A DNA stretch of 64,000 bases from a virus (taxonomy: Duplodnaviria; Caudoviricetes): IMG/VR virus record IMGVR_UViG_3300032782_000002; one strand, given 5' to 3'. Position 1 is the stretch's first letter. Each line of letters opens with the position of its first letter. Positions 1 to 64,000 of this stretch are shown here, piece by piece. The notes under the pieces were generated by a model. That model ran no database searches and was not told where the DNA came from. It saw only the letters and a list, made by a program, of their open reading frames with translations. A program made the translations under genes and the position numbers.

Positions 1-6
1 TGCCCA

Positions 7-1026
7 TCATCCATCCAGTTCGTTGCGTTCTAGCGCCTGGTGGCGCCAGTGCTCCGTCGTCTGCACGTGTCCGGCGCGGACGTACTTGTTGACGGCCAGC
101 CGGAAGTCGCGCATCGAGAACTCGTCGGCGGTGCGCACGACGTAGCCCTCGCAGGGATCCGAGCCGAGAACGGGCGTGTACAGCCTGCGGATCAACTGCT
201 CGTCCCAGGGGCCGGTGTACATCACCGGCACCGTTTTGAGCCCGAGCAGCGCGGCCCACTCGCAGGTCTGCTCCCACGACAGGCACCGGCTGCGATCCCA
301 GACGGAGAAGACCTGGAAGTAGCTCGACAGATGGTTGTACTTGATCGAGTGCTTGGCCCAGAGGTTCTCGCCGCAGACGCGCCACCCCTCGGGGATGTCG
401 GGGCCGATGCAGGCTTGCACCGACTTGACCCAGGCCCTCGACATGTCCGAGCGGTACTGCGTGCTGCGCGCGTGGATGTAGTCGCGGTAGATGGTGGTGC
501 ACTCCCCGTCCATCTTGGCGGTGACCACGACGGGGCCGGATTGCAGGAGGCTGAGATCGCGGTTGACGCGGTCGTCCTCGGAGATCCCGGGGCTCCAGGG
601 AAGGTGGTACGTGCGCGGGTACTTCACGTGCTCGGTGAAGAGCGCCAGCACGCTTGGGGGCAGGTGTGCCGCAATGGAGTCGTACAGCTCGCCGCGCATG
701 CGCTTGCCGGTGGGCAAGATGGGGTTACCCCACTTGTCGATGGGATCCTCCAGGTGCGAGGGCAGGTGCCAGCTCTTGATCCCGCAGAGGGCGCGCAGCT
801 CGTCGCAGCTGATCTCGGTCGTTTCGGCCAGCTTGTGGTGCTCGCCGCAGAGCGTGGCGCCGTTGTCGATGTAGTAGCCACCGTCGGAGAAGAGACGCCG
901 CTCGACGATGTGGTGGGCGTCGAGGTGCTCTGCGTCGCCGCTCTTGCCGCAGACGACGCACTTGTACTTGTCGCGCGCGAAGACGCGCCGCACGAACTCG
1001 GGGCGGGTGAGAAGCTCGAAGGTCAT
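7..1026 (-). CDS. HNH-like domain fused to ATP-dependent RNA ligase family protein
   Basis: From MTFELL: RDKYKCVVC...LDAHHI...NGATLCGEHH (HNH-like), then KYPRTYHLPWS, motif I (TAKMDGE), GENL, FQVF, EGYVVR, KYVR typical of the RNA ligase nucleotidyltransferase fold. Confidence 0.85.
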   Translation of the reverse strand: MTFELLTRPEFVRRVFARDKYKCVVCGKSGDAEHLDAHHIVERRLFSDGGYYIDNGATLCGEHHKLAETTEISCDELRALCGIKSWHLPSHLEDPIDKWGNPILPTGKRMRGELYDSIAAHLPPSVLALFTEHVKYPRTYHLPWSPGISEDDRVNRDLSLLQSGPVVVTAKMDGECTTIYRDYIHARSTQYRSDMSRAWVKSVQACIGPDIPEGWRVCGENLWAKHSIKYNHLSSYFQVFSVWDRSRCLSWEQTCEWAALLGLKTVPVMYTGPWDEQLIRRLYTPVLGSDPCEGYVVRTADEFSMRDFRLAVNKYVRAGHVQTTEHWRHQALERNELDG

Positions 1027-1427
1027 GTGCCGTGGGCCTCGAACCAGAACTCGTGGACGAGCGCACGTGCGGCGCGCATCTCGTCGGGGGTGAAGTCCTT
1101 GGCCAGAGTGCTGAGCCCGCGGGGACTGAGCGACAGGACCATGTGCGTGAAGTCGGGGGCCAGGTACTGCACGAGGCAGGAGGACATGGCGTGCGAGAGC
1201 ATGTCGCGAAAGTCGGGGCAGTGCTGCCCCGCAATCCCGGGGTAGGTGCGGATCCGGGTGGCGACGATGTTGCCCTCGGGGGTGAGCCGATCGACAGCTC
1301 GCGCGAACGCCCGGTTGTCCATCGGCCAGTGGGCGTACGGCCGCGTAGCGATCATGGCGCACACGAGCAGCCGGCCGCCGCGTATGTGCTTGTTTCCGTA
1401 GCTCCAGCTCTGTTCGCTCTCGCTCAT
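1023..1427 (-). CDS. hypothetical protein
   Basis: 134-aa ORF whose stop overlaps the ligase start (ATGA coupling). Confidence 0.6.
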   Translation of the reverse strand: MSESEQSWSYGNKHIRGGRLLVCAMIATRPYAHWPMDNRAFARAVDRLTPEGNIVATRIRTYPGIAGQHCPDFRDMLSHAMSSCLVQYLAPDFTHMVLSLSPRGLSTLAKDFTPDEMRAARALVHEFWFEAHGT

Positions 1428-1777
1428 GACGCCTCTCGATCGTCTCGTATCGCTACAGCCCCAAGAACTTGGCGACCACGATCACGACGTAGACTGTGAT
1501 GGGTACTACTACACTCAGACAGGCCATCCCAATCGCTCCGTAGAACAACACCAGCCCGGGATCGTCCGGGATCTTTCCCACACCGCGCATCACGATCTCC
1601 TGCGGAACACATCCCACCACGCCACGAAGATCGTGATGGTGTGCACGGCAAAGAAGCCAGCCCACATGAACCAGATGGCACCTACGAGTTCACCGTAGGC
1701 GCGCGCAAGCACGATCGCCAGCGAGAGCCAGAGAATCGTCGTCATCGCGGTGAGCACCGGGATCGGGTCAGTCCATC

Positions 1778-2035
1778 TCATCGCTCGCATCCTTCCGTGT
1801 GAACGAACGCGCCTTCTTGAAAGAACCCGCCACACTCACACGCCTCACCCCCAAGTCGGGGCAGACACTGGTAGCAGCGCATGCTGGTCTTCGGCATCTC
1901 CGAGGGGTACCGGACGACGGTGTGCCCACAGGCTAGTGTCACGTGGAAGCTCGCACGTCCAGAGAGGGCTTGCTGCTTCACGATGCGTCGCAGTGGCGCG
2001 CATGTCACGGCGTCTACGGATCGACGATCCAGCAC
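1778..2035 (-). CDS. small Cys/His protein (VTLACGH...CxxC)
   Basis: Zn-ligand-like motifs shared with 2237-2497; start uncertain. Confidence 0.5.
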   Translation of the reverse strand: MLDRRSVDAVTCAPLRRIVKQQALSGRASFHVTLACGHTVVRYPSEMPKTSMRCYQCLPRLGGEACECGGFFQEGAFVHTEGCER

Positions 2036-2236
2036 GTCAGCGTGACGTGCGAGATTCCCTTGTCGCCGATGCTGTACTTGACACCGGCGACCTTGAACAT
2101 GCGACCGTCACCCAGGACGATGTGCTCGCCCTCACGAGGGACCACCTGTAGGTCGAGGAGCACGACCCCTTCACCATCTAGCTTCTCGACGAGGCAGCTC
2201 ATCAGCATTCGAGGTTCTACCTTTCGGTCGCGCGCA

Positions 2237-2497
2237 TCATTCGCTGGGTGGCGCACACTCGGCGCAGTTGAGCGCGCGCGGCGGCATGATGTAGAACTTC
2301 CCGCTGATCTCCACGGCACCGTACTGGCCGGGCTGACACTCATACCCCTGCTCAGCGTTGCGAACGTGTCCGCATGCGAGAGTGACGCGCCACCGGATCG
2401 GCCAGCGTTCGTCCACCACCTCCCACCGGACCACCTTGATCCGCTTCGGACGTTTGCCACGGATGCCGTTGTAGTACGTGCCCATCCCCTCACCCAT
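2237..2497 (-). CDS. small Cys/His protein (VTLACGH...CxxC)
   Basis: Same motif as 1778-2035. Confidence 0.5.
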   Translation of the reverse strand: MGEGMGTYYNGIRGKRPKRIKVVRWEVVDERWPIRWRVTLACGHVRNAEQGYECQPGQYGAVEISGKFYIMPPRALNCAECAPPSE

Positions 2498-2921
2498 CCA
2501 CGCTTCTATGACCCATCGAAAGCCAGATGACGACGCACGTCCTCGACTAACTGACCATCGACCGCGTCCCACTCGCGTTGACATGCTCGCGCGTCTTCGT
2601 GTGTGGCCGATCGTGATGACACATCGTCCCACAACGCCACCAGTCTTCGTAACAGTTGATCAGCGTCAGTCATCGGTCTCTCCTTGTCGGTCGCGCGCAC
2701 GGGGCGGAACGTCACGCACGCTCTTTCTTCGTGTAGCCGCGAAGCGCACAACGAAGGTTGTGGGCGAGTCGGTTGGCTCGATCGCGGTCCAGGTGGATGA
2801 CGTCCTCGCCCGCGACGACCACCTTGTACCCGTCGGGTCCGTTCTCGAAGGCGTAGCCGTTTCGTTCAACTCGGATCTGCGTTGCTCTCATCGAAAACCT
2901 CCCGCGCGCATTTCACGGGGT

Positions 2922-3098
2922 CTACTTCTCGGACAGCCGCGCGTTGCGGACGAGCTGCTCGACGGCCCCTGACCTAGACTGACCGCGCGCCTTGGCGAGC
3001 GCGTCGAGCCGGGCAAGTGCCTCGGGCGAGAGGGTGATCGTGACCATCGGACGCTTGCGCTGATCGTTGGTCAGCGTCGGCTTGCCGGAGCGGCTCAC
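2922..3098 (-). CDS. ribbon-helix-helix (CopG-like) DNA-binding protein
   Basis: VTITLSPEALARLDALAKARGQSRSGAVEQLV fits the RHH pattern. Confidence 0.75.
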   Translation of the reverse strand: MSRSGKPTLTNDQRKRPMVTITLSPEALARLDALAKARGQSRSGAVEQLVRNARLSEK

Positions 3099-3643
3099 GA
3101 AGCCTCCGCGGCACGCGTGCCGGCGCACCAATCATTCCAGACGTCTTTGCCGATCCTGGCGCACAGCGCGCGTTCGTCGATCGTCTCGTCGTCCGTCATG
3201 ACGTGCGACTCCAGCGCGTGCTCGTCCACGTACGCCTCGACGGTGCGCCCCGGGTACCACTGCGCCAGCCGCGACTCGACGAGTGCGCAAAACGACTCCC
3301 GCTCATCCTGCGTCGGCTCGCGGTCGCCCCAGCCGTCGAGCGTGCAGACGTAGGCGATGTGGTTCACTTGTACCCATCCCATCTCCACGGCGTCAGCGAT
3401 GCCCACCGTCACGTCGCAGTAGACGAGCGACGGGTCGGCCGCGCAGATCTCGACCGCCTTGCCCATGTCGATGGGGCCCGCCTCGTCGATCTCGTTCGCG
3501 TAAACGTACAGCTGCGCGCCGCAGTCCACGTGCGCCTGGCGCGCGTCCGCGCCGTCCAACCTGACCGTCACATTCCTGCCAGACCGAGAAATCTCTTTCG
3601 TCGCCATCGCCTCATCCTCCGCGCCGGGCTCCGTGCCCGTCAT
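3095..3643 (-). CDS. hypothetical protein
   Basis: Acidic ORF directly below a promoter; alternative start at 3608. Confidence 0.65.
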   Translation of the reverse strand: MTGTEPGAEDEAMATKEISRSGRNVTVRLDGADARQAHVDCGAQLYVYANEIDEAGPIDMGKAVEICAADPSLVYCDVTVGIADAVEMGWVQVNHIAYVCTLDGWGDREPTQDERESFCALVESRLAQWYPGRTVEAYVDEHALESHVMTDDETIDERALCARIGKDVWNDWCAGTRAAEAS

Positions 3644-3652
3644 CTGAGATAG

Positions 3653-3681
3653 ACTATACGTGCCCTGTACGTACAGCACAA
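3653..3681 (-). promoter_or_regulatory. sigma70-like promoter with palindromic operator in the spacer
   Basis: TTGTGC-17bp-TATAGT; perfect palindrome CTGTACGTACAG at 3665-3676; second GTACGTACAGC copy at 3715-3725. Confidence 0.65.
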
Positions 3682-3775
3682 GACCCTCGCGTACGATTCT
3701 CGGACGGGTGTTCAGTACGTACAGCGCGGCCTCGGATCGGCCGAAAAACAGCCCACGCGCGCATTTCACGGTGTG

Positions 3776-4495
3776 TCAGACCCGAGCAAAAAGGTGCTCT
3801 CGGGTCATGTCTCCGGTACCGCCGGACACCTTCCGACGTTGATCTTTCGTCCAGATCGAGCACCAACCATCCGGTGCGTGGTACTCCGACACGAACACAT
3901 GGGCGCCCCGGTCGTGCCACCGCTGCATCGTGATCCAGAAGGCCGCATGGTCGAACTCGCGGTCGGACTTGTAGCCGGTCGTATTGGCGTAGGGAGGGTC
4001 CGCGTAGACGACACACCGCTCGTCGATGTCGCGTTCCCATGTCTCGTACGTCGTACGCTCCAGGCGGGCTCGTGAGAGGATCGCGCCCAGACTCGCGACG
4101 TCCTCCGAGGCGAGGCGCGCGTAGTAGTCTGGGTGCGTACGGCATGGGCGATCTCCGCGCGGACGCGCGTATCCGCCCCACCACTTCCCCCCGTACGAGC
4201 ATCCGAATCCGATGAAAGCGCGCAGCGCGCACGGTGCCATGTTGCGAGCGGCGGCGTACTCCGTTTCGGTCACGGAGCGAGGGCCTACCCAGCCGGCGGC
4301 GGCGGCTTGCCACATAAGCATCAGATCCTCGTGCGTGTCGCCGGCGAGCACCGACGCGAAGTGCGGAGCTAGGTGTCGCGCCACACTTCCGCCACCGAGG
4401 AAGGGCTCGACGAGTGTTTCGCGTCGCGGCGTGGTCGAGAGAATCACCTCCGTGATGGCCTTTCCGCATCGGCCCTTGCCGCCTAGGTACAACAT
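3776..4495 (-). CDS. DNA adenine methyltransferase (D12/Dam-like, alpha class)
   Basis: YLGGKG, EPFLGGGSV (SAM binding), YADPPY catalytic motif, FVSEY. Confidence 0.9.
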   Translation of the reverse strand: MLYLGGKGRCGKAITEVILSTTPRRETLVEPFLGGGSVARHLAPHFASVLAGDTHEDLMLMWQAAAAGWVGPRSVTETEYAAARNMAPCALRAFIGFGCSYGGKWWGGYARPRGDRPCRTHPDYYARLASEDVASLGAILSRARLERTTYETWERDIDERCVVYADPPYANTTGYKSDREFDHAAFWITMQRWHDRGAHVFVSEYHAPDGWCSIWTKDQRRKVSGGTGDMTREHLFARV

Positions 4496-5145
4496 TGGTC
4501 AGATCCTCGCTGCGCGCATCAGGCGGAATGCAGTCCTAGTTGTTTTGCCAGCTTCACGATCTGGGCATGCAGCGCCTCGTTGTCGAGCATGAGCTGTCGG
4601 ATCGACCACATCCGGTGGACGTTGAAGCCGATCAGTCCAAAGTTGAAGGCGAGCAAGATGGCGTTGGCGGTCTCGATGGTCATGGTGTCCTTTCAGGCGC
4701 CGCGCGCATGTCACGGTGCGTCACCGCAGCGCTTTTCGCAGTCCCTTGGCGAACTCGTTGGCCGAGGCGCGCGTCTTGTACCAGCCGACCACGACGGTGC
4801 GCCGCTCCCCCGGCAACAACATCGCCTTGTTCATGGTTGTCCTGGTGTGTAGAAGTGCCGGTCTCTCCCGGCTGTCACGTCGAGCGTTGCCTGACGTTCG
4901 GCATACCGCGACCCCCACGGTCGGGGCCCGAGCTTGGCGAGGGTCTCTCGCGGATCTCGGGGACGTTGGATCGTTGCGCGCACTTCACGGTGAAGAGTGT
5001 CCCGAGCGCCAGTTTACCTCGAAGCTCACTGCGTGCTTGCCGGCGACTCGCCACCACGACAACCGCACCGGCCCTATCTGCACCTTGTTGTAGGCCGGCC
5101 GGTAGAAGGCGCAGCGGTTGAGGGTCAGCTCGATGTCGATCACCA

Positions 5146-5538
5146 TCACTCGGCTCTCTTGCTCTGGTAGATCGCCTCGCGTACCGCATCGCCAAGGGGG
5201 CCGAGTAGAGCGTGCTCCAGGCGCGCCGCCTGCGGGTTCTTCAGCTCCTCGGTGGCCTCGCGGCAGACGTCGACGAGCGGCGGGGTCTCAGTCTGGAGGC
5301 GCACGGTGTTCTGCAGGTTCGGCTTCGAGCTGCTGAACCTGCCTGTAGTCGTCCCCAAGAGCTTGTATGGCCTGGCGGACTTCTCGATCCGCTTGGCGGC
5401 CTCGACGACCAGCTTGCGCCACCACCCGTTGCCGTGCTCTTCGCCGAACGGATCTCCTATCAGCTGACCGGCATCGTGCGACAGGGTGTGAAGACACTCC
5501 GCGACCTCGTTGTCGGTCATCTCGGCTACGGTTTTCAC
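5146..5538 (-). CDS. hypothetical protein with a PolA-like TGRxSSxxPNLQN motif
   Basis: GTTTGRFSSSKPNLQN within a ~130-aa ORF. Confidence 0.55.
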   Translation of the reverse strand: MKTVAEMTDNEVAECLHTLSHDAGQLIGDPFGEEHGNGWWRKLVVEAAKRIEKSARPYKLLGTTTGRFSSSKPNLQNTVRLQTETPPLVDVCREATEELKNPQAARLEHALLGPLGDAVREAIYQSKRAE

Positions 5539-5721
5539 TGGGTGTCCGTCTTCCGGTACTTCGTCGCGAACCACATCTGCCACGTCGGCAGGCTGTTGAG
5601 CTTCCCGGCGAGCGCCGCTGCCTTGACCTTCGTGAACCTCAACACCGTCGACCCTCGCATGTACCACATACCCTTCAGCGGCCCGCCGATGCACTTCAGA
5701 GCGTAGCCGGACGACATCGAC

Positions 5722-6108
5722 TCACGCTTTTCGTGCCTCGTCGCGGCGCGCCATCTCGTCGAGTGTCTCTTGCTTGAACCGTCGCCAGTCGTCCTCCGCT
5801 ACACGCTGACGCGCGGGACGCCACGAGCCCTCGTCGAGCAGGTTGCAGTTCAGGTCACGTTCGAATACGCGAGGCGGAGCCTTGAACCGCGAGAACAGCC
5901 AGTCCAAGCAGAACTCGCAAAGCGAGAACTTGTAGGCGGTCATGTCGTCGAGCGCGCCGTGGCCATTGCCCGGCGTCGAGGCGTAGTGTCCGTACACCAC
6001 CTGCTCTACGAGTCCATGAGCGTCCGTCTCCCCGCTGTCGGCAGGTCCGACCGGAAGGTTGCAGGTGAGGCCGCAGAGGTTGCAGAGGACGTTCTTGTCT
6101 TCGGGCAT
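5722..6108 (-). CDS. hypothetical protein with CxxC pairs
   Basis: CNLC...CEFC; part of a tightly packed minus-strand gene run. Confidence 0.6.
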   Translation of the reverse strand: MPEDKNVLCNLCGLTCNLPVGPADSGETDAHGLVEQVVYGHYASTPGNGHGALDDMTAYKFSLCEFCLDWLFSRFKAPPRVFERDLNCNLLDEGSWRPARQRVAEDDWRRFKQETLDEMARRDEARKA

Positions 6109-6113
6109 CGCGC

Positions 6114-7001
6114 TCACATCCGGAAGGCACCGGGCTGCAGGATACGGGTGATGTAGCTCTCGCCGCCCGGTACGGCCAGGAAGCAATGCAGTGCGAGCAG
6201 CTCCTCGGCGGGCGGCACGTCCCAGTCGTGCACGCAGTAGGAGATGCGCTCGTCGATGTTGAAGAGCGTGCGGCCGCCACGCTGACGGAGCAGGCTACGC
6301 GCGTCGCGGCTCGTCAGTGCGTAGTGGCGGCCAGTGTCGAAGCCGCGCGTGACGAAGGCGCCGTAGTGACGGTAGTCGGCGATCTGCTCGGGGTTGAGGA
6401 AAGCTTCGAGCACTCGGTTGGCGCGGGTGACGGGGTTGTCGGGGAAGTCGGGGGCCGGGCAGCCGAGGACGGGCTGGGCCACAGTGACGGCCTTCTTGGT
6501 GTCGGCCGGCGGGGGATCCGGGAGCGTGTCGGTGGGCGCTGCCGGCAAGGGCTTGCCCTCTTCCAGCTCCGGCTTGGTCTCCACGACGGGAGCGGGCTTG
6601 TCCTGGGCAGGCGGGGGCGCCTCGCCACGGTACGGCGTGAGCGCCTTGGGGACGATGCCCTCCTCGGAGCGCCAGACTTCCTGCACGCTGTCGCCGACGA
6701 GGGCGACCGAGAGCAGGCGGCGGCCAGGCTTGAGCGTGCGGGCGAGCACGGCCTGGACCATCTCGATGGGGGCGTTGAGATCGAGCTGCAGCGGGTCGCC
6801 GTTCTCGAACGCGGCCATCGCGCGCGTGTAGTCGTCGGTCGGGACCCAGCGCTTGAACCAGCCGTAGGTGCGGCCGGCGAGCTGGGCGACTGCCTCACGC
6901 TCCGTCGGCGACAGCTCCTTGGCCGTCAGGCGGGTGTGGCCGCCGTCCAGCGCCTGCAGGTTGATGTCGCCCCTCATCGTCGGCACGTACCACGTCAGCA
7001 T
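6114..7001 (-). CDS. hypothetical protein (two domains, Pro-rich linker)
   Basis: SD GGGAGAG before ATG; protein-like composition. Confidence 0.65.
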   Translation of the reverse strand: MLTWYVPTMRGDINLQALDGGHTRLTAKELSPTEREAVAQLAGRTYGWFKRWVPTDDYTRAMAAFENGDPLQLDLNAPIEMVQAVLARTLKPGRRLLSVALVGDSVQEVWRSEEGIVPKALTPYRGEAPPPAQDKPAPVVETKPELEEGKPLPAAPTDTLPDPPPADTKKAVTVAQPVLGCPAPDFPDNPVTRANRVLEAFLNPEQIADYRHYGAFVTRGFDTGRHYALTSRDARSLLRQRGGRTLFNIDERISYCVHDWDVPPAEELLALHCFLAVPGGESYITRILQPGAFRM

Positions 7002-7563
7002 GGGCTCTCCCTTCGAGTCGCGTTGTGAGTTGATCGATGCGCGCCCGGACGGCGACGCGCTGGCGGTTGATGAAGTCGTCCATCGTGCTGCCGCGTGCGT
7101 CCAACTTGTCGAGGAGCGCACTCAGCGCGGCCAGCTCTTGCACCTCCATGCTGGCGGCGGCGGCGCGGATGCCGTCGGCTTCCACGCGCGTCTTGATGGC
7201 CACGGCGGCCCGGTCGTCGCGGGCGGTCTGATCGTCGGCACCGAAGGCGATTGGTCCTCGGCGGCCCGCGAACATCGGCTGCGCTGCTGGCAGGACGGCG
7301 TTGGCGTGGTTCATAACGTGGGCCATCATCGGGTGCTGGTCCAGGTCGCCTCCGGGGATCGCGGGGCCCAGCTGGTCGATGCGCGTCGCCTGCGCCACGA
7401 CGAACTGGTGTGCGAGCGCGCAGATGCGACTCGCCTCGGCGAAGCGGCTCTGATCGTCGCCGGCCAGGATCTCGACGACGAGCTTGCGGAAGCCCTCGAT
7501 CTGGCGCTGGGAGCTGCGCTCACGCTGCAGCCGGCGCTTCTTCTGCTCTGCGGTTTCGGTCAT
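6895..7563 (-). CDS. hypothetical protein
   Basis: Helical ORF MTETAEQKK..., overlapping the next gene by ~107 nt. Confidence 0.55.
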   Translation of the reverse strand: MTETAEQKKRRLQRERSSQRQIEGFRKLVVEILAGDDQSRFAEASRICALAHQFVVAQATRIDQLGPAIPGGDLDQHPMMAHVMNHANAVLPAAQPMFAGRRGPIAFGADDQTARDDRAAVAIKTRVEADGIRAAAASMEVQELAALSALLDKLDARGSTMDDFINRQRVAVRARIDQLTTRLEGRAHADVVRADDEGRHQPAGAGRRPHPPDGQGAVADGA

Positions 7564-7580
7564 CGAGGACAACCGTAGCA

Positions 7581-7601
7581 GTTGATTAGAACCTAATCAA
7601 C
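7581..7601. promoter_or_regulatory. 21-bp palindromic operator-like site, copy 1
   Basis: GTTGATTAG-AAC-CTAATCAAC; near-identical copy at 24144-24164. Confidence 0.6.
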
Positions 7602-7614
7602 CGTGTACACCGAG

Positions 7615-8676
7615 CTACTGGAGCGCGACGACGCGGCTCTCGTCGTAGGCCGTGAACGGCCAGGGCACGGCCGAGCGGACGGACTTGGCCTTGCCGGCGC
7701 GAGCACGCACGCGCATGTAGCGGTAGCCGAACTTGGGTGCGGGCAGGCCGGGAGGGGGTGGCACGTCGTCGGTGAGGCCGACGACGGAGATGCCGTAGGT
7801 GGCGGCCTTGCGGGTCAGCTCGGCGGGGGTGTGGCTGGCTTTGACGAGGGCCACGGCCTCGTAGATGCGCCCGGGGACGAGGGAGATCTTCTTCGGCACA
7901 CTCGTCGATCCCGCACTGGTCTGCTCGGGTGGGGGAGCCGGAGCCAGGCCCACCGGCGTGCACCAGCCGATGCACTGCTGGGGGTAGATGCGGCTCGTGC
8001 TGCGCGCGTGCACGGTGTGGATGACGGTGTCGGGCAGATCGGGCTGGTGGGTCACGTAATCCGGGGCCATTGCGCGCAGCCGCGCGACGAAGTCGAGGTC
8101 CTCGCCGAGGTTGATGTCGCCGAACGGCACCGCGCGTCCGGCCTCGCGCGTGAACAGGTAGGAGAAGCCGTAGCCCCAGAGCTGCCCGTCCAGGGATTCC
8201 GGGGCCGTTTCGGTCTGGGGCAGGCGCAGTGGCGCGGTGTTGCCCGACACGGCGTACTGCACGGGACCGGCGAAGCGCGTGTCCCAACGCCAGAGGCTTC
8301 CGTCGTAGGCGCTGCGGGCATCCCAGACGGAGAGCTTGGTCAGCAGATCCTGGGGCCCGAGGCGACTGACCATCGTCGCGAGGTATCCGGGGCGGTAGAC
8401 GTCGTCGTCGTCCTGGTGTGCGATGAGCGAGCCGCGTGCGGCCTCGATGAGGGCGTTGCGCTTGGCGCCGATGGACAGCCGCCGGGGCGTCCAGAAGTAG
8501 CGCACGCGCGCGTCGCCGGTATTGGCCAGGAACGTCGAGGGTGTGGGCGAGTCGTCGAAGACGAGCAGCTCCTTGAACGGGTAGGTCTGCGCCGCGAACG
8601 TCTTGTAGAGGTGCTCGTGGTAGTCGGGGCGGGCGTAGGTCGGAACGGTGACGCTCACGAGCGGCGGCCTGCGCAT
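7615..8676 (-). CDS. glycosyltransferase family 2
   Basis: PLVSVTVPTY, AQTYP..ELLVFDDS, IGAKRN, HQDDDD (DxD), GED. Confidence 0.9.
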   Translation of the reverse strand: MRRPPLVSVTVPTYARPDYHEHLYKTFAAQTYPFKELLVFDDSPTPSTFLANTGDARVRYFWTPRRLSIGAKRNALIEAARGSLIAHQDDDDVYRPGYLATMVSRLGPQDLLTKLSVWDARSAYDGSLWRWDTRFAGPVQYAVSGNTAPLRLPQTETAPESLDGQLWGYGFSYLFTREAGRAVPFGDINLGEDLDFVARLRAMAPDYVTHQPDLPDTVIHTVHARSTSRIYPQQCIGWCTPVGLAPAPPPEQTSAGSTSVPKKISLVPGRIYEAVALVKASHTPAELTRKAATYGISVVGLTDDVPPPPGLPAPKFGYRYMRVRARAGKAKSVRSAVPWPFTAYDESRVVALQ

Positions 8677-9434
8677 GCCGTGATCCTACTACAAGATGAC
8701 GTCGAGAGGCTCGGCGCCGCGCAGCTCGTGGAGCCATGCCCGCGTCAGACGCTTGCCGGCAATCCGCTGATGAACGCTGGGGTGGTAGTCGAAGCCGGCA
8801 CCGTGGCAGTAGCCGACGGCGATCTTGGGGCTGTGGCCGGGCCAGCGACGACGGCAACGACAACCGACGCTCTTGCCCTTAGCGAAGCGCCCGAGGGGGT
8901 GATGGCATGCGGCGCCGTTGTGAAAGGCGCGCACGTGAACGCTACGCGCGTGCTCGGCGTAGCGGGCGGTTCGATCTCGACGTTCTGCACGATCCATTGG
9001 GGCCTCCATCGGCCGCGCCCGTCAGGCGCGCGGCGAGGATGGCCGTGTGGATCGTAGAGGCGCTCATTCGGGTTGCTCCGGCGGCTCCGACGGTAGCGTC
9101 TGGCGCAACGCCGCGCCGCGCTGCATGAGCTTCACGAGCGCGGGTCGTGCGGTGCTGCAGACGAAGTCAGGCAGGTCGGTGATGGGGGCCCAGATGGTCG
9201 TGGCACGTCCACGTACCGGGATACGAGCCTGATACTCGATCGGGTCGATGCGGCTCGGACTGGCGGTCCACTCGAACTTCCACCACCGCTTCGAGTCGGC
9301 TCCAGCGCGCACGTAGACCTTGTAGAAAGATCCGGGGAACCCGCGACCTACGAGACCGAAGATCTCACTGTCGACGGTGAGCTTGGCAAGAAAGCGATCG
9401 ACCTTGGCTTCGAGACGCTGCTCGTAGGTGCGCT

Positions 9435-10043
9435 TCATGCGACTCCCCGCTGCCGCGTGTCGCGAGTGCGCCAGTAGACGTTCTCTTTGGCGGCGTACTC
9501 TGGCCATGCGGTGTTCATCTCGCGATCCAGCTGCGTGACGAGTGCGAGCATCTTGGTGTCGAAGTCGATCTTCAGACCCACAAGCTTGCGGACGCGCTTC
9601 GTGGGGTAGGTGGGCGGGTACGCCTGAGGGATCGGCGTGAGCCACAGCGGGACCAGCGTGTGTGCGAGAAGCGCGTGCTCCTGCGAGCACATGGGTTCAC
9701 CCGTAGCGGCGATGTCGCGGTACCAGTCGGTCCAGGCGCCGGCCAGCGGCGCCCGGCCGTGTCCGTAGTAGCACCCAGTCGCCTGCGAGTCGGTCAGTTC
9801 CCGGACAGCGCAGACGACTTCGTCTAGCTCGCACGCCAGCTCGCTGGCGGCCTTGTGTGCAGCCTGGGCGCGCCGAGCCAGTTCGCCCTTCAAGCCCCTC
9901 GTGTTGGCGCACCGGATGTACAGAGCCTGGAGCAGCTCGCGACCGGCGCGCAGATGCGTGCCGTAGGGGTAGTGTTCTGCGACACACTGAGCGGCGTTGA
10001 ACGGGTGCGTGGTCACGTAGCCTCCGTCTTGTGGGTGCATCAC
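9435..10043 (-). CDS. hypothetical protein
   Basis: ~200-aa ORF coupled to its neighbours. Confidence 0.55.
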   Translation of the reverse strand: MMHPQDGGYVTTHPFNAAQCVAEHYPYGTHLRAGRELLQALYIRCANTRGLKGELARRAQAAHKAASELACELDEVVCAVRELTDSQATGCYYGHGRAPLAGAWTDWYRDIAATGEPMCSQEHALLAHTLVPLWLTPIPQAYPPTYPTKRVRKLVGLKIDFDTKMLALVTQLDREMNTAWPEYAAKENVYWRTRDTRQRGVA

Positions 10044-10979
10044 TCGTCGTCCAGCATGTCGTCGACATCGACGCCGTTCATCTTGGCGAGCGCACGGATG
10101 CTGTCCAGCTGGGGATCCGGGGGCGCCTTGGGAGTTCGGACCGGCTTGAGCGTCTCGTCGTCGATCGCCTCCTCGGCGCGCTCGGCGGCCTGCTCGAAGT
10201 CGTCCATCGCACCGAGTAGCTCGCCACCCGCGAGCTTCATCACGTCGCCCTCGATCTGTTCCTCGACGGGCAGGTTCTGCTTCAACTGCGTGGGCAGCGC
10301 GCGACCGCCGCGCCGGGCGATGCGCTGGATGGTCGCGGTGATCTCGGAGTGGGTGCGGTCCTGCCGCTCCTGGTGGCGCAGGGCCTTCTCGTGCTCGCGG
10401 GCGCTGTCGTGGTCGAGCTTCTCCCAGTAGGCGCGCTCGGTCGAATTGCGAGCGATCTCCAGCTCTTCGGCGCGTTCCTCGCTCTTGCGCCGGGTCAGGT
10501 AGGCGCGCACGCCGTGCTTGCTGCGAGGCCGGGGCACGAGACGGATGCGAACGGCGACGCCACCGCTCATTCGGAGTCGTCCTCGCCGTCGTGCGTCACG
10601 GGCAAAGCTCCGAATACTTCCGTGTACTTCTCGCGCAGCAGCATCCGCATCATGGTGGCGCCGTCCACGCCGTAGACCTGGCGCAGGCGCTTGGCGATGC
10701 GGGCGTCGTCGGCGTCGATCATCAGCCGGATCTCGCCGACGAACTTGCGGCGAAGGCGCCCGAAAACATGCGTTTTCTCGGGGTCCTTTGCTTGTCTGGC
10801 GTGCGACTTGGACTTGGGCTCCGTTGAACCAACGGGAGAACCAACCTCGGACACTGCTGGACCAATGTTGCCCGCGATCAGGGTGGGCGTCTTCGGGGCC
10901 GCTGTTGTCACGGTTTTGAGCGTATCCGGCAGCCTCTAGCAATGCAAGTCGATGCCGCGTATCAGGGATCAATCAGCCC

Positions 10980-12401
10980 ATGGCCAAGAAACCCAAGAAG
11001 CCCTCCTCGATGGCGTCCGGTGACGTGCCCGCCGTGCCCCGCATGCCGAAGATGCCCAAGACCAACGGCGCACCGCCCAAGCGTAAGGCTCCGGCGCCGC
11101 TTGCGAAGGCCCCGCCCGAGCCGCTGATGGGCGACTTCGAGGAGGAGGGTGGGTCGATGATGCCGGGGATGCCGGGGATGATGGGGCCCTCCGTCGAGGA
11201 GAAGCTTGCCGAGTGGCTCTCGATGCGCGTGTTCCCCAAGAACGTGCCGGGTCTGTACTTCCAGCTGCGGCAAAAAAGCATCGACGGCGAGATGGTGGCG
11301 CACGAGTGGGATGCCACCGAGGTCGAAGGCCAAGATCCGGACTCGCTCGCGGCGATGATCTACACGCAGGCGGTCGAGGACTCGCAGGGTTTGAACGGTG
11401 TGGTCAGCTACGCGGTGCACGCGATGCGGCCGACGACTGGTCACAGCGAGTCGTTCAGCCGGTGCATCTTCCGCCTCGCGCAGGAGGACATGACACATGG
11501 CGCCGACAGCGAGCCGGGACACCTGCCCGAGGGGCACATGGCGCAGGCGCACCGGCACGCCGAAGTGTACGCGCGCATGATGGTGGGGCAGACCGATGGG
11601 ATCCTGCGCCACTACCGCGAGGCCAACCGCGATCTGTCGCAGCAGGCGAGCCGCGCCATCCAGCTGCAGGTCCAGGTGGCCGAGATGTTCCAGAAGATTC
11701 AGGACCGCGGGATGATGCGCGAGATCGTGCTCAAGCGCGTCGCGCGCAAGGAAAAGATGAAGGAGCAGCTGCTCGGGGTGGTGTTGAGCTTCGTGCCGGA
11801 TCTGGCGGTGCGTTTCGGCATCGTGCCGGGCGATCTGAAGGCGGCCATCTCGACGGCGCAGGGGGTGGAGCACATCCTGGCGGAGCTGCCGGAAGAGAAG
11901 ATGCAGATGCTGCTCATGGCGCTGGAGAAGCAGGACCAGAAGGAAGCGCTGATGAAGGCGTACATCTACGCGAAGCAGCGCGCGGCGGCGGCAGCGGCCA
12001 AGGCAGCGGCGGAGGCAGCCTCGCGTGCTGCCAACGGCCAGGGGGCCAAGGCGGGGGCGAACGGGGCGGCGAATGGACACGCGCACGTGCAGATGGGAGA
12101 GGCCAAGGCGCTGCACGGGGGTCAGCCGACTGCGCTGGACCACCGGGGCGTGCAATCGGACGTGCGCATGGGCAGCGGGGACGAGGGCGATGCGCAATCG
12201 CAGAACTCTCAGGAGCCCACCACGCTCACCATGACGAAGGCCGAGACCCAGACGCTCAGCCACGCGACGCGCGCGTTCCTAGGCATGATGCTGGACCTGC
12301 CCGACGAGCAGTTCGAGGCGGTCGCCAGCAAGCTGTCGGCCGACGAGCGCGCGGCGGTGGACCGGATGCGCGCCAAGATCCGCGCGACGGTCAAGCCCTA
12401 G
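10980..12401 (+). CDS. hypothetical protein (Lys/Pro-rich N-terminus, helical core)
   Basis: 473-aa ORF with strong GC3 codon bias. Confidence 0.8.
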   Translation: MAKKPKKPSSMASGDVPAVPRMPKMPKTNGAPPKRKAPAPLAKAPPEPLMGDFEEEGGSMMPGMPGMMGPSVEEKLAEWLSMRVFPKNVPGLYFQLRQKSIDGEMVAHEWDATEVEGQDPDSLAAMIYTQAVEDSQGLNGVVSYAVHAMRPTTGHSESFSRCIFRLAQEDMTHGADSEPGHLPEGHMAQAHRHAEVYARMMVGQTDGILRHYREANRDLSQQASRAIQLQVQVAEMFQKIQDRGMMREIVLKRVARKEKMKEQLLGVVLSFVPDLAVRFGIVPGDLKAAISTAQGVEHILAELPEEKMQMLLMALEKQDQKEALMKAYIYAKQRAAAAAAKAAAEAASRAANGQGAKAGANGAANGHAHVQMGEAKALHGGQPTALDHRGVQSDVRMGSGDEGDAQSQNSQEPTTLTMTKAETQTLSHATRAFLGMMLDLPDEQFEAVASKLSADERAAVDRMRAKIRATVKP

Positions 12402-13383
12402 GGATCAGAGCTGTCGGCCCACTGACCCGCGAACTCACGCTGATGCTTGGCGTCGAGCGCGCGAAGTTCGTCGGTCAGGATGCGTATGCGATCGACGGCG
12501 TTTCCCCGCTCGTAGTGGTTGGTCGTCGTCTCGATGAGACGTTGTTCTTGACGGATGTTCTCGACGAGCGCCTCGCGCATGGCCTCGTAGGGATCGAGGG
12601 GCACGGCGGAAGGTGTAGGCAGCTTCGGTACCGGCTTGTTCGCGGACGCCATGTGGCGCGCGTCGATGCGGTCGGCCGTGCGCAGGCTCTCGCGGACGAT
12701 GATGGTCACGCTGGTGATGGCCGTCAGGATGATGAGGGTCAGCACGGGCGCCACCACTCGCGCAGGGGCCGGACGATGTGGGCACGCAGCCAGCTGACGG
12801 GGCCGGTGTCGATCACGCCGAAGCACCACACGCGAGAGCACCCTAGATCGCCGTTGCGCCTGCATGTGGCGCAGACCAGACGGTTCGGCGGCGAGGCCGG
12901 TAGAGGCTCGGGTGCCGGTTCGGCTGTTCGATAGGGCCCCGTCATCGGCGAAGCTCCGGTTGGTCGCAGGCGCAGAACGAGACGCGCAGCATGTAGACGT
13001 GGCCGTCCTGGCAGTGCCAGCCACCGCCCTCGGCCAGACACCGCTCGCGCGCGTGGACGTCCACGAAGCCCTTGATGATGGCGAAGAGGACGACCGTGAT
13101 GGCGAGCGCGAAGCCCGTGACGGTCACGACACGGTGCATGCTGATGGTCAGGTCGTCGGGATCGGCATCCATTGAACGTCCGGATCGTGGATGAAGTCCA
13201 TGCGCTTGAACTTCTGGTTGCAGTGGCTGCAGCTGCCGCAATCGGGACACACGTAGTGGGTCGAGATGGGCCCTGAAGACCACATTGTCGGGGCCAGCGC
13301 CTGGCGCAGGGTCACGTCCTCTACAAGAACCTCGACGTGCTTGCACTCGTGCCGCGCTTCCGGGGTGCGGTAGACGTCGCGCA

Positions 13384-13710
13384 TCAGATCCTCACGCCGA
13401 CTTTGGCGGTGCGCCGCTCGGCGGCCACGGCTCGGCGCCTGCCGCCCTCGCCCAGCATGTAGTAGACGCCGTGGCGGGTGTAGCCGAGCAGGTTGGCAAT
13501 GAGCCGGACCGACCAGCCGCACTTGCCGCGCAGGTGCCGGGCGAAGGCGGCGCGTGCCTCGGTGACGGCGGGGCTCGATAGCCACACGTCGGGATCGCGA
13601 TGCAGGTCGGCCACCCCCAGTCCGAACTCCCCGGCGATGTGCAGGGCGACGGGCAGCAGTTGCCTGGCTGCCAGCTCCTGTAGGAAGTGGTCGGAGTGTG
13701 TTACGCTCAA
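13384..13710 (-). CDS. DnaA C-terminal-like HTH protein
   Basis: AVTEARAAFARHLR...WSVRLIANLLGYTRHGVYY resembles the Bac_DnaA_C HTH; TTG start after GAGGAG. Confidence 0.55.
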   Translation of the reverse strand: MSVTHSDHFLQELAARQLLPVALHIAGEFGLGVADLHRDPDVWLSSPAVTEARAAFARHLRGKCGWSVRLIANLLGYTRHGVYYMLGEGGRRRAVAAERRTAKVGVRI

Positions 13711-14329
13711 GGCATGCTCCTCGGAGACATGATCGCCAAGTTCACACAGATGGTGGGGGTCAAGCCGTGTCCGCCGTGCAAGAAGCGCCAGGAGGCGCTC
13801 AACAAGTGGCACGCGCAGATGACGGGGCAGCAGCCGCGCGTCAGCCGCACGTTCGAGATGGACGTCGACGCCAACGGCAACATCATCACGACGCGTCCTC
13901 GCTAGGGCTTCGGGCTCTCGGGCTTCTGGCTCTGCCCGAACTCCTCCTGCGCGCACCTGGCGCACACCGTCTGCGTCTCGCTGGTCGCCCCGGCTTCGTA
14001 GGCGGTCACCTGCCCGCAGGCTGCGCAGTCGAACGTGGTGTAGTTCGAGCGGATTGCCGCGAGGAGCTGCGCTTCGGGAGTACGGGCGGCCTGCACGCAC
14101 TTGGGGCAGGTCTTGGCGGGATCGGGGACCGCGATGCCGCAGACGGGGCAGGTCGGACCGTCTTCGGGCAGGTGCACGCGGCGCTTGATGAACGCGGCCC
14201 ACTCCTGCGCGTGGCGGTTGGCGATGAAGGCGATGCGCATCTCGCGGATGGCGTCGGCGAGCCGCTCCGCCTGGACGCGCAGGCGCTGCAGCTCCGCGAG
14301 GGCGAGTTCTGGCTCTGTCCGCGTGATAG

Positions 14330-14737
14330 TCATGTCTTGGCCTTTCGTATCTCGAAGAGCGTGTTGAGAGCTTGTACGATGAGCCGTGCGTAGCCCTCCT
14401 CGTGCTCGGAAACGGATGCGATGGCGTCGTCGTTGGCGTCGTGAATGCGCCACCGGCTCGCGCCTTTGGAGCCAGCACCGAGGATGAACTCGCAGCCGAA
14501 CGGAGCGCGGAGGCGCCGCATCACCGCGATGTCCTGCTTGGTGGGCTTGTTGCGGAGCATGCCGCTCATGATGAGGTCGAACTTCAGCTTGTCGGATGCC
14601 TGCGTACCGGCCATCGCGAGCTGGGTTAGCTCGTCCACCTTGTGCTGCAGGTACTCGGCGTGGGCTTCCAGCTCCTCGATGCGGGTGCGCTGGGCGTGGT
14701 CGTACTGCCCGATGATCTCCAGTAGCGCCTTGCTCAT
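14330..14737 (-). CDS. hypothetical protein (coiled-coil N-terminus)
   Basis: MSKALLEII... in a coupled gene run. Confidence 0.55.
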   Translation of the reverse strand: MSKALLEIIGQYDHAQRTRIEELEAHAEYLQHKVDELTQLAMAGTQASDKLKFDLIMSGMLRNKPTKQDIAVMRRLRAPFGCEFILGAGSKGASRWRIHDANDDAIASVSEHEEGYARLIVQALNTLFEIRKAKT

Positions 14738-15240
14738 GCGGGGTCCCTCAGGGCGACGCAGAGGCCACACGCGCACTCACTCGCGTGTCCTTGCGTCGCC
14801 TCGCGAATGGCGGTGGTCAGCTTGCTGATCTTGGCGGCGGCCTGCTCTTCGACGTACGCCAGCCGGCGCACCTCGACGTAGCCCACGATGGCGCAGTCGG
14901 GGTCGTCCTCGTACTTGGCGCGGATGTCGGCCTCCGCACCCCACTCGAAGTGGCCGCCCATCGGGCCGCTCAGGAGCCACACGCGTACCGGCTCGCTCCG
15001 GTCGTAGCCGTGGAAGATCCGGATGAAGTGATCGCGCTCGAACTTCAGGTTGCTGATTGCCTTGCGGACCGCATCCATCGTGTAGGCCCCGCCGTACGGC
15101 GCGACGCCCAGCTCGGCGGCCGCGTGACTCCAGGCGTCGCGCTCCTCGCGGTTGGCCTGTTCGAGGGCCTCGAAGTCGCTGGCGAGCTGCTGGAGCAACG
15201 TCTTGGTCGTGGGCATCGGAGTGGGAGTCAGGATGGTCAT
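14734..15240 (-). CDS. hypothetical protein
   Basis: MTILTPTP... C-terminal HxxxCxCxxC. Confidence 0.55.
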   Translation of the reverse strand: MTILTPTPMPTTKTLLQQLASDFEALEQANREERDAWSHAAAELGVAPYGGAYTMDAVRKAISNLKFERDHFIRIFHGYDRSEPVRVWLLSGPMGGHFEWGAEADIRAKYEDDPDCAIVGYVEVRRLAYVEEQAAAKISKLTTAIREATQGHASECACGLCVALRDPA

Positions 15241-15496
15241 GAACGGGGGCCTCGCGTGAGCAGCGTGCCGAGCGCGCCGGTGATGCTCTGGATGACATGC
15301 TTGTGGGTCTCGCCACCCGGCCAAAGGGGACCGAAGGTGTAGAGCCACCAGGCACGCAGCAGATGGCCGCTCACCCAGACGCGCCCGGCTAGCCAGGGCT
15401 TGCACGGCTGCGCGGTAGCGGTGGTGGCGGGCTGGTTGGTCATCGGGGAGCGCTTCTGGTGTCGGGGGAGTGGCGGCTATCGAGGGCTGGTGGTGG

Positions 15497-15742
15497 CTAT
15501 TGAGGGCTATTGCCCTTCCCCTCCGGGGACGAGGGAGATCCACGTCTGCTCCTACTCGTCTTGCTGGTGGGTTTGCCACGCCCCCGGTGGCGCCGCTGCG
15601 CCACGGCCTCGTGCAGCAGCTTGCCGATGACGGCGCTCTGGCTTGGCTCGAAGCCCGTCTCGGCGAGGATCTGCTTGCCGATGGCGTGGATCTCGTCCTG
15701 AAGCTCGACGGGGATCTTGGCTGCTACATAGACCTTGCGCAT
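15497..15742 (-). CDS. small putative DNA-binding (RHH-like) protein
   Basis: VYVAAKIPVELQDEI...SQSAVIGKLL with basic tail. Confidence 0.45.
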   Translation of the reverse strand: MRKVYVAAKIPVELQDEIHAIGKQILAETGFEPSQSAVIGKLLHEAVAQRRHRGRGKPTSKTSRSRRGSPSSPEGKGNSPQ

Positions 15743-15803
15743 CGGGTGTACACCCTACACGAGACCAACAACTTAGTCCACCAGGCTGCTTTGACGCAGT
15801 GCG

Positions 15804-16206
15804 GCTGGTGGACGGTGGACGGCTGTGGACGCCGATCTGGGGGGTGCTGGAATATTAGCAGAAAGGATGGGACCCCATGAATGGGTGGACGATCGTGGAT
15901 CACCTAGAATTCCCCGCACGCGGACGCGGAGTGCAAGAGCACTTGCACTATGATCCGCAATACGGCCGGAGGCCGGATCAGGCGTCCACCGGCGTCCACC
16001 GTCCACCTGCTGGCGGGCTCAGCCGTATGGGCTTTCGGCGGAATGTTGAATGAATCCCGGCTCTTGACGCACTTTCGCCGGATCGGCTGGTTGTGTAGCG
16101 GTGGACACCTCCAACTTTTTTTCGAGTTGGGGGTTTGGGGCGCCCGTTTGATGTAGTGTGCAGGCTTATTACGTGTAGCTTGCAAGTCGGGGGTTGGTGT
16201 CCACCG
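15804..16206. repeat. GTGGAC iteron cluster in inverted orientation; putative replication origin
   Basis: 15804-15840 and 15973-16010 form a ~37-bp imperfect inverted repeat, each arm with three GTGGAC; second IR CGGTGGACACC at 16099-16109 / 16196-16206; apparently non-coding and locally more AT-rich. Confidence 0.65.
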
Positions 16207-16486
16207 AGAGGCTGTTGTTGCTGCTCGCGTGCGCAGTGGTTCGAGCGCTCAGCAGCGCCGGAGATAGCGGGGCCAGAGCAGGGCGGATACGGCGATCGAG
16301 CGCCACGAGGGGCGGTCGCCGGGTGCTGCGCCCTGGCCGTAGCAGGCCGCGATGAGCGCGCCGAACGGAATGCCGGCCAGGTACACGACGCCGCCGAGGA
16401 GTAGGAGGGTTCGCATACCGGATCAACTCCGGCCGCAGGCTTGCTGGCCGAATAATTCGACAGGGGGTGGTCGAAAAGCCGCTCGT

Positions 16487-18355
16487 CTAGAGCTTGCTGC
16501 CGTCGGGATCGCCGTCGTCTTCGGGCGGCGCGTCTTCGTCGTCGATGACCGGCGACTCGCGCTCGATGGGCTTCTTGACGGTCTTGGGCCGCGAGATGGC
16601 GATGACGTTGCTGTCCTTCTCGGGCCGTGCCTGAGCGACGCCCGGCGAGCCGGCGATGCGGTCGCGGCGTGTTCTGGGTTTGGGCGGGGGTGGTGCTTCG
16701 GGCTCTGTCTCGGTCTCGGCCGGCGGCGGCACGGAGGCACCCGGCTTGGTGCCCGGCTTGATCAGCTCGGGCTCGTCGTCGTCGCCGTCCACCACGCTGT
16801 TGTGCAGCCCGCGCAGCGGCTTGGGCTCTTCCCACTTGCCGTCCTTGACGACGACCATGCCGAGGCCGATCCAGCCGCGTGCGCGATCGACCTTCGGGCC
16901 GACGCGGCCTCGAACGGCGCCGTTGGCCACCAGCTTCTCGGCCAGATCCTTCTCGCGGAAGGTGTAGGTGAGGTTGTTGTCCTCGCACCACTTCTTGACG
17001 GCGCTGGCCAGCGTGGCGCTCTTGGTCTGGAACCCCTTGCCGAACCGGCACATCTCCTCGAAGAACTTGCCGATGATGTCCTCGTTGCGACGGTAGTCGT
17101 CGGTGGCGGCCTTGATCGCGTCGGGCTTGGCGATGCCGTCTTTCTGCCACTTGAGGCAGCCCTCGACCGCCCACGCCAGGATGCCGGACAGCTCCTGCTT
17201 GAACTTGGCGCGCAGGTGGGGATCCACCTTGCCATCGGGGATGCGGGTGTTGAAGGGGATGAGGGCGAGGCGATCCCAGAAGCTGTCGGTGTCGTCTCGC
17301 ACCTGCGGCTTGTGGTTGGCCGCGATCATCAGCTTGAAGGTGGGCTCGAACTCCCAGAAGTCCTCGTTCATGCGCCGCGCCTTGAGTCGGTCGTTGCCGG
17401 TGAGGCGCTTGAGCTGCTCCTCGTCGATGACGCGGCCCTTCTTCACTTCGCTGGAGATGGCCAGGCGGATGTTGTGCAGATCAGCGACCTCGGTGGGGTG
17501 CGCGTCGTTCTGCCGCGACATGAGCAGGCCCGGTGCGGTGCTCACGGCGTAGGGGCCGAGCAGGTCCTGCAGCGCGCCGAGGAACACGCTCTTGCCGTTG
17601 CGGCCGCCACCGTGGAGGATGCAGAACATGCGCTCGGTCACACGCCCCGTCAGGCAGTAGCCGACGTAGCGTTGGACGAAGTCGCGCACATCGTCGTCGG
17701 GGATGACCTGCTTGAGGAAGGCGTGCCACTTGGGCGCCTTGGCGTCGCGCTTGAAGTCGATGTTGGTGCGCTTCGTGATGAGGTACTTGCGGTCGGCCGG
17801 CAGCAGCTTGCCCGTACGCAGGTCCAAGACGCCGTTCTTGACGCCGAGCAGCCACGGATCGGCATCGAGCTGGTTGACGTCGATCTCGACGTTGTACTCG
17901 CCGTGCGCCGCGCGGATGATCGCGTTGCGGCGGTTGAGCGCCTGGCTGTCGTAGTACCACTTCCAGACGCCCTTGGCCTTGTCCTCGTCCTTGCCGTGCT
18001 CCTTGGCTTCGGCTTCGATGTCCTCGATGACCCGCTTGGTCATGCGCAGCATGCGGCCGCCGCTGCCGTCGCGGACCCACATGGAGCCGACCCAGACGAT
18101 GTACTTGCCCCAGGCCGCGACGTACTTGAAGTCGCTGCCGGCAAGATGGACGAGCCGCTCGGTATTGCCCTGATCGGTCAGGGCGAAACGCTTGCGCTTC
18201 TTACTGGAGGGTGTCTTGGCGCCTTTGGCAGGAGGCGGCGCCGGCTTACCCTTCGCTGCGGGTGCCTTCGGTGCGGCGGCCTTCGGCGCAGGGGTGTTCT
18301 TGCCGCCCTTCGGCGTGACACCTCCTGCAGGACCGCCGCCATTGCGCCGAGCCAT
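16487..18355 (-). CDS. phage/plasmid P4-family D5-like helicase (D5_N + SF3)
   Basis: TDQGNTERL, LDADPWLLGVKNGVLDL, Walker A HGGGRNGKS, LKRLTGND...ARR, ANHKP, FWDRL..IPF. Confidence 0.9.
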   Translation of the reverse strand: MARRNGGGPAGGVTPKGGKNTPAPKAAAPKAPAAKGKPAPPPAKGAKTPSSKKRKRFALTDQGNTERLVHLAGSDFKYVAAWGKYIVWVGSMWVRDGSGGRMLRMTKRVIEDIEAEAKEHGKDEDKAKGVWKWYYDSQALNRRNAIIRAAHGEYNVEIDVNQLDADPWLLGVKNGVLDLRTGKLLPADRKYLITKRTNIDFKRDAKAPKWHAFLKQVIPDDDVRDFVQRYVGYCLTGRVTERMFCILHGGGRNGKSVFLGALQDLLGPYAVSTAPGLLMSRQNDAHPTEVADLHNIRLAISSEVKKGRVIDEEQLKRLTGNDRLKARRMNEDFWEFEPTFKLMIAANHKPQVRDDTDSFWDRLALIPFNTRIPDGKVDPHLRAKFKQELSGILAWAVEGCLKWQKDGIAKPDAIKAATDDYRRNEDIIGKFFEEMCRFGKGFQTKSATLASAVKKWCEDNNLTYTFREKDLAEKLVANGAVRGRVGPKVDRARGWIGLGMVVVKDGKWEEPKPLRGLHNSVVDGDDDEPELIKPGTKPGASVPPPAETETEPEAPPPPKPRTRRDRIAGSPGVAQARPEKDSNVIAISRPKTVKKPIERESPVIDDEDAPPEDDGDPDGSKL

Positions 18356-18512
18356 TCACCCTCCGGCTGAAACCTCTGCGACAACCTCGTAACGGCGAGA
18401 TTGCGCACCGCGACACCTTCGACACCCACGCGAGGGCTCCGTGATAGCTCTTGCGTGTCTGGCTACTGTTATGCGACGTTAGTGGCGGGGTCAACATCGA
18501 AGACACGACGAG

Positions 18513-18758
18513 ATGACGACTGCACGAACTACCCGCACGACGCGCACGACGCCGACGAGCATCACGTTCGACTCGCAGCGCGAACTCAAGACGGTGCAGC
18601 GCGCTGCGCGCCTCGCTGGCAAGAGCGTCTCGCGCTTCCTGCGCGATCTCGGTGTCGTCGAGGCACGTCGCCTGATCGCCGAGCACGAGGGCACGCACGT
18701 CTGCGCCGAGTGCGGCAACCGGACCGCCGCGTGCGGCAACGGGACTGCCGCAGCGTGA
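18513..18758 (+). CDS. DUF1778-like RHH protein with Zn-ribbon tail
   Basis: RELKTVQRAARLAGKSVSRFLRD...CAECG; divergent from the helicase. Confidence 0.6.
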   Translation: MTTARTTRTTRTTPTSITFDSQRELKTVQRAARLAGKSVSRFLRDLGVVEARRLIAEHEGTHVCAECGNRTAACGNGTAAA

Positions 18759-19051
18759 TACACGAGGCGCCCGCGGACGACGTGCCGGAGCTGACGCCGG
18801 AGACGATCCGCGAGGCACTGCGCTCGGGTGGCGAGAGCGCCAACGAACTGCTGCGGGCGCTGCGGCGCGATCACCTGCGCGCGATGAACCGTGTGCGGTG
18901 GCACCAGCCGCTGCTGCGGGCATAGATCAAGGATGATCACCCTTGTCCCCGGAGGGGAAAGCGACTCATCATATCCAGGCGACCCGCGACCCACCATGCC
19001 CAGGCGCCCCATCACCCAGGCAACCTGTCACTCAGCGACCCATCATTCACC

Positions 19052-19282
19052 ATGCACTTCCCAGTACACGGCGAGCCCGGCACGGCCGACTACTTCGGGC
19101 CTCACTGGGCGAAGATCGAAGCCAAGCGGGATCGGTCCGCGAAGCTGCAAGCGCAGATCGATGCGCTGACCGCGCAGCGTGCAGCGCTGGAAGTCGAGAT
19201 CGCGACGCTCATCACGGAGGCGCGTGATTCCATCGACGCGGCGCGCGAGGCGCACATGGTCGGCGTGCTCTGGCGGAGGTAG
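19052..19282 (+). CDS. hypothetical coiled-coil protein
   Basis: Heptad-like ORF. Confidence 0.5.
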   Translation: MHFPVHGEPGTADYFGPHWAKIEAKRDRSAKLQAQIDALTAQRAALEVEIATLITEARDSIDAAREAHMVGVLWRR

Positions 19283-19689
19283 TGAAGTGGACCGCCGCGA
19301 CTTTCTCACTCTCTGGCTCCAGGCGCTCATCCTGGCGCTCTGCCCCTGGATGCGCACAGAGCGCGGCGCCGCGGTGGCGCGGCAGGCCGCTCAGGACTGG
19401 CTGGCCGACAACGTCTTCGTCCTGCGCCCCGGGATCCCGGCGCACGGCAACGTCTTCGCCGACTGGCCATCACTCTACGCCGAACTCTCGGCGACCGCGG
19501 GGTCGAAGACCGTCGTGATCGATGATGGAGTAGCGGGGGTATTCGTGCCTGCGGGAGCGTACGATCTGACCGACACGACGCTCGTGTCTGGCGGCGACGG
19601 CCAGCTACTCGTGCCAGCCTCGGAAGAGATCGCGCTCAGCTTCGGGCGTTGAGCAACGATGGCCGTGCGCAGATACGCGGCGGCCCGAC

Positions 19690-19872
19690 CTACTCGATGA
19701 CGATCCCCAGCTTTGCGGCGGCGGCCCGCAGCTGCGCGCGATCGTAGGCCGCCTTCATGGTGTCGATCCCGCGCTCGACGGCGCGGCGGATCGTGCGGGG
19801 ATCGAGCGCGGCCTCCCCAGCTAGCCGGTACACCTCCCAGCGCGAGAGCTTCACGACGCGTCGTTTGGTCAT
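19690..19872 (-). CDS. small HTH-like protein, paralog A
   Basis: RLAGEAALDPRTIRRAVERGIDTMKA, similar to 22577-22756. Confidence 0.7.
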   Translation of the reverse strand: MTKRRVVKLSRWEVYRLAGEAALDPRTIRRAVERGIDTMKAAYDRAQLRAAAAKLGIVIE

Positions 19873-19903
19873 GAGGCAGTCCTAGCACACCGCCCCGGTG
19901 CGG

Positions 19904-19932
19904 TTGACATGTTGTGCAAGATGCCGTACAGC
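19904..19932 (+). promoter_or_regulatory. sigma70-like promoter, probably leaderless transcript
   Basis: TTGACA-17bp-TACAGC, with ATG 7 nt downstream at 19940. Confidence 0.55.
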
Positions 19933-19939
19933 ATCTCGC

Positions 19940-22018
19940 ATGCTCGATCACTTCCCCGCGTTCGCGAAGCTGGTGGCCACGTCCTTCAAGGATCTGACCA
20001 AGACCCCCACGGTGTTCGTGGTCGACGTGGCTGGCGACACGCTCTGGGCGGAGTACCTCGCGGCCTTCCCCGATGGCTCCAACCCCCTCTACAAGAAGAG
20101 CACGGAGCACGACTGCTCCTGCTGCCGCCACTTCATCCGCCGTGCGGGCCTCGTCGTCACCGTGGGCGAGAACGAAGAGCTGCGCACGATCTGGGACAAG
20201 GCGGCCGACAGCGCACCGGGGGTCTATGGCGCGGTGGCGACTCGCCTTCGCGATCTCGTCCGCCGCGGAGCGATCGGCGACCTGTTCCGGGTGGGCCCGA
20301 AGGAAACGAGCTTTGGTACGGAGCGCTCGCGGGCGCTCGACAAGGACACCGGCCGCGCGCTCACATGGGATCACTTCTACACGGGCCCCATCTCGAAGGC
20401 GCTGCAGTCGCCGGCCCCGGATACCGCGCGCGGCGACTACCGTACGACGGTGCAGGTCTTCGAGCGCGGCCTCGTCGAGCTGACGCCGGATGCGGTGGAG
20501 ACGGTGCTGTCGCTCATCGACAGCAACAACCTGTACCGCGGGCAGGAGCACAAGCCGGCCGTGGTCGGCTTCATGAAGGCGCAGCGTGCGTTCCTCTCGA
20601 AGCCCCCGGGGCGCGCTCGCAGCATGTACGCGTGGGCGAACGCCGACAACCCCGCCGCGCGGTTCCGCAACACCGTCATCGGTACGCTCGTGCAGGATCT
20701 GTCCGAGGGACAGGACATCGAGCACGCGGTCAAGAGCTTCGAGACGAAGGTCGCGCCCCAGAACTACAAGCGCACGACTGCCCTCATCACCCCCGGGATG
20801 GTCAAGAAGGCCATGGAGACCATCGAGGCGCTCGGCCTGGAGCCCGCTCTGGAGCGGCGCTTCGCGACGATCGCGGACGTCTCTGTCAACGACGTCAAGT
20901 GGGTCGACGGCACCGTCAGGCCCCTGATGAAGGGTGGCCTCGGCGAGGAGTTGATGCAGCACGCGGTCGCCGCGGTGAGCAAGAACACCAAGAGCGACGA
21001 GCTGCGCGCCGAGGACATCGGCCTCGACGACTTCGTCGCCCGGGTGCTGCCCGAGACCACCAGCCTGGAGCTTCTCTTCAAGAACGAACACGCCGGCAAC
21101 CTGATGTCGCTGACGGCCCCCTGCCACCCCGAGCCCAAGCAGCTGTTCCGGTGGACCAACGACTTCGCGTGGTCCTACGGCGGCAACGTCGCCGACTCGA
21201 TCAAGGAACGCGTCAAGAAGGCGGGTGGTCGCGTGGAGGGCGCGCTGCGCGTGTCGCTCTCGTGGTTCAACTACGACGATCTCGATCTGCACGTCCACGA
21301 GCCTGCCGGACGGGGAGCGCGCGGGCTGGAGCACATCTACTTCCGCAACCGGCGCGGCTGGACGGGCGGCGAACTCGACGTCGACATGAACGCGGGACGC
21401 GGCCAGACCCGCACGCCGGTCGAGAACGTCGTGTGGACGAAGATGCCGCCCGACGGGGCGTACCGCGTGGTCGTCAACAACTACTGCTACCGCGAGTCCT
21501 CGGACCCCGGGTTTGTGGTGGAGGTCGAGTGCGCCGGCAAGCTGTCGCACTTCTCGTACAACAAGCCCGTCCGGAACACGCAGGACATCGAGGTCGCCAC
21601 CATCCACGTCGACGACGGCCGGGTGGACCGCATCGAGATCGGCAGCCCCGCCGTGACGGCATCCAACGTCTCCCAGGAGCGGTGGGGGCTCAAGACCGAG
21701 CAGTACGTCAAGATCAGCGCCGTCATGCTCAGCCCCAACTACTGGGGCGACAACGCCGTGGGCAACAAGCACACGTTCTTCGTCGTCGAGGGGTGCAAGA
21801 ACGATGAGCCCACCCGCGGCTTCTACAACGAGTTCCTGCACCCGCGCCTCGAAGCGCACCGCAAGGTCTTCGAGGTCATCGGCGACAAGACCAAGTGCCG
21901 CCCCACCGAGGGGCAGCTCTCGGGGCTCGGGTTCTCGTCGACCCGTCACGAGTCGTTCGTGGTCCGCGCCCACCAGGGCAAGAGGCAGCGCGTGTTCAAC
22001 GTTCGAGTCGGCAGCTAG
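19940..22018 (+). CDS. large phage-type protein with a YfaP/DUF2135-like C-terminal domain
   Basis: HDCSCCRHF near the N-terminus; LRVSLSWFNYDDLDLHVHEP...GELDVDMNAG...PVENVVW. Confidence 0.8.
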   Translation: MLDHFPAFAKLVATSFKDLTKTPTVFVVDVAGDTLWAEYLAAFPDGSNPLYKKSTEHDCSCCRHFIRRAGLVVTVGENEELRTIWDKAADSAPGVYGAVATRLRDLVRRGAIGDLFRVGPKETSFGTERSRALDKDTGRALTWDHFYTGPISKALQSPAPDTARGDYRTTVQVFERGLVELTPDAVETVLSLIDSNNLYRGQEHKPAVVGFMKAQRAFLSKPPGRARSMYAWANADNPAARFRNTVIGTLVQDLSEGQDIEHAVKSFETKVAPQNYKRTTALITPGMVKKAMETIEALGLEPALERRFATIADVSVNDVKWVDGTVRPLMKGGLGEELMQHAVAAVSKNTKSDELRAEDIGLDDFVARVLPETTSLELLFKNEHAGNLMSLTAPCHPEPKQLFRWTNDFAWSYGGNVADSIKERVKKAGGRVEGALRVSLSWFNYDDLDLHVHEPAGRGARGLEHIYFRNRRGWTGGELDVDMNAGRGQTRTPVENVVWTKMPPDGAYRVVVNNYCYRESSDPGFVVEVECAGKLSHFSYNKPVRNTQDIEVATIHVDDGRVDRIEIGSPAVTASNVSQERWGLKTEQYVKISAVMLSPNYWGDNAVGNKHTFFVVEGCKNDEPTRGFYNEFLHPRLEAHRKVFEVIGDKTKCRPTEGQLSGLGFSSTRHESFVVRAHQGKRQRVFNVRVGS

Positions 22019-22043
22019 AGAAGGCAGCTGGGAAGACACCGCC

Positions 22044-31725: not shown

Positions 31726-31963
31726 CTGGTACTCTCGGGACATGACGCTCGCCGATCGAATGGCCGCCCTGAAGGCGCCGTCACGCATGGCGGTGGGCGA
31801 GACGCGCTCGGGTGGTGCGGTGGACCCCGAGATCCCCGACGGGATCTACTACACCGCGCGGTTCCGTCGCGGTCAGCCCTTCAAGAAGTACAAGGTTGTC
31901 GTCGTCACCAAGACTGGTTTCGGGGTGACGGATCGCTGGGCGGTCTGGACGAGGATCCAGTAG

Positions 31964-32611
31964 GTGGGCCTCCGTTTCGCCGACCACGCCTTCGTCATCT
32001 GCCTCAAGAGGGCCCCCGAACGCCGCGCGACGTTCGAGCGGTCGGCCGCCGCGGTCGGCTTGCAGGACTGGTCCGTGTTCGACGCGATCGACGGACGGGA
32101 GAACGCTCACCGGATGCCCCCGCGATCCTCAGGAGGGCGTGGTCTCGGTGGTCAGCTCACCCTCGGGGAGCTGGGATGCTTTCTCTCCCACGTGGCTGTC
32201 GTCCGCGAGGCGGTCACGCGCAACCTCGACACGGTGGCCGTCTTCGAGGACGACGTCGTGTTCGCGCGTGAGGCTGCGGAGTCCTGGGCGAAGTTCCGCG
32301 CGACGGTGCCGGCGGGCTGGCGCGTTCTGCACCTCGGGATCGCGGGCCAGCAGACACGCGAACGGCGTCGACCACGCTGGCGCCGTATCGTCTACGACGG
32401 CTCCGCGACCAAGGCAGCCTGGTCGTGGGGATCGTATGCGTACGTCCTCAATCGTGCCGGCATGCAGGAGTACCTCGACCACCCGTTGATCCAGACCATG
32501 GAGTTCCCAGTGGACGGGATCATGCGCGACATGCAGATCAGTGGCGGCTGCTGGCGGCCGACGTGGCCGATTGTGCAGCTGTCGGACGTGCCTTCTACGC
32601 TGAGCGAATGA
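31964..32611 (+). CDS. glycosyltransferase family 25
   Basis: FVICLKRAPERR, FDAIDG, LGELGCFLSH, VFEDD, AYVLN. Confidence 0.9.
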   Translation: MGLRFADHAFVICLKRAPERRATFERSAAAVGLQDWSVFDAIDGRENAHRMPPRSSGGRGLGGQLTLGELGCFLSHVAVVREAVTRNLDTVAVFEDDVVFAREAAESWAKFRATVPAGWRVLHLGIAGQQTRERRRPRWRRIVYDGSATKAAWSWGSYAYVLNRAGMQEYLDHPLIQTMEFPVDGIMRDMQISGGCWRPTWPIVQLSDVPSTLSE

Positions 32612-32874
32612 TCGAACTGCCCCGGGCTCCCTGGAACGGCCGCGTGCCCTATGTGCCCGGCTCCTGGGATCTGCCGCGCTACCAGCCACCGTGGTGCCGC
32701 GATCTCGCCACCATCGATCTCGCAATCATCGTGTGCCCTCGTGGCCACGCCACGCGCATGAGCGCGAGCGTCCATCGCGTCGGTCCCAGCGGCGTCGTGT
32801 CGCCGTCCTACGTGTGCACCGTCACGGGCTGCCGGTGGCACGTGTTTCTGCGTCTGGTGGGATGGCCAGGCTAG
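32608..32874 (+). CDS. small Zn-binding protein
   Basis: CPRGH...VSPSYVC...GCRWHVF. Confidence 0.6.
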   Translation: MIELPRAPWNGRVPYVPGSWDLPRYQPPWCRDLATIDLAIIVCPRGHATRMSASVHRVGPSGVVSPSYVCTVTGCRWHVFLRLVGWPG

Positions 32875-34204
32875 CCAGCACGGCCTCGGCGACAAGCGGC
32901 TCTGTGCGCTCCCACGCCAGGTAGCCGCCTTCATCCACAATGCTGAGACGGTTGTGGATGACCAGCCCGCGCTCGTCGGGCGTGAAGGCGATCTCGCTGT
33001 GGCGGAGACCCTGCACGCGCAGCACGACCTCGCGCAGGCTGTCTTCGGTGTAGATGAACATCGACTTGGGCGGCTTGGGCTCGCGTAGCCCCATGAACAC
33101 GGCGAAGATACCTGTTGCCGGAACGCGCTCGACGATCTCGACGAGCGGGGCGTTGCCGACCAGGCCTGACAACCCCGGCGATAGAATGATCAACGGCGCG
33201 ACGACGACGTTCATGCACCCTCGACTTCGGCCCGTACGGCTACTTCGACGAGAGGCTCTGCGCGCACCCACCCGCTCGCGCGACTGGAATCTCCGGTCAA
33301 CTCCAAGAAGCCCGCCGACTTGGGCACCAGCACGATCGCGCGCTCGCCGTCGAAGGGGACGTCCTCGGTGCCACCCGCGATCTTCACGCGGAGCCAGGTG
33401 TCGCTGTACTCGAACCATGCCTGCGGCGCCCCGAGATCGCAGAGGAAGACGGCGTACAGGTGCCCCGGAGTAGGGCGCCCTTCAACGGCGCGCACACCGT
33501 AGTCGCGATCGAAGGTGTGGCCTGGTACTAGGACAGTCCGTTTCACCCCCGACTCCTCGTCGCATTCGTTGCGCGAGACCAGTACCCCGGGTTGGGCCCC
33601 AGGTTCTGGAGCATCATCTGCAGCCACATCTTGCGCCCCATCTCGTCGTAGGCGTCGGCCGCCGCCATCGCGTCTACGGGCGTGTCGAAGATGCCGAGGC
33701 TCACCAAGCGGTCGCCGAGTACGCGCAGTGCGTTGCTCGGCTGGCGCATCCGCAACGCGTAGCGCCCTGAGGGAGTGATCGCGACGTGGTAGAAGCCCCG
33801 ACCGCGCTGGCTCGGGGCTACGATCTCATTCGGGGCGATGTTCCGCCACGCCAGCATCAGCGCCCCGCTCGGGTGCGTGTGCGCGTACGGCTGGCGGTAT
33901 TGGGCGGCTTCATCTCTGCGAGTCTACCTCAACGTTCGTTCTTCGTGGGCGTACGGCCCGGTGCGTGGAAGTGGATCTTGCACCGCCGGCAGAAGACGCA
34001 CCAGTCGGTCGGTACGATGCCGATGCGGCACCGCATGATCATCATGTTGCCGATCGTCGGGTTGCCGTTGGGCTCCTCGGTCGGCCCGCCACACCGGCGG
34101 CACGGAGGGAGTTGTTTGTTCGGCGTGGGCTGCATCAGAGACCTTTCAGCGTAGCAGACGCTTGCGCTTCAATCAGATCGTGATAGACAGTCGATTCACA
34201 TCCT

Positions 34205-34705
34205 ATGAGCATGACCATCAGCCAGGGCCTGCGTCGCATCTCGAAGCTCAAGGGCCAGCTCTCCGAGCTGCAGAACCGCGCGTCGGCCGCCGTCACGCAC
34301 CTGGCCGACCAGGAGCCCGCGTTCGCGTTCAGCGCCTCGATGGAGCAGATCGCCAAGGTGCGCACCGAGCTGCTCGCCCTGCAGACGGCCGTCGCCATCG
34401 CCAACGCCACGACGACGATCGTGTGGGACGGCAACGGCATGACGCTCGCCCTCGCGCGTCGGACGCTCGACGAGCTGCGCGGCGAGATCGCCTGGCTGCA
34501 GAAGCTGCCCGTCAAGGCGCACGAGAAGAACGTCGTCGCGACGCGCGATCACGACGGCGAGAAGTACATCACCGTGACGCAGACGTTCACGTGCCACCTG
34601 CCCGAGGCCAAGCGCGCCGATCGCGTCCAGGCCCTGCAGGACCGCTTCGACAAGCTCAACGACATCGTCGAGACCACCAACCACAAGACCACCCTCGGTA
34701 GCTGA
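34205..34705 (+). CDS. DIP1984-like coiled-coil protein
   Basis: MTISQGLRRISKLKGQLSEL...LLALQTAVAIANATT...LNDIVETTNHKTTL; family recognised from pattern only. Confidence 0.7.
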   Translation: MSMTISQGLRRISKLKGQLSELQNRASAAVTHLADQEPAFAFSASMEQIAKVRTELLALQTAVAIANATTTIVWDGNGMTLALARRTLDELRGEIAWLQKLPVKAHEKNVVATRDHDGEKYITVTQTFTCHLPEAKRADRVQALQDRFDKLNDIVETTNHKTTLGS

Positions 34706-34711
34706 TCCAGC

Positions 34712-34955
34712 TGCCGGCGGGCGGCGGGAGGAGAGCCGACCCGGGAATACGACGAGCAACGCCGGGCTGCGGTAACCCCGCAAGATCAAAACCGGCACGA
34801 CCCTTCGAAAAGGTCGTCCCCGATACCGGCAAGGACCCTCGTCAGAGGGTCAGAGGTCAGCTGTCACAACGATCAGCCGTTAGCACTCAGCGCCCAGCGC
34901 GAGCACGGATTGTCCGTATGGCTTCCGTGTCGAGCCCCCAGCTGTCGTCGTCCCG
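34712..34955 (+). ncRNA. putative structured ncRNA / 3' element with a 7-nt periodic repeat
   Basis: Hairpins ACGACC..GGTCGT and GACCCTC-GTCA-GAGGGTC; YCAG-like units at 34842, 850, 857, 864, 873, 880, 887, 894, 900. Confidence 0.5.
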
Positions 34956-35133
34956 ACCTCTTACTCGTCGTCCGAACGGGGCGGTGCTTCCCGTCGTCCG
35001 CCGGCAAGCTGGATCAGCCTGGCGAGCGTGCCGCGCCAGGTAGTCGGCGGCCGCCCGGTGGGCGGGGCGTCGTCCTGCTCGCCCCGGATTGCCTGCAGAA
35101 ACCCCTCCACCCAGCTCGTGTCGACCTTGCGCG

Positions 35134-35799
35134 TCACGGCATGATCCTCCGTAGCTTGCCGGCCTCGGGCTCGGGCTCGGCCCAGTACTCGGTCCCCTCG
35201 CGGACGCTCACCAGACGCCCCGTGACGTGCCGGCCGGCGGCGCTGGTCAGCCAGTCCACGAGCGCCACGGCGGCGTCTGCAGAGGCCCCCTGCCAGCCCG
35301 TTAGGCGGGTGGCGACCTGGCCGGGGGCGACGCTGTTCACCCTCGTCCCCGGGTACCTGGCGGCCAGGCACTCGGCCATCTGCACGACCGCCGCCTTCGT
35401 CGCGGTGTAGAGGGCGTCCACGTCAGCCCCCGGGTGCGGTCCCCCGACTCCCCCGCCCGAGAAGAGCACGATGCTCTCCGGCCGGTAGACCAGCGCCTCC
35501 TGGCACAAGCGCCACGTCCCGAGCACGTTGGTCTCGATGACGGCGTTGTCGCGGCCGCTGATGGTGCCGGCCGTGTTGATGACGATGTCCAAGCCCCCGA
35601 GCGCCAGGTGAGCCTTGCGTACGATGTCGTGCGCGTCCTGGGCCACGTGGCCGTGCGCGCCGTACACGCCCAGCCGATCGCAGATGTCCTCGATGCCGTA
35701 GCGGGCGGTGATGAAGACGGCGTCGCCGCGCTGCTTGAAGTGGGTGGTGATGGCCAGCCCGATGCCCCGGGATCCCCCGACGACCAGAACTCGCTTCAC
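35134..35799 (-). CDS. SDR family oxidoreductase
   Basis: VGGSRGIG, INTAG, YTATK (YxxxK), VNSVAPG. Confidence 0.9.
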   Translation of the reverse strand: MKRVLVVGGSRGIGLAITTHFKQRGDAVFITARYGIEDICDRLGVYGAHGHVAQDAHDIVRKAHLALGGLDIVINTAGTISGRDNAVIETNVLGTWRLCQEALVYRPESIVLFSGGGVGGPHPGADVDALYTATKAAVVQMAECLAARYPGTRVNSVAPGQVATRLTGWQGASADAAVALVDWLTSAAGRHVTGRLVSVREGTEYWAEPEPEAGKLRRIMP

Positions 35800-37583
35800 T
35801 TACACACCGCGTGGATGGCGATGTACTTGTTGGTCACCGTGCCACCGAAGTCGCGCAGCGTGCCCGTGTTCCACACGAGTCGCTCGTAGTCATCGCCCCC
35901 GAAGTGCTGCCAGAACATGGCCTCGGTGAGGTTGTGCGGATGTCCCTCGCACACGCCCAGATCGATCCACTCGAAGATGCGCACGGCCCGGCCCATCGCG
36001 ACGACCTTGCGCAAGATGGCGTGCGGGTCGTCGACGTGCTGCAGGCAGTTGTAGATCCAGACCTCGTCGAAGACGCGGTCGTTGGGCATGTCCTCGGCCT
36101 TGACGTTGAGGAACTCAACGTTGGCATCGGCGTAGCGCTTGCGGGTCTCGTCGGACACGGCGAGCGGATCGACACCCCGGCTTCTCCCGTGGACCGACCG
36201 CTGCAGCATCGACACCGGCCCGCAGCCCACGTCGAGGATGGTCTTGGTGCCGTAGTTGGCGTCGTCCGGCATGTCCATCAGCCGCGCGTAGGTCGCCTGC
36301 TTGCGGATCTCCTCGTCCCAGCGCGCGTTCCAGTCCAGGCCCCACCACGAGCGCTCGAAGTGCTGGGCCTTCTCCCACTCGCTCGTCTCGGGCTCGATCG
36401 GCGGCGGCTCGTGCGGCCGCTTCGTGTCGACGCGCATGTGTGGCGCCAAGGTCGGGTAGTCGCGCGTCAGCCAGTCGAGCTGCGTGCGGTTCGGGTTGGG
36501 CATGAAGAAGCCCGTCCGCCGGACGTTCAGGACCTGCTGGAAGTACTCCTCGTACATGAGCGCGACGCGCTCCAGCGAGAAGTTGTCCGCCGCCCACGCA
36601 TGGATGGCCCCGGGATCCAGCTTGTCGATGCCGTGCTTCACGGCCCAGACGAACTGCTCCATGGTGCGGCAGCGGAACCCCGAGATCCCCTGCAGGACCG
36701 TTTCCGGGAAGACTCCCCAATCGGTCGTGATGACGGGTGTGCCCGACAGCATGGCCTCGACATGTACGCCGCAGAACGGCTCGACGTAGAGCGTCGGGGT
36801 GAGCACGGCGCGCGCCTTGGCGAGCAACTTCCGGCGCCCCTCGATCCCCACGGGAGGCAGATACCGCACGTGCTTGCTGTCGCGCAGGAACGGCGCCGGA
36901 TCGCCCTGCCCCACGATCGCGATCTTCATGCCCGCGCGCTTGGCGACGTCGATGGCCAGCGCGACGCCCTTGTCCGTGTTGAGGCGCCCCAGGTAGAGCA
37001 GCTCGTCCTCGCGCTCGTTCATGCGCGGGTTGAAGTCGAACATGGACAGGTCGAACGCGTTGGGGATGACCGCCCAGTAGAACTTGTTGCCGCTGAACAG
37101 GTCCGCCGCGCCCATGTGCATGTGCATCCACGCGTACGACTCGTAGACGCGGTAGTTCGACCAGCTATGGCGGTAGCCGATGCCGCTCTCGATCTGGAAC
37201 TGCGGGACGCCCTCGCAGGCCGTGCGCTGCGTACCGCCCCAGGTCAGGCAGATGATGTCCTCGTTGGGTCGCCCCATGCGCTTCTGGATGGCTGCCTTGG
37301 TGCTTGCCGCCCACGCCGCATGGAACGGCGCGTACTTGCCGCCCGTCTCCAGATCGTAGAACGCCGTCCCCGGCTTGTTGTAGAGGGCCTTCCAGTCCTT
37401 GTGGCTCGCGACGACGACGTTCTCGGTGCAGACCGGATCGGAGCCCTCGTTGCCGTAGTGGAAGACCTCGTGACCGCGATCGGTCATCATCTTGCAGAGG
37501 TTGCGCACCTTCACGGTGAAGGCGCACGTGGTGAACTCGTCGGACGTCTTGGTGTGGGGCAGGCCGAGAATGTGGATGCGCAT
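35796..37583 (-). CDS. GT4-type glycosyltransferase fused to a class I SAM methyltransferase
   Basis: LYLGRL..DKG, EPFCGVHVEAMLSGTPVITTDWG; C-terminal ILDVGCGP...NCLQHVDDP. Confidence 0.9.
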   Translation of the reverse strand: MRIHILGLPHTKTSDEFTTCAFTVKVRNLCKMMTDRGHEVFHYGNEGSDPVCTENVVVASHKDWKALYNKPGTAFYDLETGGKYAPFHAAWAASTKAAIQKRMGRPNEDIICLTWGGTQRTACEGVPQFQIESGIGYRHSWSNYRVYESYAWMHMHMGAADLFSGNKFYWAVIPNAFDLSMFDFNPRMNEREDELLYLGRLNTDKGVALAIDVAKRAGMKIAIVGQGDPAPFLRDSKHVRYLPPVGIEGRRKLLAKARAVLTPTLYVEPFCGVHVEAMLSGTPVITTDWGVFPETVLQGISGFRCRTMEQFVWAVKHGIDKLDPGAIHAWAADNFSLERVALMYEEYFQQVLNVRRTGFFMPNPNRTQLDWLTRDYPTLAPHMRVDTKRPHEPPPIEPETSEWEKAQHFERSWWGLDWNARWDEEIRKQATYARLMDMPDDANYGTKTILDVGCGPVSMLQRSVHGRSRGVDPLAVSDETRKRYADANVEFLNVKAEDMPNDRVFDEVWIYNCLQHVDDPHAILRKVVAMGRAVRIFEWIDLGVCEGHPHNLTEAMFWQHFGGDDYERLVWNTGTLRDFGGTVTNKYIAIHAVCK

Positions 37584-38057
37584 CTCTCACTCGAAGGGTT
37601 CGGGGGATCGATCGTTCAGGTTGGCACCGGCAGGCGGCGGGGGCGGATCGCCGCTCGGCTGCCGCGCGAGCGTCACGGGGCCGACGGGGCCCCGCATGAT
37701 GGCACTGATGCGGTAGCGTGCGCGCAGCGGGAACTGCTTGCTGCGCAGCACCGTCACGAGCGCCGCCTCCAGCTCCTTGGGCGTGACGTCGCGATCGAAG
37801 TCGAACTGCATCACCAGCGACAGGCTGTGCTTGGCGCTCATCTAGCGGCCGAGCTTAGACCAGCGAGCTGAGCGTGTGTAGTTTTGGTGTAGACGCGCGG
37901 TGCTTGACAGGTCGTGTTCGCTCGGTATGGTTGGGGCTGCGGCTAGCACCCGCTGCGTCATCCCTGCCCTGGCGACCGCCCCTACCAACCGCGGGACGGT
38001 CAACGAACGAAGGACGGGTTCAGGACGTAGGTCAACCAACTCACGTGGTGATCCGTC

Positions 38058-38453
38058 ATGTCAGCACAGCTCAAGATCCTTCAGGCCGTTCAGCACGCGG
38101 AGAAGCTCGCGGAGCTTCGCGGGATCCTCAAGTTTCTCAAGGCGGCCAAGCAGACTACGACGTACGTGCCTGTGGCGATGGCGCTCGGCATGTTCAGCGG
38201 CAGCGCGGCGCTCGCCGGGATGCTCGGTGAGATCCAGGTGGAGGACTCCACGATGGGTGCGCCCTTCCTGTCCTCGCTCGTCGTCAGCTCCGTCACCGGC
38301 ATTCCCGGCAAGGGCTACTTCGACCACGCGCGCAAGCTCGGGTGCTCGATCGGCAAGAGCCCGAACGACGAGCTGGAATTCTGGCTGAACCAGCTTCAGA
38401 CGCTCGGCGTGCCCGCGCAGGGCACCATGCTGTCGTGCTCATGCTCGACCTGA
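38058..38453 (+). CDS. hypothetical protein (winged-helix-like)
   Basis: TTTYVPVA...LGEI...PFLSSLVVS..TGIPGKGYF. Confidence 0.6.
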   Translation: MSAQLKILQAVQHAEKLAELRGILKFLKAAKQTTTYVPVAMALGMFSGSAALAGMLGEIQVEDSTMGAPFLSSLVVSSVTGIPGKGYFDHARKLGCSIGKSPNDELEFWLNQLQTLGVPAQGTMLSCSCST

Positions 38454-38783
38454 ACGACGAGCCGCTCGCGCAAGAGGCTCTTCGCGCCGTACAGGAGTGT
38501 AACCTCGCCGCGCTGCTCGATGCGTGCGCCGCGGTGGGGTACACCGAGATCCTCGTCGAGGCGGGGAGTGTCACGGCGTACTGGCCGGGTAAGTGGAACC
38601 ACGTGCGCGGCCCCGAGGATGGCGGGGGATGGCCCATGCTCTGGGTCATCATCCGGGCTACGCATTACGACCGCAGGGCTGGCGGTCACCACCAGCGGGC
38701 GATCGATCCGCGTGCGTTGCCGCTAGGGCGGTTCTCGTGTGTGCGCGACGCGTCGGCTTCTTCTGGTGGGTAGAGCGAGAGTC

Positions 38784-39413
38784 TCAGTCGACCTTGAACC
38801 GGGCGTACTTGTGATCGAGCGTCAGTGTGAACGTCGTGACGCTGTCGACAGGGATCAGATACCGCGATCTGTCACCAGTCACGATGAAGAAGTAGTCGAC
38901 GTCCGCGCTGGAGTACAGGATGCGCCGTCGCCGACCGTTGGCGTTGGCTGGGCTGGTGGCGTTGTAGGCAGCACGATACGCATGTACGGTCCACCGACCG
39001 GACTTACCCTTCTGGTTCGTGGACTTCACCTGCACGCGGATGAGGCCCTGGTCGGACTCGACAACGAGATCGTAGCGCACCGGATCGACTGGGATGCTCG
39101 GAGTGTAACCGCGACTCAGGAACCAGTGGATGGCGTCGCCGATGGCAGCCGATCGCAGCTGGCGCGCATGTGGGTGACGACTGAATACGCTGGGCCGTTC
39201 GTGTGCAGGGACGCGTGGCGGTCGAACAAGTACAGCCGCATCGAGGCTGCGCAAGATGCCCATGCGGCGCACTCGCTTGAACACGGTGACGGGATCCTCG
39301 CAGAGCACTGACGCGATCTTGCGGCAACCGAGGCCGATCTCGTACAAGGGTCGTATCCTTGCGTCCAGCGCCACCATCTCTTTCTTCAGCCTCTTGGGTC
39401 GCCTGGCGTGCAT
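38784..39413 (-). CDS. HTH + PD-(D/E)XK endonuclease (group I intron-associated type)
   Basis: SIPVDPVRYDLVVE...IRVQVKS...YSSADVDYF. Confidence 0.8.
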   Translation of the reverse strand: MHARRPKRLKKEMVALDARIRPLYEIGLGCRKIASVLCEDPVTVFKRVRRMGILRSLDAAVLVRPPRVPAHERPSVFSRHPHARQLRSAAIGDAIHWFLSRGYTPSIPVDPVRYDLVVESDQGLIRVQVKSTNQKGKSGRWTVHAYRAAYNATSPANANGRRRRILYSSADVDYFFIVTGDRSRYLIPVDSVTTFTLTLDHKYARFKVD

Positions 39414-39429
39414 GGCTCTCGCGCCTTTG

Positions 39430-39503
39430 TACCAACGGTCCGATTCGAACGGACACTGTACACGGTCTGAACGTGTTGCCTCTACCAGTTGGGCTACGTT
39501 GGC
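39430..39503 (-). tRNA. tRNA-Leu(CAG), short variable loop
   Basis: ACACG-TTCAGAC-CGTGT; cloverleaf. Confidence 0.85.
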
Positions 39504-39536
39504 GTGTCAGTAGGTGGTGCGGCCACCTACCCGTAG

Positions 39537-39621
39537 TGCGCACGAGAGGAGTCGAACCTCCACAGGGCTTTCGCCCCGCCAGCACCTCAAGCTGGTGTGT
39601 CTGCCATTCCACCACGTGCGC
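39537..39621 (-). tRNA. tRNA-Leu(GAG)
   Basis: CCAGC-TTGAGGT-GCTGG; long variable arm. Confidence 0.9.
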
Positions 39622-39663
39622 GTTGTTTGCAACTTGATACGGATCAGATAAGGTCGGTTCCTG

Positions 39664-40347
39664 TTGGTCTCGTGGAAGTCCTACCGGCCGTCGAGAGTGC
39701 TGACCCCGTACGAGGGCCGTCAGGTTGTACGGGTGCAGGCTGCACTGATGCAGGCCATCGCGCGGGCCGGCGTCAAGATCGAACGTCTTGATAACCCCAG
39801 AGTCCACGCTGTCTACCGGCCGTTGACGAAGACCATCATGCTGACGTCCACGCCGTACCCGCCGTGGGGTCCTCCGCCAGCTGTAGAGCGCCTGTTTACG
39901 CTGGCGCACGAGTTCGGGCACTTCAAGAGTCACGTGCGACACGCCAAAGTGGGGCGTCGAGTCGATCTCGGAAGCGTGCCGCACCAGCTCTTCGAGGAGT
40001 CGCGTGCGTGGAACGAAGCGGGGTACCTGCTGCGCTACTACAGACTGCGGGGCGCGCGCCTGTGGCACTGGTTCGCGCAGGCTGTCGGCATGGCGTTGTG
40101 GCTGAGTGTCAGCGACTACACCGACTACTTCTGGCTGACCGACAAGCTGCGTCGCCAGCGCGTGCGATGTCCGCGATGCCGATCGCGAGCGTTGGTCGTA
40201 CGCAGCTCGTGTGCGGAGCACGCGCTGCTGTGTCGGGCGTGCAAGGCGCACACTCCATCGACGAGATCAGTCGAAAAGTTGGCGGCGCGGATACGTGGCT
40301 CTCGATTCGGCGGTCTTTGCCGATGTCGTCGCGGCTGCACGCCGTAG
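39664..40347 (+). CDS. HExxH metallopeptidase-like protein with C-terminal Zn finger
   Basis: FTLAHEFGH...EESRAW; CPRC...CRAC; antisense to the tRNA array. Confidence 0.65.
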   Translation: MVSWKSYRPSRVLTPYEGRQVVRVQAALMQAIARAGVKIERLDNPRVHAVYRPLTKTIMLTSTPYPPWGPPPAVERLFTLAHEFGHFKSHVRHAKVGRRVDLGSVPHQLFEESRAWNEAGYLLRYYRLRGARLWHWFAQAVGMALWLSVSDYTDYFWLTDKLRRQRVRCPRCRSRALVVRSSCAEHALLCRACKAHTPSTRSVEKLAARIRGSRFGGLCRCRRGCTP

Positions 40348-40379
40348 CTCCGGGCTTGGGAGTAGTTCCGGGCTTGGGA
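40344..40379. repeat. 18-bp tandem duplication of the tRNA-Gln 3' end
   Basis: gtagctccgggcttggga gtagttccgggcttggga. Confidence 0.8.
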
Positions 40380-40442
40380 GTCGAACCCAATTCACTCTGG
40401 CCCCGCTTCAAAGGCGGGAGGACGAACGCGTCGCAACCCGGA
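40366..40442 (-). tRNA. tRNA-Gln(TTG), atypical D and variable regions
   Basis: CCCGC-CTTTGAA-GCGGG. Confidence 0.7.
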
Positions 40443-40443
40443 G

Positions 40444-40517
40444 TGCGCACGCTGGGAGTCGAACCCAGAGACCGGTGGGTTTGGGCCACCGAGGTTTGCC
40501 GGTTACCTCACGTGCGC
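40444..40517 (-). tRNA. tRNA-Leu(CAA), short variable loop, C33
   Basis: GGTGG-CCCAAAC-CCACC. Confidence 0.75.
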
Positions 40518-40523
40518 GATCAG

Positions 40524-40608
40524 CGGAGAGTGGAGGTCTCGCACCCCAGTGGGTTTCCCCACCGCGTCGGTTAGCAACCGGGCCTGGCCCTCGGCCAGTT
40601 CACTCTCC
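40524..40608 (-). tRNA. tRNA-Ser(GCT)
   Basis: Loop TTGCTAA; long variable arm; G73. Confidence 0.85.
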
Positions 40609-40612
40609 GTAG

Positions 40613-40698
40613 CGGAAGGTAGACGAATCGAACGCCCACGGCTCATCACCGCGCCCTCGGGTTCGGACCGAGTCGCCGACCATTCGGCAGTACCTTCC
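40613..40698 (-). tRNA. tRNA-Ser(CGA), C33
   Basis: CTCGG-TCCGAAC-CCGAG. Confidence 0.85.
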
Positions 40699-40704
40699 AA
40701 GTCG

Positions 40705-40790
40705 CGGAAGACGGAGGACTTGCACCCCAGTGGCTCGCGCCACCGCATCGGTTTCCGACCGAGCCCACGCCTACGCGCGGTTCGTCTTCC
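40705..40790 (-). tRNA. tRNA-Ser(GGA), C33
   Basis: Loop TCGGAAA; long variable arm. Confidence 0.8.
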
Positions 40791-40795
40791 AACAG

Positions 40796-40867
40796 TCAGA
40801 GCGGCGGGATTCGAACCCGCTCTACGTGCTCCCCGAGCACGTGTGCAACCGGTAACACTTCGCTCTG
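40796..40867 (-). tRNA. tRNA-Pro(GGG), C33
   Basis: CGTGC-TCGGGGA-GCACG. Confidence 0.85.
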
Positions 40868-40895
40868 ATGGGGCGCTCTTGCGAGCGCCCACCGT

Positions 40896-41453
40896 TCACG
40901 CCGTCTGGGCGACGTCCGTGATGTACGGATGCCACTCGGGCGGTGTCTTGCTCACGTCGATCAGGAACGGTGCATGGTCGACGTTCAGGTGATGCGGCCT
41001 GTGGGGCTGGAAGTGCATCGTGAGCCCTGCCTCGGCCGGCGTGCGCGATCCCTTGCGGGTGTTGCACGGGTAGCAGGTGGTCACGATGTTCTCCCAGACC
41101 GTCTTGCCGCCACGAACGCGAGGCAGCACGTGGTCGTAGTTGAGGTCCTTGGGGTTCTTGCGCTTGCCGCAGTAGCAGCAGCGAAAGCCATCACGGGCGT
41201 AGACGTTGCGTCGGCTGAACTTCACGCCGTCCTTGTGCATCTTGACAGCCTTGCGCAGCCGAACGACGGCCGGCACGTCGAACACCAGCGGGTCACGGCC
41301 CTCGTAGCGGTTGCCCGCCGAACGGACCGTAGCCTGGTAGGTTTCGAGCACGTCGACCTTGTCGTCCACGACCAGCACGATGGCGCCCTGCCACCCCACT
41401 ATCCCGTGCGGGCGCATCCACGGGGACAGTACCAGGGTCCTCAACTCGTTCAC
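40896..41453 (-). CDS. HNH endonuclease
   Basis: FSRRNVYARDGFRCCYCG...DHVLPR.RGGKT.WENIVTTCYPCN.RKG. Confidence 0.92.
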   Translation of the reverse strand: MNELRTLVLSPWMRPHGIVGWQGAIVLVVDDKVDVLETYQATVRSAGNRYEGRDPLVFDVPAVVRLRKAVKMHKDGVKFSRRNVYARDGFRCCYCGKRKNPKDLNYDHVLPRVRGGKTVWENIVTTCYPCNTRKGSRTPAEAGLTMHFQPHRPHHLNVDHAPFLIDVSKTPPEWHPYITDVAQTA

Positions 41454-41456
41454 GGA

Positions 41457-41489
41457 TCACCTTCGCCTTCGTTGCTTGTACCTGCTCAT
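41457..41489 (-). CDS. Arg-rich uORF MSRYKQRRRR upstream of the HNH gene
   Basis: SD GGAG; codons AGG x3, CGA x2; stop 3 nt before the HNH GTG. Confidence 0.5.
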   Translation of the reverse strand: MSRYKQRRRR

Positions 41490-41505
41490 GGTTGTTCTCC
41501 TGTAG

Positions 41506-41577
41506 TGGGCGCACGTGGAATTGCACCACGACCTGCCGCTTATCAGACGGCTGTCCAGACTACTAGACTATACGCCC
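41506..41577 (-). tRNA. tRNA-Ile(GAT)
   Basis: GCCGT-CTGATAA-GCGGC. Confidence 0.85.
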
Positions 41578-41578
41578 G

Positions 41579-41654
41579 TGGTACGGGGCAGCGGGATCGA
41601 ACCGCTCAGGACCGGCTTGTCGAGCCGGCGTCCGCACCAGCGAACATGCCCCGT
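41579..41654 (-). tRNA. tRNA-Val(GAC), C33, CCA encoded
   Basis: CCGGC-TCGACAA-GCCGG. Confidence 0.8.
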
Positions 41655-41676
41655 GTGGATGTGGTAGAAGGAATGG

Positions 41677-42189
41677 ATGTCGATCGTCGTCACGCCGCTG
41701 AGCATCGACAATCCCGACGCGGACATCGGTGCCAGCGTCATCGCGGACGTCGCGGGCGGCGAGACGATGATCTACGAGACGCCGACCGACGACGGCGAGC
41801 TACGCCGCATCCGCGAGATCGGTGTCACTACCGACAGGCCGATCGTTGTCTTCCTGCGCCGCAAGGACGCTCAAGGCATGCAGCTGCGTCGCGTCGGGGT
41901 TGGTCAAGGCGGCACCATCCTCTGGCGCATGGCACCGGAGGAGCCGTGCATCGCGACGAGGGGGAGCCCGCTGCAGCTCTGCGTCGACTCGAAAGAGCAC
42001 ACCGACGTAACCCAGATCACCGCCCACGTGTACTGGGATGCCGTCGCCCGCCCCGCCTTGGTCGAGGAGGCCACCAGGGCGCTGCGTGAGCTGGAAGCGG
42101 GCGCCGTCGTCGAGTGCACCGCCGTGGAGTCGAACCACCATGCCGAGCCGTTCATAGGGCGGCCCCCGGAGCCCGTCCGGGCTAGGTGA
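41677..42189 (+). CDS. hypothetical protein; 3' end runs antisense into a tRNA
   Basis: 170-aa ORF with protein-like composition. Confidence 0.6.
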   Translation: MSIVVTPLSIDNPDADIGASVIADVAGGETMIYETPTDDGELRRIREIGVTTDRPIVVFLRRKDAQGMQLRRVGVGQGGTILWRMAPEEPCIATRGSPLQLCVDSKEHTDVTQITAHVYWDAVARPALVEEATRALRELEAGAVVECTAVESNHHAEPFIGRPPEPVRAR

Positions 42190-42195
42190 CGGTGC
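42115..42195 (-). tRNA. atypical tRNA, anticodon TAT (Ile?), enlarged D region
   Basis: GCACCGT/GCGGTGC acceptor; loop CCTATGA; TTCGACT T-loop. Confidence 0.55.
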
Positions 42196-42199
42196 GTAG

Positions 42200-42267
42200 T
42201 TGGACGCCAGGGAATCGGACCCTGCGCTGCTCCGTGTGAGAGAGCTGCTCTCGCCAGATAGCGTCCA
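42200..42267 (-). tRNA. tRNA-Val(CAC), minimal D arm
   Basis: GCTCT-CTCACAC-GGAGC. Confidence 0.7.
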
Positions 42268-42273
42268 GTGAAG

Positions 42274-42343
42274 TCGCAGCGAAGGGACTCGAACCCTAGA
42301 CACAACGCGTATGAAACGTCGGCCTCACCTTGAGGGCGCTGCG
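42274..42343 (-). tRNA. tRNA-Met(CAT)
   Basis: GACGT-TTCATAC-GCGTT. Confidence 0.75.
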
Positions 42344-42344
42344 G

Positions 42345-42417
42345 TTGCGGGGGCCGTGTTGCACCGGCGTGGCCAGGGTTATGAGCCGTGGTCGGGACTA
42401 AGTCCACCCTCCCCGCG
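42345..42417 (-). tRNA. tRNA-fMet(CAT)-like
   Basis: C1xA72 mismatch; loop CTCATAA. Confidence 0.75.
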
Positions 42418-42418
42418 G

Positions 42419-42490
42419 TGTCCTCGGAAGGAATCGAACCTTCATCGCTGGTTCCGTAGACCAGAGCCTTATCCGTTGGGCTACGAGGAC
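42419..42490 (-). tRNA. tRNA-Arg(ACG)
   Basis: CTGGT-CTACGGA-ACCAG. Confidence 0.9.
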
Positions 42491-42514
42491 AGATGATGCG
42501 TGACGTTGCGCAGT

Positions 42515-42757
42515 TTACTCTGCCGTGCCTTCGCGCACGGCTTGCTTGTCGAGCTGACGGCCTTCCTTCGCGGCGAGGCGCGTCCACAGCTTGCGGTTGC
42601 GGCGCAGGATCTTATCCGTCGAGCCGAACGCCCGCCGCTGGGCCAGGAGCCATCCGTGGTGGTCGCTGCGAGGGCGTACCGTGGGTACCTTGCGGGCCCC
42701 GGCTTTCTCGACGCCAGGGTGATCGCCAGCGGTCGGGTGCTTGTTCGAGCGGGACAT
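42515..42757 (-). CDS. small basic hypothetical protein inside the tRNA array
   Basis: 80-aa ORF filling the gap between tRNAs. Confidence 0.5.
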   Translation of the reverse strand: MSRSNKHPTAGDHPGVEKAGARKVPTVRPRSDHHGWLLAQRRAFGSTDKILRRNRKLWTRLAAKEGRQLDKQAVREGTAE

Positions 42758-42774
42758 GGCGTCGAGCCTACCAG

Positions 42775-42843
42775 TGCCTCCGGACCGAGTCGAACGGTCA
42801 TGACCAAGATTCGTATTCTCGGCACCAGTCCCCTGGCGGAGGC
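42775..42843 (-). tRNA. atypical tRNA, anticodon ACG, short D arm
   Basis: CGAGA-ATACGAA-TCTTG; GACCG-TTCGACT-CGGTC. Confidence 0.6.
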
Positions 42844-42844
42844 G

Positions 42845-42876
42845 TCTCTTCGCCGGGAGTCGAACCCGGACACGGC
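42845..42876 (-). pseudogene. tRNA 3' half, truncated by an insertion
   Basis: CCGGG-TTCGACT-CCCGG-CGAAGAGA with no matching 5' half found. Confidence 0.65.
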
Positions 42877-42981
42877 TTTGCCCGACAAGTCGCGCCTGCC
42901 CGACAAGTCCCCCGGCTGCCCGGTAATTGCGCGTAGCGTTACCGTAGACCGTCCGTGCGGTAGTGGGATACGACGGGGGCC

Positions 42982-43623
42982 GTGCCCATCGATCGCGCTA
43001 GGCCGGAGCCGTCGAAGTTCAACTCCAAGCTCTCTCTGCCATACCAGCTCCGCATCGACGACTTCAAGCTGGCGATGCAGGACATCTACGACTTCTTCTA
43101 CGACGTGAACAACCTGCTCGCGTCGAAGGGTCTCGCCCGCCTGGACGACATGCTGCGTCCCGCGGGCATGTCCGGGCTTCTCTCCGACATGCTGACGGCC
43201 AGCCTCTCCAAGCACTCGCGGACGCTGACGGAGAACCTGCACCACAACGGGCACCCGGACCTCATCGTGCGAGGCAAGTATCCCAAGAACGCCATCGAGT
43301 CCGGGACGGACGGTGTGGAGATCAAGACGACCCGAAAGAAGGGCGGCGCCGTGGACACGCACGGAGCACGGGACCAGTGGATGTGCGCCTTCGTCTACGC
43401 CGTGGACAACAGCACCGAACCCGCGGTGGATCGGCGTCCGATGATGTTCACTGAGGTCTACCTGGGACATGTCACGAAGTCCGACTTCCGAAAAAACCCA
43501 CGCGGGGAGCTGGGGACGCGCACGGCGACGCTCGATAAGGACGGTATCGCTAAGCTCCGCGTGAGCTGGCTTTACCTCGACGAGAAAAAGGAAGAACGAG
43601 ACTTGAAGAAGTGGCGCCGCTGA
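42982..43623 (+). CDS. type II restriction endonuclease-like (PD-(D/E)XK)
   Basis: HNGHPDL...GVEIKTT; convergent with a DNA methyltransferase. Confidence 0.7.
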   Translation: MPIDRARPEPSKFNSKLSLPYQLRIDDFKLAMQDIYDFFYDVNNLLASKGLARLDDMLRPAGMSGLLSDMLTASLSKHSRTLTENLHHNGHPDLIVRGKYPKNAIESGTDGVEIKTTRKKGGAVDTHGARDQWMCAFVYAVDNSTEPAVDRRPMMFTEVYLGHVTKSDFRKNPRGELGTRTATLDKDGIAKLRVSWLYLDEKKEERDLKKWRR

Positions 43624-44521
43624 CCTCGATGCGGGCGAGGCGGGGGATTGCTTCCGCTGCCGTGGCGAAGTACGTCGCGTCCAGTTCGATGCCGATGCTC
43701 TGGTAGCCGATCGACTCGGCAGCGGCGATGGTCGAGCCGCCGCCCATGAATGGGTCGAGTACGATGCCCTCGCCCAACGGCAAGGATGCCCGCACGAGCT
43801 GGCGCATGAGCGCTTGTGGCTTTAGCGACGGATGAGGGGCGATGCTGCGCTCCCAGCGTCGCGTCGGGGCCGATTGGATCACGTCGGAGAACGGCTGGTC
43901 CGCTGAGATGCGCCGCAGCGCCCCAGCCTTCCACTTACGGAGGTTGTCCTGTACGCGCCCCTCGACGGGCTTGCGAAACAGTCCCCACGGTTCCCAGCCC
44001 GACCGCGGCATCACAGTCACGTCGTCGAACTCCTCGTGCGCGTTCTTCGGTCGGTCGCCACCGCGAAGTGTCTGGACGAGACGGATGATCTCGCCACGCT
44101 TCTCGAAACCCGCCTCGATGAACGGTCCCCACGTCACGTGTGAGAGCAGAGGATTCGATGCGATAAAGACGTGGCCGCCTGGGACTAGGACGCGCATGGC
44201 GCCCTCAGCTAGCCGCACGAAGAAGTGGCGCAGGGCCACCTTGTCCGTATCGGTCAGCACCGTGAAGCGCGGGAGCGGGCTGCGCTCGTGGCCGTCGAAC
44301 GACGGGGGGATGCGCCACACGCCACCGCGCCCCTTACGGAGCTTGCCCTTCTCTTCGTCCGTGTACTCCTTCACACCGTAGGGCGGATCGGTCACGATGG
44401 CGTGGATCGACTGCGGAGCCCGCTCAGCCATCCACACGAAGCAGTCCGCGTTGTGGATCGTGTAGCGGCCATCGCTGAGAGAGCGTCCCGTTCGGACGGT
44501 GACGGCAGCTCTCGCCTTCAC
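43550..44521 (-). CDS. site-specific DNA methyltransferase (N4/N6, beta class)
   Basis: IVTDPPY precedes HPSLKP...VLDPFMGGGST...GIELD; start uncertain. Confidence 0.9.
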   Translation of the reverse strand: MKARAAVTVRTGRSLSDGRYTIHNADCFVWMAERAPQSIHAIVTDPPYGVKEYTDEEKGKLRKGRGGVWRIPPSFDGHERSPLPRFTVLTDTDKVALRHFFVRLAEGAMRVLVPGGHVFIASNPLLSHVTWGPFIEAGFEKRGEIIRLVQTLRGGDRPKNAHEEFDDVTVMPRSGWEPWGLFRKPVEGRVQDNLRKWKAGALRRISADQPFSDVIQSAPTRRWERSIAPHPSLKPQALMRQLVRASLPLGEGIVLDPFMGGGSTIAAAESIGYQSIGIELDATYFATAAEAIPRLARIEVSGATSSSLVLPFSRRGKASSRGA

Positions 44522-44675
44522 GACGCGGCCCCGTCGTGCGCCTGGCGCACAGCGCCAGTAACCCGGATCCGCGACCCCACAACCACCGTTCTTTTCGGCG
44601 TCGTATGGCGCGGCCCACAGACCATCCACACCTGAACACACACGGCTTTTCCACCGGGGTTGCGCACAGGTTGTC

Positions 44676-44864
44676 CTACTTCTTCCCGGCTGCTTGGCGC
44701 GGGACATCCCAGTGGACCGACTTGCACTTGGGACAGAGCTTCGGCCGCACGTCCTCTGCCGCCATCCCACGCGGCACGTTCTCCGCCCGGGGCCCTCGCG
44801 CCTGCCATTCGTGCCCGCACCGCTCGCAGCGGTAGCCGGGCACCTTCATCGTGATGCTCGCCAT
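44676..44864 (-). CDS. small zinc-ribbon protein
   Basis: CERCGHEW...PKLCPKCKS..WD; promoter TTGACC-17-TAAGGT just upstream. Confidence 0.7.
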   Translation of the reverse strand: MASITMKVPGYRCERCGHEWQARGPRAENVPRGMAAEDVRPKLCPKCKSVHWDVPRQAAGKK

Positions 44865-44872
44865 ACCCAGGG

Positions 44873-44950
44873 ACCTTACGCACGAATTACTCCACGGTCA
44901 AGGTTTCTTTGCCGGTAAGCCTTGACGAACTTACCTAGCCGGGTAATAAT
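44873..44950. promoter_or_regulatory. back-to-back leaderless promoters
   Basis: minus: TTGACC-17-TAAGGT then ATG 44864; plus: TTGACG-17-AATAAT then ATG 44957. Confidence 0.6.
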
Positions 44951-44956
44951 AGGTGC

Positions 44957-46069
44957 ATGGTTGACGCGCGGCAAGAGAAGGGGCGGTCCCTGGCTAGGGA
45001 CAAGCGGATCCGCAAGGTCGAGGGCGCGACGTGGTACGTGCCCTCCGAGTCCAAGAACGAGGGCGGCTACCTCGTGAACATGCTCGGGCAGACCTGCTCG
45101 TGCCCGGACCACGAGACCCGGATGTGCAAGTGCAAGCACATGTGGGCGGTGGAGTTCGTGCAGACCGTCGAGGTCGCGGCGGACGGCTCCGCGACGATGA
45201 CCGAGACGGTCAAGGTCACGCGGAAGACCTACGCGCAGGACTGGCCGGCCTACAACGCCGCGCAGTGCGCCGAGAAGGAGACTGCCGCCGTCCTGCTCCG
45301 GGGCCTCTGCGACGGCATCCTGAGCCCGCCCCAGGCCGGCCGTGGGCGTCCCCGCACGCCGCTCTCCGATGCCGTGTTCGGGATGGTCACGAAGGTCTAC
45401 ACGACCGTCTCGGGACGGCGCGCCTCGACGGACCTTGAGGCGTGCGCCGAGGCAGGCCACATGCGCAAGGCCCCCAAGTACAACACCCTGTTCGACTACA
45501 TGGAGAAGCCCGAGCTGACGCCGCTGCTCACGCGGCTGGTCGAGGAGAGCGCCGCACCGCTGGCGTGCGTCGAGACGCAGTTCGCGGCCGACTCCACCGG
45601 CTTCTCCACCGTGACCTACCGCCGCTGGTACGACGCCAAGTACGGCCACGAGATGAAGGAGCACGGCTGGATCAAGGCGCACGCGATGGTCGGCACGACC
45701 ACGAACGTCATCACCGCGATCCGCGTGACCGACTCCGACGCGCACGACGGCCCCGAGCTTCCCGGGCTGGTCAAGGCGACCGCTCAGCGGTTCACCATGG
45801 GCGATGTCTCGGCCGACAAGGCGTACCTGTCCCACGCGAACCTTGCTGCCATCGAGGCCGCGAACGCCGTCCCCTACATCCCGTTCAAGTCGAACAGCAA
45901 GGGCGCTGGCCCGGCCGCGTGGCGTCGCATGTGGGGCCTGTTCATGTACCGGCTGGAGCCGCACCCTGCGGCTTCACCTGCACTGCTCCGGATGGAGCAT
46001 GGAGCGGATCGCGGGAATCGGACCCGCCTGGTGCTGCTTGGAAGGCAGCTGCGGCGCCTTGCCGCCTGA
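44957..46069 (+). pseudogene. SWIM zinc finger + DDE transposase, C-terminally truncated at ~45951
   Basis: CSCPD...CKH (SWIM), DSTGF, ADKAY; after WGLFMYR the frame reads through antisense tRNA-Gly and lacks the Y/R-x-E helix with the third catalytic residue. Confidence 0.75.
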
Positions 46070-46074
46070 TCCGC
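46000..46074 (-). tRNA. tRNA-Gly(TCC), CCA encoded
   Basis: GCTGC-CTTCCAA-GCAGC. Confidence 0.85.
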
Positions 46075-46078
46075 ACGG

Positions 46079-46149
46079 AGCCACGTGTTGGATTCGAACC
46101 ACCTCGCTCGCTTACAAAGCAAGTGCATCGCCGCAATGCTTCACGTGGC
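46079..46149 (-). tRNA. tRNA-Thr(TGT)
   Basis: CTTGC-TTTGTAA-GCGAG. Confidence 0.85.
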
Positions 46150-46154
46150 GTCAG

Positions 46155-46226
46155 AGCCGACGAGGGGAGTTGCACCCCAGCCCGTCCCCGTACCAAGGGG
46201 AAGCACCACTCCGGTGCTGCATCGGC
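46155..46226 (-). tRNA. tRNA-Thr(GGT)
   Basis: TCCCC-TTGGTAC-GGGGA. Confidence 0.8.
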
Positions 46227-46297
46227 GTGCCAGGAGGTCAGGACGACCCTTGCGGGTGGCGACCTCCCACTTCCCGAGCCGTGAGGCTCGCGTCCTG

Positions 46298-46368
46298 TGG
46301 ACCTGCGGGGAGTCGCACCCCTGACGACCGCGCGTGCAAAGCGCGTCGGCTGCCTCCAGCACAAGCCC
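46298..46368 (-). tRNA. tRNA-Ala(TGC)
   Basis: G3:U70; loop TTTGCAC. Confidence 0.8.
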
Positions 46369-46374
46369 GAGCAG

Positions 46375-46445
46375 TGGACCGAGCCGGAATCGAACCGGCA
46401 TCTCTGGCTTGCGACGCCAGCATCTTCCCGTTAGACGATCAGCCC
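46375..46445 (-). tRNA. tRNA-Ala(CGC)
   Basis: G3:U70; CTGGC-GTCGCAA-GCCAG. Confidence 0.85.
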
Positions 46446-46446
46446 G

Positions 46447-46517
46447 TGGAGCGCGCGGGAATCGAACCCGCATTCCGAGACTGCCAGCCTCGTGTCCTCC
46501 CGTTGGACGAGCGCCCC
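46447..46517 (-). tRNA. tRNA-Ala(GGC)
   Basis: G3:U70; CGAGG-CTGGCAG-TCTCG. Confidence 0.88.
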
Positions 46518-46749
46518 GTTGTACTATCAGCCCGAAGACGAACCGCGACGACTCTCGGTCACGCTACGCAGCAGACCACGCCGTAGTCCTTCAGCTTCGA
46601 CCGCCTTGAACTCGCGCCGCCACCGCCTGCCGTGCATGCGCGACACCGGATGGTCCGGATCGATTCGAACAGGTGGTATGTCAGCTCCTCGTAGCGACGC
46701 AGGAGCCGCCCGTCAGATAGGTCGCGAGCGGCCATGCGAACGAGTCTAG

Positions 46750-46820
46750 CACCGGGCGAAGGAATCGAACCTTCTCGACGCGGGTTTTGGAGGCCCGCCG
46801 GCGACCATCGCCTGCCCGGC
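46750..46820 (-). tRNA. tRNA-Trp(CCA)
   Basis: Loop CTCCAAA; G73. Confidence 0.8.
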
Positions 46821-46826
46821 ATGAAG

Positions 46827-46898
46827 CGCCTCGTAGGGGACTCGCACCCCTCTCACTCCATAGACAGTGGAGCTGCGACACTCGTCGCATCACGAGGC
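46827..46898 (-). tRNA. tRNA-Asp(GTC)
   Basis: CTCCA-CTGTCTA-TGGAG. Confidence 0.8.
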
Positions 46899-46972
46899 AA
46901 GAGCGGCGACAAGAATGGCGGAGACGAACTTTTCCATGGTGTAGTCCCCACCGCATTCGCCGCGATCATCAG

Positions 46973-47045
46973 CCTCCTCGCCGCGAGTCGAACGCGGAGC
47001 ACGCGGTTTAGGAAACCGCAGCCGGGGATCCGCCCGGACGAGGAG
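46973..47045 (-). tRNA. tRNA-Arg(CCT)
   Basis: GCGGT-TTCCTAA-ACCGC. Confidence 0.8.
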
Positions 47046-47129
47046 AGGCGCAGCCGGCGAGCACGGTCGCATAAGTCGAACACCCCGAAGGGCACCCGGA
47101 TCGTACGCGCGGACATCGCTGCTGCGCGG

Positions 47130-47203
47130 GGTGAGTAGCCGGAGTCGAACCGAGCTTCGGCGGGTTCACAGGCCGCCCTCGTTACCGAACGAGTACACCC
47201 ACC
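47130..47203 (-). tRNA. tRNA-His(GTG)
   Basis: G-1:C73; loop CTGTGAA. Confidence 0.85.
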
Positions 47204-47216
47204 ATAACAGTTGCAG

Positions 47217-47291
47217 TCAGGGAGGCCGGAGTTGCACCGGCACCTTCCGCTTCCAGAGCGGGGATGCTGAGCTGTTGAACACTACTCCCTG
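47217..47291 (-). tRNA. tRNA-Pro(TGG), C33/A37
   Basis: C1:G72, A73; loop TCTGGAA. Confidence 0.75.
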
Positions 47292-47292
47292 G

Positions 47293-47366
47293 TCAGTGCG
47301 GCCGGATTCGAACCGGCACTACTCGCTCCCGAAGCGAGGGTGCTACCGTTGGGACACTACGCACTG
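47293..47366 (-). tRNA. tRNA-Pro(CGG)
   Basis: CTCGC-TTCGGGA-GCGAG. Confidence 0.88.
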
Positions 47367-47483
47367 ATTGGCGGCGCTTTCGCCGCTGTCACCCCTGTTC
47401 GTTCCCTTCGCCCGCCGACCGAGGATGCGTCGCGTTGGCTAGCCCGCGTGCTTCCAGGCACTCTGAGGGGCTCGGGTTCTGCG

Positions 47484-47558
47484 TGCACGGCCGTCGAATC
47501 GAACGACGTTCTTCCGCTCTTCAGGCGGACGCTGAATGACCACACTAGCTCGCCGTGC
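47484..47558 (-). tRNA. tRNA-Phe(GAA)
   Basis: TCCGC-CTGAAGA-GCGGA. Confidence 0.85.
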
Positions 47559-47565
47559 ATTGTCG

Positions 47566-47637
47566 TACACCGTACGGGAGTTGCACCCGCCTCGCGAGCT
47601 TGAAAGGCCCGCCGCCACACTCGCTGCGTCACGGTGC
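47566..47637 (-). tRNA. tRNA-Glu(TTC)
   Basis: CGGGC-CTTTCAA-GCTCG. Confidence 0.8.
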
Positions 47638-47641
47638 GTAG

Positions 47642-47714
47642 CGCCCCCACTGGGAATCGAACCCAGCTCTCCTGATTGAGGGTCAGGTGACTTGAGCCTC
47701 TGGTCGATAGGGGC
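47642..47714 (-). tRNA. tRNA-Glu(CTC), C33
   Basis: CCTGA-CCCTCAA-TCAGG. Confidence 0.85.
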
Positions 47715-47788
47715 GTTATGTTAGAAAAGGCCGGTTGCCTTGAACATGGCCGCGACCTGCGCGGTCTTGTTCAAGCAAGCTGCCATAG

Positions 47789-47857
47789 AGCCGGATGAGG
47801 GAGTTGCACCCTACCTGCGCGGAGTACGAACCCGCGATGGTCCTCGACCGATCCGGC
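47789..47857 (-). tRNA. tRNA-Thr(CGT), short D arm
   Basis: GCGGG-TTCGTAC-TCCGC; U73. Confidence 0.7.
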
Positions 47858-47861
47858 GTAG

Positions 47862-47934
47862 CGGTGCGTGGAGGAATCGAACCTTCCTGTCGGCAGGCTA
47901 ACAGTCTGCTGCTGGGCCATTCAGCTTACGCACC
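47862..47934 (-). tRNA. tRNA-Asn(GTT)
   Basis: Loop CTGTTAG; G73. Confidence 0.8.
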
Positions 47935-47940
47935 ATGAAG

Positions 47941-48013
47941 CTCCGGGAAGAGGAATCGAACCCCTGCAGGACTCGTGAACAGCGAGTTGCCCAAGCCATC
48001 AGGCGCTCCCGGA
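47941..48013 (-). tRNA. tRNA-Asn(GTT), second copy with C37
   Basis: ACTCG-CTGTTCA-CGAGT; U1:A72, G73. Confidence 0.75.
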
Positions 48014-48144
48014 ATTGCGCGGCGTCTTACGAGACAGCCCGCGCGTCTTCACACACGAACACGGAGAGGCACCATGCGCCCGTTCGGGTCGCCGCCACGT
48101 CCGTTCAAGTTTTCAGGGAGCAAAGCGTGGCTGCCGCCATCGCC

Positions 48145-48220
48145 TGGTTGGGGCTGAGGGAATCGAACCCCCATAAGCAGGGTCAGAGACTGCTGTCCTA
48201 TGCCATTGGACGAAGCCCCA
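48145..48220 (-). tRNA. tRNA-Gln(CTG), CCA encoded
   Basis: TGGGGCT acceptor; loop CTCTGAC. Confidence 0.85.
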
Positions 48221-48221
48221 G

Positions 48222-48293
48222 TGCGCTCGGACGGAATCGCACCGTCACCTCAACGGGTAAGAGCCGCGTGTGCTACTTTGACACTACGAGCGC
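48222..48293 (-). tRNA. tRNA-Lys(CTT)
   Basis: Loop CTCTTAC. Confidence 0.8.
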
Positions 48294-48301
48294 GCGTCAC
48301 G

Positions 48302-48374
48302 TGGGCCCGGAGGGAATCGAACCCTTCACCTCATCGGGTAAAAGCCGAGTGTGCGACCGTTACACCACGAGCCC
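48302..48374 (-). tRNA. tRNA-Lys(TTT)
   Basis: Loop CTTTTAC. Confidence 0.85.
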
Positions 48375-48433
48375 CTGATCTCCTTGGTTGGGCTCGCGTT
48401 TGGTTCTGCGGATCATCGTCGCTCTCGTCTTCG

Positions 48434-48515
48434 TGTAGCGGGGTGGAGTCGAACCACTCGCCGTAGGCCACGGTTTTACAGACCGCTTGGGCATGCCCTG
48501 CCCTCGTCCCGCTAC
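48434..48515 (-). tRNA. tRNA-Tyr(GTA)
   Basis: GCGGT-CTGTAAA-ACCGT; variable arm. Confidence 0.8.
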
Positions 48516-48548
48516 ATGGAACTGCTCGTCGCGCTGCTTGCAGGGCCC

Positions 48549-48590
48549 AAAACGACTGCGGCCCGCCGGGAGGTCTTCCGGGCGGGCCGC
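48549..48590 (-). terminator. attenuator-like terminator hairpin upstream of the tRNA array
   Basis: GCGGCCCGCC...GGCGGGCCGC followed by AGTCGTTTT. Confidence 0.6.
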
Positions 48591-48623
48591 GTGTGCGCTT
48601 GAGCGCTTCAACGTCGGCCTGCC

Positions 48624-48749
48624 CTACTCGATACCCGCCTCCGGCTTGGGATTCTGCTGCGACGACCGGAGGCTTTCGCGCACGCAGGTATACCTGACGG
48701 CCCAGCGGGTCGTCGTGGTATCCAGATGCAACGCGAAAGAACGTGTCAT
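48624..48749 (-). CDS. putative 41-aa leader peptide
   Basis: MTRSFALHLDTTTTRWAVRYTCVRESLRSSQQNPKPEAGIE, between promoter and hairpin. Confidence 0.5.
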   Translation of the reverse strand: MTRSFALHLDTTTTRWAVRYTCVRESLRSSQQNPKPEAGIE

Positions 48750-48762
48750 CGAAGGTACTCGG

Positions 48763-48791
48763 ACCATGACACCGCTGCGCATCTTGCGCAA
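48763..48791 (-). promoter_or_regulatory. putative promoter of the tRNA array
   Basis: TTGCGC-17bp-CATGGT. Confidence 0.45.
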
Positions 48792-48811
48792 GAGCAAAAA
48801 CGCAACGCTCG

Positions 48812-49180
48812 CTAGAAAGGTGCGACGTGCGTCATGCCGACGCGTGAGCCCACGAGGATCCCCGCGGCTCCGCCGATCGGAAGCTCCAGCACGTAGCGGT
48901 ATGGCGTGCGGCGCCCGCGCACCTGGGGCACTCCTGCCGGCACGTTGGGCTGCACGTCGAGCACGGTCCCGTCGTCGGCGAGGAACACGAAGTCGAGCGG
49001 GAAGGGCATGCCCGTCATCGTCATCGGCCACGCCCCGGGCATCGAGAAGCGAAAGAGCATCGGCGACGCCGCCGCACGGCCGTAGAGGCCACGTGTGAGA
49101 TCGGACAGCTGCGAGGCGAGTTCCGCGCGCACGGGCGGGATGGTCCCGAAGTGCAGCATCACGCTGGGCAGGTCGGACAT
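48812..49180 (-). CDS. DUF192 family protein
   Basis: RGLYGR...MLFRF...MTGMPFPLDFVFLADDG.V...YVLELP.G. Confidence 0.85.
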   Translation of the reverse strand: MSDLPSVMLHFGTIPPVRAELASQLSDLTRGLYGRAAASPMLFRFSMPGAWPMTMTGMPFPLDFVFLADDGTVLDVQPNVPAGVPQVRGRRTPYRYVLELPIGGAAGILVGSRVGMTHVAPF

Positions 49181-49189
49181 GGTGGGTCT

Positions 49190-49570
49190 ATGCTACCCCG
49201 GATCGTGACGCTCGCTGCCCCGACAATCCGGTTCGAGGTGGATTCCGTAGCCCCCGGCGAAGAGCTGACCGTCGAGGCCATCACCACCGTCACGGCGCGT
49301 TACGACACCCTCATCGTCGAGACCTGCGAGGGCTTCGAGCTGAGCGAGCTGCTGGTCGACGACGAGCCCCAGTTTGGTGCTGGGGGTAGCTCCATTCCAG
49401 CTACCACCTTCGCCCCCGATCGTCGGCCGATACGCCTCGCGCTCGGTCACGGCACCGAGATCGGCATCTTCGAGGGGATGCGCGTGGGTCTGGTGCTGCG
49501 CAACGTCGGCGAGGTGGCGGCGCCGTTTCGCGCCATCCTGCTGCGGGGGCCGCAGACGACGGGGCGTTAG
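49190..49570 (+). CDS. hypothetical beta-rich protein
   Basis: Divergent ORF with protein-like composition. Confidence 0.55.
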   Translation: MLPRIVTLAAPTIRFEVDSVAPGEELTVEAITTVTARYDTLIVETCEGFELSELLVDDEPQFGAGGSSIPATTFAPDRRPIRLALGHGTEIGIFEGMRVGLVLRNVGEVAAPFRAILLRGPQTTGR

Positions 49571-49811
49571 AGCACGAGGTTCGGGCCGCCCTTGGACTCC
49601 GGGTACTTCGTGCCGCAGAACGGGCAGTAGCTCGCGATGAGACGATGCAGCTTCACGCGCGGTGTACGACGCTCGGTGGCGATGATGGCGCGCTCCGGGC
49701 CGCCGCGAAGCGAGATGGTGACGCAGAGCCGTGCGCCCTGTGCGGCGAGCGCCTCGTCGACCTTGTCGGTGCACCGGCACGTCTTGGGCTTCTTGGTCTT
49801 GGCAGTCTTGG

Positions 49812-50279
49812 TCATGGCTGGATCACCTGTAGAACGTGATAGAGGAGACTGTGCACGGCCGAGGCGATGCCCGGCGCTCGGCTCTCGCGGCTGCCCGCGA
49901 CGTTGAGAATGCGCGGCTGCGCCAGGTGCAGCCATGCGATCAGTCGCGCGCGACCGTACTCGCCGCGCGAGGTCGTGTTGGCGATGATGACAAAGGGCTT
50001 GCGGATCTGGCGGCAGTAGTCGCGCGTGCGCGCGCTGCCGGCGGTCATCCTGTCGACGAAGATGATGGTGCCGTCCGAACTCTCGACGTTGCGTTTGGTG
50101 CGTACGAGGTAGCCGTCGTCGCGCGTCTCCTGCAGCTGGTAGTGGTCCGGGATGCGACCGTCCTCGGCGCGTCGACCGCGCGGGCACCAGCCGCCGTGCG
50201 GGATGCCGAGCTGGATGGCGACGTTGAGCGCGGCGCGATCCGCGCCGGTCTGGCCACCGCTGATGATGCGTTCGATCAT
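49812..50279 (-). CDS. SLOG/YpsA-like protein (putative molybdenum carrier family)
   Basis: IISGGQTGADRAAL...HGGWCP.GRRAEDG...RTKRNV..SDGT...LNVAGSRES. Confidence 0.9.
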   Translation of the reverse strand: MIERIISGGQTGADRAALNVAIQLGIPHGGWCPRGRRAEDGRIPDHYQLQETRDDGYLVRTKRNVESSDGTIIFVDRMTAGSARTRDYCRQIRKPFVIIANTTSRGEYGRARLIAWLHLAQPRILNVAGSRESRAPGIASAVHSLLYHVLQVIQP

Positions 50280-51509
50280 GCCTTGCTCGTCAGGTAGGCG
50301 CGCACGGATTGGCCGAGCACTTCGAGCACGCGCGTCAGTCGGGACAGATCCCTGGTCAGCGCGGCGTTGAATGCGGCGGAGACGACGTGATCCTTGGCGG
50401 CGAGGATCTCGGCGGTGAGCTTCTGCTGCGTCGTCGAGCCGTACGTGCAGCAGCGCCGACACCCCGCACTCGAAAGGGGTGACGCGCACGTACAGTGCGG
50501 GATGCACGGCGTCGTGTGCTTGCAGGGACACGCGCGCGACGCGTCGCGGAGCGCCGTCAGCTCGTTGCGCACTCGGGTGAGCAGTGCCCGGTGTGTGCTG
50601 GTAGGCGGTAGCCGCTCGATCGCGTTATCGAGCAGATCGGTCGTGGAGGGCTGCTTCACGGCTGGACTCCGATCAGCCAGCGCAGAAAGCGCAGCCACCA
50701 CGGATCGCGCAGCGCCTTCTCGGCGCCGTCCAGGCAACGCGCGCAGATGCGGCCGCCGTTGCGGGTGAACTTGCCGCACCAGATGCAGTTCTCAGGGAGC
50801 ATCAGGACTCCTGCGTGATCTGCTCGCGCGCCTGGCGCCGCGCGGCCTTCTTCTGTCGGCGGCGCATCGCGGCCCACTCGGCCAGGCAGATACGCCACTT
50901 GCGATGGCGCCGCAGCCCGGCCAGGCGGCTATCCATGTGGGTCTCGCCGTAGGGCTTCATGTGGGCCCCGGGATCTGCGAGCGCAGACGTTTGATCTCCT
51001 CAACCAGGATGGACTTGATGTCCACCGGCACGATCGGCCCGGAACGCAACCAGTTGAACTCGGCCACCTCGCGCACCTCGTAGTCGAAGCGGTGGTGATC
51101 CACGTTCGCTGCCTCCCCGGTCACCCAGCGAGGTAGCTCCCGCAGCATCTCCTCGATTGTGCCCGTCACGCAGAACCGTCCGTCCTGTACGCACCAGATG
51201 CCGTACTTCATCCGAGGATGTCTCCCAGGCCAGGGGGCTCTTCCAGGTCGGCCTCTTCCAGCTCGCTCTTGGCATCCTTGGCCTCGGCGATCAAGTCGCC
51301 GGGCGTCTCGCGGACCAGCCCACTGACGACGAAGCTCGATACCACCTCGTAGACGACGTAGCGCACGCCCGGCCATTGCCGCGCGAGCTTGGCGGCCTCG
51401 GCTTCCGCGGCGCGCTGGGTCGTGTAGTCATCGCGCCACGTGCGCGCTGCGTGGTTCGTGTCGGCTCGCGCGTTGCCCGCGTCGTCCAGTGCGACGCGCC
51501 AGTACCGGT

Positions 51510-52064
51510 TCATGCTGCCGCCTCGAAGGCCGAGTCGAATTCTGCCTTCTTCGCTACGAGGGCCTGCTGCGCCTTGGTTCGCTCGGCCGCTGCCTCCTCC
51601 ATCTCCCGCTGGGCGGCGAGTAGCTTGGCTTCGCACTCGCGCGCGTGTTCGTTGGTCAGCGCGTAGTACGCCTTGGCTTCCTTCAGCTCGTTGAACAGGC
51701 GTTCCATCTTGGCCTCGTGGGTTTCGGGTGGCGGTGGCGGGGGCGCGGCCGCTTCGACGGCGCTGTTGTGCTCTTCGATCCAGTCTTCGGGATGCGTCGT
51801 GCTCACGGGCGCGGTCTCGCGCGCGGCTCGCCGCTCGACGGCCTCGTCGTTCTTGCTCGGCGGCGGCCACTGGAAGCCTCGGCGCCGCAGATCCCGGACG
51901 GTGTTCTTGAAGGCGTGGTGGTCTTCGCTGTGGCTGAAGTGGACGATGCCTTGTGATCGGTCTGGGGGCACGGCCTGCAGGTGGCCCCGACCTGTCTGCG
52001 TGACCGTCCATCCCTGCCGGCGAAGCTCGTCTGCCAGCTCGTCCCAGTGCTTGCGTTCACCCAT
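51510..52064 (-). CDS. HicA-like N-terminal domain + coiled coil
   Basis: LRRQGWTVTQTGRGHL...DHHAFKNTVRDLRRRG. Confidence 0.6.
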   Translation of the reverse strand: MGERKHWDELADELRRQGWTVTQTGRGHLQAVPPDRSQGIVHFSHSEDHHAFKNTVRDLRRRGFQWPPPSKNDEAVERRAARETAPVSTTHPEDWIEEHNSAVEAAAPPPPPPETHEAKMERLFNELKEAKAYYALTNEHARECEAKLLAAQREMEEAAAERTKAQQALVAKKAEFDSAFEAAA

Positions 52065-52382
52065 TGTCGTCTCCTGTCTCTGCCTGCAACTTGAGAGCTT
52101 GGTGTGCTTCGGCGACGAGCGGCGGCATGCCCGTGCCGTCGCAGGCGTCGCAGGGGTACGTACAGCCCGTGGCCGTCGCCTCACCCTTCGGGCCGCCGCC
52201 GTCGCCCAGGACGATCTCGCCCATGCCCCCGCATTCCGGACAGCGGTCGTCGAACGACGGCAAGACCGCGGGTCCGAACGTGAACGGCTCGAACTCCCAC
52301 GAGGGCGGGATTGCCGGCTTGTAGGGCTCCGCCGTGCAGTCGCCGAGCTGGTCGTTGCCGAGCGGCTTGTCGTCCGGGCGGC

Positions 52383-52775
52383 TCACTCGCTCACCTCGAA
52401 GTCCATCGGATCCTTGTTGTGCACCGGCCCATTGTAGTTGATGGTCAGCTCCTCGCCGCGTGCGATGTCGCGGCGAGCGCGGTACATGATGGTCTGCTTG
52501 GCGAACGCCCGGCGCCACGTCATGTTCGGATCGAACGAGTGACTGTAGAGCGAGCCGTAGCCGAGCGCGATGGCTGCGTGATCGTCGGTCCACCAGTAGG
52601 CCCACTCGCCCAGGCGGTGGCGCGCTGGCCAGCGGTTGTCCACGATGATGACCGGTGCGATCTCGATGATCGTGCCCGCGTGGATGGGCCCACCCGCACG
52701 CACGATGCGGCCCTTGGTCGGGTGCCGGCGGACGAACAGCGGCACCGGTGCGAGCATCCTGGCGATGGGATTCAT
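52383..52775 (-). CDS. SET domain protein
   Basis: ALGYGSLYSHSFDPN...ARRDIARGEELTINY. Confidence 0.85.
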   Translation of the reverse strand: MNPIARMLAPVPLFVRRHPTKGRIVRAGGPIHAGTIIEIAPVIIVDNRWPARHRLGEWAYWWTDDHAAIALGYGSLYSHSFDPNMTWRRAFAKQTIMYRARRDIARGEELTINYNGPVHNKDPMDFEVSE

Positions 52776-53326
52776 CGCGTGGCCTCCGCCCATGCGAGGC
52801 AGACGATCGTAAACGCCAGGGCGCCGAAGACGAAGAGCATCATGACACGGTCGCGATCAGATCGGCGAGCAGGACGCGCTGGCGATAGCGCAGTTGGGCG
52901 CCAGGGACGCGAGCGCCCCGGATCATGAACTCCTCGACGACGGCGTCTGTCGGTGACAGTAGCTCGATGAGCGTCTTGTCGGGCGCGTCCCGCAGATCGG
53001 TTACCAGGACGTAGACGACGGCCTTGTGGCTGGCGAAAGCGATGCTGTCGGTCAGGCGGCGTCGGATCTTGTCGTGCGGATCGCGATCCATCAGCGCGCC
53101 CACCAGCGCTTGCCGGCCGCCCACTTGACGAATGCGTCCTTGGACACGCCGCGCTGCTGCGCGACCGCCCAGAACGCCTCGATGTCCGGCTTGTGGTTCG
53201 TCGAGCACGCGAGGTTGCCGTAGGCGAAGTCCAGCCGCTGCAGTTGGCGCTCCTCTTCGGTCGGTGGCGGGAGCAGCTTGGCTTGCTCCATGAGACGGGC
53301 GAGTCTCTCTGCGGTGCTGGGCGGGT

Positions 53327-54070
53327 TCATGTCCGGTCTCCGATCTCGATGCGGGCGATCTCTTCGTCAGGGGTCGCCAGGATGTCCCACGAGTACCCGG
53401 ACTCCGAGCGCTTCCACAGCCATCGACCCTGACCGGGGATGACGATCTCGGCGATGTACGGCCCGCTGTTCGGTCGGACCTCGCCAAGACGCCGTCGTAG
53501 GATCTCACGCATGGCCCAGTACAGCACCGTCCGGGTGATGGTGCGGAAGCGCATCATGTCGCCCCGGCATGCCCGCGTGTATCGTCGCGTCAGCTCCATA
53601 CCCAGCGCGCGGTTGATCTGCTTGGTGTGCATCTCGACGTGGGCTTCCCGCGCAGTGTCCACAAGGGGCTCGCCCGTACGCTCGATCTTCGAATCACGCA
53701 TCGTGAAGGTCAGCTGAAGATCGCCGTTCACGGTGGGGGCGTTCTCGACGTGCCACATGTCGTAGCGGTCGTCCTCGCGATCTCGGGCGAACGCGACACC
53801 GCCCGCTTCCTTGATTGCGCGTACTAGCGGCCAGATCTGGGTCGTCCAGTAGCGCTCTTCGCGGCGGTGTGCAGCGAGTGACCAGCGGGCGGTCCGCGCG
53901 AGGTTCTTCAGCACGCGCGGTGGGTAGACGACCCAGTCGTTGATCTTGATCGTGCGCTTGCCGATCACCTCGCCCTTGGCGTTGACGGGCTGCGCGTCCT
54001 CGTCGAACCCGGCGAAGGCTTCGGCCATCGGCAGGCGGACGTCGTAGTGGATGAAGATCTCGGGTTGCAT
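53327..54070 (-). CDS. hypothetical protein
   Basis: 247-aa ORF MQPEIF... coupled to its neighbours. Confidence 0.65.
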   Translation of the reverse strand: MQPEIFIHYDVRLPMAEAFAGFDEDAQPVNAKGEVIGKRTIKINDWVVYPPRVLKNLARTARWSLAAHRREERYWTTQIWPLVRAIKEAGGVAFARDREDDRYDMWHVENAPTVNGDLQLTFTMRDSKIERTGEPLVDTAREAHVEMHTKQINRALGMELTRRYTRACRGDMMRFRTITRTVLYWAMREILRRRLGEVRPNSGPYIAEIVIPGQGRWLWKRSESGYSWDILATPDEEIARIEIGDRT

Positions 54071-54878
54071 CACCGGGTGCTCGCGTTGCCGACAGCCGTG
54101 GCGATGTCGTTGGCGTCGACCGTGTACTTCTTGCCCCCGATCGTCAGCACGACGTACGTGCGCGCGGTCGTCTGTCGCCAGTCCGACTCGACGACGATGA
54201 CCGGCTTGTCTTTGGCGTTGCTGTCGACGCTCTGTCCGTCGACTTCGTGTACGGGTACCTCGCAGTGGATCTTGATCATGGTGTCCTCTCAGGTGACGGG
54301 AGCCGCGCCGAGCGCGTCGCGAAACGCAGCCCAGAGGGCGGCCTCCGTCTTGGTATCGACGGTGGTGGGCTGGACGGCAACAAGCGAGCGCCCGGCGCGC
54401 ACGAGCTGGTTCAGGGCGTGCTGGACCTGGCTGGGCGGGGCGCACGTTGATCTCCCCGCCGTTGAGGATCTCCCTTGTCCCCGAGGCTGGGCGAGTTGGC
54501 GGTCGCAGCAAGCGTTGAAGTGCAGACAGACCCATCCACGAGGGTACCGCTCGAACCCTCGCGTTCCCCGCCGGCCGCAGTCTCGACACACGTGCACGTC
54601 GCCCATCGGATGAGCTTCCTGACCATAGCACACCCGGCAGGGCTTGATTGACTTCGAATCAACCGCTGAGGTAGCCTCGTCGGTCATGGGCAGCCTCACC
54701 GATAGGCAGATCGAGGAACTGAGGCTGCGGATGCACAAGCACGCCGTCGTCGGAGACGTCGCCGTCGTCGTCCTGACGGCGGCCGAGCTTGGCGGTCTCC
54801 TCGATGAGGTCACCGGGCTACGACGTCTGCTCGCCTCGGAGCGTGCGCGCGACGGTAGCGAGCCGGAGGGGATCTGAG

Positions 54879-56099
54879 ATGCCGCAGCCCACGATGTCCA
54901 AGGCCGGGCTCGTCCTGCAGTGCGGCTGGGCGTTCAACAACGACAAGGTCCCCAAGGTCGTCGCCAACGTGCCCATGCGCTACGGCAGCGCCTTCCACGA
55001 GCTGGTCGCCGGGCCGCTCGCGGCGGGAGTGCCCACCAAGATGCCCCTCGATGCCGTCGAGAGCGTCGCCGAGCGCTTCCAGATCGACGCTGTCGAAGAG
55101 CTGCGCGAGCACGCGTCCGCCGCCTATGCCACGCTGCGTGCGTGGCTCACCGGCGACAACGCGTGGGGCGCCAACCTGCTGCCCGCCCCCAAGGGCGCCA
55201 TCCTCGTCGAGACGGCCATCGCCTACGACACGCGCACCGGCAAGGCGCGGCTGCTACCACCGGTCGACGACAACCACGTCTACATCGGTGTCGGCCGCCG
55301 CGACCACCCCGGCACGGTGGACGTCGCGATCAATCTCAAGGCGTACGGCAAGCGCCTTCCATCGCGCCTGCGTGACGCCGTGCTCATTCTCGACCACAAG
55401 ACGGGCGTGTCGTTCGATCCGCCCCAGGAGAGCTACCAGCTCAAGTCGCTCGCGCTCGCGTTCTCCCGCCTGTGGGGATGCAGTCGCGCCATCGTGGCGA
55501 TCAACCACGCGCCTCGCGACGGCATCCCTGCGGTCTTCGCCGACGAGCTGCCATTCTACGATCTCGACCAGCACGCCAAGAAGCTCAAGCGCGCCTTCCT
55601 GCGGATCGGCGACGGCAGCCTGCGTCCCGGCAAGGAATGCGGCTACTGCCCGGCCAACGGCGTGTGCCCCGCCTACGGCGGCAGCCTCGCCAGCCTCACG
55701 CGTGATCTGCGCCACACGCTCGACACGCCGAACGAGCCGCTCGTACAGGAGGCGTCCAAGGCCCTGGCGATCGACGACGGCAGGCCCAACCTCGACATCA
55801 CGACGCCCGAGGGCATGGGCGCCACGCACATGATTCTGCAGATGATCCGCCGCGTGGACGACGAGTGGAGCGAGCGGATCAAGCAGCAGCTGCGCGAGGG
55901 CGGCCCGGACGCAGCTGGCGTGCGCCCGGACGGGCAGCTCACCGTGCTCAAGGTGACCGAGCGCGAGAACCTGTCGCTCGCGTCGATCAAGCGCGCGTGC
56001 AAGCCCAAGCGGGCCGCCGAGATCGAGAAGATGCTGCGCGACGAGAAGTGCATCGAGGTGCTCAAGCGCGAGGAGCTGCGCGCCGTCGCGGACCGCTAA
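54879..56099 (+). CDS. Cas4/RecB-like PD-(D/E)XK exonuclease with Fe-S Cys motif
   Basis: N-terminal Cys, GSAFHE, GTVDV, ILDHKTG, QLKS.A, CGYCPANGVC. Confidence 0.8.
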   Translation: MPQPTMSKAGLVLQCGWAFNNDKVPKVVANVPMRYGSAFHELVAGPLAAGVPTKMPLDAVESVAERFQIDAVEELREHASAAYATLRAWLTGDNAWGANLLPAPKGAILVETAIAYDTRTGKARLLPPVDDNHVYIGVGRRDHPGTVDVAINLKAYGKRLPSRLRDAVLILDHKTGVSFDPPQESYQLKSLALAFSRLWGCSRAIVAINHAPRDGIPAVFADELPFYDLDQHAKKLKRAFLRIGDGSLRPGKECGYCPANGVCPAYGGSLASLTRDLRHTLDTPNEPLVQEASKALAIDDGRPNLDITTPEGMGATHMILQMIRRVDDEWSERIKQQLREGGPDAAGVRPDGQLTVLKVTERENLSLASIKRACKPKRAAEIEKMLRDEKCIEVLKREELRAVADR

Positions 56100-56236
56100 G
56101 CATGCCGAATCCGGAGGAACCGAATCGCACGTTTGCTGAGGCGATCCAAGACGCAATCGACTTCTCGTCGGTCTACCGATTGCACCAGCCGGAGTGAGCT
56201 GCACGCGTTTGCGCCGGGTTGGGTATAATCCCGGCC

Positions 56237-57175
56237 ATGCCCCACCTCGGCACCTGCAAGAGCTGCGGTATGGCCCTGCAGTCGCCGGCCAAGGTGGTGT
56301 GGTGCCCGCGCGGGTGCCCGCGGCGTGTCGTTCTACGCCCCGTGCGGCTCGTTCGCAGGGGCCAGCGCACCAAGTGCGGCGCCGCGTGCCGCAAGGCGCG
56401 GACGCTGCACTGCGACTGCGAGTGCGGTGGGATCAACCACGGCAAGCAAGGCGGCTACTACGTGCCGTCAGGTGGCGCACGCCATGCGGATTCGGTCCCC
56501 GACTGGGAGGGGCTCGTCACGGACGCCGAGTACGTGCCTGCCGTCGTACGGCCCCAGATGCCCGGCGTCGTCGAGCGGCTCAAGGCGAGCGGGGCCCCAC
56601 CTCCCTACGAGTACATCGGCGCCGGCATGACCTCGGTCGTGTTCCGCTCCGGCGCGCTCGCCTACAAGGTGGCGCGCGGCACGAGCGACAGCACCCGATC
56701 GCTCTTCCTCGACGAGGCCGAGTTTCTCAAGACGGCGAGTCGCGTGGCGCGCGTCCGACATCGCGTGGCGAAGTTCGTTCGGTTCGATCCGGTCAACTTG
56801 GTCATCACACGTCGCTACGTGCCCCGGGATCCCAACGCCAGGCGCGGCGCCGTGGACCTCTGGGACCTGCACCGCGAACTCGAACGTCTGATGCTGCCCC
56901 ACGGCTGGACGGCGCCCGAGTACAAGGACGACTCCTATGTGCTCGCCAAGAGGGGCCCCGTGCTGGTCGATGCCGGCTTCGCACACCGGGTAGGCAAGGT
57001 CCTCTTGCGCGACGTCGAGGAGAAGCTGACGGGGCGGCGGCCGTGGTTCCACGATACGCCCCAGGATCTCGCGTTCGCCCTCCGCATGGAGGTCGGTAAG
57101 ACGCTGACTCAGGAGCAGATCGCTCCGCTGGAAGCGAAGCTGAAGGGACTGGCGGCGCCTATGGCGCGCTCGTAG
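56237..57175 (+). CDS. Cys-rich Zn domain fused to an atypical protein-kinase-like domain
   Basis: CGAAC...CDCECGG.NHG; YIGAGMTSVVF...AYKVAR...E...VLVDAGFA. Confidence 0.65.
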   Translation: MPHLGTCKSCGMALQSPAKVVWCPRGCPRRVVLRPVRLVRRGQRTKCGAACRKARTLHCDCECGGINHGKQGGYYVPSGGARHADSVPDWEGLVTDAEYVPAVVRPQMPGVVERLKASGAPPPYEYIGAGMTSVVFRSGALAYKVARGTSDSTRSLFLDEAEFLKTASRVARVRHRVAKFVRFDPVNLVITRRYVPRDPNARRGAVDLWDLHRELERLMLPHGWTAPEYKDDSYVLAKRGPVLVDAGFAHRVGKVLLRDVEEKLTGRRPWFHDTPQDLAFALRMEVGKTLTQEQIAPLEAKLKGLAAPMARS

Positions 57176-60100
57176 GAGGCGGCTTGATGGTCTTGGCGCG
57201 CACGATCCAGTGCGCGCCGCAGCCCCAGTTGTTCTTCTTCTTGTCGATGTTGTTGAACAGATGCACCTGATGGAAGTGTCCGCCCTCGCAGGCGTCGCAC
57301 TCGCAGTACTTACGGGGATCGTGCCAGACCCACTCGTCGCCGCATCTCGGGCATGTGGGCGCCATCGGGTTGCTCCAGTCCAAGATGAGCGGCGCGGCCG
57401 GTTTGGGTGTGGGCCTGGACGTATCCGGCGGCGTCTCGGGCGGTGTCTCCGGCGTTCGGTACGGCCCGAGCTGCGGCATCTCGACCGACTGCAGCTGCGG
57501 GTGCTCGGCCGCGAAGCGTTCGAGCGTGGCGCGCACGTATCGCTGGTGACGTCGGTTCTCGATGTAGATCAGAACGAGAACGAGGACGCAGCCGATGGGC
57601 CCCAGGATCACGGCGTGGTCCCGCCTGCGAGGCCGTCCGCCTTGGCGATGAGATCGTCGAGGGCAGCGCGCCACCGGTGGCCCGGCGCAACCTCTTCGAT
57701 CACGGTCGCGCGGTCGCGCTCGAATGCTTCGCCGCCCGCGCTGTCGCGCGCCGACACCTTCACGTGATCGATGCGCACGAGGTGGTAGCGTGCCGGGTGC
57801 GACTCGCGTTCGCAGTACAGGCCCGCCCAGTGCTTGCCGCCGGTGAAGTGCAGCACGGCGAACGCGCCGCGCCGGTAGCGCAGCGTGACGTGGCTGTTGA
57901 AGTTCACGCCGGGCGTCTTGACCTGCTCGCCCAGCTCGCGCGGCAGCTTCACGGTGTACTCGTTCATGAGGGCTCACACCTTCGCCCCGGCCTGGCGCCG
58001 CAGACCGGGCAAGTGACGTGGCGCACGTGCCGCGCGCTCCGCTCGAACGCGGTCTGGAACCGTTCGAGGTGGGTGGTCTTCTCGTCGGGGTGGCCGCTGC
58101 CGAGCCGCGCGAGATCCTTGGTCGTCATCGGGCGCCAGCGCGAGTTCATGATCGCCGCGGGAAGAGGGCGTTGACGCGCTCGGCGACCTGGCCGAACACG
58201 GGGCGCATCGGCATGTCGCCGACCCAGCTATAGCCGCGCCTGTGGCGGTGGGTGGTGTGCATCTGCGCCTCGCCCGACGCGAACTGCACGAGCCAGACGT
58301 CGCGCACGTACTCGGCAGTGAGGGGCTGGTTGATGACGCGATGAAGCAGAATGACGGCCTCCTGGTTGTACTCGTCTCTCGGGGAGCCGATTCGGATGAG
58401 TCCCTCGGGATCCAGCTTGTTCAGCACCTTCATGATCTTGTCCGTGTCGCTCATCGCAGCCTCCTCACGCCGGGCGCAGAACCCTGGCGAACGTCCGACC
58501 GACCTCGGTTTCCTCGTCCGACGACCATTCGCGGCCGCCGTCGGTGTGCAGCCCCCGGTGGCCCTCGCGCATGGTGCAGAAACGGATCGACGTCGACCCG
58601 CGCGAGACCATGCACTGGCGCCCGCCGCGCTTGCGGTCCTGTTCGATCCGGCGCGTGATGCGCCGCCGCTCACACCCCTCGCGGTTCAGGCAACGGCCCT
58701 CCACCAGAGCCGCCCGCTTGGATCCGCACACGCTGCATTCACTCATGGGTTCCTCCGTTTACGAAGACGTACGACGACAGCGTCGTGCTCACGCGCGGCG
58801 GCGTGCGCCGCGGTCTTGGAGGCGAAGCGCTTGGCGCCGCGCTGATCGGTCCACTCGCCGTCGCCCAGGTAGTAGATGGCCTTGGGCAGCACCTCGTAGA
58901 TCTTCACGAGCCAGACTGGCTGCGGGCTCGCCTCGTACGCGTCGGCCGCCTTGCATCGTGCGCAGCCACACGCACACTCGGCCCCGCTACGGCGGAAGCA
59001 CCCGCTGCTGGCGATCTGGCAATGAACGCGGCGTTGCATGCTACTTCCCGATGAGCCGCCGCAGGTGGTGCAGCTCCATCACGCGCCCGCTCAGCTCACT
59101 GTCCTTCGAGGCGTCGTTCGGCTCCAGTGCCATGAGGCGCGCGTCGATGACTCCGAGAATGCGGGTGCGCTCCTCGCGGGTGGCCGCCTCGCGCAGGCCG
59201 CGGAGCGTAGTGCCGGGGATGGTCCTGTGGATGGAGCAGAGCCCGGAGGGATCCGAGTGCTGGTTGTTGCACGTGACGTCACCGAGGATCATGTCGCAGC
59301 GAAAGATCTTCATGTCCGACCACGTGCAGTAGCCGCCTTCAGGGCATCGCGGATCGGCGAAGTATTCCGGGCGGGTGCGGCCGCACTTCGTGCACTTTTC
59401 GGTGGGCATGGTTCTCCTCAGAGCTTGCGGATGGGGGTCAGCGCCACGACGCGGCATCCGACGGACGCCACCGTCGGGAAACGCATCTTCTCGGCGAGAG
59501 CCGCTTCCTTGGTCGGTGCGCGCCATGCCGTCTTGACGGTGCCGCCGAACATCGGGCCGATGCCGGTCATCTGCTGGTAGTAGCCGCTGCGGGCGCTCTT
59601 GATGGCGTACTCCTGCCTGTTGCGCTCGGTGTCGTACTGCTGTCGGCTCTTGACGGCGTTGGCGTAGGCGATGGCCGCCTCGCGTAGTCGCTTGCGAGTG
59701 TGCTGACGGTCCACGCTTTGGGCTGCGTTCAGTAGCATGTGCCACGTGGCTCGTTCCTCTGCGTTCATCGTGCCTCCTCGGGTTTCGGAACCTTCACCGC
59801 GGCCTCTTCTCGCGGACCTTGACGCGCGTCGGCACGCCCAGATTGCGCATCACATAGGCGATGCGCGCGTTGCAGCGCATCCACTGCGTGCTGCACTTGT
59901 GCCTGGCCGGCTCGGACGCGTCGCACTCGCATCCGGGCGGGCGCTGCCACGGCTTTGCCATCTTGCGCTCCTGCCGGAGCGTATCGCGCCCCGCATCGGT
60001 TGCCTCGATCGTCCTGGCGTGAAGCCAGTACACGAGTCCCATCTTGTAGAGGCGCTCGGCGACCTGGTACTCCGAGCTGCCCCGCAACCACGCGCCCTTC

Positions 60101-64000: not shown

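Follow-up and report, generated by a model that had tools for sequence, protein, structure and literature searches.

Does a gene that stands by itself on the plus strand of a viral contig belong together with the 7-nt periodic tract behind its stop codon, and if so, as what? The locus lies in a 64,000-nt stretch of DNA, all of which was analysed (here, the window). The database record of the encoded DUF6847-like protein lists a contig of 220,885 bases; the window contains 32 tRNA genes (positions 30823–48515, all on the minus strand, flanking the plus-strand module) as well as genes identified as encoding a phage-type primase and an RNA ligase. A large phage is therefore the probable source; neither a capsid gene nor a terminase gene was identified in the window. 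ORF 34205–34705 was confirmed as the lone plus-strand gene described in an initial annotation of this DNA, as it is the sole called gene on that strand amid minus-strand neighbours on both sides. Elsewhere, the window includes glycosylation genes at 35134–37583 (minus strand) and 31964–32611 (plus strand), which encode an SDR/epimerase, a GT4 glycosyltransferase fused to a methyltransferase, and a family 25 glycosyltransferase, and it also includes the RNA ligase frame at 7–1362 (minus strand), which also matches HNH endonuclease profiles over residues ~120–190. The gene, the RNA behind it and their parts were delineated as follows, with rail denoting the tract of 7-nt units (heptads).

34205–34705, plus strand: DUF6847/DIP1984-like gene, 166 aa (PF20935, 29.3 bits; pLDDT 94; 3KDQ, Z 15.1)
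34713–35005, plus strand: structured noncoding RNA, 293 nt, starting 8 nt past the stop codon (z −5.0)
34713–34731, plus strand: outer closing stem, 5′ arm; pairs with 34987–35005 (covariation)
34735–34756, plus strand: interrupted continuation of the closing stem, 5′ arm; pairs with 34964–34985 (centroid fold)
34763–34766, plus strand: inner helix, 5′ arm CGGG; pairs with CCCG at 34952–34955
34768–34782, plus strand: hairpin 1 (four of five pairs with two-sided changes; centroid fold)
34797–34817, plus strand: hairpin 2 (centroid fold; varies among homologs)
34822–34833, plus strand: two hexamers, consensus G-A-Y-R-N-Y, conserved, immediately 5′ of the rail
34834–34851, plus strand: hairpin 3, immediately 5′ of the rail (centroid fold, alignment)
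34850–34944, plus strand: heptad rail (two heptads, a 9-nt unit at 34864–34872, four units, an inserted hairpin, two units)
34901–34931, plus strand: inserted hairpin between units, absent in nine of nine close homologs
34987–35005, plus strand: outer closing stem, 3′ arm (centroid fold, alignment)
34961–35137, minus strand: convergent called ORF, 58 aa, whose tail overlaps the 3′ arm of the RNA; outside the module

The 166-aa protein was modelled by AlphaFold2 (pLDDT 94) as long helical hairpins and a beta-hairpin. Its earlier assignment to a DIP1984-like family stands in part: the protein passed the cut-off of PF20935 (Pfam DUF6847; 29.3 bits against 27, residues 14–163) and matched PDB 3KDQ (DIP1984) over the whole chain (Z 15.1, rmsd 2.8, 150 residues aligned, Foldseek TM 0.78; the second-ranked fold match had Z 9.2), but scored below the curated cut-off of NF038048 (NCBIfam DIP1984_fam; 32.1 bits against 70). 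Identity to 3KDQ was 15%, and this structure was recovered by fold search only, a PDB sequence search finding nothing. A profile search yielded 529 representatives at 50% identity. Comparing profiles pairwise against canonical DIP1984 and T5.085 gave results that were weak on their own, and tblastn matches to mycobacteriophage Ro genes (E 0.08–0.3, 27% cover) were taken as chance. PADLOC gave no match for the 166-aa query; no ToxN/MazF-like endoribonuclease family appeared among the Pfam, PADLOC and fold matches listed, the whole chain matching 3KDQ, and neither a HutP nor a TRAP fold appeared among the Pfam and fold matches listed. The label 'septicolysin', if taken to mean a cholesterol-dependent cytolysin, does not apply, as those are ~500-aa beta-rich four-domain proteins with a tryptophan-rich undecapeptide, and the protein studied here has 166 aa, a mostly helical model and no such Pfam match.

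A four-copy model of the protein presented a self-association score of 0.72 (best control, 0.02) in a benchmark where 20 of 30 solved pairs and one of 23 single chains came up to the mark; contact agreement between runs was at least 88%, with pLDDT of at least 86. Just one neighbour per chain was placed confidently, so the protein is predicted to form a homodimer, although the model may reflect memory of 3KDQ; the model lends no confident support to the ring or filament that the initial annotation had envisaged. The residues conserved among 162 homologs (T4, Q7, R10, K16, N152, E156, N159 and H160) all lie outside the modelled interface, from which we infer that these eight may form an RNA-binding or higher-order surface. 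The family's median pI is neutral (6.8), which counts against an RNA particle.

A folded RNA element behind the gene, as originally proposed, was confirmed, but it extends to 35005 rather than to 34955: the fold of 34714–35004 presented a z of −5.0, with none of 200 shuffles as good, whereas the stretch ending at 34960 (the interval read at first) presented a z of −1.5, no better than shuffles. The element is single copy in the window. The view that ~240 nt here carry no credible ORF needed correction, as the 58-aa minus-strand ORF extends into the 3′ arm of the outer stem; this arm is nonetheless kept as a stem in homologs. The closing helix had been placed at ~34717/~34944, which proved wrong, the actual partners being 34713–34731 and 34987–35005. 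Among 10 close homologs, this outer stem has 21 pairs, 10 of them with two-sided changes, and 98.5% of alignment cells paired (42–60% in slid controls), figures that come from related sequences and represent no formal probability. Covariation in this alignment was 0.395, compared to 0.196 when shuffled. Counterparts of the interrupted continuation (34735–34756) were similar but poorly alignable in homologs, while the inner CGGG/CCCG helix was conserved and 100% paired in the alignment, without two-sided changes. Three of the four hairpins first listed are present in the centroid fold (34797–34802/34812–34817, 34834–34840/34845–34851 and 34904–34909/34924–34929), and the fourth, CCCGG/CCGGG, is absent from the full-element fold; hairpin 1 carries a GCAA tetraloop in most close homologs.

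Across loci, GNRA/UUCG tetraloops were found 67 times on the plus strand and five times on the minus strand, and G-U pairs (163) exceeded A-C pairs (51), which indicates that the element acts as a plus-strand RNA rather than as a DNA feature. The strand was called from these two measures only, because folding energy failed to separate plus from minus, and the ungapped stem count, which 44 CDS controls passed, was no better. Homolog RNAs presented a median fold z of −4.5, as compared to −1.1 for CDS controls. Mutual information analysis of the hexamers, the units and the 3′ motif revealed no base-pair covariation between them, nor any that would mark a pseudoknot in this clade; no pairing partner was found for the G-A-Y-R-N-Y hexamers, and a CGACA/UGUCG helix was no more than compatible in the close clade. 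At the gathering threshold, no Rfam 15 family matched this element, its counterparts at 10 homolog loci or five canonical loci; low scorers (E 1.2 and 8) were regarded as chance. Read backwards, the hexamer core GAY (34822–34833 and homologs) gives YAG, the core found in many units. In one clade (L040, L047, L050 and L064), a palindromic GAUUCGAAUC-like motif is located 3′ of the rail and may represent either a T-loop or a site of dimerisation.

The nine units recognized at the outset are indeed spaced 8, 7, 7, 9, 7, 7, 7 and 6 nt (AG at 34844, 34852, 34859, 34875, 34882, 34889, 34896 and 34902, with an AC variant at 34866), and two further units (AG at 34933 and 34940) are located 3′ of the inserted hairpin at 34901–34931; looping out this hairpin gives six units, as in close homologs. 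The proposed YCAG-like consensus was replaced by U-N-A-G-C-N-N, present in ~ten units per RNA, in which AG was fixed by the way units were picked and U (65%) and C (66%) were not so fixed. We discarded the idea of an all-frame stop cassette, since AG is preceded by a free base, most commonly C, which gives no stop. The tract contained five lag-7 AG pairs, compared to 1.18 in shuffles (p = 0.005), and was the highest-scoring lag-7 AG tract on both strands of the window. The runner-up, a weaker run from 22006 on the plus strand inside a long minus-strand ORF, scored 4 (four pairs per 100 nt).

Approximately 100 loci were fetched from viral, metagenome and genome collections, of which 79 were distinct and had enough 3′ sequence. 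The association survived a check of these 3′ regions for 7-nt periodicity and structure, both of which are kept: a significant lag-7 AG tract was detected in 74 of the 79 loci (30–65% identity) and was visible by eye in the remaining five. Pooled counts reached 616 at lag 7 versus ~150 at other lags, with peaks at lags 7, 14, 21 and 28; coding controls peaked at multiples of 3, and CDS and upstream controls were flat at lag 7. The RNA is located on the same strand and downstream of the stop codon in all loci (median distance, 17 nt). Automatic RNA boundaries failed in some loci, and some layout anchors were set by hand; the layout is constant, with a closing stem, one or two hairpins and the two hexamers at the 5′ side, followed by two or three heptads, one unit of 8–10 nt, and then further heptads. 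In 44 of 53 curated loci, the long unit is followed by six or seven more; the number of units is constrained. The U-AG-C core is kept from 32 to 68% GC, with the free positions drifting with genome GC, and neighbouring units are identical in only 2% of cases, which speaks against an origin of the rail by slippage. Hairpins inserted between units leave unit count and register intact; taken together with the kept core, the rarely identical neighbours and the lack of covariation, this points to a rail that is a single-stranded, base-read track of fixed length.

This module is carried by phages, small MAGs and plasmids, and no third gene is conserved with it (largest neighbour cluster, 14 of 79 loci). 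A gene for RNase P RNA directly follows the heptad RNA in 14 loci, all of one clade, and tRNA genes were found within 2–3 kb in only seven of 43 long loci; the link to stable RNAs is therefore weak. The loci with bacterial RNase P RNA (L012:2806–3135 and 13 others) include IMG/VR viral contigs, and roughly ten loci of this clade are followed by an RNA ligase gene. With the RNA standing behind the gene in 79 of 79 testable relatives, the protein and the RNA are probably the two components of a so far undescribed ribonucleoprotein.

In bacteria, heptamer repeats are over-represented without explanation (PMC4692102). A scan of viral contigs for five TNAGC units yielded at least 119 such stretches, and among the 80 loci that were examined, a DUF6847 gene was never located upstream. 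The heptamer tract alone is thus non-diagnostic of the module, and a sequence-only model scored some gene-less arrays as high as distant true members. The presence of the same core without the gene also means that another protein could read the units, which argues against a particle. Nevertheless, the two kinds of tract differ: neighbouring units are identical in 2% of cases in gene-linked rails and in 45% in gene-less arrays, an inverted partner array was found for none of 63 gene-linked rails but for 34 of 107 gene-less arrays, and the strict hexamer motif was present in 43 of 79 gene-linked loci and in two of 107 gene-less arrays. The gene-less arrays (L122–L201; e.g., L151, L192 and L195) often occur as inverted pairs, several per contig. 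Essentially no TNAGC arrays were found elsewhere in the window or in five MAGs that carry the module.

Canonical members of the DIP1984/DUF6847 family (PF20935, NF038048, 3KDQ), with which our protein shares the whole-chain fold and the Pfam assignment, allow a comparison with a clade that is, by contrast, divergent and found largely in phages and small genomes. Among 11 plasmid and genome loci of canonical DIP1984, a closed stem follows the stop codon in several but not all (z260 from −5.2 to +0.8), and a pooled AC-type signal of 34 at lag 7, compared to 5–28 at other lags, was obtained from these loci, some of which are related. Their RNAs thus have another unit and, in some loci, a k-turn-like GAG/UGA motif that is missing here; the group with this motif and a closing stem (L105, L111 and L112) includes an Acinetobacter plasmid gene labelled septicolysin and has no Rfam match. 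Actinobacterial DIP1984 3′ regions (L114, L119–L121) contain a tRNA T-loop-like GGUUCGACUCCC motif. A pattern scan found no canonical DIP1984 in viral contigs. T5.085 (PHROG 1491), a longer protein of 212 aa, is a distant relative, as 16 of 23 members match phrog_1491 (best E 3.6e-6), and its 3′ region presents a closed stem (z −4.5) and AAAG-type units spaced 7–8 nt. This RNA region of phage T5 (43143–43504; L115:7144–7505) is unannotated and offers a tractable experimental model; we saw no support for the 'tail fiber' annotation of T5.085. In this small sample, the change of unit sequence with protein clade (AC-type with canonical DIP1984, AAAG-type with T5.085) favours cognate recognition. 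No RNA partner of DIP1984, DUF6847, PF20935, 3KDQ or T5.085 was found in the literature searched, most subscription papers lying outside the search.

Several known systems share parts of this arrangement. In type III toxin-antitoxin systems, a repeat array is located upstream of the toxin gene, with a terminator between them, and the antitoxin consists of tandem repeats of ~34–57 nt, each forming a pseudoknot. Like ToxIN, CptIN and TenpIN, the module combines a small gene with an adjacent repeat-bearing RNA on mobile elements, but its RNA is downstream, its 7-nt units are located within one fold and its protein has no endoribonuclease match; the type III option raised in the initial annotation fails on gene order and unit size. 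Intergenic heptamer repeats, exemplified by the cyanobacterial STRR, have the 7-nt period in common with the rail, and one common class has a TNAGC core. These repeats are near-perfect, often inverted and of variable length, while gene-linked rails are degenerate, one-directional, fixed in number and located inside a conserved fold. A further parallel is found in regulatory leaders, where TRAP binds NAG triplets at fixed spacing in the trp leader. HutP reads UAG at a 7-nt period, and the hut RNA follows the HutP stop codon (PMC2425495); the B. subtilis hut terminator thus shares NAG triplets, period and position behind its own stop codon with our element, suggesting that the rail may work like a HutP site in recognition. 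HutP and TRAP are oligomeric readers, as is presumed here. However, the hut terminator has three units per site as compared to ~ten units in a loop, and the module has no conserved regulated operon and no known ligand.

Our best inference is a putative cognate protein-RNA pair with approximately one unit per protein subunit. In the reading that we prefer, and which we consider slightly better than evenly supported, the pair is a two-part RNP in which protein dimers line up on the single-stranded rail, with NAG read every 7 nt as by HutP, and the RNA sets the size of the particle. Gene and RNA would be co-transcribed; no sigma-70 promoter was found upstream of gene 34205–34705 (one was found in 11 of 78 homologs). 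The long outer stem, supported by covariation, would close and protect a compact RNA, inside which the ~ten U-N-A-G-C-N-N units would be displayed as a single-stranded rail. The modelled DUF6847 dimers would then align on this rail, one AG(C) core per binding site, through basic and polar residues that are conserved in the N- and C-terminal helices and lie outside the modelled interface. The RNA would thus act as a ruler as well as a scaffold, fixing the size of the particle. The likeliest purpose would be to keep the protein in a stable particle; in the weakest step, which we regard as doubtful, the state of this particle would signal that stable RNAs of the phage and its host are being damaged or attacked by nucleases. 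A similarly tentative extension is that DUF6847/DIP1984 proteins and their RNAs constitute a widespread, so far undescribed class of RNPs, with a protein oligomer of fixed size templated by the single-stranded heptad rail, clade-matched units and a switch triggered by RNA damage or nucleases in the conflict of phage and host.

A simpler function would be autoregulation, with the RNA staying on the mRNA as a 3′ element through which the protein sets the stability or translation of its own message, and nothing more. The constant position of the RNA just past the stop codon on the same strand, and the failure to find a separate promoter or terminator between gene and RNA, are consistent with this; however, a multi-helix RNA of 200–300 nt with a fixed unit count, hexamers and tetraloops exceeds the needs of a binding site, and the function of the protein would be left unexplained, so we consider autoregulation unlikely. 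It is also decidedly unlikely that the RNA restrains an effector that, when free, would inhibit growth (e.g., at the membrane) until the RNA is destroyed: strict co-occurrence of gene and RNA as a two-part module on phages, small MAGs and plasmids would suit such a role, but the RNA is downstream, the 7-nt units in a loop do not resemble processed repeats of ~36 nt, and the protein matches 3KDQ over its whole chain, with no nuclease among the folds listed and no PADLOC match.

The identical TNAGC core at a 7-nt period in gene-less arrays, together with the unexplained over-representation of bacterial heptamer repeats (PMC4692102), could suggest that the rail is a decoy or mimic of host arrays, binding a host factor that would normally read them, or that the protein acts on array-bearing host transcripts. 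This is very unlikely, given that arrays are essentially missing from the window outside the module and from the five module-bearing MAGs, which weakens the idea of a mimic for those MAGs, that inverted partners are confined to gene-less arrays, and that the motif follows the protein clade. Antitermination of the HutP kind, in which the protein would bind NAG sites and open the stem for read-through into downstream genes or stable RNAs, could draw on the same period and position behind the stop codon as in hut and on the 14 loci in which RNase P RNA directly follows. Yet an attenuator was rejected on its layout, as the next gene is convergent here and in two of four homologs with gene calls and only 12 of 48 loci have a U-rich tail after the stem; in addition, the units are located in a loop rather than in the stem and downstream genes are not conserved, making this mechanism highly improbable. 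Finally, heptamer arrays do arise in DNA elsewhere, but a DNA-level element (protein-binding iterons, a cruciform or a slippage repeat) is barely credible in view of strand-specific GNRA/UUCG loops and G-U pairs, a register that survives inserted hairpins, and degenerate units.

The two-part RNP, the reading that we prefer, offers an entry point, open to testing, to a family whose crystal structure dates from 2009 but which has no assigned function. Its genes are carried by common plasmids of Acinetobacter and Enterococcus, where the label 'septicolysin' fits them poorly. The module also adds an uncatalogued structured RNA from phages and small-genome bacteria. That the rail and the intergenic heptamer repeats, themselves unexplained, have a core in common suggests a general mode of reading in 7-nt steps, which is worth testing. 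If true, the use of an RNA to count protein subunits, with 7 nt allotted to each, would represent a new assembly principle outside viral nucleocapsids.
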